This document shows positions 1-64,000 of a stretch of DNA of 64,000 bases, piece after piece. The notes under the pieces are model-generated. The model saw nothing but the letters and a program-made list of their open reading frames with translations. It was not told where the DNA came from and made no database searches. A program made the translations under genes and the position numbers. This DNA is from Candidatus Levyibacteriota bacterium (GTDB lineage Bacteria; Patescibacteriota; Microgenomatia; Levybacterales; UBA12049). The stretch is from positions 312,012-376,011 of the forward strand of contig JAJDCG010000001.1 of the NCBI GenBank assembly GCA_029260965.1. The letters are read 5' to 3'. How positions within the stretch are numbered: position 1 is the first letter of the stretch; each line of letters starts with the position of its first letter.

Positions 1-99
1 GATGTATTGTTGTTTCTTTGCCTGCACTTTGCGCAAGAGTCTTTGCTGGGTCTAATGAGTCGTAGTCAACGCCTGATTCCTGATAGCTTATTTTTTTAT

Positions 100-1071
100 T
101 CATATCGTGATTTTATTTATGTTTTCTATTATACGTTTTTCAATAGGATAATCAAACTCCTCAAAAGTATTCCCAGTTATTTTTTCATAAACTTCAACAT
201 AACGCTGTGCTGTTTGGATTATCAAATCCTCCGACATTTCAGGAGGAGGCCCATCTCCCTGATACCCTTTGTCAGCATACCAAAGACGTAAGAACTCTTT
301 ATCAAAATTCTCTGGCTCCTGGCCTTTGATTATTCTCTCTTTGTATGTATCAGCAATCCAGAATCGTGATGAGTCAGGAGTATAGATTTCATCAATCAAC
401 ATCAATTTTCCATCAAATAATCCAAATTCATATTTTGTATCAACCAAAATAATTCCGTGCTCAGCACACCACCTGCTGCCAAATTCAAACAAATCGAGGG
501 AAACTTTTTCCATTTGTTCATAGAGTTTTTTATTGACAATTTTTTGATTGATAATCTCTTCTCGTGTTAATCTCTCATCATGAACATCGGATCCTGCAGC
601 TGGATGAGTGGTGGGTGTGATGATTGGCTGTTTTAGTCTTTGATTTTTTTTCATACCATCAGGAAATCTAATTCCATAGATATTTCGTTCTCCGTTTTGA
701 TAGGAATACCATACAGATGTTTTGGTAACTCCTGATAGATAGCCTCTTACAACCATCTCAACGGGAATAGGCTTACAATTTCTGGAAATAAGAACATTTG
801 GGTCGGGGACTGAGAGCATATGGTTATCAACTATATTTTTTGTCTTTTCAAACCAAAATGCTGCTAGCTGATTAAGAACTGCGCCCTTGAAGGGAATGTT
901 TCCCAAAATTACATCAAAAGCTGACTGTCTATCTGTTGTTACGGTTATTCTCGTATTATTTTTAATATAAAAATCACGCACCTTGCCCGAGTATTTTTTT
1001 CCAAGATTTGGAAGATCGATAGATTCTAAAGCACGAGGAATTGTATTTAATATTGTTTTTTCATCAATCAT
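100..1071 (-). CDS. purC: Phosphoribosylaminoimidazole-succinocarboxamide (SAICAR) synthase, long (~320 aa) form
   Basis: 323-aa ORF with the SAICAR-synthetase fold (long eukaryote/yeast-like form rather than the ~237-aa bacterial form). Last gene of the overlap-coupled pur operon; 4-nt overlap with purE. Confidence 0.8.
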
Positions 1072-1601
1072 TTATTTTTATCAAGATAATCTTTAACACC
1101 TAGTCTATCAAGCATATCTACCTTTTCCATTACCATATCTTCAAGATCTATTTGATATTTTTCCAATTTTTTCTGAATTTCTTTATTAGTAGCGCCGATT
1201 ATTCGGGCTGCCAGGAGTCCTGCGTTTTTAGCGCCATTTATCGCAACTGTTGCAACAGGTATGCCTGATGGCATCTGGACAATTGATAGAAGTGAGTCAA
1301 GTCCATCAAGGGACTTTGTTTTGACAGGGACACCGATAACTGGAAGAGTTGTGTGAGAGGCAACCATACCTGGAAGATGAGCTGATCCACCAGCTCCAGC
1401 AATTATTACCTGTAAGCCTTTGCCTGATGCTGTTTTGGCATACTCATTCATTCTGTCTGGTGTTCTGTGAGCTGAGACAATTGTTGTTTCGTTTGGTATA
1501 CCAATCTCGTCAAGAATTTTTCCTGCCTCACTCATCACAGGGAGATCACTATCCGAGCCCATTATTATGCCAATGATTGGTTGATTGTTTGAATTCTCCA
1601 T
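1068..1601 (-). CDS. purE: N5-carboxyaminoimidazole ribonucleotide mutase (class I PurE)
   Basis: PurE motifs GSDSDLPVM and [16 protein letters not shown]. Start moved to the internal ATG (MENSNN.., 1599-1601), leaving a 2-nt gap after the purK stop instead of a 46-nt overlap. Confidence 0.85.
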
Positions 1602-1603
1602 TG

Positions 1604-2743
1604 CTATACTGTTATAAGTGACCTTGCTTTTTCTGCCTTTGCTTTGCATTCATCAAGCGAATTTCCAACAACTGTGATGTGTCCCATTTTGCGTTCAATT
1701 CTTGTCTCCAGTTTACCATAAATATGGACAAAAACGCCAGGAATTTTTTCGGCTTTTTTAATTCCTTGAGGCTTTGCTTTTCCTTTTCTTTCTCCAAGTA
1801 TGTTTATCATTACCGAGGCTGGCACAATCATTTTGGTCTCTCCAAGATCCATTCCCGAAATAGCTCTGAGGTGTTGTTCAAATTGAGATGTTTTATTTGC
1901 TTCAATTGTATGGTGGCCTGAGTTGTGAACGCGTGGCGCAATTTCATTTATAAGGATTTCGTTAGCAGCAGTTAGAAACATTTCTACCCCAAATACTCCA
2001 GCTCCATCAAGTAGTTTTATTGCATCTTCTGCTATTTGTTTTGCTTTCGCCTTAGTTTTTTTATCAATGGACGCAGGAGAAAAAAGATAATTAAGAATGT
2101 TATTTTCATGAATTGTCTCAACAACAGGATATGAGTTAATTATACCAGAAGTATTTCTAGCCACCATAATAGCTAATTCTTTCTTAAACGGTACAAACTT
2201 TTCTACATATAAATTTTTGCCATGAAGTTTTCCTAGCGCGTCATCAATTTGATTTTCTGTTTTGATTAATGCATTTCCTCTCCCATCATACGCGCCAGTT
2301 CTAGCCTTTAGCAGTACAGGATATCCAAATTTTTTAATTGCCATTTTTATATCAGATTTTGTTTTTACTTCCAAAAAATCAGGAATCGGTAGATTATTTT
2401 TTTGGAGGAATTCGTTTTGTTTGAGCTTGTCTTGAATAATAGCTAGTGTTTTGGGAGATGGATGAACTGGTTTACCACCGTCCTTGATTTCTTGAAGAAT
2501 GTTTTGGAGTCCTTTCTCATTTGTTACTTCAACTTCAATTGTCAAAACATCTGTTTTGTCAGCAAGTTCCTGAATTGCTTTTTTGTTAGTAAGCTCAGCT
2601 ACTATTTGTTCATCTGCTATTTGTCCTGCAGGGGAATTGGGATCGGGGTCTAGTACTATTAGTGAGAATCCAAGCTTGTGCGCAGGGTCAACCATCATTC
2701 TGGCCAACTGCCCTCCACCAATTATTCCTACTCTAGTTGTCAT
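1604..2743 (-). CDS. purK: N5-CAIR synthetase (ATP-grasp)
   Basis: N-terminal [13 protein letters not shown] and an ATP-grasp body typical of PurK. Start chosen at [11 protein letters not shown] (ATG 2741-2743), which has an AGGAAA SD-like element; the ORF-track start at 2761 has none. Confidence 0.8.
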
Positions 2744-4136
2744 TTGTATTTCCTGATTCATCTATTTCTTTTATAGCTTTTTCTGTTAACTCAACAGCAA
2801 GTCCGATATAGTTTTCGGGAGTCAATTTTTTAAATTTTGTTTTTATATTTTCATCAACTGATAATCCATCAACCCACTTGCTCCAATCTTCAGGATTTAC
2901 GTTTTTTCCTCTTGTAAGAGTCGAGATAAGTGAATAAGGATCATTAACATTTTCTTTCCTTAAAAAGGTTTGAACAGCCTCTCCCAGTATCGACCAGTCT
3001 TTATTAAGCGCCCTTATTATCTCCTCAATGTTTGGTTCAATTCTTGAAAGACCAGCTAGGGTACTTTTGTATCCGATCAAAGAATTGCCAAGAAATGTTC
3101 CGATTTCCCTAAGAGTTGTGCTGTCAGATAAGTCCCTTTGCAGTCTTGAGATGGGTAGTTTGCGGACAAAAAAATCACCCAAAGAATTTGCTATTCCAAG
3201 ACGTCCTTCACTATTTTCAAAATCAATTGGATTTACCTTTTGGGGCATGGTTGACGATCCCACCTCGCCTTTTACAGTAGATTGCACAAACCAATGATCA
3301 CTGATATATCGCCACATATCCTGGTCCAGATCAATTATGATTCCATTTATTCTTTGATAGACTTGGATCATCTCGATTATATCCTCAGGTGGATTGATTT
3401 GAGTTGTAACAAGATTTGGTGTAAGCTCGAGAGATTTTATAAATTTTTCAGAAAATTCAATCCAGTCAATATTAGGATAGGTGTAGAATAAAGCATTAAA
3501 ATTTCCAACAGCTCCATTTAGTTTTCCTGTTAGCTTTAGTGATTTGAGTTTAATTGCCTCGTTGTTTAAGCGAGTTGCAAATACCGCAAATTCTTTGCCG
3601 ACAGTGGTTGGGACCGCTGCTTGTCCATGAGTTCTAGCAAGCATGGGTATAGCTTTGTATTTTTCAGCTCTTTTTACCATTTCACCGACAAGCTTATTGA
3701 GTTTTGGAAGTATTACCTTGTTGGTTGCATCAACTAGCTGCATTCTGTATGAGAGATTATTAATGTCTTCTGATGTGAGACCAAAATGAATCATTTCAAG
3801 TTGATCTTTGAGAGTTGTAGATTCAAGTTTTTTTCTCAATATTCGCTCAACTGCCTTGACATCATGACGAGTTTCTTTTTCAATATCTTTTACTTTTTCA
3901 ATATCTTCATCAGTTATTATTTCACTGCTTAAGTCCTGCAATAATTTTTCTTCTTTTTCTGTAAATTTGCGGGCAATACCTGCAATTGATAAAGCAAGAA
4001 GATATTTGGCTTCAATTTTGATGCGGTTTTTTATAAGTCCGTATTCTGATGTGATGGTTGAGAGTTCATCTACTTTTTGATTATATCTTCCATCAATTGC
4101 AGATATTGATTTTAGGGTTGATTTTTGATCTTTCAT
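2733..4136 (-). CDS. purB: Adenylosuccinate lyase
   Basis: 467-aa ORF of PurB length, with the fumarate-lyase family signature region (GSSTMPQKVNP-like) and the N-terminal IDGRYNQ motif. Confidence 0.85.
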   Translation of the reverse strand: MKDQKSTLKSISAIDGRYNQKVDELSTITSEYGLIKNRIKIEAKYLLALSIAGIARKFTEKEEKLLQDLSSEIITDEDIEKVKDIEKETRHDVKAVERILRKKLESTTLKDQLEMIHFGLTSEDINNLSYRMQLVDATNKVILPKLNKLVGEMVKRAEKYKAIPMLARTHGQAAVPTTVGKEFAVFATRLNNEAIKLKSLKLTGKLNGAVGNFNALFYTYPNIDWIEFSEKFIKSLELTPNLVTTQINPPEDIIEMIQVYQRINGIIIDLDQDMWRYISDHWFVQSTVKGEVGSSTMPQKVNPIDFENSEGRLGIANSLGDFFVRKLPISRLQRDLSDSTTLREIGTFLGNSLIGYKSTLAGLSRIEPNIEEIIRALNKDWSILGEAVQTFLRKENVNDPYSLISTLTRGKNVNPEDWSKWVDGLSVDENIKTKFKKLTPENYIGLAVELTEKAIKEIDESGNTNDN

Positions 4137-4137
4137 A

Positions 4138-5232
4138 CTAACTAATTATATCACTTAGCTTGTTTTGTTCTTGTGCTTTTTTTATTTCCATAGCAATTCT
4201 ACGCCCAACATTTACAGGTTTTCCAAAGAGATAGCCACTGTACGGCGTTGCTGTAATTCCTGGTGATCCGGGGAAACGGGGAGAGACATCTATAACAACT
4301 ATGTCTTTTTTTGGTGGACCTGGTACTATAAATGATTGAAGCGCAAACGGTCCGACAATACCAGGATTTGTTAGTTCTTTGCAGGCTTTTACAAATCTCT
4401 CACCAATTTCAAATGCTGGCTCAAGCATTGATTCAAGAACTGTTACTGCGGTATGACTTGCTTCTTCATAAGAGATTGTGATTTTTTTTAAAACTTCTTC
4501 TTGATAATTAGCTGGCAGTTTGGTTATTCCATGAAAATTTGTTTGGCGTCTGGTATCGGTTCCAAGAAGCTCAAGTCTGTCTGATATGGGTGAATAGAAA
4601 AAGTTGAAGTTAACTTGTACTCCTACGATGAATTCTTCGATCACTGCTTTTTTGATCTGTTCTTCTGTAAAAAGACCGATATACATCTTCTGTTCTATTT
4701 GCTTGAGATAATCTTCATAGCTATCAACTATAAAAAATGCTCTTTCAAATTCTCTGTCTTTCTCGAGAATCTTTACAAGACATACTCTGTCTATTTTTTT
4801 AGGGTCTTTGAATTGTTTGGGGTAGCGGATTTTGGCAACATCAAGAAGGTCGTACTGGTTTGGCTTGAAACCTCTTTCCTCAATTCTTAAAAGTTTTTTA
4901 TTTCCAAACATAGGGACTTCAAATTTATTTTCAATTGCATCATAGTCATTGATATATACCTCAAAAGATCTATTTGGGATAAAAATTGCGTTTGCGGCTT
5001 TCAATTTTTCCTGGATATCAGGATTTAGCACTTCTGAAAATTTATTTACCAAAATTACTTCATCAACACATCCGGTTTCACCCTTTGATTTATAGTACTT
5101 TGCATATGTTTTTTCTCTACCTTTCTGACAAATAATTAAATTTTTAAATCCCTCATCTTTGGCGCCGCGAGCTACTTCGAGTGCCGAATGGCTGCCAATT
5201 GCTGCAATTGTTATTGGTTTATTGCTGTTCAT
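4138..5232 (-). CDS. purP: Archaeal-type formate-dependent FAICAR synthetase (PurP family; DUF1246/DUF1297 ATP-grasp), paralog A
   Basis: N-terminal IAAIGSHSALEVARGAKDEGF and the FFYSP / GPFALQ ATP-grasp motifs resemble archaeal PurP as I recall it. 364 aa. Confidence 0.65.
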   Translation of the reverse strand: MNSNKPITIAAIGSHSALEVARGAKDEGFKNLIICQKGREKTYAKYYKSKGETGCVDEVILVNKFSEVLNPDIQEKLKAANAIFIPNRSFEVYINDYDAIENKFEVPMFGNKKLLRIEERGFKPNQYDLLDVAKIRYPKQFKDPKKIDRVCLVKILEKDREFERAFFIVDSYEDYLKQIEQKMYIGLFTEEQIKKAVIEEFIVGVQVNFNFFYSPISDRLELLGTDTRRQTNFHGITKLPANYQEEVLKKITISYEEASHTAVTVLESMLEPAFEIGERFVKACKELTNPGIVGPFALQSFIVPGPPKKDIVVIDVSPRFPGSPGITATPYSGYLFGKPVNVGRRIAMEIKKAQEQNKLSDIIS

Positions 5233-5233
5233 G

Positions 5234-6727
5234 TTAGTGCTTAAAGCTTCTGATTCCCGTAAATATCATAGCGACATCTGCTTCATTGCAGGCGTCAATT
5301 GTTTCTTGATCTCTGATAGAGCCTCCAGGTTGAATGATTGCTTTAATCCCTGCTTTTATTAATGTGTCTGGTCCGTCTCTGAAAGGAAAAAATCCATCTG
5401 TTGCTGCGACTGCTCCCTCAAGAGGCGTGAGTGCCTTACTGACACATAGCTCGCAACATCTTTTTCTGTCTTGTTGACCAACTCCTGATGCAATCAAAAC
5501 ACCATCTTTTACAGCAACAACACAATTTGATTTACTGACTTGAGATATTTTCCAAGCAAACATCAAGTCATCAATTTGTTTGCTGGTTGGTTTTTTCTTT
5601 GTCACTGTTTTTAGGTTATTTACCTCAAGCCTCATGATATCAGCATCCTGGATCAGATATCCTCCTCTGACTCTCTTTTGATCATCATACGGGACAAGAA
5701 AGGGTTTTTCAAGGTCTTTATTTTCAAGAAGTTGGAGTTTTGGTCTACTACTGAGCTCAGCTAAGGCTTCTTTTGTAAATCCTGGTGCTGCCACTATTTC
5801 AAAAAACTTTTTGTCTGCAAGCATCTGTTTTGCTAGTTTTTCATCTACAACTCTGTTGAATAAGATTACTCCTCCGAATGCCGCCAGGGGATCTCCCTCA
5901 AACCATGCTTTATGAAAAGCATCATGAATATTGTCGGCAATTGCAACGCCACATGGATTGGTGTGTTTTAAAATAACACAGGCAGGTGTTGCGCCGTTGA
6001 TTAGTGAAATTGTCATAAGTCCTGAATCAAGATCTAGATAATTATTAAATGATGTTTCCTTTCCTTGAATAACCTTGAAGTTGTTAAGTCCGAGTTTGTC
6101 TTTTCCATTATCAGAAAAGAAAAAGGCTTTTTGATGAGGGTTTTCTCCATATCTTAATTCTTTTCCGTTTTTTAAAATTTGATATTTATTTTTTGATCCG
6201 AAGAAGTTTGAGATTGAGATATCATATTCTGTAACATATGAAAATGCTTTTGCTGCTAATTTTTTTCTTTCCTCAAGTGTTGTTTGTCCTTTTGTCAGTA
6301 GTTTATAATCGTCAGGATCAACCAAGACAGATACGCTTTCATAGTTTTTGGCTGCAGCCCTTGCCATTGTTGGTCCGCCAATATCAATCATTTCAATACC
6401 AGGTTTTTCGCTGAAGGCGTAAAAATTACAGATTACGAAATCTATATGAGGGATTTTTAATTCTTCTGCTTCTTTCTGATGAGTTTTATTGCTTCTGTCA
6501 AAGAGAATTCCTGAGAGCGCCTGAAAGCTAATTGTCTTTACCCGACCACCAAAACTTTCAGGGTTTTTGGTAATTTCTTCAATTGGTGTAATCTTGATTT
6601 TATTTTTCTTGAGAAGTTCAGCTGTGCCGCCGGTTGCAATTATTTCTATATTATTTTTTATGAGGTTTTTTGCCAGATCTACAATTCCGGTTTTGTCATA
6701 AACACTAATTAGGGCGTATTTCTTCAT
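5234..6727 (-). CDS. purH: Bifunctional AICAR transformylase / IMP cyclohydrolase
   Basis: N-terminal MGS-like IMPCH domain (ALISVYDKTGIV..ATGGTA) and C-terminal AICARFT domain with the KHTNPCGVA motif. Full length at 497 aa. Confidence 0.9.
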   Translation of the reverse strand: MKKYALISVYDKTGIVDLAKNLIKNNIEIIATGGTAELLKKNKIKITPIEEITKNPESFGGRVKTISFQALSGILFDRSNKTHQKEAEELKIPHIDFVICNFYAFSEKPGIEMIDIGGPTMARAAAKNYESVSVLVDPDDYKLLTKGQTTLEERKKLAAKAFSYVTEYDISISNFFGSKNKYQILKNGKELRYGENPHQKAFFFSDNGKDKLGLNNFKVIQGKETSFNNYLDLDSGLMTISLINGATPACVILKHTNPCGVAIADNIHDAFHKAWFEGDPLAAFGGVILFNRVVDEKLAKQMLADKKFFEIVAAPGFTKEALAELSSRPKLQLLENKDLEKPFLVPYDDQKRVRGGYLIQDADIMRLEVNNLKTVTKKKPTSKQIDDLMFAWKISQVSKSNCVVAVKDGVLIASGVGQQDRKRCCELCVSKALTPLEGAVAATDGFFPFRDGPDTLIKAGIKAIIQPGGSIRDQETIDACNEADVAMIFTGIRSFKH

Positions 6728-6729
6728 AA

Positions 6730-7746
6730 TTATCCAAGGATTAGGGGCAGCTTGTTTTTTTCAATTGCAATTTTTATCTCCCTTGCGATCCTCCTTCCTG
6801 TGCTCATTGGTTCGTTATAGTAGAGCCATGAATATGGAGAGCCGTTGGTAAAGATGTTTGTGCCAGCGACAATCCTGCAGGAAATTTCAAGAACGTAAAA
6901 TTTGGCATCAGGGGTGATTATGGTTTCAAGACAAAAAGGTCCAAAAATTCCTTTTTTATCTATTAATTTTCTGGATGCTTCAATTGTTTTTCTGCCCATA
7001 TCATATGCTTCAGGCAGCATACTCTCACGTAACACAAGATCACTGTTTCCAACAACAACATAACTTGGTTCAATGTCTAGCCCTTCCTGTCCAAGAAGTG
7101 GAATTCTTCCTATCCCATCAGCATTTGTTTCATATCTTCTGTCCATGCTCATAATCTCCAATTTGTCAGTAAGAGGAGAGTAGAAATAATGTATGTAAAG
7201 AGGTACACCAATCACGTATTCTTGAATTATGAATTTTTTATTACCAAAAGCAATGATTTTTTTTTCAAAATCAGTTTTGTTTTTTGCGTAAAAATATCCT
7301 TTTCCACCAGCTGCACCATAAGATTTCACAATAATTGGATAAGTGACCGGTTCGTGTTCGAAATCATACTGTTTAGGAACATTAATTCCTGCTTTGCTGA
7401 GCCACTCTCTTTGTTGTCTCCTGTCTTCTTCCCAGTCAAGAACACTCTTATTGCCATAATATGGCAATTTCATGTTTTTGTTCTTTTCTGTTCCAAGATG
7501 AGCTACAAATGAACCATGAGGTATGATAATGACGTTTTTTTCTTTTAGTTTATCCTCGATTGAGGGAAAGTCTGAAAATGAAGCAAGAGTTATGAATTCA
7601 TCAATAAAGGGAAATGATTTGTAGAATTCCTCTCGTTCTTTTGTGGTGATTATGAGAGTTTTAAAGCCTTCGTCTTTGGCGCCTTTTAATATCTGAAGCG
7701 ATGAATGACTTCCTAGTGTCGCAATTGTGTGTTTATTATTTTTCAT
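6730..7746 (-). CDS. purP: Archaeal-type FAICAR synthetase (PurP family), paralog B
   Basis: IATLGSHSSLQILKGAKDEGF, IIPHGSF, HYFYSP, GPFCLE and LSTGRRIAREIK motifs closely follow PurP. 338 aa. Confidence 0.7.
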   Translation of the reverse strand: MKNNKHTIATLGSHSSLQILKGAKDEGFKTLIITTKEREEFYKSFPFIDEFITLASFSDFPSIEDKLKEKNVIIIPHGSFVAHLGTEKNKNMKLPYYGNKSVLDWEEDRRQQREWLSKAGINVPKQYDFEHEPVTYPIIVKSYGAAGGKGYFYAKNKTDFEKKIIAFGNKKFIIQEYVIGVPLYIHYFYSPLTDKLEIMSMDRRYETNADGIGRIPLLGQEGLDIEPSYVVVGNSDLVLRESMLPEAYDMGRKTIEASRKLIDKKGIFGPFCLETIITPDAKFYVLEISCRIVAGTNIFTNGSPYSWLYYNEPMSTGRRIAREIKIAIEKNKLPLILG

Positions 7747-7749
7747 AGT

Positions 7750-8553
7750 TTATTTATTAAAATATTGTACAGCATTTTTGAATATAGATAAACCCGGTCC
7801 TTCAGATGATGTTTTTTTGCCTGTTCTTTTGTGCTCTTCTTTTTTAATTTGCCAGTTGGGGAGTTGGGTAAAAAACATGCCCCGTTCAGGGTGTGGCATG
7901 AGACCCAGTATTTTTCCTGATCCATCAATGATGCCTGCTATATCAAGCGCTGATCCGTTGGGATTGTAGGGAAGATCAAGATATTTACTCATTTCGCCAG
8001 CCTCATATTTTAGTGCAATTTGTTTGTTCGTTTCAAGTTTTTTGAGATCATTTGCTTTTGCAAAAAACTTTCCTTCTCCATGCGCAATTGGCAAAGATAG
8101 TTTTTCTATTCCATCAAGCCAGGGAGTTTTGGTGGTTACTTTTAGATCAGTCCAGCGACATATGAATCTCGCGCTTTCATTATTTAAAAGCGCCAAATCT
8201 CTTTGACCATAGTTATTTTCAAATGCTGGAAAAAGTCCAGTATTGGCAATAATTTGACAACCATTACAAATTCCGATTACTAATTTATCTTTTTCTATAA
8301 ATTTCAATAACTTTTCCCAGAGATGATTTTTAATCTTGTTTGCGTATGCGATACCAGCTCCTGTATCATCGCCATATGAAAATCCTCCGGGAAAAGAAAG
8401 AATCTGGTAGTCATCGAGTTTGTAAAGTCCATCAATTATGTCATTGATGTGGATTATCTCTGATTCAGCACCAGCCAGTGTAAAGCCATATGCTGTTTCT
8501 GCTTCCGAGTTTAGTCCGTATCCTGAGAAAATTAGCACTCTTGGTTTTTTCAT
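7750..8553 (-). CDS. purQ: FGAM synthase glutaminase subunit
   Basis: Class-I glutamine amidotransferase: GICNGCQ nucleophile elbow and HPER near the C-terminus, which are PurQ hallmarks. Confidence 0.85.
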   Translation of the reverse strand: MKKPRVLIFSGYGLNSEAETAYGFTLAGAESEIIHINDIIDGLYKLDDYQILSFPGGFSYGDDTGAGIAYANKIKNHLWEKLLKFIEKDKLVIGICNGCQIIANTGLFPAFENNYGQRDLALLNNESARFICRWTDLKVTTKTPWLDGIEKLSLPIAHGEGKFFAKANDLKKLETNKQIALKYEAGEMSKYLDLPYNPNGSALDIAGIIDGSGKILGLMPHPERGMFFTQLPNWQIKKEEHKRTGKKTSSEGPGLSIFKNAVQYFNK

Positions 8554-8555
8554 AT

Positions 8556-11522
8556 TTAATAATCTTTAAAAGTTTTTTTATATTGATTTTTTGCGTTATT
8601 AAGCTTTATGTTTACTATTTTCTTTCCCGATAAGCCTTTTATTATTATTTCAGGTTTTTTTGTAACTGTTCCAATTTGTTTTATTTTATTTCCACTCATT
8701 GTCTTTTCAAATGCTTTTTTATTTTTGGGTGCGATTGATATTAGAATTCTGCCTTGGCTTTCTGAAAAAAGAGCCAGATCATTTCTTGTGATGCTACCTG
8801 GAAGATTTTCAAGTGACACATCAACACCCAGCATCCCACCAATTGATTTTTTGGCAATAGCAACAGCCAGACCGCCTTTGCCTATGCTGATACTTGATGC
8901 GATCAGTTCTTTTTGAATTGCTTTGTAGAAATCTTTGTACATTTTAAAATTCTTTTTTGTATTTACAATTGGTGTTTTCGTACTGCTGACATTCTTCATA
9001 GATAAATACTCGGATCCTCCCAGCTCATCAAAAGTTTCACCTAGGATATAAATCAAATCATTTTCCTTTTTTGCATCAAGAGAAACTGTTTTGTTTATAT
9101 CCTCAATAACACCAATTGATGAGATCAGAAGGGTTGGGGGAATTGTGACTTTTACTGGTTTGCTGTTTTTGTCAAAACCGTTGAATTCATTAAACATGCT
9201 GTCTTTTCCTGAAATGTAGGGAGTTTGATAATCAACTGCAGTGTCATAGCATGCTTTGGCTGCCATTTTTAGTTGAAAAAGCCTTTGGGGGGTATTGCTT
9301 TCTGTCCAGCAAAAATTATCAAGCAAAGCGATATAGTCAGGATTGCCACCTATTGCAACTGCATTGCGAACTGCTGTATCTATACTTGCTGCAGCCATAG
9401 CATAAGGATTTATGTCAGAGTAGTTTGGATAAAGAGCTTGAGACATCACAACGCCTCTTTGAGACTGAAGAACTGGACGGAAAACAGACGCTTCTGAGTT
9501 TACTCGACCTGATCCCTGGAGTGGCCCGAGGACTGCACCTCCGAGCACTATGTGATCGTACTGGCTAGAGATGAATTCAATGCTGGTTATGTTTAATCTT
9601 GCAAGCATCTGAGAAACAGACATGTTTAGATTCACATCTGTTGGTATTGTTGCCTGGTGCTTGTTGTTTGTTGTTTTGTCAGAAATCATCTTGCGTTGGG
9701 GTAATCCGTCGTGGAGAAATTTCATATCAATATCGAGAATTGTTTTGTTTTTGTATTTTACAATTCCTTTTTTTGAGTTGGTAAATTTACCAATTATCGT
9801 TGCTTCAACGCCTCGTCTTTTCATAAGGGAGTTAAATTTAACCCAGTTTTTTTCTGGAACAGCAAGGGTCATTCTTTCTTGAGATTCTGATATCCAGATT
9901 TCCCAAGGGTCCAGGCCCTGGTATTTGAGTGGGGTTTTTTCAAGATCGAGTACAAATCCTCCTGACTCTTTTGCCATTTCTGAAACAGAGCAAGACAGTC
10001 CTCCTGCTCCATTATCAGTTATGCTGCTGTAGAGAAGTTGATCTCTTGCTTCATTTATAATTGCGTCGCTTAATTTTTTTTGTGTGATAGGATCACCGAT
10101 CTGGACTGCTGCTGCTGGGCTTTTAGTGTTTAGGCTTTCTGAAGAAAAGGTTGCTCCGTGCACACCGTCTTTTCCGACTCTTCCACCGATCATGACTATC
10201 AGGTCACCAGGTTGAGCATTTTTGATGTGTGAGGGTTTATTTTTTATTTTTTTGGGAATAAGACCTATTGTTCCCGCAAAGACAAGCGGTTTTCCTCTGT
10301 AGCCCTCATGGAAATAAACAAATCCCTGAGGTGTTGGGATTCCTGATTGATTACCACCTGCATTTATTCCAGCAATAACCCCATCCATAATTCTGCGGGA
10401 TGAGAGCATTTTTTGAGATTTATTTTTATTTCTATATAAAGGTATGTCTATTGCAGGATCTGCAAGGCAGAATCCATAAAAATTTGCAACCGGTTTGGCT
10501 CCAAGTCCAAATCCCAGTGTGTCGCGATTGACACCTACTATTCCAGTTATTGCTCCGCCAAATGGATCAAGAGCTGATGGGCTGTTGTGTGTTTCGACTT
10601 TATGAGTGATTAAATAATTTTCATCAAACGAAATGCCACCTGAATTGTCAGTGAATACTGATACGCAAAAATCTTTCTTTCCTTTAATTTTCCTTATTTT
10701 TTCAGTTGCGCCCTTGATGTAGGTTTTATATAGCCCATTTTTAATATTGTCGATTGGATCATTAAAAATAGTGTGCTTACAATGCTCAGACCATGTTTGG
10801 GCAAGTGATTCCAGCTCTATATCAGTTGGGCTTCTTCCAAGTTTTTTAAAATATTTTTGAATGGTTTTCATGAATGAAAGATCAAGTGCTAGGGGGCCAC
10901 GAGTTGTTCCGTCCTGGTTTTGGATTCCATTTTTTCCTATTTTTGCTAGCTCTTCATCGCTGATATTTAGATTTATCTCAATGACTTTTGGTTGATGCTT
11001 TATATCTACTTTTGGAACGAATAAATCCATTCCGCCGTCTTTTAGGAATTGCTGATAGCTCTTGATGTGGGCTCTCTGGATAAGAGGATTGTAAAGAGTT
11101 AGCGATATTTCTTTTGCGTCTTTTTCAGACACTTTGCCTGTCAAAAAGGTTACTTGAGACGAGTAGACATCTTCACCGTTCCTAAATTTTGTTTTTAGAC
11201 TATCTTCAATTATTTCTTTTGCAGTATGTCCGATGTTGTCTGTAACTCCAGGTAAAAATCCAATCTCAATTGCAAAGGTGAATTTTTTAGGAGGTGTAAA
11301 TCTAGCTTTTTCTGTTTGAAAGACAACTGATTGGGTTAGGGGATTTGATAGTTTTTTCCCGATTGATATCAGTTGTTTATCATCTAGTTTTTTTGCAACA
11401 GTATAAATGTCATAGATCCAAAGATCTTTTATTTTTTTAAATCCCTGATTTTTCAGTTTATCGATACGATTTTTGGCTCTGGTATCAAAAACATTTGTAA
11501 TTATTCCAATTCTTGCTGTCAT
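8556..11522 (-). CDS. purL: FGAM synthase synthetase subunit with a fused large-PurL-type (PurS-like) N-terminal domain
   Basis: 988 aa. Residues ~200-250 (GRSPTDIELESLAQTWSEHCKHTIF) match the linker/start of the FGAM-synthetase domain in single-chain large PurL (cf. E. coli ..[25 protein letters not shown]). The ~200 aa before it correspond to the PurS-like N-domain. There is no glutaminase domain (PurQ is separate). Confidence 0.85.
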   Translation of the reverse strand: MTARIGIITNVFDTRAKNRIDKLKNQGFKKIKDLWIYDIYTVAKKLDDKQLISIGKKLSNPLTQSVVFQTEKARFTPPKKFTFAIEIGFLPGVTDNIGHTAKEIIEDSLKTKFRNGEDVYSSQVTFLTGKVSEKDAKEISLTLYNPLIQRAHIKSYQQFLKDGGMDLFVPKVDIKHQPKVIEINLNISDEELAKIGKNGIQNQDGTTRGPLALDLSFMKTIQKYFKKLGRSPTDIELESLAQTWSEHCKHTIFNDPIDNIKNGLYKTYIKGATEKIRKIKGKKDFCVSVFTDNSGGISFDENYLITHKVETHNSPSALDPFGGAITGIVGVNRDTLGFGLGAKPVANFYGFCLADPAIDIPLYRNKNKSQKMLSSRRIMDGVIAGINAGGNQSGIPTPQGFVYFHEGYRGKPLVFAGTIGLIPKKIKNKPSHIKNAQPGDLIVMIGGRVGKDGVHGATFSSESLNTKSPAAAVQIGDPITQKKLSDAIINEARDQLLYSSITDNGAGGLSCSVSEMAKESGGFVLDLEKTPLKYQGLDPWEIWISESQERMTLAVPEKNWVKFNSLMKRRGVEATIIGKFTNSKKGIVKYKNKTILDIDMKFLHDGLPQRKMISDKTTNNKHQATIPTDVNLNMSVSQMLARLNITSIEFISSQYDHIVLGGAVLGPLQGSGRVNSEASVFRPVLQSQRGVVMSQALYPNYSDINPYAMAAASIDTAVRNAVAIGGNPDYIALLDNFCWTESNTPQRLFQLKMAAKACYDTAVDYQTPYISGKDSMFNEFNGFDKNSKPVKVTIPPTLLISSIGVIEDINKTVSLDAKKENDLIYILGETFDELGGSEYLSMKNVSSTKTPIVNTKKNFKMYKDFYKAIQKELIASSISIGKGGLAVAIAKKSIGGMLGVDVSLENLPGSITRNDLALFSESQGRILISIAPKNKKAFEKTMSGNKIKQIGTVTKKPEIIIKGLSGKKIVNIKLNNAKNQYKKTFKDY

Positions 11523-12793
11523 AATCTGCCTATATCTGATCTGTATTGCATTCCCTCAAAATGTATTCCGTTTGGGCCAATTGTACTGTAAGCCTTTTTT
11601 AGGGCCTCATTTAGAGTTTCACCTGTTGCTGTTATGCCCAGGACCCGACCGCCGTTTGTGACAAAATTGTTTCCATTTTTTTTGGTAGCAAAGTGAAAGG
11701 TAGTAATTTCGGGATCATGGGCAAATTTCTCCAATCCGTTGATTGCAATCCCTTTTTGCGAACTGACGGGATAACCATTTGATGCAAGGACAATGCAACA
11801 AGCGATTTTTTTTGACCATTTTATATTTATTTCCGAAAGTTTTTTTTCTACGCAAGCGTTTAATATTTCAAAAATATCTGTCTCAAGAAGTCTCATGTAG
11901 GACTCCATTTCTGGATCACCAAAGCGTGAATTAAATTCAATTACTTTCGGTCCGTCTTTTGTCATCATCAATCCTGGATAAAGGCATCCTGTAAAGGGAA
12001 TTCCCATTTTTTTCATTCCCTGAATTGCTGGAGTCACAATTTTTTCTTTTATTTCATTAATTTCTTTTTCTGATATTTCAGAAAGTGGCGCGATAGTTCC
12101 CATGCCACCGGTATTGGGACCTCTATTGCCATCGTGAATTGGTTTGTGATCTCTTGCTGTTGGGAAAAGTGAAATTGTTTTTCCGTCAGAGAATGCATGG
12201 ATTGAAACTTCCTTACCCTCCAGATATTCCTCGATTACTATTTCCGCTCCAGCATCACCAAAAACTTTTTTGATCATCGCATCATTAATTGCGCTGATTG
12301 CTTCATTGATTGTTTTTGCAACAACAACGCCTTTGCCCAATGCGAGGCCTGATGCTTTTATGACAATGGGTGCTCCATGTTTTCTTGTATAATCTTTCGC
12401 TTTTTCAGCATCAGTAAACGTTTTGTATCTTGCTGTTGGTATATTATTTTCCCTCATCAGGTTTTTTGCAAACGCTTTTGATGACTCAATTTGCGCAGCT
12501 TCTTTTGTGGGACCAAAAATTTTGAGTTCATGTTTCTCAAAGGTGTTTACTATGCCAGATGCTAAGACATCATCAGGTCCGGCAATAGTTAGGTCAATCG
12601 AGTTTTCTTTTACGAATTTGATGAGGGATTCAAAATCAAATGGGTTGATGTCTGTGTTTTTTCCGACCAGCTCAGTGCCTGCTGTTCCTGGGGCAAAATA
12701 AATATTGTTAACCTTTGGTGATTGTTTTAATTTCCAGCCCAATGCATGTTCTCGTCCTCCTGATCCAATAATTAATATGTTGTTTTTTACCAT
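11519..12793 (-). CDS. purD: Phosphoribosylamine-glycine ligase (GAR synthetase)
   Basis: N-terminal ILIIGSGGREHALGWKL; ATP-grasp; 424 aa. Confidence 0.9.
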   Translation of the reverse strand: MVKNNILIIGSGGREHALGWKLKQSPKVNNIYFAPGTAGTELVGKNTDINPFDFESLIKFVKENSIDLTIAGPDDVLASGIVNTFEKHELKIFGPTKEAAQIESSKAFAKNLMRENNIPTARYKTFTDAEKAKDYTRKHGAPIVIKASGLALGKGVVVAKTINEAISAINDAMIKKVFGDAGAEIVIEEYLEGKEVSIHAFSDGKTISLFPTARDHKPIHDGNRGPNTGGMGTIAPLSEISEKEINEIKEKIVTPAIQGMKKMGIPFTGCLYPGLMMTKDGPKVIEFNSRFGDPEMESYMRLLETDIFEILNACVEKKLSEINIKWSKKIACCIVLASNGYPVSSQKGIAINGLEKFAHDPEITTFHFATKKNGNNFVTNGGRVLGITATGETLNEALKKAYSTIGPNGIHFEGMQYRSDIGRL

Positions 12794-14916
12794 ACAAAAT
12801 CTCCTTTACTGATATCGATATTTTGGCTAATAACGTGAAGTACTCTTTTTATAGCTGTTGGTAAAACCTGGTATTCTGTTTCATGTATTTTTTTCTCCCA
12901 TGTTTCAAATGAATCGTTTTTGTGTCTGGCAACCTCTGATTTTAATATAATCGGGCCTATATCAAAATTTTCGCTTGGAATCACTTGATGAACAGTGACA
13001 CCTGATACTGGAAGATTTTGATCATACGCTTCTCTTATTGCGTGAGCGCCTCTGATTACGGGAATTTTTCCTTTGGATGTGCGGATTGTTTCTTTGAATT
13101 CTTTTGTCATTAGTGAAGGGTGGAGATTTATTACTGGTATTTCAAGGTTCTGCATTTCTTTGAGGAATTTATATCCTAGTACCAACATCCAGCCTGACAA
13201 TATAATGAGGTCAGGGTTTGTATTTTTAACCTCAGCAGTCAATTTTTCTTCATAGTTTTCACGTGTTTTTTTATCTGAAAGTTTACCCTGGTATGGAATT
13301 ATTGATATCGGAATATTATGTTTTTTGGCTCTAATTGTAGCGTATGCATCTTCCTTATTGGAGAGGACAGATATAATTTTTGCGTTTATATCGTTAGACT
13401 CAATACGATCTATTATTTTTTGTAAATTTGTTCCTGATCCTGAAACAAAGATAGAGATTTTGGGCTTGCTATTTATTTTTTTATGCATTTTTTTAAATAC
13501 AAATTGTTCGTCTCTTACAGGATGTGGGCCACCGAAAATGTAGTGATAAAAATCTTCTTTTTTACCACCCATTGCAAGTGCTGTTTCTTCAATGGGTAGG
13601 TATATTACTTCATCTGCTTTGACTTTTTTTGCCATTTCTTTTTCTATAATTTCAATTGGTTCATTTTCAAATGCGGATGCAGCCAATTCTTGTTTAGTTC
13701 TCATATCAATTCCTAAATCGCATTGATTCACAACAGGAGGGGATGCAAAAGCCATATATATTTTTTCAGCACCAGCATCTCTGATGTCTCTTGCTAGTAT
13801 TGTGCTTGTTGTTAGTCTGACTGCAGAGTCGTCAACAACTATCACTTTTTTTCCTCTGATCTCATCAGCAACAACATTATGCTTACCACTTACTGCTGCA
13901 ATTCGGTTCTCTTGACCAGGTCTTATAAAGGTGCGTCCGACATAGTGACTTGTGGTAATAGCATCAACAATAGGAATATCAAGTTCTTTGGCAACTCCTT
14001 TGGCAGCAGGATACCCAGAGTCGAAAATGGGGATAACAATATCTGCCTTGATTCCCTTGTTTCTTATCCGTGTTCCTAGGAACTTTCCTGATTTTTCTCG
14101 TCCTGCTTTTACTCTTTTACCGTTTGCAAAACTGTCAGGGCGTGAGAAGTAAATTCCCTCAAAGATGCACGGCTGTGGTTTTTTAACAGTCCCGAAAAAC
14201 TGAGAATTGATAGTGCCTTCATCGTCAATGCGTATTATTTCCCCGGGTATGATGTCGCGTAGGTATTCTGCTTTTAGAATATCTAAAGCAACCGATTCAG
14301 ATGCCATAACCCATCCGTCATGAAGTTTTCCAAGGCAGAATGGTCTGATACCGTATGGGTCTCTAATGCCGAATAGTTCATTGTCATTAGTGACAATAAC
14401 TAGGTTGTATGCGCCGTTGAAAAGGGGCATACATTTTTTTATAGTATCTATCCAAGTTTTATATTTTGGTCTTTCCTGGATCAAAAATTCTGCAACAATG
14501 TTCGTATCGCTATCTTGTTGTTTTTTATTTTTTAAAAGTTTTATTACATTTGAAACATCAGGAATATTTCCGTTGTGGCCTATTGATATCTCAAATTTTC
14601 CATTTTTCAGGTGAATTGGCTGAGCATTGTTTAAAGAAGATTGTCCAAAAGTACCGTATCTGTTTTGACCTATCGCAAACTTACTTTTGCCGAATTTTTT
14701 TACAACCTTGTCATTGAGAACGTGTGGTATGAGTCCCATGTTTTTGTAGGTTAAAATTTTATTTTTTGCTCCAATAACACTCATACCAGCACTTTCTAAT
14801 CCACGGTGTTGGAGTGTGGCGAGACCTGATCTCGCATAGTATGCTGCATTGCTATCAGCGGTGTAGATACCGATGACTCCACATTTTTCATGAATATCTA
14901 ATTTGCTGTTTCTCAT
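12787..14916 (-). CDS. purF: Fusion protein: amidophosphoribosyltransferase (PurF) + phosphoribosylglycinamide formyltransferase (PurN)
   Basis: Residues 1-~470 carry an 11-aa propeptide then Cys (MRNSKLDIHEKC-GVIG), the Ntn glutaminase domain and a PRTase domain (VIVVDDSAVRLTTS). Residues ~480-709 carry a PurN domain (SGSGTNLQ, NLHPSL, SGVTVHQV..DIGPII). Confidence 0.8.
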   Translation of the reverse strand: MRNSKLDIHEKCGVIGIYTADSNAAYYARSGLATLQHRGLESAGMSVIGAKNKILTYKNMGLIPHVLNDKVVKKFGKSKFAIGQNRYGTFGQSSLNNAQPIHLKNGKFEISIGHNGNIPDVSNVIKLLKNKKQQDSDTNIVAEFLIQERPKYKTWIDTIKKCMPLFNGAYNLVIVTNDNELFGIRDPYGIRPFCLGKLHDGWVMASESVALDILKAEYLRDIIPGEIIRIDDEGTINSQFFGTVKKPQPCIFEGIYFSRPDSFANGKRVKAGREKSGKFLGTRIRNKGIKADIVIPIFDSGYPAAKGVAKELDIPIVDAITTSHYVGRTFIRPGQENRIAAVSGKHNVVADEIRGKKVIVVDDSAVRLTTSTILARDIRDAGAEKIYMAFASPPVVNQCDLGIDMRTKQELAASAFENEPIEIIEKEMAKKVKADEVIYLPIEETALAMGGKKEDFYHYIFGGPHPVRDEQFVFKKMHKKINSKPKISIFVSGSGTNLQKIIDRIESNDINAKIISVLSNKEDAYATIRAKKHNIPISIIPYQGKLSDKKTRENYEEKLTAEVKNTNPDLIILSGWMLVLGYKFLKEMQNLEIPVINLHPSLMTKEFKETIRTSKGKIPVIRGAHAIREAYDQNLPVSGVTVHQVIPSENFDIGPIILKSEVARHKNDSFETWEKKIHETEYQVLPTAIKRVLHVISQNIDISKGDFVW

Positions 14917-14959
14917 AAGTATGAATTATAAAAAAATAATTCTAAAGTTTTCTGATTTT

Positions 14960-14988
14960 GGGACGAAAAACCCCGCGTCGTAGCGGGG
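14960..14988 (-). terminator. Leader hairpin (CCCCGC-loop-GCGGGG) followed by T5 on the minus strand, inside the purF 5' UTR
   Basis: Forward 14971-14988 ccccgcgtcgtagcgggg. The minus-strand reading is hairpin then TTTTTCG (forward A-run 14966-14970). It lies between the putative promoter and the purF start codon. Confidence 0.4.
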
Positions 14989-15056
14989 CTGCAAAAATTT
15001 AATGATATCTATTTTTAATAATCTTGAAATTATGGACCATGTAGTTTCCATACATG

Positions 15057-15085
15057 ATTATAATTCATTTGAGTTTTGGTGTCAA
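15057..15085 (-). promoter_or_regulatory. Near-consensus sigma70 promoter for the pur operon (TTGACA-17 nt-TATAAT)
   Basis: Minus strand: TTGACA (forward tgtcaa 15080-15085), a 17-nt spacer, TATAAT (forward attata 15057-15062). About 135 nt upstream of the purF ATG. Confidence 0.45.
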
Positions 15086-15465
15086 TTATCTTTCAAAATT
15101 GCTATCATTATAATGACGTGAAGAAAATAGTTATTAGAAATATATTTGTCATATCTATAATTTTTCTTATTGTTTTTTTAGTTTCAGCAAATGAAGAGTA
15201 TATCAGAAGGAAAGCTATTTCTCTTCTGGGAGATGGTACTTCTCAGGTAAGGGGTGCTAGCACAGAGAAGGGGGAAGAGGTATCAGGAAAGATCAGCTCA
15301 GATATTGGCGACCAAATGAGCTTAATAAAAGATGATTTGCTTGACATAAGAATAGGGGACATTATGGATGGTTTGTCTCGTGCTAGAAAAATTTCTCATG
15401 ACCTTAGTCAAGTAAGTATTTATATTCGAGATAAAGTTGATGGTGTGTTACAATCTGATAAATAA
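15076..15465 (+). CDS. Hypothetical small membrane-anchored protein (N-terminal TM; alternative GTG start at 15115)
   Basis: The ORF starts with TTG in the track and there is no ATG. It has a hydrophobic N-terminus (IVIRNIFVISIIFLIVFLV) then a charged soluble part. It ends 3 nt before prfB. Confidence 0.35.
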   Translation: MVSIIFQNCYHYNDVKKIVIRNIFVISIIFLIVFLVSANEEYIRRKAISLLGDGTSQVRGASTEKGEEVSGKISSDIGDQMSLIKDDLLDIRIGDIMDGLSRARKISHDLSQVSIYIRDKVDGVLQSDK

Positions 15466-15468
15466 TTT

Positions 15469-16470
15469 ATGGATGATTTAAAAACTAGACTTAAAAAAAT
15501 ACTAGAAAGAATAGATCCTGATTCTCAAAAAGCAAAAATAAGAGAACTAACAGCAGAAAGTATGAAGCCGGATTTTTGGCAGGATCACCAGAAAGCTGCA
15601 AAAAAGATGAAAGAGCTGTCTGATTTACAAAATGAGGTAGACGAGGCGGAGAAGTTGTTTGTTTTTGTTGAGGAAGGAAATGAAAAAGAAGCAGAAAAGC
15701 TGTTAAAAAAAATGGAGACTATATTATTCTTTTCAGGGGAGCACGATAGTGCAAATGCAATAGTTGGAATCCACTCAGGGCAGGGTGGGACAGAGGCAAT
15801 GGATTGGGCTGAGATGCTTTTTCGTATGTATACGAGATATTTTGAGAAAAAGGGCTGGAGCTATGAAATACTTGATCAGACAACAGGTGAAGAAGCTGGA
15901 ATAAAAAGCATAACAATTGCAATTAGTGGGAAATATGCTTATGGTTATCTCAAGCATGAGGCAGGCGCGCATCGATTGGTGCGTCAGTCACCGTTTAATG
16001 CTGATAAATTGCGTCAAACATCATTTGCATTAGTTGAGGTAATGCCTGAAGTTGAGGATGCAAAAATTGAGCTCAGAGATGATGATATCGAATTCGAAGC
16101 TTTTAGATCTGGTGGTCATGGGGGTCAAAATGTAAATAAGGTTTCGACCGCAGTGCGCTTGAAGCACAAGCCAACCGGAATTGCAGTTGCGGCATCGGTT
16201 GAAAGATCGCAAATTCAGAATAGGGAATTTGCCATGAAGTTGCTTCGCGCAAAATTGTGGGCAATTGAGGAAGAAAAGCAAAAGAAAAAGGAGGCTGAGC
16301 TAAAAGGTGGATACAAAACCCCAGGTTGGGGAAATCAGATCCGCTCATACGTATTGCATCCATACAAAATGGTTAAGGACCTCAGGACTCAAGTTGAAAC
16401 AGGAAACACCGACGCAGTGCTTGATGGGGATTTGGATATGTTTATTGAAGAAGAACTGAGGAGTTTATAA
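15469..16470 (+). CDS. prfB: Peptide chain release factor 2
   Basis: The SPF tripeptide (RF2-specific) and the GGQ motif are present, with overall RF2 collinearity. There is no programmed +1 frameshift site. Confidence 0.9.
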
Positions 16471-16890
16471 ATCTTTGGTGAAGTAATAGCCTCTTTTTAC
16501 ATAATCAAGATTTTTATAAAAGATGTGGGCTATTTTATGATCTTTGCCTGATTGAATAAAGATGCCTTTGCAATTTAGTTCTTTTGTCTTCTTTTCAATT
16601 TTTTTAATTAGAGCTTTACCTATTCCGTGTTTTCTGTATTCTTCTAACACAAAAAGCTCATCTAGTTCGGCAATTGATTTGGAATATCTCACAACATTTC
16701 TAACTGATAAAGTTGCAAAACCAATCAGTTTTTCTTTGTCTGTTGCGACATAAATATAGCTATTAGAGTTTTTTAAAACAATTTTGAAAGAGTCGCTATC
16801 AGGTTTTAAAAATCTATCATCTCCAACAAAAAGCGTAAATAGCTTCATTAGTTCTTTATAATCTGTTAATTTTACAGGTCTAATATCCAT
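16465..16890 (-). CDS. GNAT family N-acetyltransferase
   Basis: Acetyl-CoA-binding core ([15 protein letters not shown]) in a 141-aa GNAT fold. Confidence 0.7.
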
Positions 16891-16906
16891 AATTTTATTA
16901 TATCAA

Positions 16907-17662
16907 TTATTTTCCGCCTCCGCCTTTTTGCCATTTGACTGCTGTCAGGAATTTGCCGTAGAGATCCTTTTCCATGGGCCAGATTACAGCATCTAGTTCT
17001 TTTTTGTTTGGGACTCTATCTTGAAATTTTACAAACGACAGGTCTGTGAAGACAGAGAGTGGGGTTTGTTCTTGAGCTTCCCCCATGGCAAGCGCTGCTG
17101 CAGTTGCCAGTGAGTCAATGACATTTACTTTTATCCACTCAATATTGCGACCAAAAATATCTTTTTCACCGACATGGTTCTTGACTGCTTCAAATCCACA
17201 CCAACTCATACCAAAACCTAGAGTTCCAGTTCGTCCTGGATTGAACCTGCTGTCAGTTATAATTATTCCCAGATTTTTTAGTTTATGTTTATTTTTTAGA
17301 TATTCCCAGATATCGTTTGTTTTTTTCTGGAGATTTCGCGGCCAGAGAATATAATTCCCATCAGCGTTTGATTCATCAATTCCTGCGGTAAAAACTATGT
17401 GTCCGTTTTTGCGAGTTAAAAATACTTTTCCATACGGTGTTGGGACTGGCGCCTCTACGTATGAATCAGCTTCTTTCTTGATAAGTTCGTCTTTATCGGA
17501 GACATCTTTAACAGGGATTACATCTTTCTGGGTTATGCTTATGATTTTGGATGTGATTGCAACGATTGATTTATCTTTGAGATTTGGTAAATACTTATCG
17601 AGGATTTTATAAATATTATCTCTAGTTTTTATTTTGTGGGTTTTGTATGATTTGACAATCAT
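16907..17662 (-). CDS. F420-0:gamma-glutamyl ligase (CofE)-like family protein (PF01996-like)
   Basis: IVAITSKIISITQKDVI and TAGIDESNAD motifs resemble the CofE / folate-type gamma-glutamyl ligase family. A glycine-rich C-terminus is present. Confidence 0.55.
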   Translation of the reverse strand: MIVKSYKTHKIKTRDNIYKILDKYLPNLKDKSIVAITSKIISITQKDVIPVKDVSDKDELIKKEADSYVEAPVPTPYGKVFLTRKNGHIVFTAGIDESNADGNYILWPRNLQKKTNDIWEYLKNKHKLKNLGIIITDSRFNPGRTGTLGFGMSWCGFEAVKNHVGEKDIFGRNIEWIKVNVIDSLATAAALAMGEAQEQTPLSVFTDLSFVKFQDRVPNKKELDAVIWPMEKDLYGKFLTAVKWQKGGGGK

Positions 17663-17668
17663 GAAATT

Positions 17669-18397
17669 CTAAGCGTAGTGGGGGTTTATTGATTTGACTG
17701 CAGGGAGAATTTTTTTATCAGCCAGATATTTAAGCATTGCTTTCATAGCAACATATGTAAGTGCAATTCCTGCAGCGAAAACAAGCCTTTCTGTTATTAC
17801 AACAGGGATAAGTCCTTTCCAGACCTCAGCTGGTAGATTAAATGCCCAGATCCAGGCAGCTCCTCCAACTGCATGCTGTGTAAATGTAGCACCAAGTGCT
17901 CTCATATAAAGATTTTTCCTAAAGAAATAAGCAATAAATGGAATTGTCCAGAAAAGAGTAAAGTAAGGAACAGTTCTTCCGATTGGATGGGCTACAAATG
18001 CGATTATTGCAATAAGGGTTACAATGAGTGCAAGTTTTGAATTATTTGTTTTTGTTTTTTCTGACTTTTTGTTTTGAGTTAGCACAGCAAAGTAATAAGT
18101 TGCAAAAAGAACAGGGAAAAGTCTGATGATTGATCCAAGCTCAATTGGGGTTTGTTTGATTATAACGTTAGTTACTTCAACTCCAAGAACTGTCAGTATT
18201 CCAAAAAGTGGCCCAAGGAATGCACCAGCAATTGGAGCAAAGAAGTCAAAAAGAGTAAATGATACATTGCCACCACCAATCAGCTGAGTAAAAGGCATAT
18301 TTAGTCCAGCTAGTCCGAGGATAAAAAAGATACCGATGAATTTTAGCTTGTTGCTTGTCACGAGGATTACTTTAATATAAATATTTTCTCTTGTCAA
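17669..18397 (-). CDS. Polytopic membrane protein, possible ECF-type transporter substrate-binding (S) component
   Basis: About 6 predicted TM helices; size and topology resemble ECF S-components. It lies immediately downstream of the CofE-like gene. The family call is tentative. Confidence 0.4.
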   Translation of the reverse strand: MTRENIYIKVILVTSNKLKFIGIFFILGLAGLNMPFTQLIGGGNVSFTLFDFFAPIAGAFLGPLFGILTVLGVEVTNVIIKQTPIELGSIIRLFPVLFATYYFAVLTQNKKSEKTKTNNSKLALIVTLIAIIAFVAHPIGRTVPYFTLFWTIPFIAYFFRKNLYMRALGATFTQHAVGGAAWIWAFNLPAEVWKGLIPVVITERLVFAAGIALTYVAMKAMLKYLADKKILPAVKSINPHYA

Positions 18398-18409
18398 GGG
18401 AGAGGGTGG

Positions 18410-18814
18410 TTATTGGTTTTGTTTTTGCTGGTTAATTTTTTTCTGATCTTCAAAAAATTTTACCAACTCAGCTATTATGTCTGTTGCTTCCATTTGAGCT
18501 TTGATGAAGAATCCATCAGCACCTAGGCCGAAGCATTCCTTGATGATGTTGTCCTGTCCCAGATTGGTGAGAAGAAAGATAGGAGTCTTGATTGCAGGAG
18601 ATCCAGGAGCTCGAAGAATTTTTAGCACCTCAATACCGTTCATTTTGGGCATCATTATATCGAGTAGGATAACATCGTATATATTTGATTTTGCCATATT
18701 AACACCTGCTTCTCCATCTTTTGCTAGAGTAATTTCATATCCAGCATTAGAGAATACTCTGTGATAGATATCCTGTATGTAGTGATCGTCTTCAACTAAT
18801 AAGATTTTTTTCAT
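18410..18814 (-). CDS. Single-domain response regulator (CheY-like receiver)
   Basis: LLVEDD...DVILLDIMMPKMNG...LTNLGQ: receiver domain with conserved Asp positions; no output domain. Confidence 0.85.
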   Translation of the reverse strand: MKKILLVEDDHYIQDIYHRVFSNAGYEITLAKDGEAGVNMAKSNIYDVILLDIMMPKMNGIEVLKILRAPGSPAIKTPIFLLTNLGQDNIIKECFGLGADGFFIKAQMEATDIIAELVKFFEDQKKINQQKQNQ

Positions 18815-18892
18815 ATATTTATTATTTCAACACAGGCTTTACGTTTTGTCAATTTGTTATTTGGTTGATTCAGCTCTAAATTATTGTGTTAT

Positions 18893-21211
18893 TTAGCTAG
18901 TATTTTTTTTGTTTCGATCTGGGTTTACAAAAAATCCCTTGCTGGAAACGGTAGTTTTACTAGATGTTTTGAAATTGTCAATGTCTTTTTGCGAAGCGAT
19001 AGGTAGTTTAAAAAAGAATGTAGAGCCTTTTCCTACTGTGCTTTCTACCCAGATTTTTCCATCATGGAGATCCAATATAGACTTGGTTATAAAAAGCCCC
19101 AGACCTGTTCCCTTTGATCCCTGCTCAAGCTTACCTCCGACGCGGAAGAATTTGCTAAATAGTCTGGATATTGCAGCCTCTGGTATTCCTTCTCCATTAT
19201 CTGATATTTTTGTCAAGATAAAGTTGTCCTGTTTTTCTACTGAGATAGAAATTTTCCCCTCAGGAGGTGAATAGTTGATGGCATTTGCTACAAGATTAGT
19301 AAATACTTCTATGATTCTAAATTTGTCCAGCAGTACAAGTGGTAAATCTTCTTTTGGTTTCACTAGGGTGATTATTTGTTTTTTCGTTTTTGCTACTTGT
19401 TCCAGGTCTTTGATGGCGATTTCTGCTAGTTCAAGCAGATTGTAGGGTCTTTTGTCCAGTTGGAGTGTGCCTTTTTCTATTCGTGATGCATTGAGAAGGT
19501 TGTCTACCAGGTTGCTGAGATTGGAGGAGCTGTTGATTATTCTAAGCATAAATTCCTTTTGTTCTTCAGTAGCATTTTCCCAGATCTCGTCTTTGAGCAT
19601 CTTAGAATATCCTCTCATGGCAGTAATTGGAGTTCTGAGTTCATGGGCAGCCATAGAAACAAAATCAATTTTCATATTTTCTAATTCTTGTTCCTTTGAT
19701 ATGTCAAAAAATGTGATGATATATCGTATGTCTGAAATAATTTCAGGTTTTATAGCAATAAAAATTGCCTGAATTGTTTTATTTTTTTTACTTGCTGTAT
19801 TAAAGCTTAGGGTTTTTGATATAAGTCCAGATTTTGCGTTTGAACAAAGTTCTCGAATGTTAACATCTAAATCTTTTTCCTGAAATCTTAAAGTATCTTC
19901 AATATTGTGATTGATAATAGATGAGGTTTTTATTTCTAAAATTTCTGAAGAAGCGTTATTCTGTAGGAGTATTTTTAAATTCTTATCTAAGGCTATTACA
20001 CCATCAGCAATGTTGCCAAGAATAGTAGAGAGGGTATCTTTTTCAGCAATTAAAGAATTCCTATCCTGTTTTAGTTTTTGTGCCATTTCGTGATAGTAGG
20101 ATGCTAGTCTTTCTAGCTCATCACCTGTATTAATAGAAAAATCATAGTCGAAATCTCCTTTTCCAATCTGCACAGTTCCTTTTACGAGCTCCTTAATGGG
20201 AGATACGAGTCTTTGTGAGAATAAAAAGCTAAGTAGAAAGGCAAAAGAAAGTGGAAGGGAAAACAAGATGATAGCTTGTCTTTGAATTCTGGATATGTCC
20301 GATGAAATGTCACTAATTGGTTGTTCTGCGACAATTGACCAATCGGTTTTGTTAATTTGAGAAAGAGTAGTTAGCACATCGGTTCCATCAGTATTGGTTG
20401 ACGCATAGGGATCAATTACAGCATCTTTTAGAAGTTCTTTAGATAGTATATCTTTTATTTTTTTGTCTGATTGATTGTTGTTATTTTTGCCAATTTTTGA
20501 ACCATCTGGATGAGCTATTATCTTGCGGTCTCTGTCAATCATATACACATAACCATTTTGTCCAATACTTAGGGAGGTCGCATCATTTCCGAAACGACTA
20601 AGATCTATTTCACCAACAACTACACCGTAGATTTCTCCTGGACTACGTTGGGTAATTTGAAAGCTGGAGAAGGTCAGAAGTGAGCTAGATCGCTCCGGGA
20701 AAACGACGGGCACAGCGATTGTAATTTTTGGTTTATTATTTTTATGAAACATAACATCGCTGATATACTCGTTGCCGTAGCGAAATGTAGTAATTTTAAA
20801 TTCTGGATTTTCTTTAATATTTTTAAGTTCATTTTTAGGATAAATTTTATTTCTTGAAACTTTGACAATCTCATTTCCAGAAGAATCAGCATAAGTAAGT
20901 GTTTCTATGTCTGGGTCCTGTTGTAGGAAGTTTAGCAAGTCTTCTTCTATCAAATTCTCATCCCCACTAAGTATTGCAGCATTTTGAGAATGTGATAGAA
21001 AGCCCAGCAGTTTTGTATTTAGAAAATTTTCTACATTTCTTGCCGCTTCTTGTGTTACAACAATGATATTATTCTCTGAATTATTATATGCAGATTTTTC
21101 AGCATTAAAATACCAGAATGCATTCGAGACCAGGAATGGAAAAATAACTATTAGAAGAGAAAAAATGAGAGTTTTTTCTCTTAGATTTAATTTTGAGAGT
21201 GGTAATTTCAC
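18893..21211 (-). CDS. Sensor histidine kinase (TM, extracytoplasmic sensor domain, HAMP, PAS, HisKA-HATPase_c)
   Basis: N-terminal TM and a periplasmic Cache-like region, a second TM, HAMP, an H-box (MAAHELRTPIT) and N/G boxes (DNGEGIP...GTGLGL). Confidence 0.85.
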   Translation of the reverse strand: MKLPLSKLNLREKTLIFSLLIVIFPFLVSNAFWYFNAEKSAYNNSENNIIVVTQEAARNVENFLNTKLLGFLSHSQNAAILSGDENLIEEDLLNFLQQDPDIETLTYADSSGNEIVKVSRNKIYPKNELKNIKENPEFKITTFRYGNEYISDVMFHKNNKPKITIAVPVVFPERSSSLLTFSSFQITQRSPGEIYGVVVGEIDLSRFGNDATSLSIGQNGYVYMIDRDRKIIAHPDGSKIGKNNNNQSDKKIKDILSKELLKDAVIDPYASTNTDGTDVLTTLSQINKTDWSIVAEQPISDISSDISRIQRQAIILFSLPLSFAFLLSFLFSQRLVSPIKELVKGTVQIGKGDFDYDFSINTGDELERLASYYHEMAQKLKQDRNSLIAEKDTLSTILGNIADGVIALDKNLKILLQNNASSEILEIKTSSIINHNIEDTLRFQEKDLDVNIRELCSNAKSGLISKTLSFNTASKKNKTIQAIFIAIKPEIISDIRYIITFFDISKEQELENMKIDFVSMAAHELRTPITAMRGYSKMLKDEIWENATEEQKEFMLRIINSSSNLSNLVDNLLNASRIEKGTLQLDKRPYNLLELAEIAIKDLEQVAKTKKQIITLVKPKEDLPLVLLDKFRIIEVFTNLVANAINYSPPEGKISISVEKQDNFILTKISDNGEGIPEAAISRLFSKFFRVGGKLEQGSKGTGLGLFITKSILDLHDGKIWVESTVGKGSTFFFKLPIASQKDIDNFKTSSKTTVSSKGFFVNPDRNKKNTS

Positions 21212-21328
21212 GCGATTACTCTTATCGTAGCATATGGTAGGTGGTGATTGACAAGTATAAAAATACTTGTTATTAATATATTAACCTATTGATTTGCATT
21301 CGTTCTGTTAGAGAGTAGGAGCAAAATT

Positions 21329-21940
21329 ATGAAAAATCACAAAAAGTCATCCATTTTTTCAATAATTTTAGTTATAACATTACTGGTTGTTTCATTTTTG
21401 CTCTATGTAAAGTCAAATGAAGTAAAGGAGCTTGAGAGACAAAATATTGCAGAGGCCACAATTCAGCTACCTAGAGATGCTATAAAACTTTCTGGATGTG
21501 TTCCATTTATGGGTGAACATTGGGCAGTGCCCGAGGATCTTCCTTTTGGTCCGACTTATTTGGTCAATAATAATCAGGTTATCGGAATTGAATATATGTT
21601 CAGGATGAATGAGATACCGGGTGAATTCTTGGCAAATGCTGATTCTGTGACTGCACAGCACCATTTGCAAGAAAATAATTTGGGGCTTTCTGACATAGTT
21701 GAGCATACTTTTACATTCCCATTGAGCAATCTGAAGTATAAATTTGCTGCACTAGACTGGTCAGCTCCCCATGCAGGTTTTGTGGAGCCTCATTTTGATA
21801 TGCATTTTTACCTCATAGATAAAGAGGAAGCCAAAACAGTTTGTCCAGACTCAACTCTTCTCGATGTTCAGAGCCCAGAGTTGGAGCAGATGCTTCAAGA
21901 AAATTCTGTTCCTTATATACCACTTCCACAAGACCAGTAA
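21329..21940 (+). CDS. Hypothetical secreted/membrane-anchored protein
   Basis: AGGAG SD 8 nt upstream; N-terminal TM/signal (IFSIILVITLLVVSFLLYV); no recognisable domain. Confidence 0.5.
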   Translation: MKNHKKSSIFSIILVITLLVVSFLLYVKSNEVKELERQNIAEATIQLPRDAIKLSGCVPFMGEHWAVPEDLPFGPTYLVNNNQVIGIEYMFRMNEIPGEFLANADSVTAQHHLQENNLGLSDIVEHTFTFPLSNLKYKFAALDWSAPHAGFVEPHFDMHFYLIDKEEAKTVCPDSTLLDVQSPELEQMLQENSVPYIPLPQDQ

Positions 21941-21945
21941 TGTTT

Positions 21946-22134
21946 TTATTGGATATTAGTTTTTTTCATTGAAAGATAAACATTTGTTGCATCAAAAAAT
22001 TCCTCCAAGTGTCCTTTGTCAACTGAAACATGCACTATATTTGCCTCTGGTACATTTTCTCCATAAACAACCAGGTCAACATGTTTATTAAATTTTTTAG
22101 CACTATCAGCAGTAAATTTGTATTTTGTTTTCAT
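21946..22134 (-). CDS. Hypothetical small protein (63 aa from the internal ATG)
   Basis: The ORF-track version (to 22188) overlaps the secA 3' end by 50 nt. The internal ATG at MKTKYKF leaves a 4-nt gap. No known domain. Confidence 0.3.
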   Translation of the reverse strand: MKTKYKFTADSAKKFNKHVDLVVYGENVPEANIVHVSVDKGHLEEFFDATNVYLSMKKTNIQ

Positions 22135-22138
22135 ATAT

Positions 22139-24925
22139 TTATCCAATCTCAGGATAATGGCATTTTTTGAATTTTTTACTACTTCCACACCAGCAGGGAT
22201 CGTTGCGGCCTAGTTTTTTCTGCGATTTGGCTACGTTTTGTTTTTTTGTATCTGTTGAGATCTCACTGGCTGGCGTGTTGGTCGTGGCGTGATCTGTATG
22301 TTTTGGTAGATCTGGAAGGACGCTTGTTGCTTTAGTAGGGGAAATTTTTGCATTATCAGCGTTAGTTTGGGCATGGGTTGGTCCTGGATGAACGGATCCG
22401 TCTTCGTGCGTATGTGTTTGTTGTTGGACCTGTACTTTATAGATTCTATGAACTATCTCATCATCAATTGAGCTCATGAGATTTTCAAACATTTTAAATC
22501 CTTCATTTTTATACTCAACTAACGGATCTTTTTGGGCATAACCCCTCAGGCCGATTCCTCCCCGTAGGCTATCCATAGCATCTAGATGATTCATCCAGAG
22601 TTTGTCTATAGTTCCCAGCATCACAAATTTTTCAACCCGTCTCATCAGTTCTCCTCCAAGTTGATTCTCTTTTTGTCTGTAAAGATCGTTGGCAATTTTT
22701 TTCAGGAATTCTATTTTTTCCTCTGCTGAGCCTGCTTGCTGGAGTTGCGTTATCAATTGTTTTTGTGAAGCAGGATCAAATGGAATTATGATGGTGAAAT
22801 CTGTCACGATAGCTTCATTTATGTTATCGAGTTTTTCTGGATCAGAAGCGGCTCGATTTACGATCATGCTGATTGCAGACTCGATTCTTTCCTGTACCTC
22901 TTCTTTTAGGGCTGTATCTTTTTCTATTTCTGATTCAAGCACTTTTCGTCTGAGATCATAGATTATTTCTCTTTGTTTATTGAGAACATCATCGTATTCA
23001 ACAAGGTGTTTTCTGGTATCAAAATTGAATCCTTCTACTTTGACCTGTGCATTTTCAATTGATTTGGAAACGAGTGGGTGTTCAAGTGGTACATCCTCTG
23101 GCATATTAAATCTGGTCATGATACTGGCGACTCGGTCTCCACCAAAGATTCTCATTATCTCATCATCAAGCGCGACAAAAAATTTGGATGCACCAGGATC
23201 ACCCTGACGGCCTGAACGGCCTCTGAGCTGATTATCAATACGTCTTGATTCGTGTCTCTCAGTCCCTATGACGTATAGTCCACCGAGTTTTTTTACCTCA
23301 TCATGTTCTTTTTTCCATTTTTTGTACTCTGGAGAATTTTGTTTTGTTGAACCATCTGCTTTTTTAGGTGGTTCTCCGCCTAGAACTATATCAACTCCAC
23401 GACCCGCCATGTTGGTTGCCACTGTCACAGCGCCTATTTTGCCTGCATCGGCGATGATCTCTGCCTCTCTCAAATGGTTTTTGGCATTTAACAGTTCAAA
23501 TCTTATCTTCCGTCTTTTGAGAAATTCTCCTATGATCTCATTTTTTTCAATAGAAGTTGTGCCGATTAGTATTGGTTGACCAGTTTTGTGTACCGCCTCT
23601 ATTTCTGAGACAACAGCCGATATTTTGGCGCGTCCTGTTTTATAAACAGCATCTGAATTATCAATTCTGGCGAGGGGATTATTGGTGGGAATTACAACTA
23701 CATCCAGGTTGTAGATTTTGCGGAACTCCTCAGACTCTGTAACAGCAGTACCAGTCATGCCAGCGAGTATTTCATACATGCGGAAATAATTCTGTAGCGA
23801 TACAGTTGCAAGCGTTTTTGACTCGCGTTGAATGGCTACATTTTCTTTTGCCTCAATCGCTTGATGGATTCCGTCTGAGAGACGTCTACCCTCCATGAGT
23901 CGTCCTGTGAATTCATCAACTAGTATTACTTGATTATCTTTGACTATGTAGTCTTTCTCTTTTTTAAAAAGAGTACGAGCTTTTAGTGCTGCCTCCAGGT
24001 GATATACGGTATCAAAATCTTTTTCATAAATATCTTTGACACCGTAAAGTTTTTCAATTTTTCCAATTCCATGATCTGTGAGGTGAACAGTGCGGAGTTT
24101 TTCATCAATGTTATAGTCAGTATCTGATGAAAGTTTGTCTACGACTTTAGCATATTCATAATAACGTGCAGATGGTGATTCGTCAGGTGCTGAGATGATG
24201 TGGGGAGTACGCGCTTCATCAATAAGCACAGAGTCTACTTCATCAACGACCGCGAAGTAGTAGCCTCTCTGCCTAAGATTTTTGACTTCATTTTCCATGT
24301 TGTCCCTGAGGTAATCAAAACCAAATTCTGAGTTAATGCCATATGTTACGTCAGCAGAATATGCTTCTTTTCTTGATATGGGTTTTAAGTGTGCAAGTTT
24401 GAAATCTTTGGCATTCTTGTCATTAAATTTAGAATCGTAAATGAAAGATTCATTGTTGATAATTGATGAGACACTTATGCCAAGTAGGTCAAAAACAGGA
24501 CCCATCCAACCTGCATCACGACGTGCTAGATAATCGTTGACAGTAACAAGATGAACACCCTTGCCAGTTAGTGCATGGAGATATAAGGCGGGAAGAGCAG
24601 ATAGGGTTTTGCCTTCACCTGTTTTTTGCTCAGCTATCTTACCTTGTGACAGAACAACTGCTGCCATAATCTGGACATCAAAATGTCTCATGCCCACGGC
24701 TCGTAGGGATGCTTCACGAACGAGAGCAAATGCCTCAGGTAGTATGTCCTCAAGCCTTTCATTTCTGGAAACTCTTTTTTTGAACTCTTCTGTTTTTTTG
24801 GGGAAATCAGTATCCTTCAATTTTTGCATTTTTGGTTCAAGCGATGCTACCTGGTCAACGATTGGCTGAAGGCCTGAAACCTCGCGGTTATTGGAATCAA
24901 AGAGCTTATTTAATATGCCTAGCAT
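22139..24925 (-). CDS. secA: Preprotein translocase ATPase SecA
   Basis: DEAD-like motor motifs and a C-terminal zinc-binding tail (CWCGSSKKFKKCH); 928 aa. Confidence 0.95.
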   Translation of the reverse strand: MLGILNKLFDSNNREVSGLQPIVDQVASLEPKMQKLKDTDFPKKTEEFKKRVSRNERLEDILPEAFALVREASLRAVGMRHFDVQIMAAVVLSQGKIAEQKTGEGKTLSALPALYLHALTGKGVHLVTVNDYLARRDAGWMGPVFDLLGISVSSIINNESFIYDSKFNDKNAKDFKLAHLKPISRKEAYSADVTYGINSEFGFDYLRDNMENEVKNLRQRGYYFAVVDEVDSVLIDEARTPHIISAPDESPSARYYEYAKVVDKLSSDTDYNIDEKLRTVHLTDHGIGKIEKLYGVKDIYEKDFDTVYHLEAALKARTLFKKEKDYIVKDNQVILVDEFTGRLMEGRRLSDGIHQAIEAKENVAIQRESKTLATVSLQNYFRMYEILAGMTGTAVTESEEFRKIYNLDVVVIPTNNPLARIDNSDAVYKTGRAKISAVVSEIEAVHKTGQPILIGTTSIEKNEIIGEFLKRRKIRFELLNAKNHLREAEIIADAGKIGAVTVATNMAGRGVDIVLGGEPPKKADGSTKQNSPEYKKWKKEHDEVKKLGGLYVIGTERHESRRIDNQLRGRSGRQGDPGASKFFVALDDEIMRIFGGDRVASIMTRFNMPEDVPLEHPLVSKSIENAQVKVEGFNFDTRKHLVEYDDVLNKQREIIYDLRRKVLESEIEKDTALKEEVQERIESAISMIVNRAASDPEKLDNINEAIVTDFTIIIPFDPASQKQLITQLQQAGSAEEKIEFLKKIANDLYRQKENQLGGELMRRVEKFVMLGTIDKLWMNHLDAMDSLRGGIGLRGYAQKDPLVEYKNEGFKMFENLMSSIDDEIVHRIYKVQVQQQTHTHEDGSVHPGPTHAQTNADNAKISPTKATSVLPDLPKHTDHATTNTPASEISTDTKKQNVAKSQKKLGRNDPCWCGSSKKFKKCHYPEIG

Positions 24926-25061
24926 GGTTTTTGTTTTGTCATCCTGAGTAGCGCGAAGGATCTAAGCTAAACAATGTTTTTGTAGAGATTCACCTCTCTC
25001 GCTAAGCGGGATCAGAATGACAATGCGTATTTAATATTAGCATATACTAGGCTCATAAACA

Positions 25062-25092
25062 AGAAAAACCCCTCACCTGATCAGGTGAGGGG
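25062..25092 (-). terminator. Perfect 10-bp palindromic hairpin (CCCCTCACCT GATC AGGTGAGGGG) with a T-run on the minus strand
   Basis: Forward 25069-25092. The minus strand reads hairpin then TTTTTCTTG (forward A-run 25064-25068). It sits directly 3' of the tiny K-rich ORF. Confidence 0.45.
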
Positions 25093-25100
25093 TTAATAGG

Positions 25101-25142
25101 TTACTTTTTTTTAGCTTTTTTAGCTTTTTTCTTTGCTGGCAT
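25101..25142 (-). CDS. Candidate micro-ORF encoding MPAKKKAKKAKKK (13 aa)
   Basis: Canonical SD (AAGGGAGGTGA) 6 nt upstream of the ATG, TAA stop, then the perfect terminator hairpin. Too short for the ORF track. Confidence 0.25.
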   Translation of the reverse strand: MPAKKKAKKAKKK

Positions 25143-25318
25143 GAAGAATCACCTCCCTTTGATTTATTTCGCAAATTTATGAAATAAATATTAATATAAT
25201 AGTCGTTTTTTGTCAGATTATTGTCAAGAAAATAGCGAGCTTCAAAAAAGGGGATTTGGATTGATTTGAAGCCAAAAATCACGAATGAGAATTATTTTTT
25301 TTAATATTTTTATTTTAC

Positions 25319-26575
25319 TTATTCTCCAATACTAATCTTCTCTTTGCCCATGTATTTCTGGAGAATTTTGGGGATAATAATTGATCCGTCTTCCTGCTGG
25401 TAGTTTTCAAGAATTGCAACTAGCGTTCTACCAATTGCGAACACGGTTCCATTTAGGACATGTGCGTATAATTTTTCTGATCCGTCAGTATATTTTATGT
25501 TTAATCTACGGGACTGAAAATCAGTAACTGTTGATACAGATGTTACCTCGCGGTATTTGTCTTGAGAGGGGATCCATGCCTCCAGATCATACTTGCGTGC
25601 AGCAGGAAAGCCTAGGTCTCCTGTACACATTTTTACTACTTGATATGGAATTTCTAAGGCTTGGAACAGCTTCTCCTCAATGCTTAATAAAAATTCTTGC
25701 TCTTGGTCATCTTTGCCATCTGTAACAAATGAGACCATTTCTAGCTTATCAAATTGATGAACCCTGAGGATGCCCCGCGTGTCTTTACCGTATGATCCTG
25801 CTTCTCGTCTAAAAGCAGATGAGAAAGCAAGATATCTCTTTGGCATCTCTTTTAGGTTTATCAGATCGTCTTTATGCATTGGGACGATTGAGTGCTCGGC
25901 AGTTCCGACGAGAAATAATCCGTCTTCTTTGAGTTGAAACATATCTTCCTCACCACCATTTTCCATATATCCTAGACCCTTCATGATATCGTCCTTTATC
26001 ATGGTAGGCGGTATCACCAGGCTAAACCCTTCTTTTGTTAGCTCTGCAATGGCGAATTGGATTAGCGCGAATTCCAATAGTGCGGCGTCATTTTTGAGAT
26101 ATGCAAATCTGCTACCAGAGACTTTCGCAGCACTTTCTACATTTATAATGTTAAGACTTTTTCCGAGCTCTAGGTGATCCAGTGGTTTGAAGTCAAACTT
26201 TTTGGGTTTACCCCAGGTTTTGACTACATCATTTTCTGATTCGTCTTTTCCAATTTTGACATCCTCTTTTGCAGGGTTTGGGATTTGCAACAGGAGTGCG
26301 GTAAGCTTTTCATTTAGTGCATGATACTGATCGTCTAATTCTATATATTTTTCTTTAGCCTTTTTCCCTTCTTCTATTTGTTCAGGTGTTGGTTTTCCAG
26401 TAATTGATTTATTTATTTTGTTTCGTTTTTCTGCAATTTCTTGTAAATTTTTCTGTGCTTCACGTTTTTTATTATCTAATTCTAGAATTTTTTTTATATC
26501 AATATCAATTTTTTTATCTTTTGCAGCTTTTTGTATCTTCTCAGGATTGTCGCGGACTAATTTAATATCAAACAT
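25319..26575 (-). CDS. serS: Seryl-tRNA synthetase
   Basis: N-terminal coiled-coil arm plus class-II aaRS motifs (FRREAGS.., GTAE..RTLVAILEN); 418 aa. Confidence 0.95.
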   Translation of the reverse strand: MFDIKLVRDNPEKIQKAAKDKKIDIDIKKILELDNKKREAQKNLQEIAEKRNKINKSITGKPTPEQIEEGKKAKEKYIELDDQYHALNEKLTALLLQIPNPAKEDVKIGKDESENDVVKTWGKPKKFDFKPLDHLELGKSLNIINVESAAKVSGSRFAYLKNDAALLEFALIQFAIAELTKEGFSLVIPPTMIKDDIMKGLGYMENGGEEDMFQLKEDGLFLVGTAEHSIVPMHKDDLINLKEMPKRYLAFSSAFRREAGSYGKDTRGILRVHQFDKLEMVSFVTDGKDDQEQEFLLSIEEKLFQALEIPYQVVKMCTGDLGFPAARKYDLEAWIPSQDKYREVTSVSTVTDFQSRRLNIKYTDGSEKLYAHVLNGTVFAIGRTLVAILENYQQEDGSIIIPKILQKYMGKEKISIGE

Positions 26576-26663
26576 AATTTAAGAATATCATATGGGTACC
26601 AAGAGTGTCACAAGTACCATGGATAAGGAGATTATATATTTTTATCTATGGATTGGCAATTTG

Positions 26664-27026
26664 TTATTTTAATTTTTTGGGGGAAGCTTTCTTCTTCGTA
26701 GAAGTTTTTGCTTTTACTGTTTTTGTTTTGGAGGCAGGTTTTACCTTTTGAGTTTTAGATGCGGGAGCTGTTTTTTTTGCAACTGGTGCTGATTTTCCAA
26801 TTAATTTTGACAGGGAAGATTTGAGCCTTGAAGATTTATTTTTATGAATTATGTTTGACTTTACAGCCTTGTCAAGCGCTTTGTAGGCCTCATTTAGGCT
26901 TTTGGGTGATTTTGTTTCACGTGCTGTTTTAACAGCTTTTTTGAAAGCTTCTTTTACCTTCTTGTTTCTAACTGTTCTTTTCTTATCCTGCTTGAGCTTT
27001 TTCTTTGCGTGTTTTAGGATTGGCAT
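26664..27026 (-). CDS. rpsT: 30S ribosomal protein S20 with lysine-rich C-terminal extension
   Basis: N-terminal ~75 aa match bS20 (HAKKKLKQDKKRTVRNKKVKEAFKKAVK). The C-terminal ~45 aa are a KxxK/PAK-type histone-H1-like tail. Confidence 0.75.
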   Translation of the reverse strand: MPILKHAKKKLKQDKKRTVRNKKVKEAFKKAVKTARETKSPKSLNEAYKALDKAVKSNIIHKNKSSRLKSSLSKLIGKSAPVAKKTAPASKTQKVKPASKTKTVKAKTSTKKKASPKKLK

Positions 27027-27068
27027 ATAAGTATTTTACCATGATATACTTGTAAATACAATAAATTT

Positions 27069-28748
27069 ATGCAAAACGGTTTTTTATCAAAAAGTATTGA
27101 TCTCTTGACGCGCAAACAAAGCACGATTCTGTCTGCGGCTTTTGTAATCATGGGAACTGTGGTCTTGTCACAAGTTTTGGGTCTTGTTAAGAAAAGACTT
27201 CTTATTTCAATTTTTGGTGCATCTGTAACAACGGGTGTTTATGATGTTGCATATAAGCTTCCTGATCTTTTGTTTCAGCTGGTTGTTGCTTCAGCTTTTT
27301 CTAGTGCTTTCATACCAGTGTTTTCTGATCTTCTGAGCAGCAACAAAGAACGTCTTGCTCACAAGATGGCATCAAATATTCTGAGTTGGGGGATGGCTAT
27401 TTTCTTTGCATTGTCAGTAGTGCTTGCCGTCTTTGCGCCATTTTTCCTGCAAATTCTAAATCCAGGCGGTGGGTTTAGTCCAGCAGATATGCAATTAATG
27501 GCAAACCTGATGAGGATTATTATCTTGGGACAGTTTCTTATCGTAATAGGTACATTTTTTACGGCAATGCTTCAATCATATAATCATTTCTTTGTCCCAG
27601 GTTTTGCTCTATCGCTTTACAATCTGGGAATAATACTTGGTCTCTTGATATTTTCGCCTTTTATTGGGATATATTCGGGAGCCGTAGGTACAGTGATGGG
27701 TGCAATTTTCTTTATACTTTTTCAGTTGCCACTTGTTAAGAAGATTGGTTTTAACTTCAAGCTAAATTTTGCGTTAGGCGATTCGGGTTTGAGAACAATA
27801 ACTCATCTGATGTGGCCAAGAACTCTTGCAAACGGGGTATTCCAAATGGGAGTTATTCTCATTGTTGCGCTCGTATCTTTTTTACCTGAGAGTGGAAGAA
27901 AATATATTATTTTTGATCTGGCGCAGACTATAGCATGGGCACCAGTTGCCTTGATCGGTAATGCGATTGCTCAGGCTGCTTTTCCAGTTTTAGCACGTGA
28001 GCGGGGACAGCTTGATAAGTTCAAGTTGACTTTTATGAATAGTTTCAACCAGATGCTCTATCTGATTTTGCCAATATCTGTTCTTATATTAGTTTTGCGC
28101 ATACCGATAGTGCGGCTTGTTTTCGGAGCTCCCAAGCTTGATTGGCCCGCAACCGTGTTAACTGGTAATACATTGGCATTTTTCTCTTTTTCTATTTTTG
28201 CTCAAGGCTTGATAGCGTTAACCTATAGAGCATTTTATGCTCTTCATGACACGAAGACTCCTCTTGTCACTGGTGCAATTTCCACTCTTTTGATGCTTGG
28301 AATTGGCTTTTTCTTGATAATCGGTTTACCTCAGAGCTTTGGTATAAACACTGATGTGTCAAGCATAGCAGTAGCATATTCAGGAGCATCTATTTTCCAG
28401 CTTGTTTGGTTATTCCTTCTTTTGAATAGGGCAACAGGTGGATTTCCTGTTGCTCATCTTTTTTCTTCATGGTGGAAATTTATTGCATCTTCAACCTTAA
28501 CTGCATTCGCGCTTTATATACCCATAAAGCTTCTTGATCAGTTAGTTTTTGATACCACACTTACTGTTAATCTTTTGATACTGACTGGTATTTCGTCGAT
28601 GGCAGGTTTGTCAATCTACTTGTTTCTCTCTTGGTTTTTTGACGTTAAAGAAGCAAAAATCTATATCCTTGCGATTCGAAAAATAGGGAACTGGAAAGAA
28701 GTTGCCTCCAAGATGGAGGAAGTAATAGGGCGTCGCGATAAAGAGTAA
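27069..28748 (+). CDS. murJ: Lipid II flippase MurJ (MviN)
   Basis: 14-TM MOP-superfamily protein with the N-terminal pattern typical of MurJ (VVLSQVLGLVKKRLLISIFGAS..YDVAYKLPD). Confidence 0.85.
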   Translation: MQNGFLSKSIDLLTRKQSTILSAAFVIMGTVVLSQVLGLVKKRLLISIFGASVTTGVYDVAYKLPDLLFQLVVASAFSSAFIPVFSDLLSSNKERLAHKMASNILSWGMAIFFALSVVLAVFAPFFLQILNPGGGFSPADMQLMANLMRIIILGQFLIVIGTFFTAMLQSYNHFFVPGFALSLYNLGIILGLLIFSPFIGIYSGAVGTVMGAIFFILFQLPLVKKIGFNFKLNFALGDSGLRTITHLMWPRTLANGVFQMGVILIVALVSFLPESGRKYIIFDLAQTIAWAPVALIGNAIAQAAFPVLARERGQLDKFKLTFMNSFNQMLYLILPISVLILVLRIPIVRLVFGAPKLDWPATVLTGNTLAFFSFSIFAQGLIALTYRAFYALHDTKTPLVTGAISTLLMLGIGFFLIIGLPQSFGINTDVSSIAVAYSGASIFQLVWLFLLLNRATGGFPVAHLFSSWWKFIASSTLTAFALYIPIKLLDQLVFDTTLTVNLLILTGISSMAGLSIYLFLSWFFDVKEAKIYILAIRKIGNWKEVASKMEEVIGRRDKE

Positions 28749-28757
28749 GGGGAAAAG

Positions 28758-30733
<1,976 letters not shown>

Positions 30734-30755
30734 CTGCTTTATTTTTGCCTCCAGT

Positions 30756-30782
30756 TTATCACTCGGATAATCTGTATGCTAA
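30756..30782 (-). promoter_or_regulatory. CIRCE-like inverted repeat (HrcA operator candidate) upstream of groES
   Basis: The minus strand reads TTAGCATAC-N9-GAGTGATAA, against the consensus TTAGCACTC-N9-GAGTGCTAA (14/18 matches, correct 9-nt spacer). It lies 23-49 nt upstream of the groES ATG. Confidence 0.45.
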
Positions 30783-30870
30783 TTTTTAACACAACAACCT
30801 GTTTTTTGTCAAGGCCTTGTTGTTTTATCTTCTGCTTGACAGGCGCATTTTTCTTCTATACGATAAAATT

Positions 30871-32028
30871 ATGCATGGAAAAATAAACGGTAAGAAAGCC
30901 TTACTGATAGGTTTTATCGTGGTTTTATTAATTGGTATACCCCTTACCATATATCTATTGCAGCAGCAGCAGGATGCTCGTTCCCGCGCCCAGAAGTCCA
31001 CAAATATTAATTTCTCACCTGACTCCTCAGCCTCAAATCCTATCCAAGCAAGTGTGGGTGATGAGATCGCTCTTGATATTGTTGTTAATCCAGGTTCCAA
31101 TCTTGTTTCTTTTGTGAGACTGGAGGTTCAATACGATTCCGAGAAGCTTGCAACTGCTTCAGCGCAAGCTTTTCAGCCAGATACAACGATATTCACCGTC
31201 CAAGATGGACCGATATACTCACCGGGAAAGATAGAGGTTTCTCTTTCAGCAGGTCCTGATCCCACAAAGGCAATCCAGACAGCTACAAAAATAGCTACTG
31301 TTAACTTTAGGGCCATAGCGAATACACCAGATGGTGCACCTACTCTTGTGTCATATGGTGTGACAACTCAGGTGCTTTCAATTGGGTCAAGCGACGAGGC
31401 ATCAGAAGATGTTCTTTCGTCAACAAGTCCTGCTGCAATTGTGATAGGTGGTCCTGGTCCAACTGATCCATTGCCTACTACAGAACCAACACCTACAGTT
31501 GAACCGACACCTGAGCCGACTACCGAGCCAACTCCGACACCTGAGCCGACTGGTCCAGGCGTAACTAACGAATCACCTGTATGTAGTCAGTTAGCTGTTG
31601 ATCGCGATCCAAATGGGGCTGCTCCTTTGGCGATTACATTTACAGCGATTGGCTCAGACACAGACGGTACTGTGTCAAGTGTTACGTTTAACTTTGGTGA
31701 TGGTCAGGTGAGTGATGTGACAACAGGTGGTGGTGTAGGAACGGCATCAGTTAGTGCGCAGCTTTCACATACATATAATAGCGCTGGTACATTTCAGGCA
31801 ACAGCTGTTATGACAGATAACAACGGTGGTGTATCAGGATCAGGCTCTTGCACACAGACGGTCAGTGTTACAGGTGGCGGAGGAGCAAACCCCACAACAG
31901 TAGTTGTTAATCCAACTGGAGTACCTGTTGAATTGCCTCCAACCGGTGCGACAGAGAATGCTATAGCACTGGGTGCAATACTTATGACTTTCATTATCGG
32001 TGGAGCATTTATTTTCTTCCTTCTCTAG
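30871..32028 (+). CDS. Cell-surface protein with a Pro/Thr-rich linker and an LPxTG-like C-terminal sorting signal
   Basis: ATG at 30871 (the track start is TTG). It has a signal/TM, Ig-like-looking domains, a TEPTPTVEPTPEPT linker, then ELPPTG followed by a hydrophobic tail. Confidence 0.55.
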   Translation: MHGKINGKKALLIGFIVVLLIGIPLTIYLLQQQQDARSRAQKSTNINFSPDSSASNPIQASVGDEIALDIVVNPGSNLVSFVRLEVQYDSEKLATASAQAFQPDTTIFTVQDGPIYSPGKIEVSLSAGPDPTKAIQTATKIATVNFRAIANTPDGAPTLVSYGVTTQVLSIGSSDEASEDVLSSTSPAAIVIGGPGPTDPLPTTEPTPTVEPTPEPTTEPTPTPEPTGPGVTNESPVCSQLAVDRDPNGAAPLAITFTAIGSDTDGTVSSVTFNFGDGQVSDVTTGGGVGTASVSAQLSHTYNSAGTFQATAVMTDNNGGVSGSGSCTQTVSVTGGGGANPTTVVVNPTGVPVELPPTGATENAIALGAILMTFIIGGAFIFFLL

Positions 32029-32126
32029 GTCTTTTATCCTTCTGGTTAAAATGCGGGAATATACTGAAGTTATTTGAATTTGTGATTTTGCAAAAATTTT
32101 CTGGGTTTTCGAAGCTCTTAGTAAAC

Positions 32127-33857
32127 TTATTTCCCGTCACTGATCATGGAGAAGAGAGCGCTTTGAGATAATTGGACCTTTCCTGTTGTTACCATTTTCT
32201 TTTTGCCCTTTTTTTGTTTATCAAGAAGCTTGTTTTTGCGGGTTACGTCTCCACCATAGAGCTTGGCAGTTACGTCTTTTCTGTATGGAGATATTTCCTC
32301 TCTAGCAACAATATTCCCATTTATTACAGCTTGAATTATTTGTTTGAATTGTTGCCGATCTAGTGATTTTTTTAATTTTTCAGCCTTGGATCGCGCTACA
32401 TAAATACCTTCGTCTTTATAAACCAGTTCTGATAGGACGTCGATTGGGGTTCCATTTATTTGGATCTCAAGTTTGACCATGTTAGCTTTTTTATAGTCAG
32501 TTAGTGTGTAATCAATGCTGCCGTATCCTGCTGTAGCTGATTTGACCTCTGCAGAGAGACCACGAATAAACATAGAATAAGGCATTTCATATGAGAGCAC
32601 AGCATATGCCTCGTGATATTTGATATCGATAAGATGTCCCTTCTTGCCCTGTGCAACAGTCATTATTGACCCTACATGTTCTGCTGGTGTGAAGATCTCA
32701 ATAAACATATACGGTTCATAAATATCCTCTCCCCTGTATTCATAGAGCACCTGTGGCATGGTTAGGAGGAGGTCAAGTTCGTATTCCTTCTCAAGCCTTT
32801 CCTTGACAATGTCAGCATGCAGTAGCCCTAGGAATCCGACGCGAAATCCAGATCCGAGATAGGCAGAGTATTCCTCAGAATAGGTAAGTGAGGTGTCGTT
32901 GAGAGTGAGTTTGCCCAGTGCTTCGCGTAAGTCTACAAATTTATCGGAGTCTTTGGGATAGAGTCCAAAAAAGACCATGGATTGAGGAAGTTGATAGCCG
33001 GATAGAGGTTCTGTTTTTACGTTGGCGTGAACTATCGTGTCACCCACTCTGGCCTGTCGGATATCCTTGATAGATCCGACTATGTATCCAATCTCTCCTG
33101 TTGAAAGCTTTTCACTGCTTTTGAGAAAAGGGGTAAAGATGCCTACTTCGGTTGCATCTGCTTTGGCTTTATTTTGGAAAAACTCAATTTTTTCTCCTTT
33201 TTTTATTTCTCCGTCTACAACTCGCACATACGCAATTACACCACGATATTCATCATATACTGCATCAAAAATAAGCGCACGTAGTGGCGCATCGGGTTTT
33301 CCCTGTGGGGGAGGTATTTTTTCAACTATTTTTTCAAGAAGTTTTTCTACGTTTTCGCCTGTTTTTGCAGAAATGCTGAGTATTTCCGACTCTTCAAATC
33401 CTAGATCAACAAGCTCTTTTTTGATGAGTTTTGTTTCTGCATTGGGCATGTCAATCTTATTGAGTACAGGTATCATGGTGAGTCCGAGTTTTTTAGCAAC
33501 TTGAAAATGCGCGACAGTTTGAGCTTGTATGCCTTGTGTTGCATCAACCAGTAGCACTGCTCCTTCGCAAGCTGCTAGAGTGCGAGATACTTCATAAGAA
33601 AAATCAACATGACCTGGGGTATCTATCAGGTTTAGGATATAGGTTGTGGGATGTAGGGTGTAGTGCATCCGAACTGGTGCGAGTTTGATGGTTATTCCTC
33701 GTTGACGGCTAATGACATTTTGATCCAGAAATTGCTCTTGCAATTTATCCTTGGCAATTGTATGGGTTATCTCCAGTAGTCTGTCTGACAAGGTTGATTT
33801 TCCATGATCAACGTGTGCAATAATAGCAAAATTCCTTATAAGATCCTGATCTTTCAT
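32127..33857 (-). CDS. lepA: Elongation factor 4 (LepA)
   Basis: G-domain (AHVDHGKST, DTPGHVDF, NKID) and the LepA-specific C-terminal domain; 576 aa. Confidence 0.92.
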   Translation of the reverse strand: MKDQDLIRNFAIIAHVDHGKSTLSDRLLEITHTIAKDKLQEQFLDQNVISRQRGITIKLAPVRMHYTLHPTTYILNLIDTPGHVDFSYEVSRTLAACEGAVLLVDATQGIQAQTVAHFQVAKKLGLTMIPVLNKIDMPNAETKLIKKELVDLGFEESEILSISAKTGENVEKLLEKIVEKIPPPQGKPDAPLRALIFDAVYDEYRGVIAYVRVVDGEIKKGEKIEFFQNKAKADATEVGIFTPFLKSSEKLSTGEIGYIVGSIKDIRQARVGDTIVHANVKTEPLSGYQLPQSMVFFGLYPKDSDKFVDLREALGKLTLNDTSLTYSEEYSAYLGSGFRVGFLGLLHADIVKERLEKEYELDLLLTMPQVLYEYRGEDIYEPYMFIEIFTPAEHVGSIMTVAQGKKGHLIDIKYHEAYAVLSYEMPYSMFIRGLSAEVKSATAGYGSIDYTLTDYKKANMVKLEIQINGTPIDVLSELVYKDEGIYVARSKAEKLKKSLDRQQFKQIIQAVINGNIVAREEISPYRKDVTAKLYGGDVTRKNKLLDKQKKGKKKMVTTGKVQLSQSALFSMISDGK

Positions 33858-34129
33858 TGCATCATTTTAGCTTATTGATAAGTGTTTAGCAAAACCTCCA
33901 ATTGTAATTGACTTTTATCGTTCCCGTTTGCTACCATGAACCTCAAGAACCCGCTTTTGTGTGGTTTGGGTTGTGCTTACAGTAATTAGTACAGCTTGCA
34001 CTTTAACAAGGCATACAAGAAATTTTGGAAGAAATTATTTGTATTCTTTCAATCCGGTACAGCAGGTACGAGTGGGCAATTTGCTTGTCCTTTGGTATCT
34101 GTTGTATTGGAAAAGAAAGGAGAACTGAA

Positions 34130-34423
34130 ATGCACGAAGATAACAAGATGGAACTCTCAGAAAAGATTGCGATCCTTTGCGTTGTGCTCCTAATTATTGC
34201 AGCTTATGCATACTCCTATGCTCCCTGGCTGAGCTGGATAGCGTTGGTGCTAGTAACTGTCACGGCTATTGTGACTGGCTTACTCCTCGTAAATGACGAG
34301 CTTGGGCAGTGGCTCATGGGACTCAAACCCCAGGACTATCCTCAGTGTCCCGACTGCAAATATCGTAATTCAAAAGATGAGATGTTCTGCAATAGATGTT
34401 ACAGATCGTTTTTAAACTGGTAG
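34130..34423 (+). CDS. Small membrane protein with a C-terminal zinc-ribbon (CPDC...CNRC)
   Basis: AAAGGAG SD 7 nt upstream of ATG 34130 (the track start at 34025 is TTG). Two TM helices then a CxxC-X12-CxxC motif. Local GC is elevated (~46%). Confidence 0.45.
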   Translation: MHEDNKMELSEKIAILCVVLLIIAAYAYSYAPWLSWIALVLVTVTAIVTGLLLVNDELGQWLMGLKPQDYPQCPDCKYRNSKDEMFCNRCYRSFLNW

Positions 34424-34447
34424 GCCATCAACCAGGAGGACATGGGA

Positions 34448-34567
34448 ATGAGAAAACAACTTAAGGATCTGTCTTCGAGCGAGATTGTGCTCCTAGGGTT
34501 TCTTGCTTGTTGCGTTGTAGTAGCGGCTGCCATGGCGCTTTCAAGCATCATCGCTTCGTTCCGCTAA
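34448..34567 (+). CDS. Candidate 39-aa hydrophobic peptide (MRKQLKDLSSSEIVLLGFLACCVVVAAAMALSSIIASFR)
   Basis: AGGAGGA SD 7 nt upstream of ATG 34448; single TM; too short for the ORF track. Confidence 0.3.
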   Translation: MRKQLKDLSSSEIVLLGFLACCVVVAAAMALSSIIASFR

Positions 34568-34711
34568 GCAAAACACCAGAGTGGGAGTTGGGTGATAACA
34601 CTCAAAAGCGAAAGCTTTCCGCAATCCGGCGGGCTCCGTTGGGGACCAATAATAATTTCTCCTAGAAAGGACAGATTATCGTATACGATTTTTGGGTTTA
34701 CCGAAATGAGG

Positions 34712-34857
34712 TAGGCATACAAGATGTTGACGATAACTCGTCTTAAGATTTGGATATACCTGGAAAGAAAAGACTTCAGCAATTACGCGCTGAATTTTCT
34801 CTTCTTGGCTTTATGCCTTCTTCCGGAGTTTTCCGAATCTCATCTTGTATGCCTATT
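34712..34857. repeat. 15-bp perfect inverted repeat (TAGGCATACAAGATG) flanking a 116-nt core, with a T7 run after the 3' arm: structured ncRNA or MITE-like element
   Basis: Arms at 34712-34726 and 34843-34857 (reverse complement). A third partial copy, AGGCATACAAGA, is at 34009-34020. An internal hairpin TTCAGC-N8-GCTGAA is present, and TTTTTTT lies at 34861-34867. Confidence 0.4.
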
Positions 34858-34899
34858 TCATTTTTTTATCAATCTGGTTTGGTAAGATGGGTGAAGTAG

Positions 34900-35517
34900 T
34901 TATTTACCTCTAGGGATAGGAGGTTTGGGTGGATTTTTCATTGCACCCAAAACTTCTGCTACAAGTTTTGTGGTTTCAGTTCTGCCTTTGGGGGATGTAC
35001 CGATGTTAGATCCATTTAAACCACCAGCTGATCTTGCACGATAGCTTATAAATCCTTGCTTGCCCTCTTCATCGGTAATAACATGTGCCGTAGCAAAATT
35101 ATGTGTTTTCTCCACCTTCCTTATTACACCCTCATCCTCAAATAGTATTTCTTCTGTTCCACCTCTTTTTGATACAGATGCTGTTTTTCTATCTCTCCGA
35201 CCCGTTTCTAGATTTTGGAAGCTGCCCATAGTAGCTTCATATGTTAGTTCATCCCTTCTTAGCGTAAGGCTTGTAACCGCATGATTATTTGTTTTGTCCC
35301 ATTTAAGTTTTGCATCTCGGGTAGGAGGGTTGGACATACCTTCTGATACTAATTCTATGATTTCCTCGGCAGCTTGTAGAGCTTCATCCTCTGGGAGTTG
35401 GTCATGACCTAGCGACTCAAGTTCTGGAATAACTCCATCGCTATATTTTTCTCCTGCTTTTCTAATTGCTTGAATTAGGTTTTCTGCACCCGTAAGCGCG
35501 TGTTCCACACTTGTCAT
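34900..35517 (-). CDS. Hypothetical protein (205 aa, acidic N-terminal half, basic Pro-rich C-terminus)
   Basis: Clean ORF with no domain I can recognise. Confidence 0.45.
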   Translation of the reverse strand: MTSVEHALTGAENLIQAIRKAGEKYSDGVIPELESLGHDQLPEDEALQAAEEIIELVSEGMSNPPTRDAKLKWDKTNNHAVTSLTLRRDELTYEATMGSFQNLETGRRDRKTASVSKRGGTEEILFEDEGVIRKVEKTHNFATAHVITDEEGKQGFISYRARSAGGLNGSNIGTSPKGRTETTKLVAEVLGAMKNPPKPPIPRGK

Positions 35518-35575
35518 AATTGGTTTATATCACAGTCCAAACGTTTACGCAATAAGAAATTTCAAACTATATTTC

Positions 35576-36505
35576 TCAAGATTTATCTGAAAAATCATCT
35601 GGATTTAGTTGCGTAAAATCAATTTTGATCTGTGATTCGCTAAACAATACATCAGGTGGTATTCTTCTAATTTCCATTGGTGGTTCTTCATCCATTTCTT
35701 TTAGGGTTGCAATTTCCTCAGCAATTTTTCTTTCATGGTATTGAATTGTTTCTGGTCCTAGCTCTAAGATTACAGCTGAGACTACAGTGCTAGCAATATC
35801 AAGCATTTTGTCGCCAACATCTTTTTTGGATAATTTTAAATCCTCTAGAGCAGTTTCTACAAAAATATCAGGCCCAAAATATCTTTTATATCTTTTTTCA
35901 TAGTGACTTTGTTCAAGTCTTTTATCATCTCCAAAATTATCCCACGACACTATCATCTCAGTCATACCTGCAACTGCAAGAGCCAGATGTGATAGTTCAT
36001 AGCTTAATTTGTATCCTTTATGGGGATGATAAGGATTGGGATTTTGGAATGTGTCAAAAATATCTGCTTTTACTTCTTGAGTAAATAGGGAATCAGGACT
36101 CTCTACTATTTCCATGCTTCTACGCAAACTGTCTGCTAAATCAAGCGACCAGGAGAGTCCTCCAATGGTTACTGTTTCGACTTGATAGTGATTTCCATAT
36201 TTTTTTCTTAATCTAGCATCTTTCTCTTCTTGCAATCTCTGCTCCATTGCGTCTATTGCTTTTTCTTCAATATCGCGAACAGCCTGTGGTCTGTGAGTGG
36301 CAATAGCTAACTGCGTAGAGTATTTAACTAATTTTAATGCTTCAGGTTTTTCTTTTGTGGGATCAATTCCAGCTAGTGTAAAAGCGCGGTCAATAAATCT
36401 CTGAGGAGGAACATGTTCAAAAACACATTCAGTTTCGCTATAAAACCATTGTCTCTCTGGTTCTTTAAGGCCATCTTGATTTCGTTTGGGTACTTCTTTG
36501 CTCAT
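35576..36505 (-). CDS. Hypothetical protein (309 aa)
   Basis: Clean ORF 43 nt downstream of tsaE on the same strand; no recognisable domain. Confidence 0.5.
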   Translation of the reverse strand: MSKEVPKRNQDGLKEPERQWFYSETECVFEHVPPQRFIDRAFTLAGIDPTKEKPEALKLVKYSTQLAIATHRPQAVRDIEEKAIDAMEQRLQEEKDARLRKKYGNHYQVETVTIGGLSWSLDLADSLRRSMEIVESPDSLFTQEVKADIFDTFQNPNPYHPHKGYKLSYELSHLALAVAGMTEMIVSWDNFGDDKRLEQSHYEKRYKRYFGPDIFVETALEDLKLSKKDVGDKMLDIASTVVSAVILELGPETIQYHERKIAEEIATLKEMDEEPPMEIRRIPPDVLFSESQIKIDFTQLNPDDFSDKS

Positions 36506-36548
36506 ATGGTGGGAATTATAGCAGAACTAGGTCCATAGTTGTAGACTA

Positions 36549-36989
36549 TCAGCTTAACTCTATTTTTCTCTTATCATCTTCTAGATATTCAAAATGTATG
36601 TCAATTTTGTGCTTTGGTAAAATTTTATCAATTTTTTCAGGCCATTCAATGGCAATGATAGATTCTGGATCCTTGATGATTTCCTCTAAACCAAGACCCT
36701 GGATGTCTTTTTCAGATTCTATACGGTAGAGATCGATATGATAAAAGTGCTTGGTGCGTAGCGCGTTAGTGATAGTGGGAAGATTATATTTGCGGACTAT
36801 TATGAACGTGGGGGAAATCATGTGCTGCTTGATACCTAAACCCCGCGCCAGCCCTTGTACAAATGTTGTTTTGCCAGATCCGAGATTTCCCTCCAGGGTA
36901 ATTACGTCTCCTCCCTTGAGAGTATGGGCAATTTTTTCGCCGATTTTTTGTGTCTCTGTAAAGCTGTTTGAAAAGAAAGTTTTTGTCAT
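36549..36989 (-). CDS. tsaE: tRNA t6A37 biosynthesis ATPase TsaE (YjeE)
   Basis: Walker A GNLGSGKTTF and the YjeE-type switch region; 146 aa. Confidence 0.85.
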   Translation of the reverse strand: MTKTFFSNSFTETQKIGEKIAHTLKGGDVITLEGNLGSGKTTFVQGLARGLGIKQHMISPTFIIVRKYNLPTITNALRTKHFYHIDLYRIESEKDIQGLGLEEIIKDPESIIAIEWPEKIDKILPKHKIDIHFEYLEDDKRKIELS

Positions 36990-37002
36990 ATTGATTAAGT
37001 AA

Positions 37003-37800
37003 TTATGTATTATTTTTGATTTGACGGAAAGCTATTATAGCAGCAGATATGAAAAAAAGTGAGCCTATTATTGTGATGATAGTTGGTAGTAATTTTTTTT
37101 GACTAGTTGACTCAATTAACACTTTTTTTTCTTCATCCTGTTTTTGATCATACTCTTTTTTTGATTTTTCAAGTCTGGAGGTAGGGATGGCACTTATGTT
37201 AGCGCTTTTACTACTTGATTTTGTGGATGCTGATTTTACAGACCCAGTTGGAGTGTTGGGGGGTTCTGTAGGGGTGGGAGTTTTGGTGGGCGTGGGTGTT
37301 GGTTTTTCAGTTGGGGCTGGGCTGGGGGTAGGGGTGGGTGCGGGAGTAGCGGTTGCATTTGATGACTCCTTTGAAGGACTGGAAAAGATGATCCATGGCA
37401 TGCTTCCGTCGGATTTTCTCCCAGCAGATTGTCCATCGTTTGGTGCAGCGACATCTGTACCTTTGTCTCCGTATCCGACCAGGTCGAGAATATTATTTTC
37501 ATCAGCTATCAAAATAAGTTTGATAATATCTCCTGTTTTATTGAGTTTGGAATTCCATGAAAAAACCTTGAAGTTTCCTGCATTGATTGAACCTTCAAGA
37601 TCAAGTTTATTGCTCGTTGAATCATCTCGCAGACGGTATTTACCAAGATCAACTGAATTCGGGCCACTATTATATATCTCTATCCAGTCGTCTTCTGTTG
37701 AGGAATCAGATGAGAATTCATTAATAAAAATTGCAGCAAAAGCAGAGGTAGAACTGGAAAGAAAAAATAATAAAGCAAATAGGGCAGTTAATGCCTTCAT
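37003..37800 (-). CDS. Secreted lamin-tail-domain (LTD) protein with PT-rich linker and C-terminal TM anchor
   Basis: Signal peptide, then FINEF...DWIEIYN (the LTD hallmark), a TPTPTPSPAPTEKPTPTPT linker, and a C-terminal hydrophobic helix plus a basic tail. Confidence 0.65.
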   Translation of the reverse strand: MKALTALFALLFFLSSSTSAFAAIFINEFSSDSSTEDDWIEIYNSGPNSVDLGKYRLRDDSTSNKLDLEGSINAGNFKVFSWNSKLNKTGDIIKLILIADENNILDLVGYGDKGTDVAAPNDGQSAGRKSDGSMPWIIFSSPSKESSNATATPAPTPTPSPAPTEKPTPTPTKTPTPTEPPNTPTGSVKSASTKSSSKSANISAIPTSRLEKSKKEYDQKQDEEKKVLIESTSQKKLLPTIITIIGSLFFISAAIIAFRQIKNNT

Positions 37801-37817
37801 GAATATATTAAAGCATA

Positions 37818-39011
37818 TTAGTTGACATAGTTCACGTGGAGGTAGAGAGTATCCAAATCACCCTCGTCGTGATCAACTCTAACATAGCGCAGTCTGCAGC
37901 CTCCTCCGCCTGTGTAGCTTCCTTGATAGAGGGTTCCTGATTTTACGGCTCTTACCACAGCTGATCCATAGACGTCTATTCCGTTATGGAATGAATAGAT
38001 GCCTGATATTGCTGCAAATCCAGTATTTCCATAACCCTGATAGTATTCAATGGTTCCTGATAGTGGCCAGTCCCAGCTGCCTGATGCTGTCCAGGGATCG
38101 TTTGTATAGCTGTTGTGCCCAGTGTCTTTCAGGTGGTTAAATGGATTTTCTGTACCACCCCCACGTAGCACAGTGAAGTGGAGATGGGTGCCTGTTGAGT
38201 TGCATGACGCACCTTGTATTATAGAAGCGATTGCATCACCTTGGTTGACGTGTCCTATTTTTCCTTCAGTGCCTTGTCCAGAGATGACTCCCTGAACAGC
38301 AAGGTATTCTGCTTTTGCCTCTGCAAGAAGAGCCTGATATCTTTCTTCAGATCCTTTGGTTTGCTCGAGGAGGTTTTCTTTGTTTTCCCGCTCTTTATCC
38401 AGTTGAGTATTATATTCTTCTAGTTGTGTTTGTAAGCCCTCTATTTTTGCTTTCTTGTCCTCAAATATATTTTTCTGATTGGCATAGTCATTTTTCGCTT
38501 GCTGGGCGTTGTACATGAGTTTTTTATCGTGTTCTTGTACTAGTTTGAGATAGGTTGATTTGGTAAAAAGATTATCAACATCACCTGCTGCTGCCAATAT
38601 GTGAAGTGGTCCTACGTCACCTGCTTTGTATGTCGCGATAATTCTATTGACAAGTACTTCGCTGATATCATCCAGTGATGCCTCTAGTTTATCGACGCGT
38701 TTAGTTGCAGAGTCTATATCAAGTGTAAGTTCCATAATTTCTGCCTTTGTTGCATCCATGCGTGCTTCGGTAAGCTTGATCTGATTATCCATCACGCCTA
38801 TTTGAGAGGAGAGAGAATTTTCCTGTGATTTAAGCTCTGCAATTTTTGATTCGTATTCTGCTATTTTATTGCCAAGCTCTTGAGTGTTAGAAGAATTAGG
38901 TTTTGGGGTAGGGGTGGGTGTTGTTTGTGCATAAACAAATACACTCCCAAAAATTAAAAAAAGTGCAATAGTAAATATGGTTTTGAACATTTTTTTTCTT
39001 AGGATTTTCAT
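37818..39011 (-). CDS. M23 family metallopeptidase with N-terminal coiled-coil (EnvC-like)
   Basis: Signal peptide, ~250 aa of coiled-coil, and a C-terminal M23 domain (HxxxD...GTHLHF). Confidence 0.8.
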   Translation of the reverse strand: MKILRKKMFKTIFTIALFLIFGSVFVYAQTTPTPTPKPNSSNTQELGNKIAEYESKIAELKSQENSLSSQIGVMDNQIKLTEARMDATKAEIMELTLDIDSATKRVDKLEASLDDISEVLVNRIIATYKAGDVGPLHILAAAGDVDNLFTKSTYLKLVQEHDKKLMYNAQQAKNDYANQKNIFEDKKAKIEGLQTQLEEYNTQLDKERENKENLLEQTKGSEERYQALLAEAKAEYLAVQGVISGQGTEGKIGHVNQGDAIASIIQGASCNSTGTHLHFTVLRGGGTENPFNHLKDTGHNSYTNDPWTASGSWDWPLSGTIEYYQGYGNTGFAAISGIYSFHNGIDVYGSAVVRAVKSGTLYQGSYTGGGGCRLRYVRVDHDEGDLDTLYLHVNYVN

Positions 39012-39027
39012 AGGCAGGAAAGTATAT

Positions 39028-39900
39028 CTATTTTACTTTAAGATAGCGACGGACTGCAAGTGAAGAGGCAACAACTCCAAGTGCTGTTGCGATTATTAGT
39101 TCAACAAAAAGGAGAAGTATGAGAAAAACAGGCGATACAGGAAGAATAGAAATTCCTTTCAAAAAACTTTCGAGAAATGGAGTTGCAAGGAGTAAGCCAA
39201 CTGACGCTATTGTCCAGCCTATGACTGTGCCTGCTATGCCGTAAAATATACCCTCGAGGACAAATGGAAGTCTTATGTACCAGTCGGTTGCTGAAAGAAG
39301 CTTCATGATTTCGATTTCGTCTTTTTTCTGAGAAACCTTAAAGCCTATGATTATCATCATTATAAATATAGAAACAACCGTCAGTATAATAACGATGGTT
39401 ACGCCAATTACGCGAATTGCATTCGTCCAGTTAGAGAGCGTATCTACAATGTCGCGTTGATAAACAACTTCAGAAATAATGGGTGATCCTTTTAGTGTTT
39501 CAGAAATTTCAGTCAGATCCTCGATTTCGTAAGTTGATATTTCCAGAGATGCAGGCAGTATGTCCTCTGTGACCAGATCCAAGAGGAGGCGATCATCTTT
39601 ATTTTGCTCTTCATATATTTGTAGAGCCTGGGACTTGGTTACAAATCTGGTTCTTGATACTTTGCCTGTTTGTTTTAGATTTTCCTCGAGCTTGGCAATT
39701 TCTTCAGGTTTTGCTTCGTCTTTAAAAAATGCAGTTGCTTGAGGTTTTGACTCAAAATGCTTGATGATGGCGGATGATCCAAAAATCAAAAAAGTAAAAA
39801 CCGAAACAGTCAAAAATGTAAGCACCATGATGGTTACAGCAGCAAGTGCTTGATGCGGGGTGCGTCTGATGTGTTTCCAGCTTTCCCTAGCGTGTTTCAT
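39028..39900 (-). CDS. ftsX: Cell division ABC transporter permease FtsX
   Basis: 4-TM topology with a large first extracytoplasmic loop; 4-nt overlap with ftsE. Confidence 0.8.
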   Translation of the reverse strand: MKHARESWKHIRRTPHQALAAVTIMVLTFLTVSVFTFLIFGSSAIIKHFESKPQATAFFKDEAKPEEIAKLEENLKQTGKVSRTRFVTKSQALQIYEEQNKDDRLLLDLVTEDILPASLEISTYEIEDLTEISETLKGSPIISEVVYQRDIVDTLSNWTNAIRVIGVTIVIILTVVSIFIMMIIIGFKVSQKKDEIEIMKLLSATDWYIRLPFVLEGIFYGIAGTVIGWTIASVGLLLATPFLESFLKGISILPVSPVFLILLLFVELIIATALGVVASSLAVRRYLKVK

Positions 39901-40631
39901 TTTTCCTCCTCCTTTTTATCAGGTTCTTTTTTGTCTTCATGTTTATCTTGTTCTTTTGTTTCTTTACTTTTTTTATTATCGTTTATGAGTTTGCCTTTCT
40001 CAAGTACTAGAACACGCTTGAGGAGATTGTTTATTATGTCTGTGTTGTGAGTTGCCATGAGAATGGTCGTTCCTGATTTATTGATGTCTTGAAGTAGTTT
40101 CACAATTTCCCATGACGTAGTAGTGTCCAGATTTCCTGTTGGTTCATCCGCAAGCAGAATCTCAGGTGAGAAAACAAGCGCTCTTGCTATTGCAGCTCGC
40201 TGAAGCTCTCCACCTGAGAGCTGGATAGGAAACTTGTCCCTGTGCTCTGCGATTCCGACTTGTTCCAGTATCGCATCTACTTTTTGGGTTGTTTCACTTT
40301 CTGCTACGCCTGCAACTTCAAGAGGGAGTAATATGTTTTCGAAAATTGTGCGGTCACGGAGAAGTTTTAGATCCTGGAAAACAACACCTATACTTTTTCT
40401 TAGGTTTGGGATATGCCTGTCTGTTAATTTTCCGATATTCCAGGCGCCAATATGGATTTCTCCTGAGGTTGGTTTCATTTCTCGTGTGATGAGACGAAAA
40501 AGAGTAGTTTTGCCAGAACCTGACGGCCCCACGAGAAAGACAAACTCACCCTTGTCGATTGAAAACGTTACTTCAGATAGGGCAGTTGTACCAGTTGGAA
40601 ATTCTTTGGTGACATTATCAAGTCGTATCAT
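39897..40631 (-). CDS. ftsE: Cell division ATP-binding protein FtsE (with K/E-rich C-terminal tail)
   Basis: Walker A GPSGSGKTT, ABC signature LSGGELQR, Walker B LLADEPTGNLD; ~25-aa KE-rich tail. Confidence 0.9.
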   Translation of the reverse strand: MIRLDNVTKEFPTGTTALSEVTFSIDKGEFVFLVGPSGSGKTTLFRLITREMKPTSGEIHIGAWNIGKLTDRHIPNLRKSIGVVFQDLKLLRDRTIFENILLPLEVAGVAESETTQKVDAILEQVGIAEHRDKFPIQLSGGELQRAAIARALVFSPEILLADEPTGNLDTTTSWEIVKLLQDINKSGTTILMATHNTDIINNLLKRVLVLEKGKLINDNKKSKETKEQDKHEDKKEPDKKEEEK

Positions 40632-41107
40632 TCTAGCACTTCAATTCGTCCAACATCCATAAGCCATCCCGCTGTTTGAGCAGCCTGTGTCTGGCCCCAG
40701 ACTTTTATTTTCTTTCCTACTACCTTTGAAAGATCAACTGTTGATGATGTCATATAGACGTTTTGTGACTCTCCGCCCGACCTGACCAGATGATATGCTC
40801 CTTCTCCCTCGATGCCTCCTTCATTCACTACGCCCTCTGCCGTATCTGAAAAAGTGTCAGTATCGTCAGATCCTATGATGTCGCCTTTTTGGGGGTTGTT
40901 TGCGCTGGGTAGTGCGGCAATAGGTTTGTTGCCAGGAGTTGTAGAATATTTGGCGAGTGCAAATCCCGTGCCTACTCCAAGACCAATTACGACTATAAAT
41001 AGAATTGCCAATTTTTTCATGTTTTTGCTTGATGTGTCATCTTTGAAGCTATGCATGACTTCTTCACTTTTTGGTGTCTCTGAAGTAGTTTTTTCTTCTT
41101 TTTCCAT
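40628..41107 (-). CDS. Hypothetical single-TM protein (start uncertain; alternatives at 41056 and 41020)
   Basis: 4-nt overlap with ftsE. The track start (41233) would overlap tsaC divergently by 56 nt, so an internal ATG is preferred. There is one TM helix and no domain. Confidence 0.35.
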   Translation of the reverse strand: MEKEEKTTSETPKSEEVMHSFKDDTSSKNMKKLAILFIVVIGLGVGTGFALAKYSTTPGNKPIAALPSANNPQKGDIIGSDDTDTFSDTAEGVVNEGGIEGEGAYHLVRSGGESQNVYMTSSTVDLSKVVGKKIKVWGQTQAAQTAGWLMDVGRIEVLE

Positions 41108-41177
41108 ATAGTAAAGTACAGTAAGTATTGCACATTTTATATGGTTTGGCAACACTCTGTTATAATCCAGATTATAC

Positions 41178-41759
41178 ATGAAAAAAGACGTTGAAATAGC
41201 AGTTAAAACCCTCAATAAAGGAGGAGTAATCATCTTTCCGACAGATACAGCCTATGGCATAGGGTGTCGAATAGATAATTATGAAGCGGTTCGAAGATTG
41301 TTCAAAATCCGTAAAAGAGCGGAGAATAAGGCTGTGCCTGTCCTCGTTTCGAGTGTCGAAATGGCGCAAAAGTATCTGATGCCGATATCAAATGAGATTA
41401 AAGAAAAACTTATCTACAAATACTGGCCAGGTGCCTGCACAATAATACTTGACCGTAATAAGACCTATGTACCTGATTTGGTAAGCGGAGGTGGGAGTAC
41501 CTTGGGGGTGAGGATGCCAGATAATGATGTGATAATCAATATTATTGAAAATGTTGGCGTGCCAATTCTTGCTCCTTCCGCAAATTTTTCAGGAGAAAAG
41601 ACACCTTTTACTTTTGGAGAATTGGATCCTGAACTGGTAAAATTGGTTGATTATGTGATTTCGGGAGAGTGTAGCCTCAGGGAGGCCTCGACCGTAATTG
41701 ACTGCAGTCTTTGGCCTTGGAAGATATTAAGACAAGGAGGCATCAAGCTCAGTCTTTAA
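41178..41759 (+). CDS. tsaC: L-threonylcarbamoyladenylate synthase (YrdC/Sua5 family)
   Basis: IIFPTDTAYGIGC and the YrdC fold; 193 aa. Confidence 0.85.
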   Translation: MKKDVEIAVKTLNKGGVIIFPTDTAYGIGCRIDNYEAVRRLFKIRKRAENKAVPVLVSSVEMAQKYLMPISNEIKEKLIYKYWPGACTIILDRNKTYVPDLVSGGGSTLGVRMPDNDVIINIIENVGVPILAPSANFSGEKTPFTFGELDPELVKLVDYVISGECSLREASTVIDCSLWPWKILRQGGIKLSL

Positions 41760-41780
41760 TATTAAGAATAAAATATCAGT

Positions 41781-42089
41781 ATGAATATTCTAAAAATTGA
41801 CACTTCAAGCAATAGTGAGGTTATCGTGGGTTTGAAAATAGGAGATAAAGAGTTTATAAAAAAAAAGCCTCTAGATTATAGAAAGGCACAGGCAGTTCTT
41901 CCGATGGTTGAGAGCATCCTGAAACAGCATAAAATTGAATTAAAAAATCTCGATGGAATTGAGGTTAAAAAGGGTCCAGGGTCTTTTACGGGACTAAGAG
42001 TTGGGGTGGCTGTAGCAAATGCTTTAGGATATTTATTGGACATTCCGGTGAATGAAAAAAAGATAATCATAGAGCCATCATATAAATGA
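41781..42089 (+). CDS. Truncated TsaB (YeaZ)-like protein, N-terminal domain only
   Basis: MNILKIDTSS...GPGSFTGLRVGVAVANALG matches the TsaB N-terminal ASKHA half. The ORF ends at 102 aa, against ~230 aa for full-length TsaB. Confidence 0.55.
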   Translation: MNILKIDTSSNSEVIVGLKIGDKEFIKKKPLDYRKAQAVLPMVESILKQHKIELKNLDGIEVKKGPGSFTGLRVGVAVANALGYLLDIPVNEKKIIIEPSYK

Positions 42090-42144
42090 TTTATGACGGT
42101 TTGGTTATGGGTATTTGTTATAAATAATTTGTTATACTATTTTT

Positions 42145-43053
42145 ATGATTAAATTTTTGAAGCATTATTTTGTTCCACACAGCTCCAATGATCATCGTGC
42201 CCGAATTCTACATCCTAGTTTTCTTTCATTTTTCATTGTAGTTTTGCTAAGCTTGCTTATTGTTGCTCCCCATATCAAGCAGGCTTATCCAGCGGTTTTA
42301 GGTGTATCAACGAATATCTCTATTAACGAGCTGGTTGATTATACAAATCAAAAGAGGTCTGAGAATGGACTACCTTCACTTAGTCTCAGTAGCCAGCTTT
42401 CATCTGCTGCGTCAGGCAAAGCTATGGATATGTTCACCAACAATTATTGGGCTCATGTATCACCGAGTGGAACTACTCCATGGTTCTTTATAAGAAACGC
42501 AGGTTATAATTATGTTTACGCTGGAGAAAATCTCGCACGAGGATTTGACAATGCATCAGACATAGTTAATGCATGGATGGCAAGTCCATCTCATCGAGAA
42601 AATATCTTGTCAGGTAATTATAGTGAGGTGGGTTTTGCAGTTCAGGATGGTAGTCTGACGGGATCAGATACTATTTTGGTAGTTCAGATGTTCGGTTCTC
42701 AAAACAGTACCAATGTTGCACAGGGGGGCGTGTCAGATGATGTCCAAGCCTCAGTTGTTGAGACGGAAATAACTCCTGTCCCAACTGGTGTGCCAGTTGC
42801 AAGTGCTCCAGAATCTACGAATGCTCAAGGAGTGGCAGCCCTGACAAGTCAACCATTAGTAGATAGTAGCTTAGCCACTCGTAATATCTCACTATTTATA
42901 ATGATGCTTTTGATTGTTGTATTGGCGGTTGAGCTAGTTGTTATTGATAGAAAAAAGATAGAGAGAATAGTTTCGCATAATTTGGATCATATAATATTCC
43001 TGGTAATTATTGTGATAGCTGCTATAATAATCGGTGGAGGGTCTGTACTGTAA
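42145..43053 (+). CDS. CAP (SCP/PR1-like, YkwD-type) domain protein with N- and C-terminal TM segments
   Basis: NYWAHVSPSG...GENLARG...MASPSHRENIL are CAP-domain motifs. Hydrophobic segments at both ends. Confidence 0.75.
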   Translation: MIKFLKHYFVPHSSNDHRARILHPSFLSFFIVVLLSLLIVAPHIKQAYPAVLGVSTNISINELVDYTNQKRSENGLPSLSLSSQLSSAASGKAMDMFTNNYWAHVSPSGTTPWFFIRNAGYNYVYAGENLARGFDNASDIVNAWMASPSHRENILSGNYSEVGFAVQDGSLTGSDTILVVQMFGSQNSTNVAQGGVSDDVQASVVETEITPVPTGVPVASAPESTNAQGVAALTSQPLVDSSLATRNISLFIMMLLIVVLAVELVVIDRKKIERIVSHNLDHIIFLVIIVIAAIIIGGGSVL

Positions 43054-43304
43054 TGTCAAGCATAAAGGAACACAGAGCATATTATATTTTTTTTACCTTA
43101 ATACAGATTCTTGGTTTGGTTATTCTCTTGACAGCGCCTAATCAGAAAATACAACTGACTGCAATACTTCTTATGGCTTTTTCATATTTTGTATTTGCTA
43201 TAGCACATCATATGATGAATCATGACTTAACAGCTAAAATTGTTGTAGAATATGCATTGTTCGCAAGTATCGGATTGGCAGTCGTGATGCTGTTACTTAG
43301 ATAA
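43053..43304 (+). CDS. Small 3-TM membrane protein
   Basis: 83 aa; ATGA-type overlap with the upstream gene. Confidence 0.4.
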   Translation: MSSIKEHRAYYIFFTLIQILGLVILLTAPNQKIQLTAILLMAFSYFVFAIAHHMMNHDLTAKIVVEYALFASIGLAVVMLLLR

Positions 43305-43310
43305 ATTATT

Positions 43311-44051
43311 ATGAAAGGAGTTATATTAGCAGGAGGGTTGGCAACAAGACTGAGGCCTCTGACGCTTGTTACAAATAAGCATTTGCTTCCAATTTATAAT
43401 AAGCCGATGATTTATTATCCGCTTGAAGCGATGGTAAAAGCAGGCATAAAAGAAGTGCTTGTTACATCATCGCCTGATCATGCTGGACATTTTGCCAATC
43501 TGTTGGGATCTGGAGAAGATTTTGGTCTTAAGCTCTACTATGCAGTGCAGGAGAATCCCAAAGGGGGCATTTCTGATGCGATAATTCTGGCTGATGAATT
43601 TGCAAAAGATGAAAAAATATTGGTACTGTTGGGAGACAATATATTTGGTTTTGATTTAAGAGAATCAGTTGAAATGTTTGAAAAGAGAGAGAAGGGAGCA
43701 ATGACTTTTGGAATCGAGATGCCAACAGAGTCAAAGCAATACGGTGTAATTGAGAAAGATTTAGATGATAATGTGATATCAATTGAAGAAAAGCCTGAAA
43801 ACCCTAAATCAAATATAGCTCAAACCGGAATTTATATGTACGACAACAGGGTTTTTAGTTTTATAAAAGACCTATCTCCATCCCAGAGAGGTGAGCTGGA
43901 GGTAACAGATCTTAATAATTTTTACGTCAAAGAAGGGACTATGAAATGCGAGATGATAGATTGGTGGATTGATGCAGGAACATCATTTGACGAGCTTCTC
44001 CGTGCTAATAAAATGGTTGCAGAAAAAGTAAAATCAGGAGAACTTCAATAA
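43311..44051 (+). CDS. rmlA: Glucose-1-phosphate thymidylyltransferase (short form)
   Basis: MKGVILAGGLATRLRPLT..LLPIYNKPMIYYPL..LGDNIF is near-collinear with RmlA. It lacks the C-terminal ~45 aa. Confidence 0.8.
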   Translation: MKGVILAGGLATRLRPLTLVTNKHLLPIYNKPMIYYPLEAMVKAGIKEVLVTSSPDHAGHFANLLGSGEDFGLKLYYAVQENPKGGISDAIILADEFAKDEKILVLLGDNIFGFDLRESVEMFEKREKGAMTFGIEMPTESKQYGVIEKDLDDNVISIEEKPENPKSNIAQTGIYMYDNRVFSFIKDLSPSQRGELEVTDLNNFYVKEGTMKCEMIDWWIDAGTSFDELLRANKMVAEKVKSGELQ

Positions 44052-44052
44052 T

Positions 44053-45066
44053 ATGAAACTTCTTGTTACCGGTGGGGCGGGTTTTATTGGCTCCAATTTT
44101 ATTCTTTATTGGATGAAGGAACATCCTCAAGATGTGATTGTTAATTTTGACAAACTTACTTATGCTGGGAATCTAGAAAATCTCAAAGAAGTCGAAAAAA
44201 ATCCAAATTACAGTTTTATTCATGGAGATGTTTGTGATCCCGAGGCAGTTGATGGTGCAATGCGGGGAGTAGATATTGTAGTTCATTTTGCAGCCGAGAC
44301 ACATGTTGATAGGTCGATCACTGGCCCTGCAGTATTTGTAATGACAAACGTTGTGGGAACGCAGGTGCTTTTGGATGCAGCAGTGAAAAATGCTGTCAAA
44401 AGGTTCCATCATGTTTCAACTGATGAAGTTTTTGGATCACTTGATCTAGATGATACGAATAAATTTAGTGAACGAACAAATTATAACCCCAGAAGTCCAT
44501 ATTCGGCAAGCAAAGCTGGATCCGATCATTTGGTTAGATCTTATTTTATTACTTATGGTTTGCCCATTACCATTACAAATTGTTCTAATAATTTTGGACC
44601 ATATATGTTTCCTGAGAAATTGATTCCTCTTGCGATTACAAATGTATTGGAAAATAAGAAAATTCCTATTTATGGTGATGGGTTATATGTCAGGGATTGG
44701 TTATATGTTGAAGATCATGCGCGAGCAATTGATGTTGTTTTGAATAAGGGAAAAATAGGTGAAACATATCTTGTTGGTGGAATGACAGATCTTATCCCAA
44801 ATATTGAAATTGCCAAGAGAATACTTAAAATTTTAGGAAAAGATGAAAGCTATATAGAGTTTGTCAAAGACCGCCCAGGGCATGATAGAAAGTATGATGT
44901 TGATTGGTCAAAAATAAAAAAGGAGCTTGGGTGGAAACCACAACATAGCTTTGATGAATATTTAGAAAAAACTATTCAGTGGTATAAGAGTCACGAAGAA
45001 TGGTGGAAGAGAGTAAAGTCAGGTAAATATGAAGAGTATTACAAAAACCAATACGAATCTAAATAA
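44053..45066 (+). CDS. rmlB: dTDP-glucose 4,6-dehydratase
   Basis: VTGGAGFIGSNF, the YSASKA catalytic triad region, and the SDR-extended fold; 337 aa. Confidence 0.9.
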   Translation: MKLLVTGGAGFIGSNFILYWMKEHPQDVIVNFDKLTYAGNLENLKEVEKNPNYSFIHGDVCDPEAVDGAMRGVDIVVHFAAETHVDRSITGPAVFVMTNVVGTQVLLDAAVKNAVKRFHHVSTDEVFGSLDLDDTNKFSERTNYNPRSPYSASKAGSDHLVRSYFITYGLPITITNCSNNFGPYMFPEKLIPLAITNVLENKKIPIYGDGLYVRDWLYVEDHARAIDVVLNKGKIGETYLVGGMTDLIPNIEIAKRILKILGKDESYIEFVKDRPGHDRKYDVDWSKIKKELGWKPQHSFDEYLEKTIQWYKSHEEWWKRVKSGKYEEYYKNQYESK

Positions 45067-45070
45067 CTTC

Positions 45071-45607
45071 ATGTCAAAATCAAGAATCATTTCAAAAGAT
45101 ATAGTTTTTCAGTCGAAAACATTTAGGATTGAGAAAACTAAATATAATAGAGAAGGAAAAATATTTATCAAGGATATTATCATTAGAAGTCCACACGTTA
45201 TAATAATTCCTTTGACAGATAATAATGAAATATATCTTGCTTCAGAATTCAGAGATATCTATCAAGAGGAAAAACTAGAGTTGATCGCTGGATATATGGA
45301 AGATGATGAGGACCCACTAGATGCTGCAAAAAGAGAACTAAAAGAGGAGGGTGGGCTTACAGCAGGTAAGTGGACTTTGCTTGGAACAAAACACACATCT
45401 GCAAATATGGATAGTAAGGTTCATATTTTCCTCGCAGAGGAAATAAAAGAGGGCGGTCAGACACTTGATGAAGATGAGCAGATAAGCTTGACTAAAGTAC
45501 CCCTAGGTGTTGCAGTGGATAAGGTAGTAAATGGAGAAATAGATATATTTTCTTATATTGCGACAATACTTCTTTTTGATAAGTTGAAAAAAGAAGATAG
45601 AGTTTGA
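45071..45607 (+). CDS. NUDIX hydrolase
   Basis: Nudix box GYMEDDEDPLDAAKRELKEEGGL. Start at ATG 45071, 4 nt after the rmlB stop (the track start overlaps by 38 nt). Confidence 0.7.
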   Translation: MSKSRIISKDIVFQSKTFRIEKTKYNREGKIFIKDIIIRSPHVIIIPLTDNNEIYLASEFRDIYQEEKLELIAGYMEDDEDPLDAAKRELKEEGGLTAGKWTLLGTKHTSANMDSKVHIFLAEEIKEGGQTLDEDEQISLTKVPLGVAVDKVVNGEIDIFSYIATILLFDKLKKEDRV

Positions 45608-45610
45608 TCT

Positions 45611-46468
45611 ATGAAAAAAGTTTTTATAACAGGGGGGACTGGGATGGTTGGCTCAAGGATAATTGAGCTACTCGAAGATAAATACAAGTTTACAAATCTA
45701 AGTAGAGAAAGAGGTGTTGACATAGCTGATTTTCAGAGTCTGAAGATGGTCAGAGAAGACAGGGAGCATGATTTTTTTATTCATGTTGCGGCAAAAGCTG
45801 ATGTGGATGGATGTGAGAAAGATAAAAAGGATGGTGAAAGGGGAGATGCGTACAAAATCAATGTATTAGGAACAAAAAATGTAGCAGATGCCTGTTTGGC
45901 TGGTAAAAAAAAGCTTATATATATCTCTACCGATTTTGTATTTGATGGTGATATAGTGCCGGATGGAGGATACAAAGAAACAGATGTGCCATGTCCGATG
46001 AACTGGTACGCAGAGACAAAGTACAGAGGTGAAAAAGAGGTGGAGCAATCAGGTGTCCAATATGTTATTGCTCGAATATCGTATCCATACAGAAAAGAAT
46101 TTGATCCAAAAAAGGACTTTGCGAGGGCAATCAGAGATCGTCTGAAAGATGATAAATCAGTAATTGCAGTGACAGATCACATTATGACTCCGACTTTTAT
46201 TGATGATATTGCACGGGCCCTATATAAATTAGTTGAAAAAGACGCAAATGGAATATATCATGTCACTGGAGAACAAAGCCTTTCGCCATATGAAGCTGCG
46301 TTGATAATAGCGGATAGGTTTGGATTTGATAAAGGTTTGATTGGAAAAACAACAAGAGCTGAGTTTTTCAAAGGAAAAGCATACAGGCCATTTAATATGA
46401 CAATGAATAACAACAAGATAAAAAGTTTGGGTGTCCAAATGAGCAGGTTTGAAGATACACTTCAATAA
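45611..46468 (+). CDS. rmlD: dTDP-4-dehydrorhamnose reductase-like (RmlD family)
   Basis: ITGGTGMVGS, STDFVFDG, YAETKYRGE and the RmlD-type C-terminal region. Confidence 0.7.
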   Translation: MKKVFITGGTGMVGSRIIELLEDKYKFTNLSRERGVDIADFQSLKMVREDREHDFFIHVAAKADVDGCEKDKKDGERGDAYKINVLGTKNVADACLAGKKKLIYISTDFVFDGDIVPDGGYKETDVPCPMNWYAETKYRGEKEVEQSGVQYVIARISYPYRKEFDPKKDFARAIRDRLKDDKSVIAVTDHIMTPTFIDDIARALYKLVEKDANGIYHVTGEQSLSPYEAALIIADRFGFDKGLIGKTTRAEFFKGKAYRPFNMTMNNNKIKSLGVQMSRFEDTLQ

Positions 46469-46470
46469 TA

Positions 46471-47349
46471 ATGAATAAACTAACTGTTGCCCTTGCAACT
46501 TACAATGAAGAATCCAATATCAAGGACTGTCTTGAGTCGGTAATGGGTTTGGCAGATGAAATCGTGATAGTTGATGGCAATTCAACAGATAAGACAGTTG
46601 GGATTGCGAGAGAATTTGGTGCAAGAATAGAATTAACTGACAATCCTAAAATTTTTCACATCAACAAACAAAAGGCACTGGATATGTCTGTAAACAATTG
46701 GGTGCTACAGCTTGATGCAGATGAACGCGTGACAAAGGATCTTGCTCATGAGATAAAAAAAATAATTCAATTGTCTGATAAAGAGATTGATGATTATGAG
46801 GCGAATATGGGTGGAGCAAAACTGTTCAGGAGACATCAGAAGCTCATCGAAGAAAGAGACGGGCAGATAGGTAAAAAAGACGGTCGATATGTCGCTTTTT
46901 TTATTCCGAGGTTAAATTATTTTCTTGGAAAATACCTAAGACATGGCGGTGTATATCCAGATGGGGTAATCAGGCTGGTAGATAGACGATACGCACACCT
47001 TCCCTGTGTTGATGTGCATGAGCAGTTTGTAATTGATGGTAGAGTCGGTTGGCTCAAAAATCCATTATTTCACATAGATTCTCCTACATTCTCGCGATAT
47101 TGGCAAAGAAATAATAGGTACACAGCTTTAATTGGAGATCAGATAAAAAATGAGAAAAAAAATTTACTAACACCTTTGAGATATCTGATCTTTTTTCCTC
47201 TGAGGTGGTTTTTGTTAACTTCCTTTCGTCATAAAGGTATACTTGATGGATGGAGGGGTATTTTGTTTGCTTTTTTTTCATCGCTCAGATTCCCAATTGG
47301 CTACATGAAGTATTTGAAAAGTTTTTTTTCAAATACTGTGTTAAAATAA
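46471..47349 (+). CDS. Family 2 glycosyltransferase
   Basis: VALATYNEESNI...IVIVDGNSTDKT plus DAD/DxD motifs. Confidence 0.8.
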   Translation: MNKLTVALATYNEESNIKDCLESVMGLADEIVIVDGNSTDKTVGIAREFGARIELTDNPKIFHINKQKALDMSVNNWVLQLDADERVTKDLAHEIKKIIQLSDKEIDDYEANMGGAKLFRRHQKLIEERDGQIGKKDGRYVAFFIPRLNYFLGKYLRHGGVYPDGVIRLVDRRYAHLPCVDVHEQFVIDGRVGWLKNPLFHIDSPTFSRYWQRNNRYTALIGDQIKNEKKNLLTPLRYLIFFPLRWFLLTSFRHKGILDGWRGILFAFFSSLRFPIGYMKYLKSFFSNTVLK

Positions 47350-47363
47350 ATAATTATTAAATT

Positions 47364-48650
47364 ATGAAGATTACTATCGTAGGACATGGATATGTAGGTT
47401 TAGTTACGGCATGTGTTTTTGCTGATTTTGGCAATGATGTGTGGGTGATTGGTCGAAATCCTGAAAAAATTGAGAGATTAAAAAAAGGAGATCCTATTTT
47501 TTATGAACCTGAGTTAAAAGAGCTTTTGGGTAGCGTGCTCGAAAAGGGCAAGATACATTTTACTCTTGACTACAAAGAATCAGTGGGTGTATCAGATATT
47601 GTGTTTACTGCTGTAGGTACTCCTCCGCAGACAACTGGAGAGGCAGATCTTTCAATGGTGTTTGATGTTGCTGAGAAAATCGGTAAAAATTTGAAAAAGG
47701 GATTTACTGTTGTTTCTTGCAAGAGCACTGTTGCTGTAGGTACCAATAAAAAAGTTGCAGAGTTGATTGAGAAAGTGAAGCCAGTGGGTGCAGAGTTTGC
47801 AGTTGCATCCTGTCCTGAGTTTTTGAGTCAGGGTACAGCAGTTGATAACACGTTTCATCCCGACCGTGTGGTTATAGGCTCGGACTCTCAAAAAGCAATT
47901 GAGCTCTTGAAGCAGCTTCATGAGCCGATAGATGCGCCAAATATTGTTACAGACCTGGCATCAGCAGAGCTGATAAAATATTCGGCAAATGCGATGCTCG
48001 CAACTAAAATTTCGTATGCAAATGCAATAGCACTGTACTCTGAAAAGGCTGGTGCAAATGTGGAGTTGGTTTTGGATGCAGTTGGCATGGATAAGAGAAT
48101 AGGTCGTATATTTATGAATCCTGGAGTTGGTTATGGGGGTTCATGTCTCCCCAAAGACGTAAAGGCTCTTATTCAGATTGGCCGATCAATGGGCATTGAT
48201 ACAAGCTTTTTTGATGCAGTTGAAGAGGTAAATCTTGTTATGCGTCAAAACGTGATTGATAAGATCGTAAAACTCTCAAGAGATAAAAATATTGCGATAT
48301 TAGGTCTTAGTTTTAAGCCAAATACAGATGATATTCGTGAAGCTCCAAGCGTATACATTATTAAAGAACTTCTTGAAAGAGGATTTAGTATAAATGCCTA
48401 TGATCCAGAAGCGATGAACAAGGTTAAGGATGTAGTAGGTGAAAAGATTAATTATTTCGACAATCCATATGATGCTGCAGAGGGGGTTGATACGGTTGTT
48501 GTTCTTACTGAATGGAACGAATTTAGGGAACTTGATCTTGAGAAATTAAAGAAAGAAATGAAGGGAGATATATTAATTGACGGACGCAATATTTACAATA
48601 CCGAACGTGTTCGCAAAATAGGTTTGAAATATTTTGGTGTTGGTAGATAA
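47364..48650 (+). CDS. ugd: UDP-glucose 6-dehydrogenase family (nucleotide-sugar dehydrogenase)
   Basis: N-terminal Rossmann IVGHGYVGLV, catalytic GGSCLPKD, and the UDPG/MGDP dehydrogenase C-domain. Confidence 0.85.
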   Translation: MKITIVGHGYVGLVTACVFADFGNDVWVIGRNPEKIERLKKGDPIFYEPELKELLGSVLEKGKIHFTLDYKESVGVSDIVFTAVGTPPQTTGEADLSMVFDVAEKIGKNLKKGFTVVSCKSTVAVGTNKKVAELIEKVKPVGAEFAVASCPEFLSQGTAVDNTFHPDRVVIGSDSQKAIELLKQLHEPIDAPNIVTDLASAELIKYSANAMLATKISYANAIALYSEKAGANVELVLDAVGMDKRIGRIFMNPGVGYGGSCLPKDVKALIQIGRSMGIDTSFFDAVEEVNLVMRQNVIDKIVKLSRDKNIAILGLSFKPNTDDIREAPSVYIIKELLERGFSINAYDPEAMNKVKDVVGEKINYFDNPYDAAEGVDTVVVLTEWNEFRELDLEKLKKEMKGDILIDGRNIYNTERVRKIGLKYFGVGR

Positions 48651-48653
48651 AGA

Positions 48654-49610
48654 ATGAAAAGAGTACTTATTACAGGAGCAACTGGATTTGTAGGAAAGTA
48701 TCTGATTGACCACTTGGTAGAGATTGGTAATTCTGAAATTTTTGGCACATCCTACGTTGATTCTGATCTTTCTCAGTTTTCGAAACAAAAAAATGTTAAA
48801 ATTAAAAAAGTTGATTTAACAAGTTTTGATCAAACAAAAAATCTGATAGATGATATAAAACCTGATCAAATTTATCATCTTGCAGCCCTCACATCTCCTG
48901 CTGATAGCTTTACTGACGGAACAAGAGTTATTTTGTCAAACATCGGAATTCAGATGAATCTTTTGAATGCTGTGAGGGGATCGAAGCTTGATAAGACTCG
49001 AGTTTTAATAGTTTCCTCAGGTGAGGTGTATGGCATGGTTGATCAATCTGATTTACCTATCAATGAGGAGACGAAGATGCGCCCTGCAAATCCATACGCG
49101 GTATCAAAAATAGCACAAGACTATCTGGCACTACAATACCATCTCTCATATAAAATGAATATTGTCCGCATCCGACCTTTTAATCATACAGGGCCGGGCC
49201 AGACTGATACATTTGTTGTCCCAGCTTTTGCCCGTCAAATTGCAGAAATAGAAAAGGGACAAAAAGATCCTGTCATAAAAGTCGGGAGTCTTGATGCAAA
49301 ACGTGATTTTTCAGATGTCCGTGATGTTGTCAGGGGTTACGTGCTTCTCATGGAAAAAGGAGAAAGCGGAGAGGTGTATAATCTCGGTTCAGGAAAATCT
49401 CTAAAAATACAATCAATTCTGGATACACTTCTTTCCTTTTCTGATATAAAAATTATAGTTGAGAAAGATCCTGCCAGAATGCGTCCGATTGAAGTGCCTG
49501 AGATTTATTCGAATTTTTCTAAAGTTGCGAAAGCAACAGGTTGGAAGCCAGAGATTGGTATTGAAAAAACATTGAAAGACACTCTGGACTATTGGAGAGG
49601 AGTAGTTTAG
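48654..49610 (+). CDS. NAD-dependent epimerase/dehydratase, probable GDP-4-keto-6-deoxy-D-mannose reductase (Rmd-like)
   Basis: ITGATGFVG, YAVSK, and IRPFNHTGPGQ (the Gmd/Rmd-clade signature). It sits immediately upstream of gmd. Confidence 0.55.
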   Translation: MKRVLITGATGFVGKYLIDHLVEIGNSEIFGTSYVDSDLSQFSKQKNVKIKKVDLTSFDQTKNLIDDIKPDQIYHLAALTSPADSFTDGTRVILSNIGIQMNLLNAVRGSKLDKTRVLIVSSGEVYGMVDQSDLPINEETKMRPANPYAVSKIAQDYLALQYHLSYKMNIVRIRPFNHTGPGQTDTFVVPAFARQIAEIEKGQKDPVIKVGSLDAKRDFSDVRDVVRGYVLLMEKGESGEVYNLGSGKSLKIQSILDTLLSFSDIKIIVEKDPARMRPIEVPEIYSNFSKVAKATGWKPEIGIEKTLKDTLDYWRGVV

Positions 49611-49621
49611 AATAATAAATT

Positions 49622-50593
49622 ATGAAGAAAGCTTTAATAACAGGAATAACTGGACAAGATGGATCATATCTTGCTGAATTTCTTTTGAGCAAAGGCTACA
49701 AGGTTTATGGTACTGTTCGTAGGCTTAGTGCTCCAAATATCGGAAACATAAAACATTTTCAGGATAAAGTAGAGTTATTATCTGCTGATCTTTTTGATCA
49801 GTCTTCTATTTCTCAGGCATTGACAAAATCAGAACCAGATGAAGTGTATAATCTCGCAGCTCAATCTTTTGTGAAAGCATCATTTGATCAACCAGTTCTA
49901 ACTGGAGAATTTACAGGAATAGGTGTTACAAAAGTGTTGGAGGCGATAAGATCAGTTAACAAAAAAATAAAATTTTACCAAGCATCAAGTAGTGAGATGT
50001 TTGGAAAAGTTACTGAGACTCCACAGAAAGAGACAACCAGGTTTTACCCTCGTAGTCCATATGGTGTTGCCAAAGTTTATGGACACTACATAACCATGAA
50101 TTATCGCGAGAGCTATGATATGTTCGCATGCTCGGGAATTTTATTCAACCATGAATCGCCAAGGCGGGGAATAGAGTTTGTAACTCGCAAGATTACCAAT
50201 GCTGTCGCGCGGATAAAACTTGGCAAGCAGGAGAAACTGGAGCTTGGGAATATGGATGCCAAACGCGACTGGGGATTTGCTGGAGATTATGTGGAGGCAA
50301 TGTATCTCATGCTGCAGCAGGACGTGCCTGATGATTATGTGGTAGCAACAGGGGAAGCGCATTCTGTTCGCGAATTTGTGGAGCTAGCCTTTGAAGCTGC
50401 GGGTATCAGTGACTGGGAGAAGTATGTGGGTTCTGATAATCCTGACTTTTTGCGCCCTGCGGAAGTTGACTACCTGATAGGTGATGCCAGTAAAGCCAAG
50501 AAAGTTCTTGGATGGACACCCAAAACAAGTTTTAAAAAGCTTGTTGAAATGATGGTCAAATCCGATCTGGATCGGGTAAAAGCCGAAAGATAA
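49622..50593 (+). CDS. gmd: GDP-mannose 4,6-dehydratase
   Basis: [34 protein letters not shown] are Gmd hallmarks. Confidence 0.9.
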
Positions 50594-50645
50594 TTACCAA
50601 TCCTCTCTATTTCAAAACCCTCCAAATTTTAGTAAGATATACATT

Positions 50646-51608
50646 ATGTTAAAAGTATTGATTGCAGGTGGTGCTGGGTTTATCGGGTCGCATTTGTGTA
50701 AAAAATTCATTGAAAGAGGAGACAGTGTTTATTGTATAGACAATCTCATTACCGGGGATAAAAATAATATAATTCCACTTCTTGATAATCCTAATTTCAA
50801 CTATCTAGAATACGATATAACCAATTCTCTGGTTGAAATGTTATCGAAAATAGGAGACCTTGATTATGTTTTGCATCTGGCCAGTCCAGCCAGCCCCAAT
50901 AAAAATAGTCCCAGAAGTTATATAAATTTTCCGATTGAGACCCTTCTTGCCAATTCACTTGGCACATATAATCTGCTAAATATTGCCAAAGAGAAACAGA
51001 GCCGTTTTCTTTTCGCATCAACCTCCGAAGTATATGGAAATCCCGAGGTCACACCTCAACCAGAGTCTTACTTTGGGAACGTAAATCCCAATGGTGTTAG
51101 ATCTGTTTATGATGAAGGTAAGAGGTTTAGTGAGGCAATGACGTTTGGTTATAGGAGAAAATTTGGTATTGATGCAAGAATTATCCGTATTTTCAATACC
51201 TATGGTCCTTTCATGCAAAAAGATGATGGACGTGCGGTTTCGGAATTTATTAACCAAGCAATTGCTAACGTCCCAATTACTGTATTTGGAGACGGACAAC
51301 AAACAAGAAGTTTTTGTTATATTGATGACATGGTCGAGGGCATCATGAAGGCAATTGAGGCAAAAGAAACAGCTGGTGAGGTTATAAACCTAGGGAATCC
51401 TGATGAAAGAAAAATATCAGATATTGCAGCAATAATAAAACAGATGACAGGGAGTAGTTCTGAGGTTGTGTTTCAAGAATTACCCCAAGATGACCCCAAG
51501 GTCAGAAAGCCTGATATAACAAAAGCAAAGGAACTACTCGGCTGGGAGCCGACAATAAGTCTTGAGGAAGGACTTAAGCAAACTATTCTCTATTTTAGAA
51601 ACACATGA
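50646..51608 (+). CDS. uxs: UDP-glucuronate decarboxylase (UDP-xylose synthase family)
   Basis: IAGGAGFIGSHL...DNLITGDKNNI...YDEGKR is collinear with UXS/ArnA-decarboxylase-type SDRs. Confidence 0.75.
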   Translation: MLKVLIAGGAGFIGSHLCKKFIERGDSVYCIDNLITGDKNNIIPLLDNPNFNYLEYDITNSLVEMLSKIGDLDYVLHLASPASPNKNSPRSYINFPIETLLANSLGTYNLLNIAKEKQSRFLFASTSEVYGNPEVTPQPESYFGNVNPNGVRSVYDEGKRFSEAMTFGYRRKFGIDARIIRIFNTYGPFMQKDDGRAVSEFINQAIANVPITVFGDGQQTRSFCYIDDMVEGIMKAIEAKETAGEVINLGNPDERKISDIAAIIKQMTGSSSEVVFQELPQDDPKVRKPDITKAKELLGWEPTISLEEGLKQTILYFRNT

Positions 51609-52768
51609 AGATTGTTGTAATACTACCTACATATAACGAGCGAGAAAATATAAAAGAAATGTTACCTCTTCTCGAGGAGAAAATTTTTCCACAGATCAAA
51701 AATCATGATATGCAAATTTTAGTAGTTGATGATAATTCTCCTGATGGTACCTCAATTGAAGTGAGAAATTTCATGAAGAAATGGAAAAATATAGATCTTT
51801 TGAGTGGTGATAAAAACGGCCTGGGTGCTGCATACGTGCGTGGGATGAAGCATGCTATGGGAAAGATGAAGGCAGGGGCAGTGATGGAATTCGATTCTGA
51901 TTTTCAGCATGATCCACAGGATATACCACGTTTGGTTGACGCGCTGGATCTGGGTGCAGATTACGTGATTGGTAGTCGTTATGTAAAAGGAGGATCAATT
52001 CCCAAGGAGTGGGGAATTGATAGAAAATTTTTGAGTGTTTTTGGCAGTCTTTTTACCCGAATTGTCTGGCTAAATTTTCAGATACATGATATGACATCTG
52101 GATTCAAGCTTACAAAAACTGAATTTCTTAAAAAAATTGATCTAGATAATCTGATTTCTAATAATTTCGCATATAAGATGCAAATACTTCATGATGTCGT
52201 AAAAAAAGAGGCAAAAGTAGTCGAGGTGCCAATAGCATTTCTAGAGCGGGAGAAGGGAGCAAGTAAAATTTCTAAGAAAGATCAATTTGAGTCGCTATAT
52301 GTTGTCCTTAGACTTGCTGTGTACGATCATAAAAGATTTGTGAAATTTTTGATTGTTGGCGGAACGGGATTCTTGATCCAATATGTTGTTCTGTATCTTT
52401 CTGTAAGTGCGAATCTTGAACAATTTGTAGGCGCTGGGTTGTCAGCAGAAGCAGCAATTCTTTCGAATTTTTTCCTTAATAATATTTGGACTTTTAATGA
52501 CACGAAGGAGGTCAAAGAAAAGGGAAATATTTTTGCAAGGCTCATCAAGTTTAATACTGCTTCCCTTGGTGCAATTGGCATTCAGACGCTTTCTATATAT
52601 ATTGCTGTTAAGCTTTTGGGTGAAAAGATTTCTATACTTGGCCATGCGGTACATACTTCCTTTATTGTTTTATTGCCTACGATTGTACTTTTGGTAATAC
52701 CACTGAATTATTTTATTTACAATAAGCTAATTTGGAAAACACAATACCTCAAGAAAAAACAGATTTGA
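51605..52768 (+). CDS. Polyprenyl-phosphate glycosyltransferase (DPM1/ArnC-like GT2) fused to a C-terminal GtrA-like membrane domain
   Basis: N-terminal GT2 (VVILPTYNEREN...VVDDNSPDGT) followed by a ~120-aa 4-TM GtrA-like domain. Confidence 0.75.
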   Translation: MKIVVILPTYNERENIKEMLPLLEEKIFPQIKNHDMQILVVDDNSPDGTSIEVRNFMKKWKNIDLLSGDKNGLGAAYVRGMKHAMGKMKAGAVMEFDSDFQHDPQDIPRLVDALDLGADYVIGSRYVKGGSIPKEWGIDRKFLSVFGSLFTRIVWLNFQIHDMTSGFKLTKTEFLKKIDLDNLISNNFAYKMQILHDVVKKEAKVVEVPIAFLEREKGASKISKKDQFESLYVVLRLAVYDHKRFVKFLIVGGTGFLIQYVVLYLSVSANLEQFVGAGLSAEAAILSNFFLNNIWTFNDTKEVKEKGNIFARLIKFNTASLGAIGIQTLSIYIAVKLLGEKISILGHAVHTSFIVLLPTIVLLVIPLNYFIYNKLIWKTQYLKKKQI

Positions 52769-52770
52769 TT

Positions 52771-54303
52771 ATGGGAAAGAAAACTAAATTAATTATTTTA
52801 ATTTTAATACTCGCACTTTCGATTTTCCTTCGCCTCTATCGCATTTCAGATTATATGACTTTTTTGGGAGATGAGGGTAGAGACGTGGCAGTTGCTAGAG
52901 AAATACTTCATGGGGATTTCACCCTTCTTGGACCTCGAGCATCAGCAGGAGATTTTTTTCTTGGTCCTATTTATTACTACATGATAACGCCATTTTTGTG
53001 GATATTTAACTATGACCCTGTTGGTCCTGCTGTAATGGTTGCCTTATTTGGTGTGGCGACTGTGTATCTGGTTTATTTTACAGGTAAAAAGTTTTTTGAC
53101 GAGCGGGCAGGACTTTTTGCGGCCAGTTTGTATGCGGTCTCGCCACTTGTGATTACTTATTCTCGATCATCCTGGAATCCCAATGTCTTACCTTTTTTCG
53201 CACTTCTCATAATGTATGTAGTATATAAAGCGACATACAGAAAAGACGCATGGAAATTTTACTTATTGGCAGGATTTCTTCTCGGGATTGCGCTACAACT
53301 TCATTATTTAGCATTGCTTTTAGGAGTTATAGTTGGTGTATATGTAGTATCGGCATCACTTTTTTTGAATAAGAAAAAATCTGTTCTGACTGTCCCGAAG
53401 AATTATCTCGAGATACTGATAGGTTTTCTGATAGGTTTTTCGCCCTTTTTGGCATTTGAGATAAGACATGGATTCCCGAATATAAAAACTATTTCGGGAT
53501 TCATTCTGGGTGACACCCTAAATAAGGGTTATGATGCAGGTATTAGTTATTTTACCATAGTTGTGGATGTGTTTTTTAGAACTTTTGGCAGGCTTGTTTT
53601 TAATTTTCCAACTCCTGACCGCTACGAAAAATTTTCTCAACTCACACTGGATGTTTTTGGAGCCATAATTGTTCTGATTGCTTTTGCTTCTATCATTGCA
53701 TTGTTTTTCCGAAAAGATAAGCTTTCGGTAAGACTTCTTTTGATATGGCTTGTTTTTGGTTTGTTGCTTTTTGGTTTCTACAAAAAGCCTATTTTTGATT
53801 ATTATCTTACATTTCTTTTCCCACTACCATTTCTACTTGTGGGCAGCATGCTTTCTTTTCTTTCGAATTGGGAGAAGCGGACTGGATTTACCTTGAGTAT
53901 TATTTTGTTTGCTGGTGTTTTTGCCTACAATTTAACAGGTGTGCCTTTTCTTGATGAGCCCAATAGGCAGAAAGATCAGATAAAAACAATATCAGAATTT
54001 GTAATTGAGAAGTCTGATTACAAACCATATAATTTTGCGCTTTTAGCAAGTGGTAATTCAGATCATGGGTATCGTTATTACTTTGACATACTTGGGCATG
54101 AGCCTGTGAGGATCGATAATACGATAGATGATCCAGAAAGAAAAACTGTTACTGATCAGCTGCTTGTTGTTTGTGAGGAAAAAGTTTGTGAACCACTGGG
54201 GCATCCGCTTTTTGATATTGCAGGTTTTGGTAGGGCAAGCGTTGAGGAGGAGTGGAGTATTTCAGTTGTTAAAGTTTATAAACTCGTCCCTTATGTTGAG
54301 TAA
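52771..54303 (+). CDS. ArnT/PMT-family (GT83/GT39-like) polytopic membrane glycosyltransferase
   Basis: ATG 52771 (track start is TTG). N-terminal pattern RLYRISDYMTFLGDEGRDVAVARE..., with an Asp/Glu-rich first loop and ~12 TM helices. Confidence 0.7.
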   Translation: MGKKTKLIILILILALSIFLRLYRISDYMTFLGDEGRDVAVAREILHGDFTLLGPRASAGDFFLGPIYYYMITPFLWIFNYDPVGPAVMVALFGVATVYLVYFTGKKFFDERAGLFAASLYAVSPLVITYSRSSWNPNVLPFFALLIMYVVYKATYRKDAWKFYLLAGFLLGIALQLHYLALLLGVIVGVYVVSASLFLNKKKSVLTVPKNYLEILIGFLIGFSPFLAFEIRHGFPNIKTISGFILGDTLNKGYDAGISYFTIVVDVFFRTFGRLVFNFPTPDRYEKFSQLTLDVFGAIIVLIAFASIIALFFRKDKLSVRLLLIWLVFGLLLFGFYKKPIFDYYLTFLFPLPFLLVGSMLSFLSNWEKRTGFTLSIILFAGVFAYNLTGVPFLDEPNRQKDQIKTISEFVIEKSDYKPYNFALLASGNSDHGYRYYFDILGHEPVRIDNTIDDPERKTVTDQLLVVCEEKVCEPLGHPLFDIAGFGRASVEEEWSISVVKVYKLVPYVE

Positions 54304-54304
54304 T

Positions 54305-54335
54305 CAAAAAAATCCCCCACCAGTAGGTGAGGGAT
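54305..54335 (-). terminator. Hairpin (ATCCCCCACC AGTA GGTGAGGGAT) with a T7 run on the minus strand; probably a bidirectional terminator
   Basis: Forward 54312-54335 stem; forward A7 at 54305-54311 gives TTTTTTT 3' of the hairpin on the minus strand. It follows the 49-aa zinc-ribbon gene and the plus-strand ArnT-like gene. Confidence 0.4.
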
Positions 54336-54389
54336 TTCCAGTTATTAGTTGTTCCCTGAAGTTATTTTAAACAACTTCAAAGAGATAAG

Positions 54390-54539
54390 TTAGTTTGCTC
54401 CTATTTTGTACATTCCTGTACCACAAACTGGACACTTACCCTTGGTAGCTGGTTTACCGTTTTTCATTGTTACGTCTTCTGCATTTTCAAAATCTCTTTT
54501 CGCTCTGCATTTTACGCAATAACCTACTTTTGCTGGCAT
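54390..54539 (-). CDS. 49-aa zinc-ribbon protein (MPAKVGYCVKCRAKRDFENAEDVTMKNGKPATKGKCPVCGTGMYKIGAN), DUF5679-like
   Basis: AAAGGAGGTGA SD 8 nt upstream of the ATG (54537-54539). CxxC...CPVC zinc ribbon; followed by a terminator. Below the ORF-track length cutoff. Confidence 0.5.
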   Translation of the reverse strand: MPAKVGYCVKCRAKRDFENAEDVTMKNGKPATKGKCPVCGTGMYKIGAN

Positions 54540-54588
54540 AGTTTTATTCACCTCCTTTCATATTTCTTTTATTTATCATGTTTCGTAT

Positions 54589-54864
54589 TTACAGAAAGAG
54601 TTTGATTAATACCTCAATCATCATGATTACGCCAGTGAAAACAACAGTTTTTCTAAGATCTTTTGTAAAGTCTCTACTATTCAGGGCCTTAGATTGACTA
54701 TCAGTAGGTGTATAACTAAAAGTAGGACTTTGAAATTCTGTTTGTGGTTGATGAGTGGTAAAGTGTTGTTTTTCCTGTGGAATTTGGGCAATTTGATAAT
54801 TCATAGCCTGCCGTTTAGTTTCGGCAAGAATTTTTTCTCTCCTGGTTTTTTTTCGTTTAGCCAT
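54589..54864 (-). CDS. Hypothetical 91-aa protein, basic N-terminus and C-terminal TM
   Basis: ORF only, with no clear SD. It lies 49 nt upstream of the zinc-ribbon gene on the same strand. Confidence 0.3.
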   Translation of the reverse strand: MAKRKKTRREKILAETKRQAMNYQIAQIPQEKQHFTTHQPQTEFQSPTFSYTPTDSQSKALNSRDFTKDLRKTVVFTGVIMMIEVLIKLFL

Positions 54865-54921
54865 GAGTTAGCCTAGATTACACTATTGACAGCTTCGGTG
54901 TCAAGAGGCTAATATAAATAA

Positions 54922-55386
54922 ATGCCATTTCCTATAATCCTCGGATTTTCTCTATTAATACTTGTCTGGTTGTCAGCGCTTACTTTCTACCTCGTGCGTA
55001 CTGTTAGAAACTATACAGTATTTACGAGTGGTGTAAACAAGAAAACCCTCGAAGAAGTATTGACACGTATGGTTGGTGAGCAGAAATTGGCTAGAAAAGA
55101 TATTGCATATTTAAGTGAGCGATGTGATAATATAGAGAGACGAGAGTTGTTGCATATTCAAAAAATAGGTCTCTTGAGGTTCAATCCATTCAAGGATACT
55201 GGGGGCGATCAGAGCTTTGTCCTATCATTAATTGATGCAAAAGATACAGGAGTTGTAATTACAGCGCTGTATTCTAGGTCAGGAACCAGATGGTACGCAA
55301 AGAAAGTGATAAATGGAAAGGGTGTTGAGCATGAACTCTCAAGCGAAGAAGTAAAATCATTAAAGATTGCAAAAAATGATGAATAA
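54922..55386 (+). CDS. DUF4446-family membrane-anchored protein
   Basis: N-terminal TM plus the conserved RFNPF...GGDQSF...LD core that I associate with DUF4446. Confidence 0.55.
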   Translation: MPFPIILGFSLLILVWLSALTFYLVRTVRNYTVFTSGVNKKTLEEVLTRMVGEQKLARKDIAYLSERCDNIERRELLHIQKIGLLRFNPFKDTGGDQSFVLSLIDAKDTGVVITALYSRSGTRWYAKKVINGKGVEHELSSEEVKSLKIAKNDE

Positions 55387-56536
55387 AAAAATTTTAATAT
55401 TAATTTCAATAGGACTATACTTAATATCTACAGGTGTCTCGTATTTTCTTTTTTCTGGATCCTCTGTTGCTCAGGGAGGAGAAGTAGATATACCAAAATC
55501 AGCAAAAATTGATAATGACTATGAAGCGATAACTTTTGATCCTAACGCACCAAAAACAGAAGAATGTCCTCTCAATGGCGCGATGTATTCAAAAGAACAG
55601 CGCGCATGGTGGGAAAGTCATAGGCCACTTGGAGTTATGATCGAGAACCACGTTGAATCTCGACCGCAGTCAGGCATTAATGCAGCTGATGTTACTTATG
55701 AAGCTGTTGCCGAGGGTGGGATAACCAGGATGCTGAATGTCTATCATTGTAATGATGCTGGTATAGTTGGTCCTGTGAGATCAGCACGAACATATTTTCT
55801 TGATTATATATCAGAATATGGAGATTACCCACTTTATGCACATGTAGGTGGAGCAAATACTCCAGGTCCAGCTGATGCTTTGGGTCAGATAGATCAGTAT
55901 GGTTGGGGTGGATATAACGACCTTAACCAATTTGCCATAGGCTTCCCCACTTTCAGAAGAGATCAGACGAGGCTGGGAAGAACAGTTGCGACAGAACACA
56001 CTATGTATTCTGTCACCAACAAGCTTTGGGAGGTTGGAAAGGAACGCGGGCTTACGGATGAAGACGAAGATGGTAATTCTTGGAGCGAGAATTTTGTGCA
56101 GTATTCTTTCAAGGACGATAGTCCATCAGGCAGGAAACAGACAGTTGATGTTGATTTTTGGGAGGGAGCTGCCTATGCAGTCAGGTGGATTTATGATTCT
56201 GAAAAAAATATATATCTCAGGCAGAATGGTGGAGAAGACCATATAGACCGCAATACAAAAGAGCAACTAAAGGCTAAGAATCTGGTTGTTCTTTTCATGA
56301 GCGAGCGTCGCGCAAACGACGGTTATGAGGGCAATGTCCATCTTCTTTATGGAACAGTGGGTTCGGGAGACGCACTAGTTTATCAGGATGGTAGAGAGAT
56401 AGAGGCTACATGGGAGAAATCGGATCGTGAATCAAGAACAATAATCTATGATGAAAACGGAGATGAGATAGAATTTAACAGAGGTAAAATCTGGTTTATG
56501 ATAGAACCCCTAGATGGAACTGTTACCGCAAAGTAG
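55376..56536 (+). CDS. DUF3048 (YerB-like) secreted/lipoprotein-like protein
   Basis: Signal/TM, then a GVMIENH...VRSARTYFLDY...YAHVGG pattern matching DUF3048. First ATG is at 55376. Confidence 0.7.
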   Translation: MMNKKILILISIGLYLISTGVSYFLFSGSSVAQGGEVDIPKSAKIDNDYEAITFDPNAPKTEECPLNGAMYSKEQRAWWESHRPLGVMIENHVESRPQSGINAADVTYEAVAEGGITRMLNVYHCNDAGIVGPVRSARTYFLDYISEYGDYPLYAHVGGANTPGPADALGQIDQYGWGGYNDLNQFAIGFPTFRRDQTRLGRTVATEHTMYSVTNKLWEVGKERGLTDEDEDGNSWSENFVQYSFKDDSPSGRKQTVDVDFWEGAAYAVRWIYDSEKNIYLRQNGGEDHIDRNTKEQLKAKNLVVLFMSERRANDGYEGNVHLLYGTVGSGDALVYQDGREIEATWEKSDRESRTIIYDENGDEIEFNRGKIWFMIEPLDGTVTAK

Positions 56537-56618
56537 TGATAAATATTGATTTAATCTGGATTCTAGATGTTGACAATATCTGATAGAAAACTATATGCTA
56601 TCTATAGTATAGGCTACA

Positions 56619-58499
56619 ATGACTGACTATAAGGATCATCATAAAGACAAAAAGAAAAATGTTATTCGTGCCCACCGAAAGCATCTCAACCTCTTTTATC
56701 TCCTCTCTCTTGCAGTGATTATTTTAGTTATGCCTCTTATAGTTTTACAAGTCCAAGAGCGTACTGTTTTGCGTCAGGAGGCCGCCCCCTCGTGCTCTAG
56801 TAGGACAGAAGCTAGTTGTGGTAATACTGAGTGTAAGTTAGTAAGCTCGTTAACAGAAGGAGTGTGTAAGGGGGTTGTGGGTTCAACAAAGCCGTGCAGT
56901 ACCTACAATAGAAGTGGATGTTCGGCAAATAGTACTGTATGCACTTGGTATCCCAAGAAGGTTTGTGTTTCTAACCCAAATTTTTCACCTTCAAAAAAAG
57001 GTCCGGGATCGAGCTGTACTACGGGAGCTGTGTGTATATCAGGTAAGTGTATTGACAATATCTGTAAAAACGACAATGGAGGAAGCTGTACAACGGGGAA
57101 GGTCTGTGTTTCTGGATATTGTGGTTCAGATAACAAGTGCGCAGCAGCTAGTGCTCCAAATTCTGATGAACAGTATCATGGTAAGGTCTCTTGTGATAAT
57201 GGTCGTGGAACTTGTTTTATAAGATCTAGGCTTTCAGGCACAGTACCGAGTTATTGGCATACAGGTAAATGTCCTGGTAGCCCAGCAGTGCAATGTTATT
57301 CAGATAGGCCTGCAACTAACAACCCTCCTCCTGTTAACAACCCGCCAGTAAATGATTCACCAAAAACAAATCCACCTCCAGCAGGCGATGATACTCGCTG
57401 TACCAGTCAGGGAGGTCAATGTCAGCTGGGGCAAGCAAATAATGTGGGAGGACCATGCACCGTGAACGGTAAGGCTGGAACCGTGAAGATAAATTTATGC
57501 TCTGGTGGCAATGACAGGAGATGTTGTGTGCCAAATGGGAGTAATCCAACTAATCCAAACAATCCCATTCAACCAAATCCCAATAATCCTTCAAATAAAA
57601 TTGACATGCCAGATTACTGTAAAGTGGGGAATTGTTCAAATGAAGAAAGAACGATCATAGGAATTCCCAATGCCAAGGATGCTTGCGGTAGTATTGCCCG
57701 CTCATGTTGTAGGCCAGCTAGGTCTTCTCGTACCAGCACAACATGTGAATTAGCTCCACCAAAGACAGATCCCAATAACCCAAATCAGCCTGTTGTAAAT
57801 CCTGTAAACCCAGTTACATCAAAACTAGGTCTGTCTATAAAGCTGCAGGGTATAGGCCCTGATGGTAACTCAAATCCACAGTCTCAGCAAATACCGATTG
57901 TACTCAGACTTTATAAAGATAATGTTACGGCACAAAACATAACAGCATCAAATAATGTTCTGGCTGCTGCGTCAATAGTGGTTGAAAGCACGGCATCATA
58001 TGATAGCGCATCTGGATATTTCGTAAATGACGATTTTGACATGGGTGAGGTGCCAGAGGGAAATTATAAAATTATTGTACAAAACCCTAAATTTCTTGAT
58101 GTAAAATTGACTAATTCAACAACAGGAACAGATGTGTTTAATATACAATCGGGACAAAAAATCATCGCCAGTACGGTCTCTATGAGGGGTGGAGATGTGC
58201 AGCCTGAGCCAAGGGGTAATAATTATGTAGACCTTTTTGATTACAATGCAGTTATTGGTTGTACTTCAGGCCAGCCAGAAAGCGCGTGTCTTAATAAAAA
58301 ACTTGCTGATATCAACGATGATGGTGTAGTTGATCAGGAAGATCTTGATATTGTCAGATCCAATTTTGGTCAAGAAGGAATAGCATTTGATACTGGAGAG
58401 TTTGTTTGCAAGTCAGATCCTGAATGTACTGCGTCTGGAAGCAAAAATGCGCTTCAGCTTTGTCGCCTCCTCTGTACAAAGAAGCCAGATAGGCTTTGA
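56619..58499 (+). CDS. Cysteine-rich secreted protein with Pro/Asn-rich linkers and a C-terminal dockerin-like Ca-binding repeat
   Basis: N-terminal TM, then about 50 Cys residues in repeated CxxGxC modules (TGAVCISGKCIDNIC / TGKVCVSGYCGSDNKC), NNPPPVNNPP linkers, and DINDDGVVDQEDLDIVRSNFG (dockerin/EF-hand-like). Confidence 0.6.
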   Translation: MTDYKDHHKDKKKNVIRAHRKHLNLFYLLSLAVIILVMPLIVLQVQERTVLRQEAAPSCSSRTEASCGNTECKLVSSLTEGVCKGVVGSTKPCSTYNRSGCSANSTVCTWYPKKVCVSNPNFSPSKKGPGSSCTTGAVCISGKCIDNICKNDNGGSCTTGKVCVSGYCGSDNKCAAASAPNSDEQYHGKVSCDNGRGTCFIRSRLSGTVPSYWHTGKCPGSPAVQCYSDRPATNNPPPVNNPPVNDSPKTNPPPAGDDTRCTSQGGQCQLGQANNVGGPCTVNGKAGTVKINLCSGGNDRRCCVPNGSNPTNPNNPIQPNPNNPSNKIDMPDYCKVGNCSNEERTIIGIPNAKDACGSIARSCCRPARSSRTSTTCELAPPKTDPNNPNQPVVNPVNPVTSKLGLSIKLQGIGPDGNSNPQSQQIPIVLRLYKDNVTAQNITASNNVLAAASIVVESTASYDSASGYFVNDDFDMGEVPEGNYKIIVQNPKFLDVKLTNSTTGTDVFNIQSGQKIIASTVSMRGGDVQPEPRGNNYVDLFDYNAVIGCTSGQPESACLNKKLADINDDGVVDQEDLDIVRSNFGQEGIAFDTGEFVCKSDPECTASGSKNALQLCRLLCTKKPDRL

Positions 58500-58546
58500 G
58501 ATAAAGCCTTGACTACCAAGGGGTTACGAGATAAAATGAACAAAAT

Positions 58547-59122
58547 ATGTTTGCAGATCTTATTACTTCAAAAACTCGCAACAAACTTTTGAATTTGTTT
58601 TTAGGTGATCCATCAGAAATGTATCATGTACGTGAGTGTGTTAGGAGAACAGAGGAGGAAATAAATGCTGTTAGACGTGAGCTGATACTTCTTGAAAAAA
58701 AAGGAATTCTCAAGCGTGAACCGCGAGCCAATAGGGTTTATTATTCGCTTTCAAAAGACTATACTTTTTATTTTGATCTTCTGAGAATAGGTGCCAAGAT
58801 AACCGGGCTTGGTAAGGCGATTCTTGAGAACAGAGCAAAACTTGGCAAGATAAAATTTGCTATGTTTTCTGGTAAATTTGTCAGAAGAATCAAGGATTCT
58901 CCTGATGAGGTAGAGTTGATTGTTATTGGTACTGTTGTGTTGCCAGAACTGGCGATTTTGGTGAGGGCTGAGGAGAAAAGGCTTGGAACTGAAATCAACT
59001 ATACTGCCATGACTGAAGATGAGTTTAAGTTTCGAAAGACTCGACGTGATCCATTTCTTGCAACTATTCTGGTGGGATCTCGCGTGATGCTCCTTGGTGA
59101 CGAGGAGGCAATGTTGGCATGA
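58547..59122 (+). CDS. Winged-helix DNA-binding protein (putative regulator), translationally coupled to secD
   Basis: N-terminal wHTH-like segment (RNKLLNLFL...HVRECVRRT...), then an alpha/beta domain; ATGA overlap with secD. Confidence 0.4.
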   Translation: MFADLITSKTRNKLLNLFLGDPSEMYHVRECVRRTEEEINAVRRELILLEKKGILKREPRANRVYYSLSKDYTFYFDLLRIGAKITGLGKAILENRAKLGKIKFAMFSGKFVRRIKDSPDEVELIVIGTVVLPELAILVRAEEKRLGTEINYTAMTEDEFKFRKTRRDPFLATILVGSRVMLLGDEEAMLA

Positions 59123-60501
59123 AATCCTCCCGTTCCTCTTTTGTGTTTGTAATTTTTATAATAATAGTTTCTCTTTTTATTAATTTGTCTGAAGGATTAA
59201 GAATTGATCTTGGTTTTTACAAGCTGGACATCCCTTCATTTAATCTCCAGAGAGTAATTGGACGAGATTTTTCTCTCAAGCAAGGCCTTGACCTCGAAGG
59301 TGGTACCAGTATCACGCTTCGAGCAAGCATGGATGAGATTGCCGAGGATCAGCGTGATGATGCGCTTGATAGCGCAACATCAATAATTGAGAAGAGAGTA
59401 AATTTTTTTGGGGTATCCGAACCTTTGGTTCAGACCTCAAAAGCAAGTGGTGACTACAGGATAATCGTTGAGATACCAGGTGTTACAGATGTTGATCAAG
59501 CAGTATCCTTGATAGGACAGACTGCAAAATTAAGTTTTTGGGAAGCTGGTCCAGAGGGCGAATCATTTGATGCAAGTGAATCTGCGAAGATTGCTACCAA
59601 TCCAGCAGAGCTTATCCGTATCGCTTCAGAATCGGGAAAGCCTCTTGGTGCGGTCCAGATTTTCGGAGAACGCGCTAAACAAACAAACCTAACTGGATCT
59701 GATCTAAAAAAGTCGAGTGTTATTTTTGATCAGAATACAGGAAATCCTCAGGTGGGATTGGAATTCACGAGTGAAGGTGGTAAAAAATTTGCTGACATAA
59801 CCGAAAGGAATGTTGGAAAGATTATTGCTATTTTGATTGACGAAGAGCTCGCAACAGCACCCAGTGTTAATGAGCCTATTTTCGGAGGAAATGCTGTAAT
59901 TAATGGAGATTTCACAAGGGATGAGGCAAATAAGCTTTCGGTACAATTGAATGCTGGGGCGCTTCCAGTGTCTTTGTCTGTTCTTCAAGAGCGAACAATT
60001 GGTGCAACACTTGGTGACAAATCTGTTGATAAGAGTCTTGTTGCAGGAGTAGTTGGGCTTATCGTGGTAGTTATTTTTATGATATTTATATATGGGCGCT
60101 TGGGTGTTGTTGCCAGTCTTGCACTTTTGGTTTACACAATTGTGCTGTTGGCTGTTTTCCGAATTGTCCCAGTTACATTGACACTTGCAGGTATAGCAGG
60201 TGTGATACTCTCAGTAGGAGTTGCGGTTGATGCTAATATTCTTATTTTTGAAAGAATGAAGGAAGAGGTTGGGCGAGGCAGATCGCTTGATTCAGCAGTT
60301 GATGTGGGTTTCTCAAGAGCCTGGCCATCAATCAGGGACTCAAATGCAGCTAGTCTAATCATCAGTACTATTCTTTATTATTTTGGGACCACTATTGTAA
60401 AAGGATTTGCCCTGACTCTGGCACTAGGCGTTATTGTCTCGATGTTCTCAGCGATTATGGTAACAAGAACCTTCTTGCGGGTTTTTTATCAAAGGAAATA
60501 A
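59119..60501 (+). CDS. secD: Protein translocase subunit SecD
   Basis: N-terminal TM, a large periplasmic domain, and the C-terminal 5-TM SecD core; 460 aa. Confidence 0.9.
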   Translation: MKSSRSSFVFVIFIIIVSLFINLSEGLRIDLGFYKLDIPSFNLQRVIGRDFSLKQGLDLEGGTSITLRASMDEIAEDQRDDALDSATSIIEKRVNFFGVSEPLVQTSKASGDYRIIVEIPGVTDVDQAVSLIGQTAKLSFWEAGPEGESFDASESAKIATNPAELIRIASESGKPLGAVQIFGERAKQTNLTGSDLKKSSVIFDQNTGNPQVGLEFTSEGGKKFADITERNVGKIIAILIDEELATAPSVNEPIFGGNAVINGDFTRDEANKLSVQLNAGALPVSLSVLQERTIGATLGDKSVDKSLVAGVVGLIVVVIFMIFIYGRLGVVASLALLVYTIVLLAVFRIVPVTLTLAGIAGVILSVGVAVDANILIFERMKEEVGRGRSLDSAVDVGFSRAWPSIRDSNAASLIISTILYYFGTTIVKGFALTLALGVIVSMFSAIMVTRTFLRVFYQRK

Positions 60502-60505
60502 ATAT

Positions 60506-61414
60506 ATGTTGAATATAATTGGAAAGAAAAAGTTATATTTTTGGATATCATTTCTCATGATTGTTCCAGGTGTGGTTTCGCTAGCTCTTTTCGGTCTGAG
60601 ACCTTCTATTGATTTTACGGGAGGATCCAGGCTGACATTTTCTTTTGCACGATTTGTGGATCAATCTGTTATCGATGATGTGAAGACTGTTTTCGATGAA
60701 CAAAGCATTGAAATAGTTACGTCGCAGCCATCAGAAAATAGTCTTATCATTAGGACAAAGCCTCTGGATGAAGGCAGTGAACAGCTAGTGCTAACCAGGT
60801 TGAGAAAAGAGTATGAAGATGTGGGTCTTGAGCAGTTTGAGACAATAGGCCCTGTTATCGGACAGGAGACAACGTTGAATGCATTGTATGCAATTCTGAT
60901 AGCATCAGTAATGATTGTTCTTTATATCGCCTGGTCTTTCCGTAATATACCAAAGCCATTGAGTAGTTTTAGATTTGGGTTGGTTGCAATTTTTGCAGTG
61001 CTACATGATGTCTTATTGGTTGTAGGTATTTTTTCAATTCTGGGATATTTTTATCAGATTGAGATTGATAGTCTTTTTGTGACCGCGCTATTAACTGTTG
61101 TGGGGTTTTCAGTTCATGACACTATCGTTGTTTTTGACAGGATAAGAGAAAATTTACGCTTGAGTGTTTCTTTACCTTTTGAACAGGTGGTTAATAATTC
61201 TATAATTCAGACAATGGTTCGTTCTGTTAATACATCATTCACAACACTTCTTGTACTTTTAACACTCTTTCTTTTTGGCGGAGACAGTATTAGGTGGTTT
61301 GTTTTTGCTCTTTTTATTGGTATAGCAAGTGGTACCTACTCGTCCATTTTTACGGCAAGCCCACTTCTTGTGGTCTGGGAAAATTGGGATAAAAAGCGGA
61401 AGAGAAATAGCTGA
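60506..61414 (+). CDS. secF: Protein translocase subunit SecF
   Basis: SecF 6-TM topology with a periplasmic loop; 302 aa, directly after secD. Confidence 0.9.
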   Translation: MLNIIGKKKLYFWISFLMIVPGVVSLALFGLRPSIDFTGGSRLTFSFARFVDQSVIDDVKTVFDEQSIEIVTSQPSENSLIIRTKPLDEGSEQLVLTRLRKEYEDVGLEQFETIGPVIGQETTLNALYAILIASVMIVLYIAWSFRNIPKPLSSFRFGLVAIFAVLHDVLLVVGIFSILGYFYQIEIDSLFVTALLTVVGFSVHDTIVVFDRIRENLRLSVSLPFEQVVNNSIIQTMVRSVNTSFTTLLVLLTLFLFGGDSIRWFVFALFIGIASGTYSSIFTASPLLVVWENWDKKRKRNS

Positions 61415-61418
61415 TAGT

Positions 61419-61871
61419 TTAAAATCCCAGCTCTTCTCGTACAATTTTTGATACAATTGCACCGTCGGCTTTTCCTTTAGTATTGGGCATGAGAACACCC
61501 ATTACTTTTCCCATATCAGATTGGTTTTTTGCACCTGTTTTTGTTATTGCATCTTTAACTAAGTCTCTGATTTCTCCTTCATTCATTTGTTCTGGTAAAT
61601 ATTTTTGGAGTATCAAGAGCTCTCTTTTTTCCTTCTCGACCAGTTCATGACGTCCCGCTTTTTCAAATTCTATTATTGCATCGCGTCTCTGCTTTGCTTC
61701 TTTTTGGATAACGATCATTACATCTTCATCAGTTGCAGTATAGCCAGCACCACCTTTTTGCGTTTCATAATACCCGATCGCTGATATTAACATGCGAAGA
61801 ACGGAGGTTCTTATCTGATCTTTTTCTAGCATTGCTGTTTTGAGTTCGCTTTGTAAATCGCTTTTTGTCAT
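61419..61871 (-). CDS. yqeY: GatB/YqeY domain protein
   Basis: 150 aa collinear with YqeY (LKTAMLEKD...YLPEQM...GKADG). Confidence 0.8.
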   Translation of the reverse strand: MTKSDLQSELKTAMLEKDQIRTSVLRMLISAIGYYETQKGGAGYTATDEDVMIVIQKEAKQRRDAIIEFEKAGRHELVEKEKRELLILQKYLPEQMNEGEIRDLVKDAITKTGAKNQSDMGKVMGVLMPNTKGKADGAIVSKIVREELGF

Positions 61872-61970
61872 GTCAATATAATTATAGCATATTGCCTAAT
61901 AGACCTTGTATTCTTGTATGAGTAAAATTAGACTTTTTAAAGCAAGACTTAAGAGAAAAAAAGATTTTGA

Positions 61971-62645
61971 TTATTCTTTTATTACGTAGCCGAAGCCGCG
62001 AGCGGAGTGGATGAGTTTTTTATCAAATCCTGAGTCAATCTTTTTTCTGAGATAGCCGATATAAACATCAACAACTCTTGTTTCAACATCGGTAGAGTAA
62101 AGCCAGATGCGACTCAGGATCATTTCACGGGTTAAGATACGTCCCTTATTACTCATTAGATATTTGAGTAGCTTGAATTCTTGTGGTGTGAGTTGTATGT
62201 TTTTGTTAGCTCTTTTTACCTCAAGTGTTCTGTCGTCCAGTTCGAGATCAGCAATCTTAAGCATTGCACCTGAACTACCATCTGTTTTCTTTAGTCGTGC
62301 TTTTACTCTAGCGAGTAGCTCGTCTGCATTGAATGGTTTTGTTATATAATCGTCTGCTCCTATCTCAAAATTACTCAAGATATCATTTATAGAGTCTTTA
62401 GCAGTTAGTATGATGATGGGTACATCTTTGTGTTTTTTACGGATTTCTGTAGTTACTGCACTACCAGTCATTGAGGGAAGTCCAAGATCCATGATAACTA
62501 AATCTGGAACTGTTTTTTTGAAGAAATCTAACGCCTGTAATCCGTCTGATACAGAGTGGGCTGCGTAGCCGTTATCAAGAAGCATTTCTTTTATGAAATC
62601 TCTTATTGTGTCATCGTCTTCAACTACCAGAATTGATTCAGCCAT
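61971..62645 (-). CDS. OmpR-family response regulator (REC + winged-helix)
   Basis: ILVVEDD...DLVIMDLGLP...ILTAKD receiver plus a C-terminal Trans_reg_C domain (RVVDVYIGYLRKKI). Confidence 0.85.
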   Translation of the reverse strand: MAESILVVEDDDTIRDFIKEMLLDNGYAAHSVSDGLQALDFFKKTVPDLVIMDLGLPSMTGSAVTTEIRKKHKDVPIIILTAKDSINDILSNFEIGADDYITKPFNADELLARVKARLKKTDGSSGAMLKIADLELDDRTLEVKRANKNIQLTPQEFKLLKYLMSNKGRILTREMILSRIWLYSTDVETRVVDVYIGYLRKKIDSGFDKKLIHSARGFGYVIKE

Positions 62646-62703
62646 AAACTCAAAGCATTATATCAGGAGAATTGTAAGAAAGGCAAGTATTAGTAATGTA
62701 TAT

Positions 62704-63984
<1,281 letters not shown>

Positions 63985-64000
63985 TTAGCTAAGTAATGAA

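Follow-up and report, generated by a model that had tools for sequence, protein, structure and literature searches.

A very probable twelve-gene purine-synthesis operon with an archaeal-type PurP pair in a Candidatus Levybacteria genome

The pur operon of Bacillus subtilis (purEKBCSQLFMNHD) is a polycistronic unit of 12 overlapping genes with a guanine riboswitch and a terminator in its 5' leader. Members of the CPR radiation are usually described as unable to make nucleotides. PurP has been reported as an archaea-only family in published surveys, in which MJ0136 is a characterised FAICAR synthetase and two PurP types co-occur in 61 archaeal taxa (PMC6486802). Cluster Ia/b of this family is diagnosed by Asn258 (MJ0136 numbering) and a (K/R)GG(K/R)G P-loop, and cluster II by a loop that is two residues longer and lacks the P-loop glycines, together with His258; in Sulfolobales and Pyrobaculum the pair is encoded side by side, next to pur genes (PMC3261824).

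The locus described here was analysed within a 64-kb stretch of DNA (the window), the nearest relatives of which are Candidatus Levyibacteriota (Microgenomates group, Patescibacteria), as fits the small-genome, low-GC lineage proposed in a first-pass annotation. The region is very probably the operon for de novo purine synthesis from PRPP to IMP in a genome of Candidatus Levybacteria, a Microgenomates lineage of the CPR/Patescibacteria, and would comprise 12 co-directional, translationally coupled genes in the order purF-N, purD, purL (with a PurS-like N-domain), purQ, PurP-A, purH, PurP-B, purB, purK, purE, purC and purM (Table 1). Eleven consecutive minus-strand ORFs, all intact, were confirmed over 100..14916, and every pur family assignment made at first was upheld when the eleven ORFs were searched with Pfam and NCBIfam profiles; this includes both PurP proteins, each of which contains DUF1246 and DUF1297 (E-values 2e-42 to 6e-69). 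ORF lengths equalled the gene calls of the nearest relative, which leaves no frameshift or pseudogene of the kind against which the annotation was to be checked. The longest purE ORF begins at 1649, and translation is likely to start from the ATG at 1601, which gives 177 aa, the length found in the relative, while purK probably starts at the ATG at 2743 (379 aa), with an 11-nt overlap with the purB stop; both starts were chosen from start analysis and from gene lengths in the relative. Once they were adopted, neighbouring genes were either 1-3 nt apart or overlapped by 4, 7 or 11 nt, in agreement with the 1-3-nt gaps and 4-11-nt overlaps annotated earlier, and the tight translational coupling proposed from them is supported. 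PurH has both the IMP cyclohydrolase (MGS-like) and the AICARFT domain and scores above the equivalog cutoff. The unlinked purA lies ~47.8 kb from the block (~48 kb in the first-pass annotation).

Table 1. Features of the purine-synthesis locus in window coordinates, with the evidence for each assignment
Feature	Position	Strand	Evidence
purM (AIR synthetase), 5' end, 34 codons, cut by window edge	1..103	-	N-terminal homology and synteny
purC (SAICAR synthetase, long form, 323 aa)	100..1071	-	Pfam SAICAR_synt E = 2.6e-66; NCBIfam NF009251 408.6 bits (cutoff 371)
purE (class I N5-CAIR mutase)	1068..1649	-	TIGR01162 221 bits (cutoff 149.6)
purK (N5-CAIR synthetase)	1604..2761	-	TIGR01161 444.7 bits (cutoff 318.4)
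purB (adenylosuccinate lyase, ASL_C domain)	2733..4136	-	NF006764 569 bits (cutoff 446); Pfam Lyase_1 and ASL_C
PurP-B, PurP-family ATP-grasp, archaeal "cluster II" (PurP III) type, 364 aa	4138..5232	-	DUF1246 and DUF1297
purH (bifunctional AICAR formyltransferase / IMP cyclohydrolase, 497 aa)	5234..6727	-	NF002049 553 bits (cutoff 402); Pfam MGS and AICARFT_IMPCHas
PurP-A, PurP-family ATP-grasp, "cluster Ib" (PurP II, PF1517-like) type, 338 aa	6730..7746	-	DUF1246 and DUF1297
purQ (FGAM synthase glutaminase subunit, 267 aa, long GATase_5 form)	7750..8553	-	Pfam GATase_5 E = 5.4e-76, profile positions 1-260/260
purL with fused PurS-like N-terminal domain (988 aa)	8556..11522	-	Two AIRS/AIRS_C repeats and FGAR-AT_linker; TIGR01736 519.7 bits, residues 219-987
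purD (GAR synthetase)	11519..12793	-	TIGR00877 501 bits (cutoff 288)
purF-purN fusion	12787..14916	-	TIGR01134 332.8 bits (cutoff 350); TIGR00639 153.5 bits (cutoff 150.1)
Leader hairpin CCCCGC-TACGAC-GCGGGG then TTTTT	14966..14988	-	In both MFE and centroid folds
Sigma-70-type promoter TTGACA-17-TATAAT towards purF-N	15057..15085	-	12/12 matches; only perfect match in 1-15500
purA (adenylosuccinate synthetase), unlinked	62704..63975	-	Pfam Adenylsucc_synt E = 8e-164; NF002223 549.8 bits

The block had been annotated as an operon with no purM that covers every step except AIR synthetase; this proved to be an artefact of the window edge. A twelfth ORF has an ATG (103-101) that overlaps the purC stop codon (ATGA), and it continues to the left edge of the window without a stop codon; the same overlap is present in the relative L001. 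The encoded fragment is 58% identical over 31 aa (E = 2e-10) to the N-terminus of a purM-like ORF of the relative L001/L002, in which the gene after purC encodes 368 aa with AIRS and AIRS_C domains (Pfam; each with E ~1e-10 in L001). The sole NCBIfam match of the L001 protein is TIGR00878 purM (171.2 bits, E = 3.2e-50), below the equivalog cutoff of 236.35 bits, so it is a divergent PurM that was assigned with the help of operon context. The nearest relative, a Candidatus Levyibacteriota MAG, has an identical gene order with an AIRS/AIRS_C gene directly after purC and a convergent CorA gene beyond it. With tblastn, the 34-residue fragment matched the start of a purM-like ORF in 57 of 80 related Microgenomates loci; purM was present in 62 of them, and for 15 of the remaining 18 the available sequence is too limited to show the gene. 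PurM proteins are recognised by AIRS (PF00586) plus AIRS_C (PF02769) in ~340-370 aa; the N-terminal 34 codons fall inside the window, and this fragment has both the homology and the syntenic position after purC. It is assigned by homology and position as the twelfth operon gene, cut by the window edge, with its integrity readable for those codons alone; with purM as the twelfth gene, the operon would cover every step from PRPP to IMP. Among the ORFs of >=90 aa in the window, none is a complete AIRS/AIRS_C single-domain ORF, and two PurP paralogs beside PurH look like one too many, as might be expected if purM were truly missing from the organism. Given the start of a homologous ORF in the first 103 bases, with relatives of the same gene order, this is exceedingly improbable. 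Moreover, 62 of the 80 loci contain purM together with both PurP genes, so the PurP genes do not substitute for purM, and the residues that contact AICAR and the formyl group (His27, Ser94, Ser266 and Arg314) are retained in each of the two PurP proteins. The absence of purM is effectively refuted by the ORF start in syntenic position; the claim of a purine pathway without AIR synthetase falls away, and a false lead is avoided.

By family membership, the PurF domain would convert PRPP to PRA, PurD would form GAR, the PurN domain FGAR and PurL(S)/PurQ FGAM; PurM would then yield AIR, PurK with class I PurE CAIR, PurC SAICAR, PurB AICAR, and PurH FAICAR and IMP. The locus shares with the B. subtilis operon one long operon for the whole PRPP-to-IMP pathway with overlapping or nearly touching junctions, separate PurL and PurQ, a PurK paired with a class I PurE, and a terminator-like leader hairpin between promoter and first gene. 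It differs in gene order, in the fusion of purF and purN, in PurS being a domain of PurL, in its two PurP genes, and in that no purine riboswitch or other Rfam family was detected in its leader. The block is very probably an ordinary complete purine-synthesis operon of a tiny uncultured bacterium, and its one unusual feature is the conserved archaeal-type PurP pair; Levybacteria and many other Microgenomates carry such a complete, compact de novo purine operon.

In the fusion protein, amidophosphoribosyltransferase spans residues 12-463 and GAR formyltransferase residues 486-694; purF and purN were fused in 11 related loci and separate in 8. Residues 1-215 of PurL gave no match in sequence searches. 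The AF2 model of this segment (pLDDT 91.9) matched the N-domain of the large PurL of Salmonella and human (prob 1.0, E = 4e-6) and PurS 2cuw (prob 0.97). As in large PurL (Salmonella 1T3T, human PFAS), the N-terminal PurS-like domain, the linker and the FGAM-synthetase pseudo-dimer lie in a single chain; in contrast to large PurL, which has a C-terminal glutaminase fusion, the glutaminase here is a separate PurQ ORF, 2 nt downstream. PurQ scored 175.5 bits against TIGR01737 (cutoff 177.8), and the PurL/PurQ split is kept in the relative.

The mix of archaeal-type (PurP) and bacterial-type enzymes (PurH, PurN, PurK with class I PurE) noted in the first-pass annotation was borne out; its suggestion of a horizontally assembled pathway is plausible only in part. 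Gene-level mosaicism was seen among relatives for purF-N, which is 61% identical to that of the nearest relative as against 79-93% for the other genes, and for purB, of which relatives have two unrelated types. Both observations, and the membership of PurP in a family otherwise reported only from Archaea (PMC6486802), would suit a whole block recently acquired as a foreign island, an archaeal-bacterial mosaic and not a native operon. This origin is nevertheless very unlikely, as the block (GC content 0.355-0.377) resembles the rest of the window (0.348 to 0.432) in composition, no mobile-element genes were found flanking the block, and a cluster with the PurP pair is present in at least 575 species-level genomes, all informatively named ones of which are Microgenomates, with a gene order that follows lineage. 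Since the cluster is widespread in Microgenomates and its composition is the same as that of the flanks, any transfer of the PurP pair from Archaea would be old and not that of a recent island.

The two PurP genes are assigned from their diagnostic residues as the bacterial counterpart of the archaeal pair of cluster Ib and cluster II. All three PDB sequence matches of the PurP proteins were archaeal PurP structures. PurP-A matched P. furiosus PF1517 best (355 bits; MJ0136, 315 bits) and has Asn at MJ position 258 and the P-loop AGGKG, the first position of which is Ala, not K/R. Its best NCBIfam score (NF009779, 391.5 bits) is below the equivalog cutoff of 580, and neither PurP protein of the window reaches any NCBIfam PurP equivalog cutoff. 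PurP-B matched MJ0136 PurP best among PDB sequences (233 bits), and its AF2 model matched 2r7m (TM 0.76); it has no glycine-rich P-loop, which is replaced by a DREFERA loop that is 2 residues longer, and it has His at MJ position 258, with the GTN Asn replaced (E-x-S...GTN to D-V-S...PGSPG). In the family tree, it grouped with the clade containing the Archaeoglobales-type representative P0147. PurP-A and PurP-B are 35% identical, and in 72 aligned family members loop type and residue 258 correlate perfectly (24 with G-loop and Asn, 45 with another loop and His, 3 with neither Asn nor His). Compared with M. jannaschii MJ0136 (PDB 2R7K, the sole characterised FAICAR synthetase), both proteins share fold, family and the formyl- and AICAR-contacting residues named above; PurP-A differs in being closer to PF1517, and PurP-B in having no P-loop and in His for Asn258.

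One cluster II gene accompanies one cluster Ib gene in the genome. PurP-A and PurP-B genes were adjacent in 68 of the 80 Microgenomates loci and had only purH between them in 9, and the pair are the best-conserved proteins of the cluster (61-93% identity). purH was absent within ±10 kb in 39 of the 80 loci. As in the archaeal pairs (PurP II and III of Zhang et al. 2008, PMC6486802), one paralog of (K/R)GG(K/R)G type with Asn258 and one with a longer loop and His258 always occur together, are usually adjacent and are embedded in pur genes, and their function is putative in both settings. The host here, however, is a bacterium (CPR), while surveys confine PurP to Archaea (PMC6486802), and Levybacteria have a full bifunctional purH between the two genes, whereas most pair-bearing archaea have neither PurH nor PurO. 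The archaeal Ib/II pair is widespread in Microgenomates though the literature treats PurP as archaea-specific, and its strict pairing, high conservation and frequent lack of a nearby purH offer a second, independent phylogenetic setting for testing an old question: the roles of the two PurP paralogs and the identity of the IMP cyclohydrolase that is missing in Crenarchaeota and Pyrococci.

PurP-A and PurP-B would act together, with formate and ATP, to carry AICAR towards IMP; here this route would run alongside PurH, and in relatives with purH-less clusters it may take the place of PurH. The pair may, as a possible but doubtful extension, form a two-protein, formate- and ATP-dependent AICAR-to-IMP module, in which PurP-B either supplies the "missing" IMP cyclohydrolase activity or serves as an obligatory partner subunit, and which crossed between Archaea and Microgenomates and replaced purH in about half of the Microgenomates clusters. 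Against such a route, a full-length PurH makes it redundant here, PurP-B has neither the glycine-rich P-loop nor the GTN Asn, and, according to Brown et al. (PMC3261824), who cite Zhang et al. 2008, assays of P. furiosus PF1517 and PF0421 found no AICAR formyltransferase activity for either PurP type. PurP-A and PurP-B could instead be isozymes, each a formate-dependent FAICAR synthetase in its own right and redundant with the other; they would spare 10-formyl-tetrahydrofolate and leave only the cyclohydrolase step to PurH. Membership of both in the family of a characterised FAICAR synthetase (MJ0136; PMC6486802), the substrate-contacting residues kept in both, and the position of a PurH with an IMP cyclohydrolase domain between their genes are consistent with this; it is still unlikely, because PurP-B, without the P-loop glycines and the GTN Asn, is improbable as an equivalent isozyme, and because the strict pairing in CPR, also seen in 61 archaeal taxa (PMC6486802), points to roles that complement each other and are not redundant. 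The 39 of 80 clusters with a PurP pair and no purH nearby likewise speak against this reading.

As judged from the DNA, the block is likely a single transcription unit, as first proposed: the only promoter with all consensus positions lies upstream of purF, and internal promoter-like or terminator-like sites were not above chance. When the leaders of related loci are aligned, their TTGACA and TATAAT-like boxes coincide. Transcription would most likely start at this promoter (15085-15057), pass the hairpin (14988-14966), probably with attenuation in response to some signal, and give one mRNA of ~16 kb; the length of ~14.8 kb given earlier should be ~15.9 kb plus leader, as calculated with the 368-aa purM of the relative. 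The T-run of the hairpin ends 49 nt before the purF-N ATG; a GC-rich hairpin with a T-run lies between promoter and first gene, as expected for an intrinsic terminator, and this arrangement is kept in relatives. The motif CCCGC...GCGGG-T5-7 occurred 10 times in 1.49 Mb (window and loci; 0.5 expected), 9 of these 31-146 nt upstream of purF, and was invariant in an alignment of 8 leaders. No Rfam family matched at gathering score in the whole window, covariance models of purine, ZTP, PRPP, THF and other Rfam 15 riboswitches gave no match in the leader, and matches at E <= 10 in 14850-15150 were to unrelated families and at chance level. The 8 aligned leaders showed neither a complementary segment upstream, as a mutually exclusive antiterminator would need, nor a conserved aptamer. 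The hairpin is regarded as a terminator-like candidate attenuator and, being conserved, as a candidate new regulatory element for CPR purine genes; that it is the expression platform of a new purine-responsive attenuator is a separate proposal, put forward as tentatively as the two-protein PurP module. Several leaders also contain short ORFs, not conserved, that stop 4-19 nt short of the hairpin. The window has a second TATAAT 8 nt ahead of the purF ATG, so readthrough of the hairpin would not be strictly required in this genome.

Between positions 100 and 14916 the window carries 11 consecutive minus-strand ORFs (listed in the table with the other features discussed), and the families previously claimed for all of them held in Pfam and NCBIfam searches. 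The eleven ORFs are free of frameshifts, purA was located at the far end of the window, where the first-pass annotation had placed it, and the tight junctions it described were borne out (adjacent genes lie 1-3 nt apart or overlap by 4, 7 or 11 nt) with the internal purK and purE starts of the nearest relative (equivalent to 2743 and 1601, respectively). Its claim that the operon contains no purM was refuted as an artefact of the window edge, as the 5′ end of purM is seen in window bases 103-1 on the minus strand. The sequence just past purC on this strand reads ...ACGATATGAATAAAAAA...; a start codon (ATG, 103-101) shares bases with the purC stop, and the frame is open to base 1, giving 34 residues.

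Features of the window and positions of the leader hairpin motif in related loci (L numbers)
Feature	Position	Strand	Family match or remark
purC	100-1071	-	NF009251, 409 bits
purE, class I	1068-1649	-	TIGR01162, 221 bits
purK	1604-2761	-	TIGR01161, 445 bits
purB	2733-4136	-	NF006764, 569 bits
PurP-B, second PurP-family protein	4138-5232	-	DUF1246+DUF1297
purH, full length	5234-6727	-	NF002049, 553 bits
PurP-A, PurP-family protein	6730-7746	-	DUF1246+DUF1297
purQ	7750-8553	-	GATase_5, E = 5e-76
purL (988 aa)	8556-11522	-	TIGR01736, 519.7 bits, residues 219-987
purD	11519-12793	-	TIGR00877, 501 bits
purF-purN fusion (709 aa)	12787-14916	-	TIGR01134, 332.8 bits; TIGR00639, 153.5 bits
Leader hairpin and T-run	14988-14966	-	CCCCGC-TACGAC-GCGGGG, then TTTTT
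Promoter	15085-15057	-	TTGACA-17-TATAAT
Hairpin motif upstream of purF, window	14966-15085	-	promoter + hairpin
Hairpin motif upstream of purF, related loci	L002:213; L007:94; L008:190; L014:640; L015:270; L050:1424; L068:1550; L071:1509
RF2 (333 aa)	15469-16470	+	TIGR00020, 429 bits
CofE-family gene	16907-18397 region	-	F420-0:gamma-glutamyl ligase
TsaE	36549-36989
Sua5/TsaC	41178-41759
TsaD/Kae1-like ORF (102 aa)	41781-42089	+	positions 31-84 of a 264-position profile
Nucleotide-sugar/glycosylation run	43311-54303	+
purA	62704-63975

The best match of PurP-B (93% identical) was found on a contig of a Candidatus Levyibacteriota MAG, with gene order exactly as in the window and a twelfth gene beyond purC, starting 4 nt before the purC end and followed by a convergent CorA gene. 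The product of this twelfth gene is 368 aa long and combines AIRS and AIRS_C domains, and its sole NCBIfam match is purM TIGR00878 (171 bits, E = 3e-50); as this score lies below the equivalog cutoff of 236, the protein is a divergent PurM. The 34-residue window peptide is 58% identical to its N-terminus over 31 residues and by tblastn matched the start of a purM-like ORF in 57 of 80 related Microgenomates loci. purM is present in 62 of the 80, after purC on the same strand (17 loci) or the opposite strand (33), between purQ and PurP-A (11) or elsewhere in the locus (1), and 15 of the 18 loci lacking it contain too little sequence to show it. Pfam scans of non-overlapping ORFs of at least 90 aa revealed no second purM copy within the window. 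Because the purM start was found beyond purC, the operon comprises twelve genes covering all steps from PRPP to IMP. It is an ordinary and complete pur operon, here from a Levybacteria (CPR) genome. A PurP paralog as a PurM substitute was considered and ruled out by the relative's purM after purC and the match of the window's first 103 bases.

The purC-purM arrangement varies among relatives. purM directly follows purC in the window and in L002, L010, L014, L073 and L080, and purC-purM spacing is 650-1770 nt in the Levybacteria relatives L003-L006 and L008, suggesting an inserted gene there. In Curtissbacteria-type loci, purQ and PurP-A flank purM; Daviesbacteria-type loci have a convergent purM past purC, and their clusters often lack purK.

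Homology searches with PurP-B returned CPR/Microgenomates proteins, with a relative in at least 575 species-level genomes. The nearest related loci are all from Candidatus Levyibacteriota/Levybacteria and the next-nearest from Davies-, Roizman-, Curtiss-, Woese- and Gottesmanbacteria, all of which, like Levybacteria, belong to the Microgenomates group of Patescibacteria; labels such as ‘uncultured Gammaproteobacteria’ on some loci look like submission labels, since the same pur cluster occurs there. The housekeeping genes of the window are bacterial (SecA, GroES/EL, LepA, SerRS, MurJ, S20, FtsEX, TsaE, SecDF, RF2), and nucleotide-sugar and surface-protein genes are also abundant. The whole block is native to its lineage: its GC content (0.355-0.377) is like that of its flanks, and the gene order of the pur cluster tracks lineage. 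Eleven related loci share the PurF-PurN fusion, and eight have the two as separate genes; purF-N of the window is 61% identical to that of the closest relative, versus 79-93% for the other ten genes, and purB occurs among the loci as two unrelated types, one about 30% identical to that of the window. The low purF-N identity and the two purB types suggest some gene-level replacement inside an otherwise syntenic operon.

The N-terminal 215 residues of PurL matched no sequence family in Pfam or among PDB sequences. Their predicted structure (pLDDT 91.9) matches the PurS-like N-domain of large PurL from Salmonella and human, as well as free-standing PurS, so that the earlier label ‘purSL’ was right, the PurS-like domain being shown by structure prediction and not by sequence. 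As modelled, the window PurL is a large PurL minus its glutaminase domain, with the glutaminase encoded separately as PurQ.

All three PDB sequence matches of PurP-A and PurP-B are archaeal PurP structures. PurP-A is nearest to P. furiosus PF1517 (355 bits) and second to M. jannaschii MJ0136 (315 bits), PurP-B is nearest to MJ0136 (233 bits), and the two proteins share 35% identity. Archaeal PurPs of cluster Ia/b have a (K/R)GG(K/R)G P-loop and Asn258, those of cluster II a loop two residues longer without the P-loop glycines and His258, and both share His27 and Arg314; wherever a cluster Ib gene occurs, the genome also carries a single cluster II gene (Brown et al. 2011, PMC3261824). In the family alignment PurP-A has an AGGKG loop and Asn258, PurP-B a DREFERA loop (two residues longer) and His258, with His27, Ser94, Ser266 and Arg314 kept in both; loop type and residue 258 correlate perfectly across 72 aligned family members. 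A neighbour-joining tree of family representatives grouped PurP-A with PF1517 and placed PurP-B in the P-loop-less half, which also holds a clade assigned to Archaeoglobales by a homology search with its representative P0147; the cluster II gene of Ferroglobus was seen to have no pur genes around it. In PurP-B, D-V-S-x-R-x-P-G-S-P replaces the canonical E-x-S-x-R-x-x-x-G-T-N, a motif that carries metal ligands in ATP-grasp enzymes, and the AlphaFold model retains the PurP fold (TM 0.76 to 2R7M). Since loop type, residue 258, conserved residues and tree placement all fit, the window pair is the archaeal cluster Ib + cluster II combination (PurP II + III) in a bacterium. PurPs were confined to Archaea in a 2019 survey of 1,403 genomes (PMC6486802); our literature search turned up no publication that connects CPR with PurP or DUF1297, and automatic database annotation of these CPR proteins exists.

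FAICAR synthetase activity has been demonstrated for MJ0136 (cluster Ia) only, and Brown et al. raised the possibility that the missing IMP cyclohydrolase of Crenarchaeota and Pyrococci is one of the paralogs (PMC3261824). The PurP-A and PurP-B genes are adjacent in 68 of the 80 Microgenomates loci and split only by purH in 9 Levybacteria-type loci; no other protein of the cluster is as well conserved (61-93% identical to the window counterparts for the pair, versus 31-92% for the remaining Pur proteins). In 39 of 80 loci the pair is present and purH is absent within ±10 kb, among them L014, L016, L050, L057, L061, L068-L071 and L075-L081; some of these clusters appear complete without it, such as that of L014 (F-N-D-L-Q-Pa-Pb-B-K-E-C-M, with Pa and Pb for PurP-A and PurP-B). 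The window encodes a full-length PurH alongside the pair. Adjacency, high conservation and the 39 loci without nearby purH fit, but do not prove, a complementary two-protein module that would act on AICAR/FAICAR. The bacterial Ib/II pair is a lead of residual interest, short of an established discovery.

Upstream of purF-N lies the sole perfect sigma-70 consensus in positions 1-15500; within the operon, promoter-like and terminator-like sites were no commoner than in shuffled sequence. Between promoter and purF, after an AT-rich leader, a hairpin followed by a T-run was present in both MFE and centroid folds. The motif C[CT]CGC-N3-12-GCG[GA]G-T4+, scanned on both strands of 1.49 Mb of window plus loci, occurred 10 times (0.5 expected), 9 of these 31-146 nt upstream of purF, and is the sole invariant block of the leader alignment. 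In L007 and L008 purF starts about 10 nt past the T-run, too close for a second promoter to fit in between, so that readthrough must be possible there; this points to attenuation. The leader matched no known riboswitch or Rfam family, and neither an antiterminator nor a conserved aptamer was evident; short, non-conserved ORFs ending 4-19 nt before the hairpin occur in several leaders. The hairpin is a candidate purine attenuator and, like the PurP pair, a lead rather than an established discovery.

RF2 is divergent from the pur promoter and needs no programmed +1 frameshift; a frameshifted reading at 15076-16470 (+) was rejected, since the 333-aa ORF already encodes a short but full-length RF2, like that of the relative. 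A 129-aa ORF without family match lies upstream of it. The CofE-family gene, some 2 kb away from the pur operon, is unexpected in a CPR bacterium, and its neighbour weakly matches an ECF-transporter S component (28.2 bits, Pfam cutoff 30.7); the CofE-family gene might be linked to the polyglutamylation of some salvaged cofactor (folate?). The 102-aa TsaD/Kae1-like ORF, whose only match is to part of that profile, adjoins Sua5/TsaC, with TsaE nearby, and may be either a pseudogene or a truncated gene of TsaB/TsaD type. The long nucleotide-sugar/glycosylation run contains RmlA-, RmlB- and RmlD-like genes, UDP-glucose dehydrogenase, three further epimerase/dehydratase genes (including GDP-mannose 4,6-dehydratase), GT2 glycosyltransferases and a PMT_2 mannosyltransferase, a content typical of CPR cell-surface investment.

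Follow-up and report, generated by a model that had tools for sequence, protein, structure and literature searches.

A PurP cluster Ib and cluster II gene pair, with purH between them, in the purine operon of a Levybacteria genome

The window analysed, i.e. a 64,000-nucleotide stretch of a Levybacteria genome (Patescibacteria, Microgenomates), contains an 11-gene pur operon enclosing the genes for two PurP paralogs, here termed PurP-B and PurP-A, and for PurH. Three open reading frames at 4138-5232, 5234-6727 and 6730-7746, all on the minus strand, were recovered exactly where a first-pass annotation of the DNA had placed a full-length PurH between two PurP paralogs. In the order of transcription, the features are:

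15057 to 15085, minus strand: candidate operon promoter; TTGACA, 17 nt, TATAAT, a perfect sigma-70 consensus
12787 to 14916, minus strand: purF-purN fusion, 709 aa; amidophosphoribosyltransferase (step 1) and folate-dependent GAR transformylase (step 3)
11519 to 12793, minus strand: purD, GAR synthetase (step 2); an ORF assigned by similarity and operon position, and kept as purD in related loci
8556 to 11522, minus strand: purL, 988 aa, extended at the N-terminus; subunit of FGAM synthase (step 4) with AIRS, AIRS_C and FGAR-AT linker domains
7750 to 8553, minus strand: purQ, FGAM synthase glutaminase subunit (step 4); an ORF adjoining purL in all related loci
6730 to 7746, minus strand: PurP-B, 338 aa, cluster Ib / PurP II type; presumed formate-dependent AICAR formyl ligase (step 9)
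5234 to 6727, minus strand: purH, 497 aa; N-terminal IMP cyclohydrolase for step 10, C-terminal folate-dependent AICAR transformylase for step 9
4138 to 5232, minus strand: PurP-A, 364 aa, cluster II / PurP III type; remodelled active site, presumed obligate partner of PurP-B
2733 to 4136, minus strand: purB, adenylosuccinate lyase (step 8); an ORF kept downstream of PurP-A in related loci
1604 to 2761, minus strand: purK, N5-CAIR synthetase (step 6a); ATP-grasp PF02222 at 2e-62, PurK_C at 3.8e-20
1068 to 1649, minus strand: purE, N5-CAIR mutase (step 6b); TIGR01162 at 221 bits, cut-off 149.6
100 to 1071, minus strand: purC, SAICAR synthetase (step 7), the last gene of the operon; an ORF that is also the last pur gene in related loci

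The pur genes of the window form a single tightly packed operon, with gaps of only 1-3 nt between neighbouring genes at the PurP-A/PurH/PurP-B locus, and step 9 (AICAR to FAICAR) is encoded twice within it, by the PurP pair and by PurH. The purF-purN fusion scored slightly under the purF cut-off (TIGR01134, 333 bits against 350) and above that for PurN (TIGR00639, 153.5 bits against 150.1), with the PurN motifs INLHPSL and FDIGPII seen in the translation and the Asn-x-His and Asp residues present; purL likewise scored slightly under its cut-off (TIGR01736, 519.7 bits against 525.75), and the purQ homologue in a related operon from outside the Microgenomates (L082) bears GATase_5. The candidate promoter precedes the start codon of purF-purN by approximately 140 nt and is the sole 12/12 sigma-70 match within positions 1-15600. 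As the total number of promoter-like sites in that interval did not exceed shuffled expectation, the promoter call draws on the position and the perfection of the site. Located 2 kb from the operon are genes for a putative folate gamma-glutamate ligase and for the S component of an ECF transporter.

SecA, MurJ, an RF-type release factor, LepA and GroEL are encoded in the same window, indicating that the host is bacterial, as the first-pass annotation had proposed, and the closest genome, a Candidatus Levyibacteriota MAG, is 93% identical and has its genes in the same order. The same annotation had described PurP in a bacterium as unusual, in agreement with published surveys in which purP was found only in Archaea (PMC6486802). 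PurP has been termed an archaeal signature gene (PMC3261824, PMC6486802), which would suit an archaeal fragment mis-assembled or mis-binned into a bacterial contig. This explanation is refuted by composition and by the recurrence of the operon and is vanishingly improbable, as the PurP genes lie inside the continuous, closely spaced operon, their GC content of 0.36 and GC3 of 0.27-0.31 are like those of their neighbours, and the same operon was found again in 80 species-level genomes from independent studies.

The purH gene is complete, as had been claimed for it. The protein matched the NCBIfam equivalog NF002049 at 553 bits (cut-off 402), covering positions 5-510 of 510, and matched TIGR00355 at 470.9 bits, under the cut-off of 528. 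Catalytic residues of human PurH have been assigned to the cyclohydrolase (Lys66, Tyr104, Asp125, Lys137) and the transformylase (Lys267, His268; PMC3261824). Those of the cyclohydrolase are present here as Lys (VKT), Tyr (NFYAF), Asp (IDIGGP) and Lys (AAAKN), and the transformylase Lys-His (ILKHTNPCG) and RYGENPHQ motifs are intact, with KTISF..LSG found where KTLHP..HGG is usual.

Both paralogs belong to the PurP family, as first proposed from their N-terminal motifs (IAAIGSHSAL and IATLGSHSSL). A Pfam scan identified DUF1246 followed by DUF1297, together spanning the whole protein, in PurP-A (E 1.7e-42, 144.7 bits and E 1.4e-58, 198 bits) and in PurP-B (E 2e-45, 154.2 bits and E 5.7e-69, 231.9 bits), far above the gathering cut-offs of 25 and 23.8. 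Alignments were end-to-end between PurP-A and the M. jannaschii PurP structure 2r7k (E 4e-68) and between PurP-B and the P. furiosus PF1517 structure (E 3.7e-105). An AlphaFold2 model of PurP-A (pLDDT 85, pTM 0.86) was searched with Foldseek, in which PurP structures ranked first (best E 2e-35, TM about 0.8, ranging to 3e-22) and generic ATP-grasp enzymes appeared only from E 2e-10 (about 1e-10). A generic ATP-grasp identity of PurT or PurK type, the outcome that would have told against the initial assignment, was thus ruled out by the Pfam domains, the PurP structure matches and the Foldseek ranking. Neither protein reached any cut-off of the NCBIfam equivalogs NF009778-NF009783 (formate--AICAR ligase, EC 6.3.4.23), the best scores being 286 bits against 556 for PurP-A and 391.5 against 580 for PurP-B, and relatives are labelled at NCBI as "DUF1297 domain-containing protein" or "ligase family protein". 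The residues described in PurP as contacting the formyl group (His27, Arg314) and the AICAR 5'-phosphate (Ser94, Ser266; PMC3261824) are present in both proteins (M. jannaschii numbering, as used throughout).

The two paralogs are, as had been noted, clearly diverged (35% identity), and alignment of the catalytic residues assigned them to different sub-clusters. The site of PurP-B is complete: it has Asn258, a GxGGxG loop reading GAAGGKGYF, and His27, Ser94, Ser266, Glu297, Glu310 and Arg314, and it agrees with 55 of 58 cluster I columns, i.e. those with conservation of 90% or more among cluster I proteins from outside the CPR, compared with just 34 of 58 for PurP-A. By the test for clusters Ia and Ib (P-loop (K/R)GG(K/R)G at 161-165 plus Asn258), PurP-B belongs to this group and PurP-A does not. 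In PurP-A, position 258 is a His (His260 in its own numbering) in place of Asn; the loop LEKDREFERAFF is two residues longer, lacks Gly-Gly and contains Glu-Arg, reading EKDREFERAFF opposite the PurP-B loop; IDVSPRFPGSPG replaces FEISARIVAGTN; and D-V-S-P-R-x-P-G-S-P stands where E-I-S-A-R-I-V-A-G-T-N would be. Cluster II is marked by His in place of Asn258 and by a glycine-free loop at 161-165 with two extra residues (Brown et al., PMC3261824). Around its remodelled site PurP-A retains His27, Ser94, Lys156, Glu200, Arg228, Ser266 and Arg314, thereby keeping the formyl and AICAR phosphate contacts, and it agrees with 34 of 35 conserved cluster II columns and with all 11 cluster II-specific columns (G50, R93, R124, E163, N208, Q230, E255, H258, Q297, D310, G317), where the references were drawn from outside the CPR and the groups were split on column 258, making that one column circular. 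PurP-A and PurP-B are not a local duplication.

Both PurP genes were present in 75/75 related Microgenomates loci having upstream sequence, and mean identity to the window protein across these 75 species was 65.6% for PurP-A and 64.1% for PurP-B. Identity among the proteins of six candidate phyla is 56-93%, over 100 alignment columns never vary in the PurP-A family of the Microgenomates, and its family-specific residues are invariant there; judged by these sequence comparisons, PurP-A is not decaying. Among related loci the two genes are mostly adjacent, in many cases with -8 to +4 nt from B to A, which suggests translational coupling. The placement of purH between them is a Levybacteria-specific layout, a full PurH beside the pair is kept in Levybacteria and Daviesbacteria, and no purH-like sequence was found in the locus DNA retrieved for 38 of the 80 loci. 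The Roizmanbacteria-type locus L039 and the Gottesmanbacteria locus L072 carry purF, purN, purD, purL, purQ, PurP-B, PurP-A, purB, purE, purC and purM, purK (N5-CAIR synthetase, step 6a) and IMP cyclohydrolase being the only steps not found there. In a neighbour-joining tree the Microgenomates sequences formed one clade for each paralog, consistent with joint inheritance. Outside the Microgenomates, the closest PurP-A relatives in a library of 50%-identity clusters were only 46-52% identical. [quoted passage not shown]

To our knowledge, no activity has been demonstrated for cluster Ib or cluster II, and no structure or interaction is known for cluster II. M. jannaschii PurP (MJ0136, cluster Ia) is the sole PurP with demonstrated FAICAR synthetase activity; it shares the fold and the AICAR and formate contacts with both window proteins (46% identity to PurP-B, 39% to PurP-A), but is a single gene product working with PurO in an organism without PurH, whereas two paralogs and PurH are found here. 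PurP-B is 52% identical over its full length to P. furiosus PF1517 (cluster Ib; PDB 2r84-2r87), sharing the Gly-rich loop, Asn258, Glu297, Glu310 and the G-T-N motif, and PurP-A bears both defining marks of the P. furiosus PF0421 type (cluster II) along with the other cluster II-specific residues. Archaeal cluster Ib (PurP II) and cluster II (PurP III) genes always co-occur (PMC3261824, PMC6486802), and each paralog here has its counterpart in the same way; the differences are that the host is bacterial, that the pair belongs to a pur operon of bacterial style, with purK, purE, purN and purH, and that purH stands between the partners. Ten archaeal genomes have been tabulated with purP II, purP III and purH (PMC6486802, Table 1), a Methanosarcinales-type set that likewise provides a full purH and two possible step 9 routes, whereas here the three genes adjoin one another within a single bacterial operon; such hosts are archaea with both folates and archaeal folate analogues (PMC3261824). 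The initial view that the duplication is itself unusual does not stand, as the pair is the canonical archaeal Ib and II combination and accompanies purH in those ten genomes as well. What is new here is the bacterial host of a pair previously described only in archaea, which extends the known range of the pair to bacteria and does not amount to a system of a new kind. In E. coli, step 3 is served by PurN, which is folate-dependent, and by PurT, which is formate- and ATP-dependent. By analogy, a folate-dependent transformylase and a formate-dependent ATP-grasp ligase would be encoded for one formylation step in both organisms, although the E. coli case concerns another pathway step and another ATP-grasp family, and PurT, which was not seen in the 64,000-nucleotide window, is a single protein.

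The reading that we tentatively prefer is that the two PurPs together act as an AICAR formyl ligase that depends on formate and ATP and works beside PurH, with PurP-A as an obligate partner. PF1517 and PF0421 were each inactive alone (PMC3261824), PF1517 binds ATP and AICAR, and a hetero-hexamer of PurP II and III has been proposed for Archaea (PMC3261824, PMC6486802). On the first route, PurP-B, as a canonical ATP-grasp ligase, would activate formate with ATP via a formyl-phosphate intermediate and then pass the formyl group to AICAR. PurP-A, having kept the AICAR/FAICAR and adenine-nucleotide pockets and remodelled its phosphate- and metal-binding loops, would partner PurP-B obligately rather than serve as an independent second copy, most likely in a mixed oligomer built from B trimers and A trimers, an arrangement already speculated on for the archaeal proteins. 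On the second route, the C-terminal transformylase of PurH would use 10-formyl-tetrahydrofolate, and its N-terminal domain would close the ring to IMP whichever route had supplied FAICAR. The sequences show the family and sub-cluster of each PurP, the active-site residues present, the conservation and linkage of the pair across Microgenomates and the operon setting; what the enzymes do, whether A and B bind each other and which route carries the flux are inferred. Given the apparently intact PurH, the PurP route looks redundant here. PurH may or may not serve chiefly as the cyclohydrolase, as was also suggested at first; its transformylase Lys-His and RYGENPHQ motifs are intact. The folate-independent bypass suggested at first would hold at most for step 9, as step 3 is encoded by the folate-dependent PurN domain and the pathway is consequently not folate-free. 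A different or non-catalytic role for one paralog, suggested alongside, suits PurP-A with its remodelled cluster II site, but is a question about the whole cluster rather than this locus.

The strict co-occurrence and adjacency of the genes fit two consecutive enzymes equally well as two subunits, and PurP-A could instead catalyse or promote the ring closure of FAICAR to IMP, making the pair a two-enzyme AICAR-to-IMP module, which we regard as unlikely. His258, replacing the Asn that contacts the AICAR carboxamide, could serve as general base when the amide nitrogen attacks the formyl carbon, and the PurH cyclohydrolase of this window would then be redundant with PurP-A. Two-purP archaea tend to be without purO and purH2, and the idea was raised on this account by Brown et al. 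(PMC3261824); the pur sets of L039 and L072, full but for purK and an IMP cyclohydrolase, and the 38 loci without detected purH point the same way, as does the retention in PurP-A of the monophosphate contacts Ser94, Ser266, Arg314 and His27 alongside changes to its ATP phosphate loop and metal ligands. However, Archaeoglobus has purJ and Methanosarcinales have purH besides the pair (PMC3261824, PMC6486802), a full PurH adjoins it in Levybacteria and Daviesbacteria, purH, purJ or purO may sit elsewhere in the 38 genomes, and PurP-A retains adenine-binding Lys156 and Glu199-Glu200, for which a cyclohydrolase has no need. It is similarly doubtful that, where PurH2 and PurO are both absent, the cluster II paralog is the "missing" IMP cyclohydrolase or an essential second-step subunit, with Ib and II as a self-sufficient folate-independent AICAR-to-IMP module. 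If this were true, Microgenomates that have a pur cluster lacking just purK and purH, such as L039 and L072, would correspond among bacteria to Crenarchaeota and Pyrococcus, and the Levybacteria, with purH inserted between the PurP genes, would represent a later hybrid state.

Nor does it seem likely that the two are independent enzymes, with PurP-B a stand-alone FAICAR synthetase backing up PurH when salvaged folate is low, much as PurT does for PurN in E. coli, and PurP-A an ATP-grasp ligase in its own right, with a related substrate or a different acyl or phosphoryl donor. PurP-B holds all residues of the active M. jannaschii-type site, the putative folate gamma-glutamate ligase and ECF S component by the operon suggest dependence on imported folate, and the gain of conserved Arg93, Arg124 and Arg164 in PurP-A with the loss of its Gly-rich loop fits an altered anionic ligand; Zhang et al., as cited in PMC6486802, suggested that PurP II draws on another formyl source and that PurP III has a distinct activity or none. 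However, PF1517, the closest solved relative of PurP-B, showed no FAICAR synthetase activity alone (PMC3261824) and as a reference is accordingly of no proven function, the back-up logic is incomplete since no PurT was seen in the window and step 3 still requires folate, and it is left unexplained why the two types never occur apart in archaea or in the 75 loci. That PurP-A is a dead pseudoenzyme, i.e. a structural or regulatory subunit, or that the whole pair is a non-functional relic given PurH, is distinctly improbable, even though PurP-A has lost the Gly-rich ATP loop, has Asp for the metal ligand Glu310 and has the Thr-Asn of G-T-N replaced, and no activity has been reported for cluster II PF0421 (PMC3261824). 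A relic is excluded by the conservation across six candidate phyla, the invariant PurP-A columns and the invariance of the cluster II-specific residues, and a purely structural PurP-A is already contained in the joint-ligase reading, from which sequence alone cannot separate it. The remodelled site of PurP-A, including Glu163-Arg164, His258 and Asp310, is strictly conserved, favouring a working ligand site over a dead one.

The two PurP ORFs lie within a run of eleven minus-strand ORFs, all co-directional in the window and separated by gaps of 1-3 nt or by short overlaps:

12787-14916 (-), purF-purN fusion, a 709-aa single ORF
11519-12793 (-), purD
8556-11522 (-), purL, 988 aa
7750-8553 (-), purQ
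6730-7746 (-), PurP-B, 338 aa, DUF1246 and DUF1297
5234-6727 (-), purH, matching NF002049
4138-5232 (-), PurP-A, 364 aa, DUF1246 and DUF1297
2733-4136 (-), purB
1604-2761 (-), purK
1068-1649 (-), purE
100-1071 (-), purC

Both of the Pfam domains scored far above threshold in PurP-A and PurP-B, which are 35% identical to each other and align over their full length with the PurP proteins of known structure from Methanocaldococcus jannaschii and Pyrococcus furiosus. An AlphaFold2 model of PurP-A (pLDDT 85.2, pTM 0.86) matched PurP structures in Foldseek at E-values of 2e-35 to 3e-22, with the generic ATP-grasp enzymes biotin carboxylase, PylC and PurK reaching only ~1e-10. The domains, alignments and structural ranking together confirm the first-pass assignment of both ORFs to the PurP family; the alternative of generic ATP-grasp proteins does not hold, as the PurP-A model matches PurP well ahead of such enzymes.

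Three main groups of archaeal PurPs are distinguished, namely cluster Ia (PurP I), which holds MJ0136, the sole enzyme of proven activity, cluster Ib (PurP II), which includes PF1517, and cluster II (PurP III), which includes PF0421; any archaeon with one of Ib and II has both (PMC3261824, PMC6486802). Cluster II is defined by a change of Asn258 to His and by two extra residues in the 161-165 loop, which has lost the (K/R)GG(K/R)G glycines (PMC3261824, PMC6486802). Residue roles follow Brown et al. 2011 (PMC3261824) and were transferred through an alignment of the window proteins, MJ0136, PF1517 and 68 full-length representatives of 50%-identity clusters, in which His27, Ser94, RGGRG161-165, Asn258, Ser266 and Arg314 (MJ0136 numbering) all fell at the published positions. 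PurP-B has the loop GAAGGKGYF, Asn258 and the segment LEISCRIVAGTN; PurP-A has the loop LEKDREFERAFF, with the two additional residues, His258 and the segment IDVSPRFPGSPG. Across all aligned representatives the loop, residue 258 and the third segment co-vary with almost no exceptions. When columns at least 90% conserved were compared using non-CPR sequences only as reference, PurP-B matched 55/58 conserved cluster I columns and PurP-A 34/35 conserved cluster II columns, the latter carrying all 11 of the 11 cluster II-specific states (G50, R93, R124, E163, N208, Q230, E255, H258, Q297, D310 and G317). These column matches identify PurP-B and PurP-A, at the level of sequence, as the bacterial equivalents of the Ib and II pair of archaea, and a lineage-specific duplication is ruled out by them. 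The first-pass reading thus holds in part: the PurP family and the PurH companion stand, while the duplicate it regarded as unusual is the canonical archaeal pair. Both proteins scored below the NCBIfam equivalog cut-offs, and neither sub-cluster has proven activity; they are therefore filed as PurP-family cluster Ib and cluster II proteins, not as demonstrated FAICAR synthetases. In existing annotation such genes appear as "FAICAR synthetase" (JGI) or "DUF1297 domain-containing" (NCBI).

The residue alignment of both paralogs showed the full set of residues expected of an active formate-dependent ligase in PurP-B, so that a locus in which both copies lack catalytic residues is not the case here. 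PurP-A retains the AICAR/FAICAR contacts His27, Ser94, Ser266 and Arg314, together with Arg228, Glu265, the ATP-grasp Lys156 and the hinge Glu199-Glu200, and differs in that the Gly-rich loop has become x-F-E-R-A-F-F, Glu310 has become Asp and the V-A-G-T-N segment has become P-G-S-P-G, with a gain of conserved Arg93, Arg124 and Arg164. In ATP-grasp enzymes, the altered elements serve to bind the metal and the phosphates of ATP. As these changes are invariant throughout cluster II, they argue for a ligand site that is different but predicted to be working, rather than decayed. The suggestion that one paralog has a different or non-catalytic role would fit PurP-A with its remodelled site, although the question concerns cluster II as a whole and not this locus in particular. 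Confidence in the PurP-A model was lowest at the remodelled loops (residues 151-170 at 70-75, residues 324-329 below 50), as is usual for lids that become ordered upon ligand binding.

Elsewhere in the window are genes for SecA, MurJ, a class-I release factor of bacterial type, LepA, GroEL and seryl-tRNA synthetase. The GC content is uniform at about 0.36-0.40, the PurP genes have the same GC3 as the genes around them, and the closest genome, a Candidatus Levyibacteriota MAG, has the same gene order at 93% identity. The locus is thus bacterial, neither an artefact nor a recent import, and its host belongs to the Microgenomates group of the Patescibacteria (CPR). Uniform GC and GC3, together with the conservation of the locus in 80 genomes, rule out recent horizontal transfer or mis-assembly. 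The 80 genomes came from a scan for relatives of PurP-A using one genome per GTDB species, which recovered 80 loci with close relatives (56-93% identity) spanning Levy-, Davies-, Roizman-, Curtiss-, Woese- and Gottesmanbacteria. PurP-B was encoded in every locus with sequence upstream of PurP-A (75/75), and mean identities to the window proteins were near-equal (65.6% for A, 64.1% for B), indicating that the two are under equal constraint. At 60-86% identity, the Microgenomates pur operon is also present in many TPA records that bear the title "uncultured Gammaproteobacteria bacterium" and in single records named as Limnocylindrales or Lysobacterales; such titles are probably placeholders or belong to mis-binned contigs.

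The B and A genes are adjacent in most lineages, often overlapping or 0-4 nt apart, and the position of purH relative to them follows lineage.

Position of purH in the 80 loci
Between B and A: 8 loci, Levybacteria
Directly downstream of A: 31 loci, Daviesbacteria type
Elsewhere in the locus: 3 loci, mixed lineages
Undetected in the DNA fetched: 38 loci, Roizman-, Curtiss-, Gottesman- and Woesebacteria and others

The matches listed in a PurH homologue search were Levybacteria-type relatives only. The gene purA lies between B and A in Curtissbacteria, Gottesmanbacteria and one further locus (L068), and guaA precedes B in Daviesbacteria. In some Levybacteria, such as locus L002 (9351-10001), a histidine-phosphatase gene (phosphoglycerate-mutase-like, with an RHG motif) lies between purH and PurP-A. 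The pair is also adjacent in outgroups, namely an archaeal contig (L081) and a contig, L084, on which purF, purD, a PurT-like gene, purE and purM are found as well; the bracketing of purH by B and A is therefore a derived, Levybacteria-specific arrangement.

In a neighbour-joining tree (no bootstrap), the Microgenomates B sequences formed one clade beside PF1517-like proteins, and in the same unbootstrapped tree the A sequences formed one clade inside cluster II. The nearest outside relatives of both proteins were found on a single contig of JGI metagenome 3300050265 (L082, 5332-8004), where a cluster Ib protein 60% identical to PurP-B and a cluster II protein 46% identical to PurP-A are encoded as a pair inside a pur operon. 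By the names of its homologues this lineage is Vulcanimicrobiaceae, phylum Vulcanimicrobiota/Eremiobacterota, and it therefore represents a second bacterial phylum with the pair in a pur operon. On this contig a 383-aa ORF separates the two PurP genes and a 154-aa ORF precedes them. The former is Ala-rich, starts like a signal peptide and has no Pfam, NCBIfam or PDB match, and is thus probably either unrelated or falsely called as an ORF; the latter has no Pfam and no significant NCBIfam match.

PurH passes the NCBIfam equivalog NF002049 and keeps the cyclohydrolase residues Lys (VKT), Tyr (NFYAF), Asp (IDIGGP) and Lys (AAAKN) as well as the transformylase Lys-His (ILKHTNPCG) and RYGENPHQ, and there was no sign in the window sequence of its reduction to a cyclohydrolase. 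Loss of the transformylase was sought in both Levybacteria- and Daviesbacteria-type PurH and not found, since the Lys-His is kept in both. Between these two types the cyclohydrolase half is 55-60% identical and the transformylase half 31-36%. At residues ~60-80, in the cyclohydrolase domain, all Microgenomates PurH examined (the window and L001-L068) read GR(V/M)KTISF..(L/A/E)SG(I/L)L, the canonical form being GRVKTLHP..HGGIL. Step 3 (GAR formylation) is served by the PurN domain fused to PurF, in which Asn-x-His and Asp are present, so the pathway still requires 10-formyl-tetrahydrofolate. A folate-independent bypass, as first proposed for step 9 (AICAR to FAICAR), is consequently possible at that step only, but the pathway as a whole is folate-dependent. 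Located 2 kb beyond the operon, at 16907-17662 (-) and 17669-18397 (-), are a CofE-like gene, with a best NCBIfam match to TIGR04132 "putative folate metabolism gamma-glutamate ligase" (265 bits, under its cut-off of 350), and an ECF transporter S component (PF12822, 28 bits, under its cut-off of 30.7), which suggest a folate salvage and polyglutamylation pair. Given these neighbours and the dependence on PurN, the PurP route may lower the demand for a scavenged cofactor or stand in for it, in either case at step 9 only.

A tentative explanation, favoured here though held at somewhat short of even odds, is that PurP-B and PurP-A would jointly form a formate- and ATP-dependent AICAR formyl ligase, with PurP-B as the catalytic subunit, PurP-A as its obligate partner, and PurH providing ring closure and a folate-dependent alternative. 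This reading draws on the strict co-occurrence and coupling of the genes and the equal constraint on both proteins, and also on the archaeal proteins: PF1517 and PF0421 were reported to be inactive when assayed singly (PMC3261824), and II/III hetero-hexamers were proposed by Cruz et al. on account of the weak PF1517 trimer-trimer interface (PMC6486802). Set beside such coupling, two independent enzymes would be unlikely, and less likely still would be a PurP-A that is a pure pseudoenzyme or a relic, which is improbable for a protein whose remodelled site is invariant across its sub-cluster.

The main rival is the idea of Brown et al. (PMC3261824) that the second, cluster II paralog performs the cyclohydrolase step (step 10). 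The Roizmanbacteria-type (L039) and Gottesmanbacteria (L072) clusters lend it new support, encoding all pathway steps but purK (N5-CAIR synthetase) and IMP cyclohydrolase; however, the latter absence was seen at these loci rather than genome-wide, and PurH is kept beside the pair in the window and in Daviesbacteria, leaving a cyclohydrolase role for PurP-A rather doubtful. The joint ligase is thus the reading preferred for the locus.

The combination of a PurP pair with PurH is already known: the trio of purP II, purP III and purH has been tabulated for ten archaea (PMC6486802, Table 1), from which the window differs in that its host is a bacterium. The enzyme has so far been treated as an archaeal signature, a survey of 1,403 genomes having found purP in archaea only and none in bacteria (PMC6486802), and no report of PurP in CPR, Microgenomates or Eremiobacterota was found in the literature searched. 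The novelty is therefore the bacterial host, the PurP family, both sub-clusters and the gene trio being already known, and no new enzyme family, mechanism or kind of system is revealed. The full Ib and II pair is inherited across the Microgenomates of the candidate phyla radiation and is also present in Vulcanimicrobiota, in both cases within ordinary bacterial pur operons, which revises the occurrence and evolution of the enzyme and indicates that the pair travels as a unit. The extension of an "archaeal signature" system to bacteria is real and broadly conserved. It brings hundreds of independent genomes to bear on an unsolved problem, the role of cluster II PurP and the identity of the ring-closing enzyme where PurH and PurO are missing, and could help to resolve this old question: PurH stands beside the pair in only some of the genomes, so that phyletic patterns can serve as a test, as can expression in bacterial hosts. 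It also bears on purine supply in small-genome, probably folate-scavenging bacteria.

Several further features of the window were observed. An Rfam scan of the whole window for riboswitches or other RNA control, purine and ZTP riboswitches included, gave 0 matches at gathering thresholds, and neither tRNAs nor purM were found in the window; purM adjoins the pur operon in the L039 and L072 loci, unlike in the window. A candidate promoter at 15057-15085 (-), upstream of the purF-purN start codon, has the perfect sigma-70 consensus (TTGACA, 17 nt, TATAAT) and is the sole 12/12 match within 15.6 kb. The purF and purN genes form one fused ORF in Levybacteria and are adjacent genes with separate matches in other Microgenomates, and the PurN part of the fusion has a ~35-residue insertion between the NLHPSL and FDIGPII motifs. 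The first ~200 residues of PurL lie upstream of the region matched by PurL subunit models and may be a fused PurS-like or N-terminal domain. Synthesis of cell-envelope glycans is suggested by a long nucleotide-sugar gene cluster at 43311-52768 (+), whose products include a nucleotidyltransferase, several GDP-mannose/dTDP-glucose dehydratase-like epimerases, RmlD, UDP-glucose dehydrogenase and GtrA-domain glycosyltransferases.

Follow-up and report, generated by a model that had tools for sequence, protein, structure and literature searches.

Eukaryotes are well known for multifunctional purine enzymes; we know of none that includes the committed step-1 enzyme. The eukaryotic GARS-AIRS-GART protein (human GART/TrifGART) and the fungal GARS-AIRS protein (Ade5,7) are multifunctional and join non-consecutive steps of the pathway, as does the PurF-PurN protein described here. 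GARS-AIRS-GART also co-localizes early steps and carries its PurN-type domain at the C terminus, as PurF-PurN does. It differs in its partners, which are PurD and PurM, in its domain order, and in its independent origin, and the step-1 enzyme (PPAT) is a separate protein. The large form of PurL (PurS-PurL-PurQ in one chain) is a bacterial precedent for merged purine-pathway subunits, but its subunits belong to a single enzyme and a single step, whereas PurF-PurN unites two different steps. Other natural fusions of PurN with purine enzymes are the halobacterial PurN-PurH1, PurN-PurC-PurE, and PurD-PurN proteins (PMC3261824); none of them includes PurF, and several have PurN at the N terminus. 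Channelling of phosphoribosylamine (PRA) from PurF to PurD has kinetic evidence (1995), no stable complex was found, and PurL was once put forward as a scaffold (PMC10912719, section 4.2; PMC3261824). With no stable complex to isolate, whether bacteria channel the very unstable PRA from PurF to PurD has not been settled (PMC10912719; PMC3261824). Here, we analyze a gene that encodes PurF and PurN as one polypeptide. It lies in the window, which is the whole 64-kb stretch of a 549,591-bp contig that was analyzed.

Domain organization of the PurF-PurN protein

The purF-purN gene is a single open reading frame (Table 1). An earlier note on this DNA had placed a 709-residue frame at these positions without naming the strand; the frame is there, on the minus strand, and its start reads exactly as the note gave it, MRNSKLDIHEKC followed by GVIG. 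The protein consists of a complete PurF (residues 12–463), a 22-residue linker, and a complete PurN (residues 486–709). The full-length profile matches and the presence of Cys12 and Asn597/His599/Asp652 bear out the earlier description of both enzymes as complete with their catalytic residues. Pfam identifies GATase_6/7 (residues 77–211), Pribosyltran (277–363), and Formyl_trans_N (486–689) in the 709-residue protein, and no GARS or AIRS domain. The eukaryotic arrangement, with GARS and AIRS N-terminal to GART, is thus absent, and PurD is encoded by a separate gene. The linker overlaps nucleotides 13490–13560, the stretch flagged by the earlier note for an indel check, and base composition is unbroken across the PurF/PurN junction.

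Table 1. Features of the purF-purN locus, with positions in the window.
Feature	Position	Strand	Details
sigma-70-type promoter of the pur operon	15057..15085	minus	TTGACA-17-TATAAT, 12/12 matches
leader hairpin	14963..14988	minus	CCCCGC-TACGAC-GCGGGG, then UUUUUCGU; 54 nt 5' of the ATG
purF-purN fusion gene	12787..14916	minus	single ATG-to-stop ORF, 709 aa
start codon and 11-residue propeptide	14884..14916	minus	MRNSKLDIHEK before catalytic Cys12; from sequence
PurF Ntn glutaminase domain	14182..14883	minus	~aa 12–245; nucleophile Cys12; invariant R86, N115-G116, D137
PurF type-I phosphoribosyltransferase domain	13528..14181	minus	~aa 246–463; PRPP loop VVVDDSAVRLTTS
interdomain linker	13462..13527	minus	aa 464–485, PHPVRDEQFVFKKMHKKINSKP; conserved, basic, fixed length
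PurN (GAR formyltransferase) domain	12790..13461	minus	aa 486–709; N597/H599/D652; ~16-residue insertion
ATGGTAA overlap	12787..12793	minus	purF-purN stop inside purD start; translational coupling
purD (GAR synthetase, step 2)	11519..12793	minus	424 aa; TIGR00877, 501 bits
purL (FGAM synthase II, step 4)	8556..11522	minus	988 aa; ~220-aa N-terminal extension
rest of the operon	100..8553	minus	purQ, PurP-like, purH, PurP-like, purB, purK, purE, purC

The PurF domain

The NCBIfam purF profile (TIGR01134) matches residues 12–463 over profile positions 1–429 of 432 with 332.8 bits, slightly under the trusted equivalog cutoff of 350 bits. The fold and the catalytic residues argue for PurF-family membership despite this marginal shortfall. 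The nucleophile Cys12 is invariant in all 119 family members. The glutaminase residues Arg86 of the RYxTxG motif, Asn115 and Gly116 of the HNG oxyanion hole, and Asp137, as well as Asp362, Asp363, Ser364, Thr369, and Thr370 of the PRPP-loop motif DDSxVRxTT, are invariant in the fusion family and align with PurF of B. subtilis and Arabidopsis. The PRPP loop reads RLTT in the window PurF, where RGTT is the usual form.

The best sequence and structure matches to residues 12–463 are PurF proteins of the Bacillus subtilis/plant type (1ao0, 1gph, and 6lbp; E ~1e-74 to 1e-76, TMt 0.84–0.87); the structural matches 1ao0, 6lbp, and 1ecf span TMt 0.79–0.87. The window PurF and these enzymes have in common a propeptide before the Cys and the Ntn glutaminase plus type-I phosphoribosyltransferase fold. 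The first two Fe-S cysteines of the Bacillus/plant type have conserved equivalents in the window PurF, which keeps C250 (Cys in 101 of the 119 sequences) and C399 (115 of 119). Unlike the Bacillus/plant-type enzymes, the subgroup has no C-terminal CxxC, and the chain runs on into the PurN domain. The CxxC ligands are lost in 119 of 119 subgroup members, with FYxxPFGGPHP in their place (FYHYIFGGPHP in the window); the former Cys positions are occupied by Tyr457 in every sequence and by Pro in 117 of 119 (Ile460 in the window). The four Cys ligands, including the C-terminal CxxC, that mark the B. subtilis-type Fe-S subclass are therefore incomplete in the window PurF, and replacement of the CxxC ligands makes a [4Fe-4S] cluster unlikely in the subgroup. 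The CxxC is kept in more divergent PurF-PurN fusion clusters, and P0127 is one homolog that has it. Within this one protein family, the Fe-S cluster of PurF has evidently been lost secondarily.

In 103 of the 119 homologs, -EK directly precedes the Cys. According to the database gene calls, the propeptide is absent (Met only) in 16 of the 119, and 8–60 residues precede the Cys in the others. AF2 gives pLDDT <50 for residues 1–8, and the sequence predicts that Cys12 is exposed as an N-terminal nucleophile by propeptide removal. The term "Bacillus-like" in the earlier note suits the propeptide and the overall fold, but it does not extend to the missing CxxC or to a propeptide that varies among homologs.

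The PurN domain and the linker

The NCBIfam PurN profile (TIGR00639) matches residues 486–694 with 153.5 bits, above the 150.1 cutoff, and Pfam PF00551 (Formyl_trans_N) scores 124.9 bits on this half. The catalytic residues Asn597, His599, and Asp652 (NLHPSL...D) are invariant in 119 of 119 sequences and align with N106/H108/D144 of E. coli PurN. The PurN half matches PurN structures with TMt 0.77–0.91. It has the Formyl_trans_N fold and the Asn-His-Asp triad in common with bacterial PurN (E. coli 1c2t, A. aeolicus 2ywr, and C. jejuni 5cjj), and differs from these proteins by an insertion of ~16 residues after NxHPxL and by its covalent bond to PurF. The insertion (TSxGxxPxxRG) directly follows NLHPSL and is a subfamily feature common to a group of CPR/Chloroflexi PurN proteins. 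A role for it as a fusion-specific docking element was rejected because the standalone PurNs L022, L026, P0138, and P0139 carry it as well. The PurN half is predicted to formylate GAR with 10-formyl-tetrahydrofolate.

P466 and S492 are 26 residues apart in all but one of the 119 sequences. Identity among the homologs is 58% in the linker, compared to 64% in the PurF half and 55% in the PurN half. The AF2 model of the fusion protein has a pLDDT of 88.6 and a pTM of 0.90, and the linker is ordered in the model (pLDDT ~93 for residues 471–490). In our reading, a pTM of 0.90 for a 463 + 224-residue protein points to a defined inter-domain orientation, and the two halves are predicted to form a single rigid body.

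Distribution and origin of the fusion

At least 119 distinct homologs of 699–757 residues are 53–64% identical, and every one has both domains. Among 1.84 billion representatives, some 13 full-length clusters (50% identity) span the junction, and the PurF-PurN architecture persists down to ~31–35% identity. A probe of the whole junction was matched in 21 GTDB species-representative genomes, mostly Ca. Levybacteria/Patescibacteria. Chance or assembly error is excluded, as the same architecture recurs in no fewer than 119 homologs that have diverged and in 21 species-representative genomes. The pairwise identities of the PurF and PurN halves correlate (r = 0.57). We found no description of a PurF-PurN fusion in the searchable literature and no solved structure with this pairing, in line with the earlier note, which had called the architecture non-standard. 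That note had also proposed a search for the same fusion in related genomes. The homologs found show that the unusual fusion is real, but not a one-off; judged by its sequence distribution, a lineage of CPR bacteria (Levybacteria-like Microgenomates) has conserved it as an inherited trait.

In an unfused relative (L022), purF and purN are adjacent with an ATGA overlap, and purN lies between purF and purD. This arrangement is likely the precursor state. Other Microgenomates have a standalone 474-residue PurF. A separate PurF-PurN fusion is found in a high-GC organism (P0228), and a distant Paceibacterota homolog (L024) lacks the PurF nucleophile and is located outside any pur operon. Elsewhere, PurN is fused to PurC-PurE, PurD, PurH1, and even a glycosyl hydrolase, and this range of partners indicates that such fusions can be selectively near-neutral.

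The pur operon

CPR bacteria are commonly held to be nucleotide auxotrophs, and in their compact genomes many genes overlap. The purF-purN gene is the first of an 11-gene pur operon, and some CPR bacteria therefore carry an operon for de novo purine synthesis that is nearly complete and unusually fused. As the earlier note had stated, purD comes directly after it. The 7-nt overlap between purF-purN and purD is identical in five related loci (L001, L010, L012, L014, and L017), and among the related loci with downstream sequence at hand, almost all have purD 3' of the fusion gene. In four relatives (L004, L008, L013, and L020) purD is fused to purL, which places steps 1 + 3 and steps 2 + 4 on two polypeptides; the L008 fusion spans 10955–15295. 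Genes overlap at junctions throughout the operon.

The operon contains no second purN and no purT. It encodes a folate-dependent PurH and is otherwise complete, with the exception of purM. The motif scan, tblastn with E. coli PurM and the divergent L022 PurM as queries, and Pfam scans that covered 20 further ORFs were all empty for purM, and a purM hidden in the operon or elsewhere in the 64-kb window was rejected. We did not see folate or one-carbon genes in the 64-kb window of the 549,591-bp contig.

Function of the fused enzyme

The explanation that we favor, with a probability of roughly 0.6, is that PurF-PurN is a true bifunctional enzyme, passed on vertically in CPR (Levybacteria-like) bacteria, with co-localization around PurD. 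The PurF half would carry out step 1 (PRPP + Gln to PRA), and the PurN half would act in step 3 as a folate-type GAR formyltransferase (GAR to FGAR). The fusion most likely arose when purF and purN, side by side and overlapping, lost the stop codon between them. The halves would then have become one rigid body with a conserved linker of fixed length, and the PurF [4Fe-4S] ligands would have been lost later in the subgroup that includes the window. We infer that both activities are retained and that the selective value of the fusion is the fixed 1:1 stoichiometry and co-localization of steps 1 and 3 around PurD. PRA, GAR, and FGAR may be passed on within a PurFN-PurD(-PurL) assembly and not via bulk solvent. 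The enzyme that makes PRA and the one that consumes it are not the pair united in PurF-PurN, which covers steps 1 and 3; because the joined steps are non-consecutive, the fusion cannot channel PRA by itself. The interleaved 1 + 3 and 2 + 4 polypeptides make most sense if both associate. PRA channelling in a purinosome-like assembly, raised in the earlier note, is plausible as a hypothesis. The rigid two-domain model, the overlap that couples purD translationally to the fusion gene, and the relatives that fuse PurD to PurL are indirect pointers toward a metabolon. The sub-cutoff PurF score, the two missing Fe-S ligands, the RLTT loop, the many other fusion partners of PurN, and the compactness of CPR genomes count against the bifunctional-enzyme explanation, as do the folate genes, one-carbon genes, and purM not seen in the 64-kb window.

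Neutral streamlining is possible, although we do not consider it likely. Both activities would be kept and the stop lost between overlapping genes of a compact CPR genome, with no channelling and no PurD complex, and linker conservation would reflect structural constraint after fusion. A precursor arrangement with a 4-nt overlap, overlapping junctions along the whole operon, the promiscuity of PurN as a fusion partner, the non-consecutive steps, and the other Microgenomates that get by with a standalone 474-residue PurF all fit this account. It is harder to reconcile with a linker that is fixed in length in 118 of 119 sequences and conserved on par with the catalytic domains, with the rigid single-body prediction (pTM 0.90), and with an architecture kept down to ~31–35% identity. 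The parallel PurD-PurL fusion with the resulting interleaved layout and the independent PurF-PurN origin in P0228 also argue against it.

A change in the role of PurN, to another substrate or formyl donor or to a structural or regulatory extension of PurF, is improbable given the invariant N/H/D triad, a fold that fits PurN structures (TMt 0.77–0.91), and the presence of the same insertion in the standalone PurN between purF and purD of L022. The PurN half is also the sole GAR formyltransferase candidate in an operon that is complete except for purM and includes the folate-dependent PurH. Such a change would accommodate a score barely above the cutoff (153.5 versus 150.1), the conserved ~16-residue insertion after NxHPxL, the folate genes not seen in the 64-kb window, the two PurP-like formate-dependent ligase paralogs in the operon, and the Paceibacterota L024 protein without the PurF nucleophile and outside any pur operon. 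The AT-rich junction with its homopolymer runs is typical ground for indel errors, and we found no other evidence for a frameshift or chimeric join that masks a stop between two genes. The continuous frame with the same linker length in at least 119 sequences that are independent, diverged, and drawn from many assemblies, the fusion in 21 species-representative genomes, and the continuous base composition over the junction effectively refute an artefact of sequencing or assembly.

The natural and apparently rigid PurF-PurN fusion serves as "Rosetta-stone" evidence of enzymes that work side by side, and the translational coupling to purD and the PurD-PurL fusions in sister lineages strengthen this argument. 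A compact two- or three-protein system is on offer for channelling tests and for the structure of an assembly, and the fusion may be a natural means to learn how bacteria transfer an unstable early intermediate between enzymes. A more specific and rather doubtful proposal is that a stable mini-purinosome is built around PurF-PurN in these bacteria. PurD, in some relatives fused to PurS-PurL, would be docked between the phosphoribosyltransferase and formyltransferase sites, steps 1–4 would be arranged on two interleaved polypeptides, and PRA would never enter bulk solvent. If true, these CPR proteins would for the first time provide a complex that can be isolated and used to test PurF to PurD channelling.

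Promoter and leader of the pur operon

Leaders of related loci carry the same TTGACA/TATAAT pair at aligned positions. Rfam gave no family for the whole window at gathering thresholds and none at E ≤ 1 for positions 14700–15600; apart from spurious sRNA matches at the terminator hairpin nothing appeared, and a known riboswitch in the leader was rejected. The leader hairpin was read in the sequence and is also present in the leader fold. It was rejected as a terminator of the upstream gene because the upstream gene (prfB plus a small ORF) runs divergently here and in most related loci, at least 11 of them. An equivalent hairpin, (A)ACCCGC...GCGGGT(T) followed by a T-run, is found in 19 of 21 related loci, and the leader hairpin is a candidate transcription attenuator.

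A single reading frame encodes PurF and PurN

The fusion gene is one continuous ORF, and Pfam and NCBIfam matches place both enzymes in its product (see the table of features). The purF model TIGR01134 is covered end to end by residues 12–463 (332.8 bits; cutoff 350), and the PurN model TIGR00639 matches residues 486–694 (153.5 bits; cutoff 150.1). The N terminus MRNSKLDIHEKC|GVIG and the NLHPSL...D motif quoted in the earlier note were both found in the protein. The next gene is purD, as that note had stated, and its ATG overlaps the fusion stop codon (ATGGTAA). The ORF, the domain matches, the motifs, and the purD overlap confirm the PurF-PurN observation.

Coordinates of the fusion gene and associated features (window or locus numbering; aa, residues of the fusion protein)
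Feature	Position	Strand	Basis or remark
purF-purN fusion ORF, 709 aa	12787..14916	-	ATG to stop, read from sequence
GATase_6/7	aa 77-211		Pfam
Pribosyltran	aa 277-363		Pfam
Formyl_trans_N	aa 486-689		Pfam
Inter-domain linker	aa 464-485 = nt 13462-13527	-	
purD	11519..12793	-	TIGR00877, 501 bits
purL, 988 aa	8556-11522	-	N-terminal extension of ~220 aa precedes TIGR01736 match
Two PurP-like ATP-grasp paralogs	6730-7746 and 4138-5232	-	Flank full-length purH
sigma-70 promoter	15085..15057	-	Perfect consensus, TTGACA-17-TATAAT
pur leader	14963-15085	-	Equivalents in L002-L021
prfB (RF2), 333 aa, and preceding small ORF, 129 aa	15076-16470	+	SPF and GGQ motifs
purD-purL single ORF	L004:11146-15036		
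purD-purL single ORF	L008:10955-15295		
purD-purL single ORF	L013:2454-6716		
purD-purL single ORF	L020:10892-15112		
purA	62704-63975	-	
Glycosylation/sugar-nucleotide cluster	43311-54303	+	

The fusion is conserved in a diverged family

The fusion protein was used to search 5.8 billion protein clusters. The matches listed include at least 120 proteins, all but one of which are 699–757 residues long. The listed homologs cover 98–100% of the query at only 53–64% identity, and all contain both domains. An alignment of 119 of them was used for residue and linker statistics. No sequence departs from Cys12, from the Ntn and PRTase catalytic residues, or from PurN Asn597/His599/Asp652. In 118 of the 119, invariant Ser492 lies 26 residues after invariant Pro466. 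Mean identity is 58% in the linker, 64% in the PurF half, and 55% in the PurN half, and the pairwise identities of the two halves are related with r = 0.57. There is no break in base composition at the junction in the window. An indel artefact at the junction is ruled out because the frame and linker length are identical in more than 100 diverged sequences from independent assemblies. The earlier note had called for a search of related genomes, and the same fusion was found in at least 119 homologs and 21 species-representative loci.

These 21 loci come from a scan of one genome per GTDB species with a junction probe (residues 440–618, alignment A2), and in each the match covers the whole junction. 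The titles of most name Ca. Levybacteria/Levyibacteriota or Patescibacteria group, and those of some are unrelated (L001, L004, L009, L010, L012, L015, L016, and L020: Lysobacterales, Methylomirabilota, Acidiferrales, Limnocylindrales, Sulfotelmatobacter, and "uncultured Gammaproteobacteria"). All fusion loci have a G+C content of 36–42.5% and the common order purFN-purD-purL, and since the oddly titled contigs share these traits with the Levybacteria loci, they probably derive from CPR bacteria and were misbinned or mislabelled. Ca. Roizmanbacteria is the named source of two homologous proteins, P0105 and P0133. A second probe search, of 1.84 billion representatives at 50% identity, found about 13 full-length clusters (716–759 residues) with a junction-spanning match at identities down to about 31%. 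The architecture is globally rare, yet the family that carries it is established and has diverged.

AlphaFold2, run with the 119-sequence alignment, gave a model with a mean pLDDT of 88.6 and a pTM of 0.90. Confidence is low only in residues 1–8 (propeptide), 323–334 (PRTase flexible loop), and 460–462, and linker residues 471–490 have a pLDDT of ~93. A pTM of 0.90 for a 463+224-residue protein suggests that the two halves adopt a defined relative orientation. Foldseek searches of the PDB matched the PurF half to PurF structures (TMt 0.79–0.87) and the PurN half to PurN structures (TMt 0.77–0.91), and found no solved chain spanning both (maximum TMq 0.57).

The PurF half lacks the C-terminal Fe-S ligands

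The nearest relatives of the PurF half by sequence and structure are Arabidopsis ASE2 and B. subtilis PurF. The term "Bacillus-like" used in the earlier note holds for this nearness, but the two C-terminal Fe-S ligands are absent from the subgroup formed by the window protein and its 119 homologs, and the propeptide is variable. It is 8–60 residues long by annotation and absent in 16 of the 119, and -EK directly precedes the Cys in 103. The C-terminal ligand motif is FCYACFTGDYP in the plant protein, whereas the window protein has FYHYIFGGPHP. None of the 119 homologs has Cys at either of these two ligand positions, and Cys250 is replaced in 18, mostly by Ser. More divergent fusion clusters (35–47% identity) keep FCYHCFGGPHP. 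This distribution indicates that a [4Fe-4S] cluster was probably present in the ancestral fusion and was lost secondarily in the subgroup.

Origin of the fusion

In L022, an unfused relative (8427-15917), the TGA of purF (516 aa) overlaps the ATG of purN (231 aa) as ATGA, and the genes that follow are a PurD-PurM fusion (841 aa) and purL. This bacterial PurD-PurM pairing is the same as that in fungal Ade5,7. A single frameshifting indel in an L022-like purF/purN overlap would generate the fusion. The PurN domain of the fusion carries an insertion of ~16 residues after NxHPxL that is also found in standalone PurNs such as that of L022, so the insertion characterizes a PurN subfamily and did not arise through the fusion. 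The metagenomic, high-GC protein P0228 (636 aa, N-terminally truncated) also has the PurF plus PurN architecture. Its tail has the canonical CxxC, its short linker differs, and its PurN lacks the insertion. It was matched in its PurN part only, and the fusion probably arose independently a second time.

Function and novelty of the fusion

The sequence and the structural model give good support to a real bifunctional enzyme of steps 1 and 3. Phosphoribosylamine is very labile, and kinetics suggest PurF to PurD channelling; a stable PurF-PurD complex was never isolated, and PurL was formerly proposed as a scaffold (PMC10912719 section 4.2; PMC3261824). The fusion partners catalyze steps 1 and 3, so the producer and consumer of phosphoribosylamine stay on separate chains. 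The selective value would plausibly lie in fixed stoichiometry and in holding together the enzymes that flank PurD, favouring a PurFN-PurD(-PurL) assembly. The main alternative is a near-neutral fusion arising from streamlining. PurN is a promiscuous partner elsewhere (PurC-PurE, PurD, PurH1, and a glycosyl hydrolase), and other Microgenomates retain a standalone PurF, both of which favour this explanation. A PurN-like domain with an altered role is a minor alternative that comes mainly from the Paceibacterota homolog (L024:8657-10714). The four Fe-S cysteines and the PurN triad are all present in this 685-aa PurF-like/PurN-like fusion, but the N-terminal Cys nucleophile is missing. Its gene is not part of a pur operon and sits among murF-like, PPIase, prfB, and ftsEX genes. 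It may be a repurposed relative.

As a predicted multifunctional purine enzyme, PurF-PurN combines domains in a new way. The earlier note judged the architecture non-standard, and this stands: although conserved in its family, it is rare, and full-text searches of open-access papers and bioRxiv found no description of it, including in CPR or Levybacteria purine biosynthesis work. An archaeal survey reports PurN-PurH1, PurE-PurE' and other fusions, none of them PurF-PurN (PMC3261824). Fusion proteins are labelled "amidophosphoribosyltransferase" by JGI and "formyltransferase family protein" or "hypothetical protein" by NCBI.

The pur operon and its leader

The operon order is purFN, purD, purL, purQ, PurP-like, purH, PurP-like, purB, purK, purE, purC, and the purFN-purD-purL synteny is found in nearly all related loci with downstream sequence. 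The purL extension bears a partial resemblance to the large-PurL N-terminal region and to the FGAR-AT linker. Since no separate purS was seen, the purL product may be a PurS-PurL-type fusion. Four relatives (L004, L008, L013, and L020) have purD and purL joined in one ORF of 1296–1446 aa with the Pfam domains GARS_N/A/C, FGAR-AT linker, and two AIRS/AIRS_C pairs; L004 has GARS_A/C only, and its called ORF begins at an internal Met. Steps 1 and 3 and steps 2 and 4 are predicted to reside on two interleaved polypeptides in these relatives. To our knowledge, a PurD-PurL fusion has not been described before. The PurP-like paralogs score far under the equivalog cutoffs (391 versus 580 bits; 286 versus 556 bits) of PurP, the archaeal-type formate-dependent AICAR formyltransferase family.

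A purM gene (AIR synthetase, step 5) was not found in the operon, in other parts of the window, or in the 10 kb on either side of any fusion gene (L001-L021); all other steps to IMP are represented in the operon. Standalone divergent PurMs (EGLGTK instead of DGVGTK) occur in Levy-, Roizman-, Davies-, and Curtissbacteria, so purM is probably encoded elsewhere in the fusion-bearing genomes. No folate or one-carbon genes were seen within the 64-kb window.

The leader has a conserved layout of promoter, short 5' element, and hairpin. The element is AATGCTC-N7-AAGCAT in many loci and of the CATGGTYACCC type in the window, L011, L014, L015, and L016. A terminator-like hairpin, (A)ACCCGC-loop-GCGGGT(T) plus a T-run, immediately precedes the ATG in 19 of 21 loci. 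No Rfam family matches the leader. The gene upstream is divergent, so the leader resembles an attenuator or operator. The upstream gene, prfB, with its small ORF, divergently adjoins the fusion gene in a neighbourhood that 11 or more related loci share, and it has no obvious frameshift site in the window. A divergent prfB neighbour is common to several oddly titled loci and Levybacteria loci. The window also contains purA and a dense glycosylation cluster with several GDP-mannose dehydratase/epimerase-family paralogs, an RmlD-like reductase, UDP-glucose dehydrogenase, GT2 glycosyltransferases (one with a GtrA domain), and a PMT-family mannosyltransferase.

Follow-up and report, generated by a model that had tools for sequence, protein, structure and literature searches.

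A conserved terminator and a candidate leaderless leader ORF upstream of an 11-gene purine operon in a Levyibacteriota bacterium

The DNA analysed here, a 64-kb stretch from a Candidatus Levyibacteriota bacterium (the window), carries a pur operon of 11 genes led by a PurF-PurN fusion gene (purFN). Its contig is contained in the sequencing run SRR15505512. The order of the pur genes is identical in the relatives L097, L100, L102 and L103, and a complete purine pathway is unusual for such small genomes. The genes and leader features of the locus are the following:

100..12793, minus strand: purD, purL, purQ, purP-like, purH, purP-like, purB, purK, purE and purC, the remainder of the operon (gene annotation)
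12787..14916, minus strand: purF-purN fusion gene, 709 aa, first gene of the operon (Pfam GATase_6/7, Pribosyltran and Formyl_trans_N; NCBIfam purF and PurN)
14925..14930, minus strand: second TATAAT, 8 nt before the purFN ATG, lacking both a TG extension and a -35 hexamer
14926..15051, minus strand: predicted leaderless leader ORF of 41 codons plus stop, METTWSIISRLLKIDIIKFLQPRYDAGFFVPKSENFRIIFL (-10 box, 5 nt, ATG and an open frame)
14964..14970, minus strand: U-tract TTTTTCG, completing an intrinsic terminator (sequence)
14971..14988, minus strand: terminator hairpin CCCCGC-TACGAC-GCGGGG (stem, fold energy, conservation)
15032..15051, minus strand: possible 5'-proximal RNA hairpin AUGGA-N10-UCCAU that includes the leader AUG (-3.6 kcal/mol, z = -0.8)
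15038..15056, minus strand: inverted repeat CATGTA-TGGAAAC-TACATG (-5.3 kcal/mol), overlapping the expected start site and the leader ATG
15057..15062, minus strand: -10 hexamer TATAAT of the leader promoter (sequence)
15080..15085, minus strand: -35 hexamer TTGACA of the leader promoter (sequence)
15118..16470, plus strand: divergent unit of a conserved membrane protein of about 115 aa (GTG at 15118) followed by release factor 2 (15469-16470) (gene annotation)

The leader promoter is an exact match to the consensus. On the minus strand, TTGACA (15085-15080) and TATAAT (15062-15057) are separated by 17 nt, in the place given by the original prediction, which had put them about 135 nt upstream of the purF ATG; the -10 box lies 141-146 nt upstream of that codon (14916). 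This is the only 12/12 match in the 8-22 kb interval and in the whole window, where matches with at most one mismatch number three against 0.83 expected. The TTGACA-17-TATAAW arrangement is also found in L013, L110, L108 and L111. Since ATTATAAT is palindromic, TATAAT can be read on the plus strand too. The second TATAAT (14930-14925) may be a weak bypass promoter specific to this genome; no such box precedes purFN in the relatives with a short spacer between terminator and ATG.

Comparison was made across 11 distinct leaders, one from the window and 10 from relatives, partly related by descent. The PurFN proteins of the relatives with the leader are only 53-64% identical, and PurFN homologues number more than 100 in all. 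Foreign purF loci served as a negative control and came from metagenome contigs searched with a PurFN alignment and with universal PurF motif patterns (at least 80 loci, all at 39% identity or less). Genome contigs searched with a single PurFN protein yielded only relatives of 33% identity or less, which were useless for the leader.

The GC-rich hairpin and its TTTTTCG tract are present as originally described, and the end of the T-run lies 49 nt before the purF ATG (about 50 nt had been noted). The hairpin folds with -14.9 kcal/mol (z = -3.8), and the pattern CCCGC-N6-GCGGG-N-TTTT occurs once, against 0.00 expected in shuffles; in total the window contains three perfect GC-rich stems followed by a T-run, the leader hairpin being one of them. 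The elements of an intrinsic terminator recur throughout the set: a GC-rich stem, 5 bp or longer and closed by a short loop, that is included in the minimum free energy (MFE) fold of 11/11 leaders, and a U-tract, UUUUUCG in the window and U6-U7 (T6-T7 in the DNA) in the relatives. Terminator strength ranges from -9 to -15 kcal/mol with U5-U7. A consensus terminator scan of the window did not list the leader hairpin, likely a tool artefact in which a G.U/A-U extension of the stem absorbs the T-run.

The terminator is the most constant part of the region. Each genome has one copy, directly upstream of purFN, and this holds for all 11 distinct leaders, that of the window included. All of them have the same stem core, CCCGC/GCGGG, around a loop of 5-6 nt that differs in sequence, and the immediate flanks of the stem (AAAUAAC...GUUC) are unusually conserved. 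This hairpin with its U-tract occurs nowhere else in 231 kb of these genomes, and the hairpin is absent from 394 kb of purF loci from other phyla. Between the end of the T-run and the purFN ATG there are 5-19 nt in 9/11 leaders, 37 nt in L110 and 49 nt in the window; the catalytic Met-Cys (Met-Cys-Gly-Val) fixes the purFN start of L108 and L111. The short distances in the relatives (5-37 nt) offer no space for another promoter, so that transcription of the operon must pass through the terminator. The terminator therefore stands between the promoter and the first gene, with no later promoter, as in an attenuator, the caveat for the window being the TATAAT within its 49-nt spacer. Upstream of the hairpin little is shared. 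The distance from the start site to the hairpin varies from 44 to 91 nt across the leaders with unrelated sequence, and this part cannot be aligned between the window, L108, L111 and the other leaders.

In 11/11 distinct leaders exactly 5 nt separate a TATAAT or TATAAA box from an ATG downstream of it, and the frame opened by this ATG runs for 12-41 codons. The ORF of the window shares the frame of purFN, spans the hairpin and comes to its stop 9 nt short of the purFN ATG. Counted from the start of the hairpin, the stop codon of the leader ORF has its first base between -10 and +60 in 11/11 leaders, and every one of these ORFs either crosses the hairpin or terminates no more than about 10 nt ahead of it, as in attenuation of the pyrBI/pyrE type; with these positions, a ribosome that translates or terminates there would come as far as the 5' arm in each leader. 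In L014/L107, where the stop is 10 nt upstream, the reach to the 5' arm is marginal. Frame 0 is free of stops in all 11 leaders and the +1 and +2 frames contain 1-6 stops in 10/11; in L108 the two other frames together hold a single stop, and L111 is open in every frame. The chance of an open frame in shuffled sequences is 0.07-0.5 per leader and about 5e-4 for five conservatively independent lineages, a comparison of modest power with 11 partly related leaders and uninformative in L108 (P = 0.5) and L111 (three open frames). Among relatives, two length differences occur between the ATG and the TTGACA box, each of 3 nt. Seven relatives have an additional, perfectly kept TTGACA-17-TATAAA inside the leader ORF; part of the conservation is thus at the level of promoters, and transcripts from this internal promoter would lack the ORF start. 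Variation at codon positions 1/2/3 of the ORF is 0.30/0.30/0.34 in six relatives, with no periodicity, which argues that the leader peptide is not under selection. A flat profile and an unconserved peptide would be expected of an ORF that matters by the act of its translation, and equally of a non-coding region. The original prediction had passed over this ORF, which is conserved, runs into or through the terminator and is predicted to be leaderless; it points to a class of unannotated short ORFs that gene callers overlook.

How would such an ORF be translated? No Shine-Dalgarno (SD) sequence precedes purFN either, in agreement with the original reading of the start, and an SD-like 4-mer is found at only 7 of 56 ORFs, so that the absence of an SD is a genome-wide trait and not a local one. 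A -10-like hexamer lies 3-12 nt before the start codon of 23/56 ORFs, against about 3.8 expected, with a modal spacing of 6 nt; leaderless mRNAs thus appear to be the norm for many genes of this genome. In the leader the spacing between -10 box and ATG is 5 nt rather than the genome's modal 6 nt, and polymerase may therefore start inside the ATG. A +1 frameshift in prfB that would extend coding into the leader was considered and rejected: there is no CTTTGAC site, and the ATG of the 333-aa form is common to all relatives. The gene calls of 366-369 aa for prfB in L100 and L102 are upstream in-frame extensions.

Two small hairpins lie near the expected 5' end. The inverted repeat CATGTA-TGGAAAC-TACATG, noted originally as a leader hairpin, does exist (15056-15038). 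It starts 1 nt past the -10 box, however, which places its 5' arm mostly upstream of the expected start site, and no counterpart is found at the same position in the relatives; it is probably not an RNA element. The possible hairpin AUGGA-N10-UCCAU may correspond, if weakly, to a hairpin of the relatives, AUGCU-N9-AGCAU, which six lineages keep intact; in L014 it is partial, and in L102 and L103 it is disrupted. Homology between the inverted repeat and AUGCU-N9-AGCAU is conceivable through compensated pairs (AUGGA/UCCAU, UGCC/GGCA) but was set aside for want of a confident alignment, and it is doubtful because 5-bp hairpins arise by chance in AT-rich sequence.

Searches for known regulators of purine genes were negative. 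With Rfam 15, the window and the loci of four relatives gave no match at the gathering score to any family, the purine, ZTP, PRPP, 2'-dG, xanthine and THF riboswitches included, and three leaders gave no riboswitch-like family at permissive E-values (E <= 5-10), which agrees with the earlier failure to recognise guanine/adenine, ZTP or PRPP aptamers. The best sub-threshold match, Trp_leader (17.6-21.1 bits against a gathering score of 41), is attributable to similarity of the terminator sequence. RNAalifold applied to the 11 leaders returned seven pairs, all of them in the terminator, and no double-sided changes, the lack of covariation in the terminator following from the invariance of its stem. 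Every single-sequence MFE fold includes the terminator and none a competing helix; an antiterminator pairing either arm with upstream sequence was found in no MFE or centroid fold of any leader. For operators of the PurR type (E. coli PUR box, B. subtilis PurBox), with ACGCAAACGTTTGCGT and AWWWCCGAACWWT taken as the consensus sequences, 10/11 leaders had no match with up to 4 and up to 2 mismatches, respectively; the one match, in L014, is at chance level. The riboswitch or T-box control and the PurR/PurBox control that had been envisaged for this leader are thus not supported. No run of regulatory codons of the trp/his type is common to the 11 leader peptides. Richness in A was rejected as a signature of purine sensing: A content is marked in the relatives (45-52%) and unconvincing in the window (41% against 38% in coding sequence).

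The segment from 15085 to 14917 on the minus strand is best explained as the regulatory leader of the 11-gene purine-biosynthesis operon. The operon is very probably controlled by premature termination, and the attenuation first proposed for this leader gains support from the conservation of the hairpin and from its position, which makes read-through obligatory. Relief of the terminator by a ribosome reading the leader is more likely than relief by a riboswitch. By analogy with pyrBI and pyrE, we tentatively favour attenuation coupled to translation via the leaderless leader ORF, a reading to which we give somewhat less than an even chance; the start site, the translation of the ORF and antitermination by coupling are what we infer here from the DNA sequence. 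The consensus sigma-70-type promoter would start the transcript at or beside AUG 15051, producing a leaderless mRNA, and this AUG would open the 41-codon ORF that traverses the terminator (14988-14964). Naked RNA would always fold the terminator and no competing antiterminator is present, hence a short terminated transcript would be the default outcome. Read-through into purFN would occur only when a ribosome on the leader ORF follows polymerase closely and covers the 5' arm of the hairpin. The link to purines is hypothetical. One possibility, modelled on UTP-sensitive pausing, is that polymerase slows down along the leader when ATP or GTP is low and that the coupling becomes tighter; alternatively, the choice of the initiating nucleotide at the conserved T-A-T-G-G might decide whether the leader is translatable, initiation at the A giving a translatable AUG and initiation at the G two bases later an untranslatable leader. 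The broader proposal, that this Patescibacteria-like clade possesses a purine counterpart of pyrBI/pyrE attenuation, in which a leaderless ORF of irrelevant peptide delivers a ribosome that overrides a minimal, invariant terminator and the purine signal enters through ATP/GTP-dependent pausing or start-nucleotide choice, is more speculative and, taken whole, rather unlikely.

Several other explanations have to be weighed against translation-coupled attenuation. That the hairpin is a terminator of the neighbouring gene, possibly bidirectional and unrelated to purFN, had been raised originally as the alternative; an A-rich sequence before the stem and a T-run after it would in principle allow function in both directions. 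Gene orientation refutes it, since the membrane protein and prfB run on the plus strand from 15118 and purFN on the minus strand from 14916, so that both flanking genes point away from the hairpin, in the window and in every relative; we give this reading practically no weight. Amino-acid sensing of the trp/his type, for instance of the purine precursors Gln, Gly or Asp, would account for a leader ORF followed by a terminator, for the Gln-Gln encoded in the leaders of four relatives and for Trp_leader as the best Rfam match below threshold. The 11 peptides nevertheless share no amino-acid run, the 2:3 antiterminator pairing is absent and the Trp_leader scores, far below the gathering score, stem from the similar terminator, which leaves such sensing highly improbable. 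Slightly better placed, and still improbable, is a very small undescribed riboswitch in or beside the terminator (of the HMP-PP/thiS type) that binds a metabolite of the purine pathway such as PRPP, ZTP, a guanine or adenine derivative or a nucleotide. The location is typical of purine-responsive riboswitches, the terminator stem and its flanks are unusually conserved and an undescribed class would be missing from Rfam; against this stand the empty permissive Rfam search, the lack of structure or covariation beyond the terminator, a hairpin loop variable in both sequence and length, an unalignable upstream leader of 44-91 nt and a terminator with no alternative fold to compete with it.

Two further readings are unlikely, to a similar degree, and carry more weight than those above. 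In one, an RNA-binding protein (PyrR- or TRAP-like) or a transcription factor would read the invariant hairpin or the small upstream one and tune termination to a purine metabolite, the ORF being incidental. The sequence invariance of CCCGC/GCGGG in 11/11 leaders, despite variable loop and flanks, exceeds what structure needs, and AUGCU-N9-AGCAU is conserved in sequence across six lineages in different reading frames, and hence is not kept through the peptide; an RNA with no antiterminator of its own also implies that something external must act. Yet the 64-kb window yielded no candidate regulator and the known PurBox or PUR-box is absent, the invariance may mean no more than that a stem of five pairs can spare none of them, and L102 and L103 have only a broken version of the upstream hairpin, whose distance from the terminator ranges from 14 to 50 nt. 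In the other reading the terminator is unregulated and leaky, or belongs to a separate gene for a small RNA or small peptide, and constant read-through together with the TATAAT at 14930-14925 feeds the pur operon with no purine sensing. A promoter and a terminator with a short span between them are the usual anatomy of a small RNA gene, here with about 85-120 nt in between, a possible bypass promoter lies 8 nt ahead of purFN in the window, and no ligand- or purine-specific feature was found in the leaders. A trans-acting product is made unlikely, however, by a peptide and an RNA sequence that are for the most part unconserved between the window, L108, L111, L013-type and L016-type leaders, and a strong terminator kept throughout the clade 5-19 nt before a costly operon of 11 genes is hard to explain without regulation.

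If translation-coupled attenuation does operate here, a mechanism known only for enterobacterial pyrimidine genes would extend to purines and to leaderless mRNAs, and transcription-translation coupling would be a regulatory device in this lineage. To our knowledge, nucleotide-sensing attenuators coupled to translation have been reported neither from a purine operon nor with a leaderless ORF, and almost nothing is known of gene regulation in the uncultured bacteria of the candidate phyla radiation and Patescibacteria type. If the coupling model fails, the invariant hairpin would point to an as yet unknown RNA-binding regulator or to a minimal riboswitch. A compact, clade-conserved element of about 135 nt would gate a complete purine pathway, and it can be assayed outside its host with purified polymerase and a coupled translation system.

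The leader shares features with several known systems. The B. subtilis pur operon has a guanine riboswitch in its leader (Rfam Purine, RF00167). As in that leader and in the ZTP and PRPP riboswitches, the terminator described here sits in the 5' leader of a de novo purine operon; unlike them, the leader has no aptamer and no conserved structure upstream of the terminator. The E. coli trp attenuator has a nearly identical terminator sequence (CCCGCC-loop-GCGGG-U7/8), whereas its Trp codons and its alternative 1:2 and 2:3 helices are absent here; the likeness is convergence on a minimal strong terminator, not homology. E. coli pyrBI is closer. Its leader ORF runs through the attenuator with no antiterminator, a close-following ribosome blocks the hairpin and the response is sensitive to UTP. 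Both are nucleotide-biosynthesis operons behind a promoter, with a leader ORF through an intrinsic terminator and no antiterminator helix, and the layout with the ORF running through the hairpin is that of the window, L103, L013 and L110. They differ in pathway (purine against pyrimidine), in the start of the ORF (apparently leaderless here, SD-led in pyrBI) and in lineage, the present system coming from a Patescibacteria-like group; no U-rich or evident A/G-rich pause cluster was identified in the present leaders. The reiterative-transcription component of pyrBI is quoted in PMC6524683. Leaderless short ORFs of mycobacteria act as attenuators of a Cys "ribulon" (bioRxiv 10.1101/834739). There too a biosynthetic operon has an unannotated short ORF for its first cistron, which begins with a leaderless AUG at the 5' end and controls the downstream genes through its translation; the mycobacterial ORFs sense cysteine through poly-Cys codons and the control is translational, with a structure that sequesters the ribosome-binding site, whereas the present leader has no codon run and its controlled structure is a transcription terminator. 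For rph-pyrE, how far the rph stop codon lies from the pyrE attenuator governs the expression of pyrE via translation-transcription coupling (PMC2784333, citing Bonekamp 1984). The upstream ORF there is full-length rph, here a leader of 12-27 codons with an unconserved peptide; as in rph-pyrE, the upstream ORF stops a few nucleotides before the hairpin, at 3-10 nt in L014/L107, L097, L102, L108 and L111.

Directly upstream of purFN, the purF-purN fusion gene heading an 11-gene pur operon, the minus strand carries a promoter and leader terminator that are real, non-random and conserved. The features of this region, with the sites of the leader read from the sequence, are:

15085-15080, minus strand: promoter -35 box, TTGACA
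15062-15057, minus strand: promoter -10 box, TATAAT, 17 nt after the -35 box
15056-15038, minus strand: inverted repeat CATGTA-TGGAAAC-TACATG
15051, minus strand: start of ATGGAAAC..., five bases past the -10 box
15051-14926, minus strand: predicted leader ORF METTWSIISRLLKIDIIKFLQPRYDAGFFVPKSENFRIIFL, ending 9 nt upstream of the purFN ATG, in the same frame
14988-14971, minus strand: GC hairpin CCCCGC-TACGAC-GCGGGG
14970-14964, minus strand: T-run TTTTTCG, 3' of the GC hairpin
12787-14916, minus strand: PurF-PurN fusion, 709 aa
15118-15465, plus strand: conserved membrane protein of ~115 aa, GTG start at 15118, no family match
15469-16470, plus strand: release factor 2 (prfB), 333 aa (TIGR00020, 429 bits)

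The purFN ATG (14916) lies 49 bases beyond TTTTTCG. The promoter is the sole 12/12 consensus match in the scanned region and the sole exact match across the 64-kb window, where the hairpin (-14.9 kcal/mol) is among just three perfect GC-stem plus T-run sites; shuffled sequences were expected to yield 0.00 occurrences of its pattern. Promoter, hairpin and T-run are all present on the minus strand as originally noted. A consensus terminator scan did not list the terminator (14964-14988, minus strand), likely because G.U/A-U pairs lengthen the stem at the expense of the T-run; scans of this type may report too few terminators with A...U flanks. The small hairpin also proposed for the leader fared less well: the repeat exists, but as it begins a single base past the -10 box, transcription should miss its 5' arm, and as an RNA element it has no counterpart in relatives.

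Close PurFN relatives were not found in a species-representative genome collection (all ≤33% identity). A large protein collection contained >100 PurF-PurN fusions (53-64% identity) as well as SecA homologues (68-76%); the few with names are labelled Patescibacteria group, Levyibacteriota, Roizmanbacteria or Saccharimonadales, with some discordant automated labels. The source is probably a bacterium of candidate-phyla-radiation type. The fusion is the rule in the clade (>100 protein clusters, 699-757 aa, 53-64% identity). The DNA upstream of purFN was compared for ten further distinct relatives (loci L013, L014/L107, L016, L097, L100, L102, L103, L108, L110 and L111), giving a sample of 11 leaders, some sharing descent. 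All ten carry (A)CCCGC, a variable loop of 5-6 bases, GCGGG and T6-T7 directly upstream of purFN. The element occurs once per genome (231 kb searched); purF loci belonging to other phyla (394 kb) lack it, bar one intragenic chance match.

In 9 of the 11 leaders the T-run ends 5-19 nt before the purFN ATG. The start codon is certain in L108 and L111, where PurFN begins Met-Cys-Gly-Val, because cysteine is the N-terminal nucleophile in this amidotransferase family. Such a gap is too short for a promoter or ribosome-binding site, and operon transcription must therefore pass the terminator. Such a layout defines a transcription attenuator, and the terminator is very probably one, as had been proposed. 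Conservation in relatives, the check set with the original proposal, bears this out. In the window, an extra TATAAT 8 nt upstream of the purFN ATG might permit terminator-independent operon expression. The hairpin cannot be the bidirectional terminator of the divergent plus-strand gene, since both flanking units are transcribed away from it.

On the plus-strand side, the membrane protein has homologues in L108 (1528-1872, minus strand) and L111 (2505-2855, minus strand) at 28-38% identity, directly upstream of prfB in all three, and is absent in L016-type relatives. No CTTTGAC +1 frameshift site was found in the 333-aa release factor 2; the longer versions called in L100 and L102 merely extend it upstream in the same frame. 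An extended -10 box (TGTTAAAAT) is found 7-14 nt ahead of its ATG in most relatives. Downstream of purFN, closely packed on the same strand, follow purD, purL, purQ, a PurP-like gene, purH, a second PurP-like gene, purB, purK, purE and purC; a separate purM was not seen among them. The PurP-like paralogues (6730-7746 and 4138-5232, minus strand) lie on either side of a canonical purH; PurP is formate-phosphoribosylaminoimidazolecarboxamide ligase, a formate-dependent, archaeal-type enzyme. An extended -10 box (TGATATAAT; 4137-4160, minus strand) 8 nt before the purB ATG (purB, 2733-4136) is a possible internal promoter.

How is the terminator passed? The original suggestion of a riboswitch was not borne out and is now unlikely. 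With Rfam 15, neither the window nor four relatives gave any family at gathering score, and three leaders gave nothing riboswitch-like at E ≤ 5-10. Sub-threshold Trp_leader matches (window 14963-15056, minus strand; L016 2928-2988; L111 2910-2995; 17.6-21.1 bits where 41 is required) trace to the terminator, whose CCCGC(C)-loop-GCGGG-U7 happens to be similar to the E. coli trp attenuator. The consensus structure of the 11-leader alignment comprises seven pairs, all within the terminator and none with a double-sided change. The terminator appears in every single-leader fold, with no competing helix, and the stretch from start to hairpin (44-91 nt) is unalignable between leader types. Six lineages retain a small hairpin, AUGCU-N9-AGCAU, in differing reading frames and with no conserved loop; L014 has only part of it, and in L102 and L103 it is disrupted. 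The window's AUGGA-N10-UCCAU (15051-15032, minus strand; -3.6 kcal/mol, z = -0.8) may weakly represent a compensated version.

What the leaders do share is an ATG exactly five bases after a TATAAT or TATAAA box (11/11), opening an ORF of 12-41 codons. Counted from the hairpin start, the first base of its stop ranges from 10 nt upstream to 60 nt downstream in all 11: it is 3-10 nt ahead of the stem in L014/L107, L097, L102, L108 and L111 and within the loop in L016 and L100, while the window, L013, L103 and L110 have it past the hairpin. This frame is stop-free in every leader, and the other two contain 1-6 stops in 10 of the 11. Shuffling puts the probability that a frame reaches the last 10 nt before the hairpin without a stop at 0.07-0.5 for each sequence, and at ~5e-4 jointly if just five lineages count as independent. 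From the ATG to the next conserved block there are two length differences, each of 3 nt. The peptides are not conserved and no codon periodicity was found in leader variation; if the ORF has a role, it acts through translation itself, not through its peptide. Seven relatives (L014, L016, L097, L100, L102, L103 and L107) have a tandem TGnTATAAT, then TTGACA-17-TATAAA, ~60-100 nt upstream of purFN. The second element, whose homologue is the only promoter in L013 and L110, is perfectly kept inside the ORF, read as Leu-Thr ... Ile-Asn-Asn; part of the conservation is therefore promoter-level, and two different leader transcripts may be produced in these relatives.

Translation from such an ATG would suit this genome. 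An SD-like 4-mer precedes only 7 of the window's 56 ORFs, and a -10-like hexamer ends 3-12 nt before the start codon in 23 (~3.8 expected; mode 6 nt), which suggests that leaderless or near-leaderless mRNAs are the rule. The leader ATG fits, one base closer than the mode. Among the very few SD-led genes is a 13-aa lysine-rich ORF, MPAKKKAKKAKKK (25142-25101, minus strand), between serS and secA, preceded by a perfect Shine-Dalgarno (AAGGGAGGTGA) and followed by another of the window's three strong terminators (25092-25064, minus strand). L097 (~2124), L100 (~3441), L102 (~1991) and L103 (~860) retain it behind the same SD as MPAKKKA[VK]KK... of 15-24 aa. It could encode a small basic protein or serve as a leader of secA.

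Since the leader RNA alone would terminate, having no antiterminator, read-through needs an outside agent that blocks stem formation. The best model, a tentative one, is translation-coupled attenuation via the leaderless ORF: a ribosome directly behind the polymerase would keep the stem unformed, which would work in all 11 layouts. The main rivals are protein-mediated control and an unregulated, leaky terminator. The stem is invariant, not covarying, which could reflect strong selection to keep a minimal stem of 5 bp or recognition of its sequence by a protein. The sequence itself shows no purine-sensing step. Under translation-coupled attenuation, and by analogy with UTP-sensitive pausing, a purine response could come from ATP/GTP-dependent polymerase pausing in the leader, whose A content is 45-52% in relatives vs 41% in the window, where A-richness is not clear. 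Alternatively, it might lie in start-site choice at the conserved T-A-T-G-G: starting at the A would yield a translatable AUG, and starting at the G two bases on would not. Purine-sensing coupling, if true and proven by experiment, would clearly add to the interest of the finding.

In the E. coli pyrBI leader, an ORF likewise runs through the attenuator and a close-following ribosome prevents the stem. The stops just ahead of the hairpin recall rph-pyrE, for which a passage in PMC2784333, citing Bonekamp 1984, states that stop-codon-to-hairpin distance matters for pyrE. In mycobacteria, leaderless short ORFs function as attenuators (bioRxiv 10.1101/834739). Compared with these systems, the pur leader is a variant of known attenuation.
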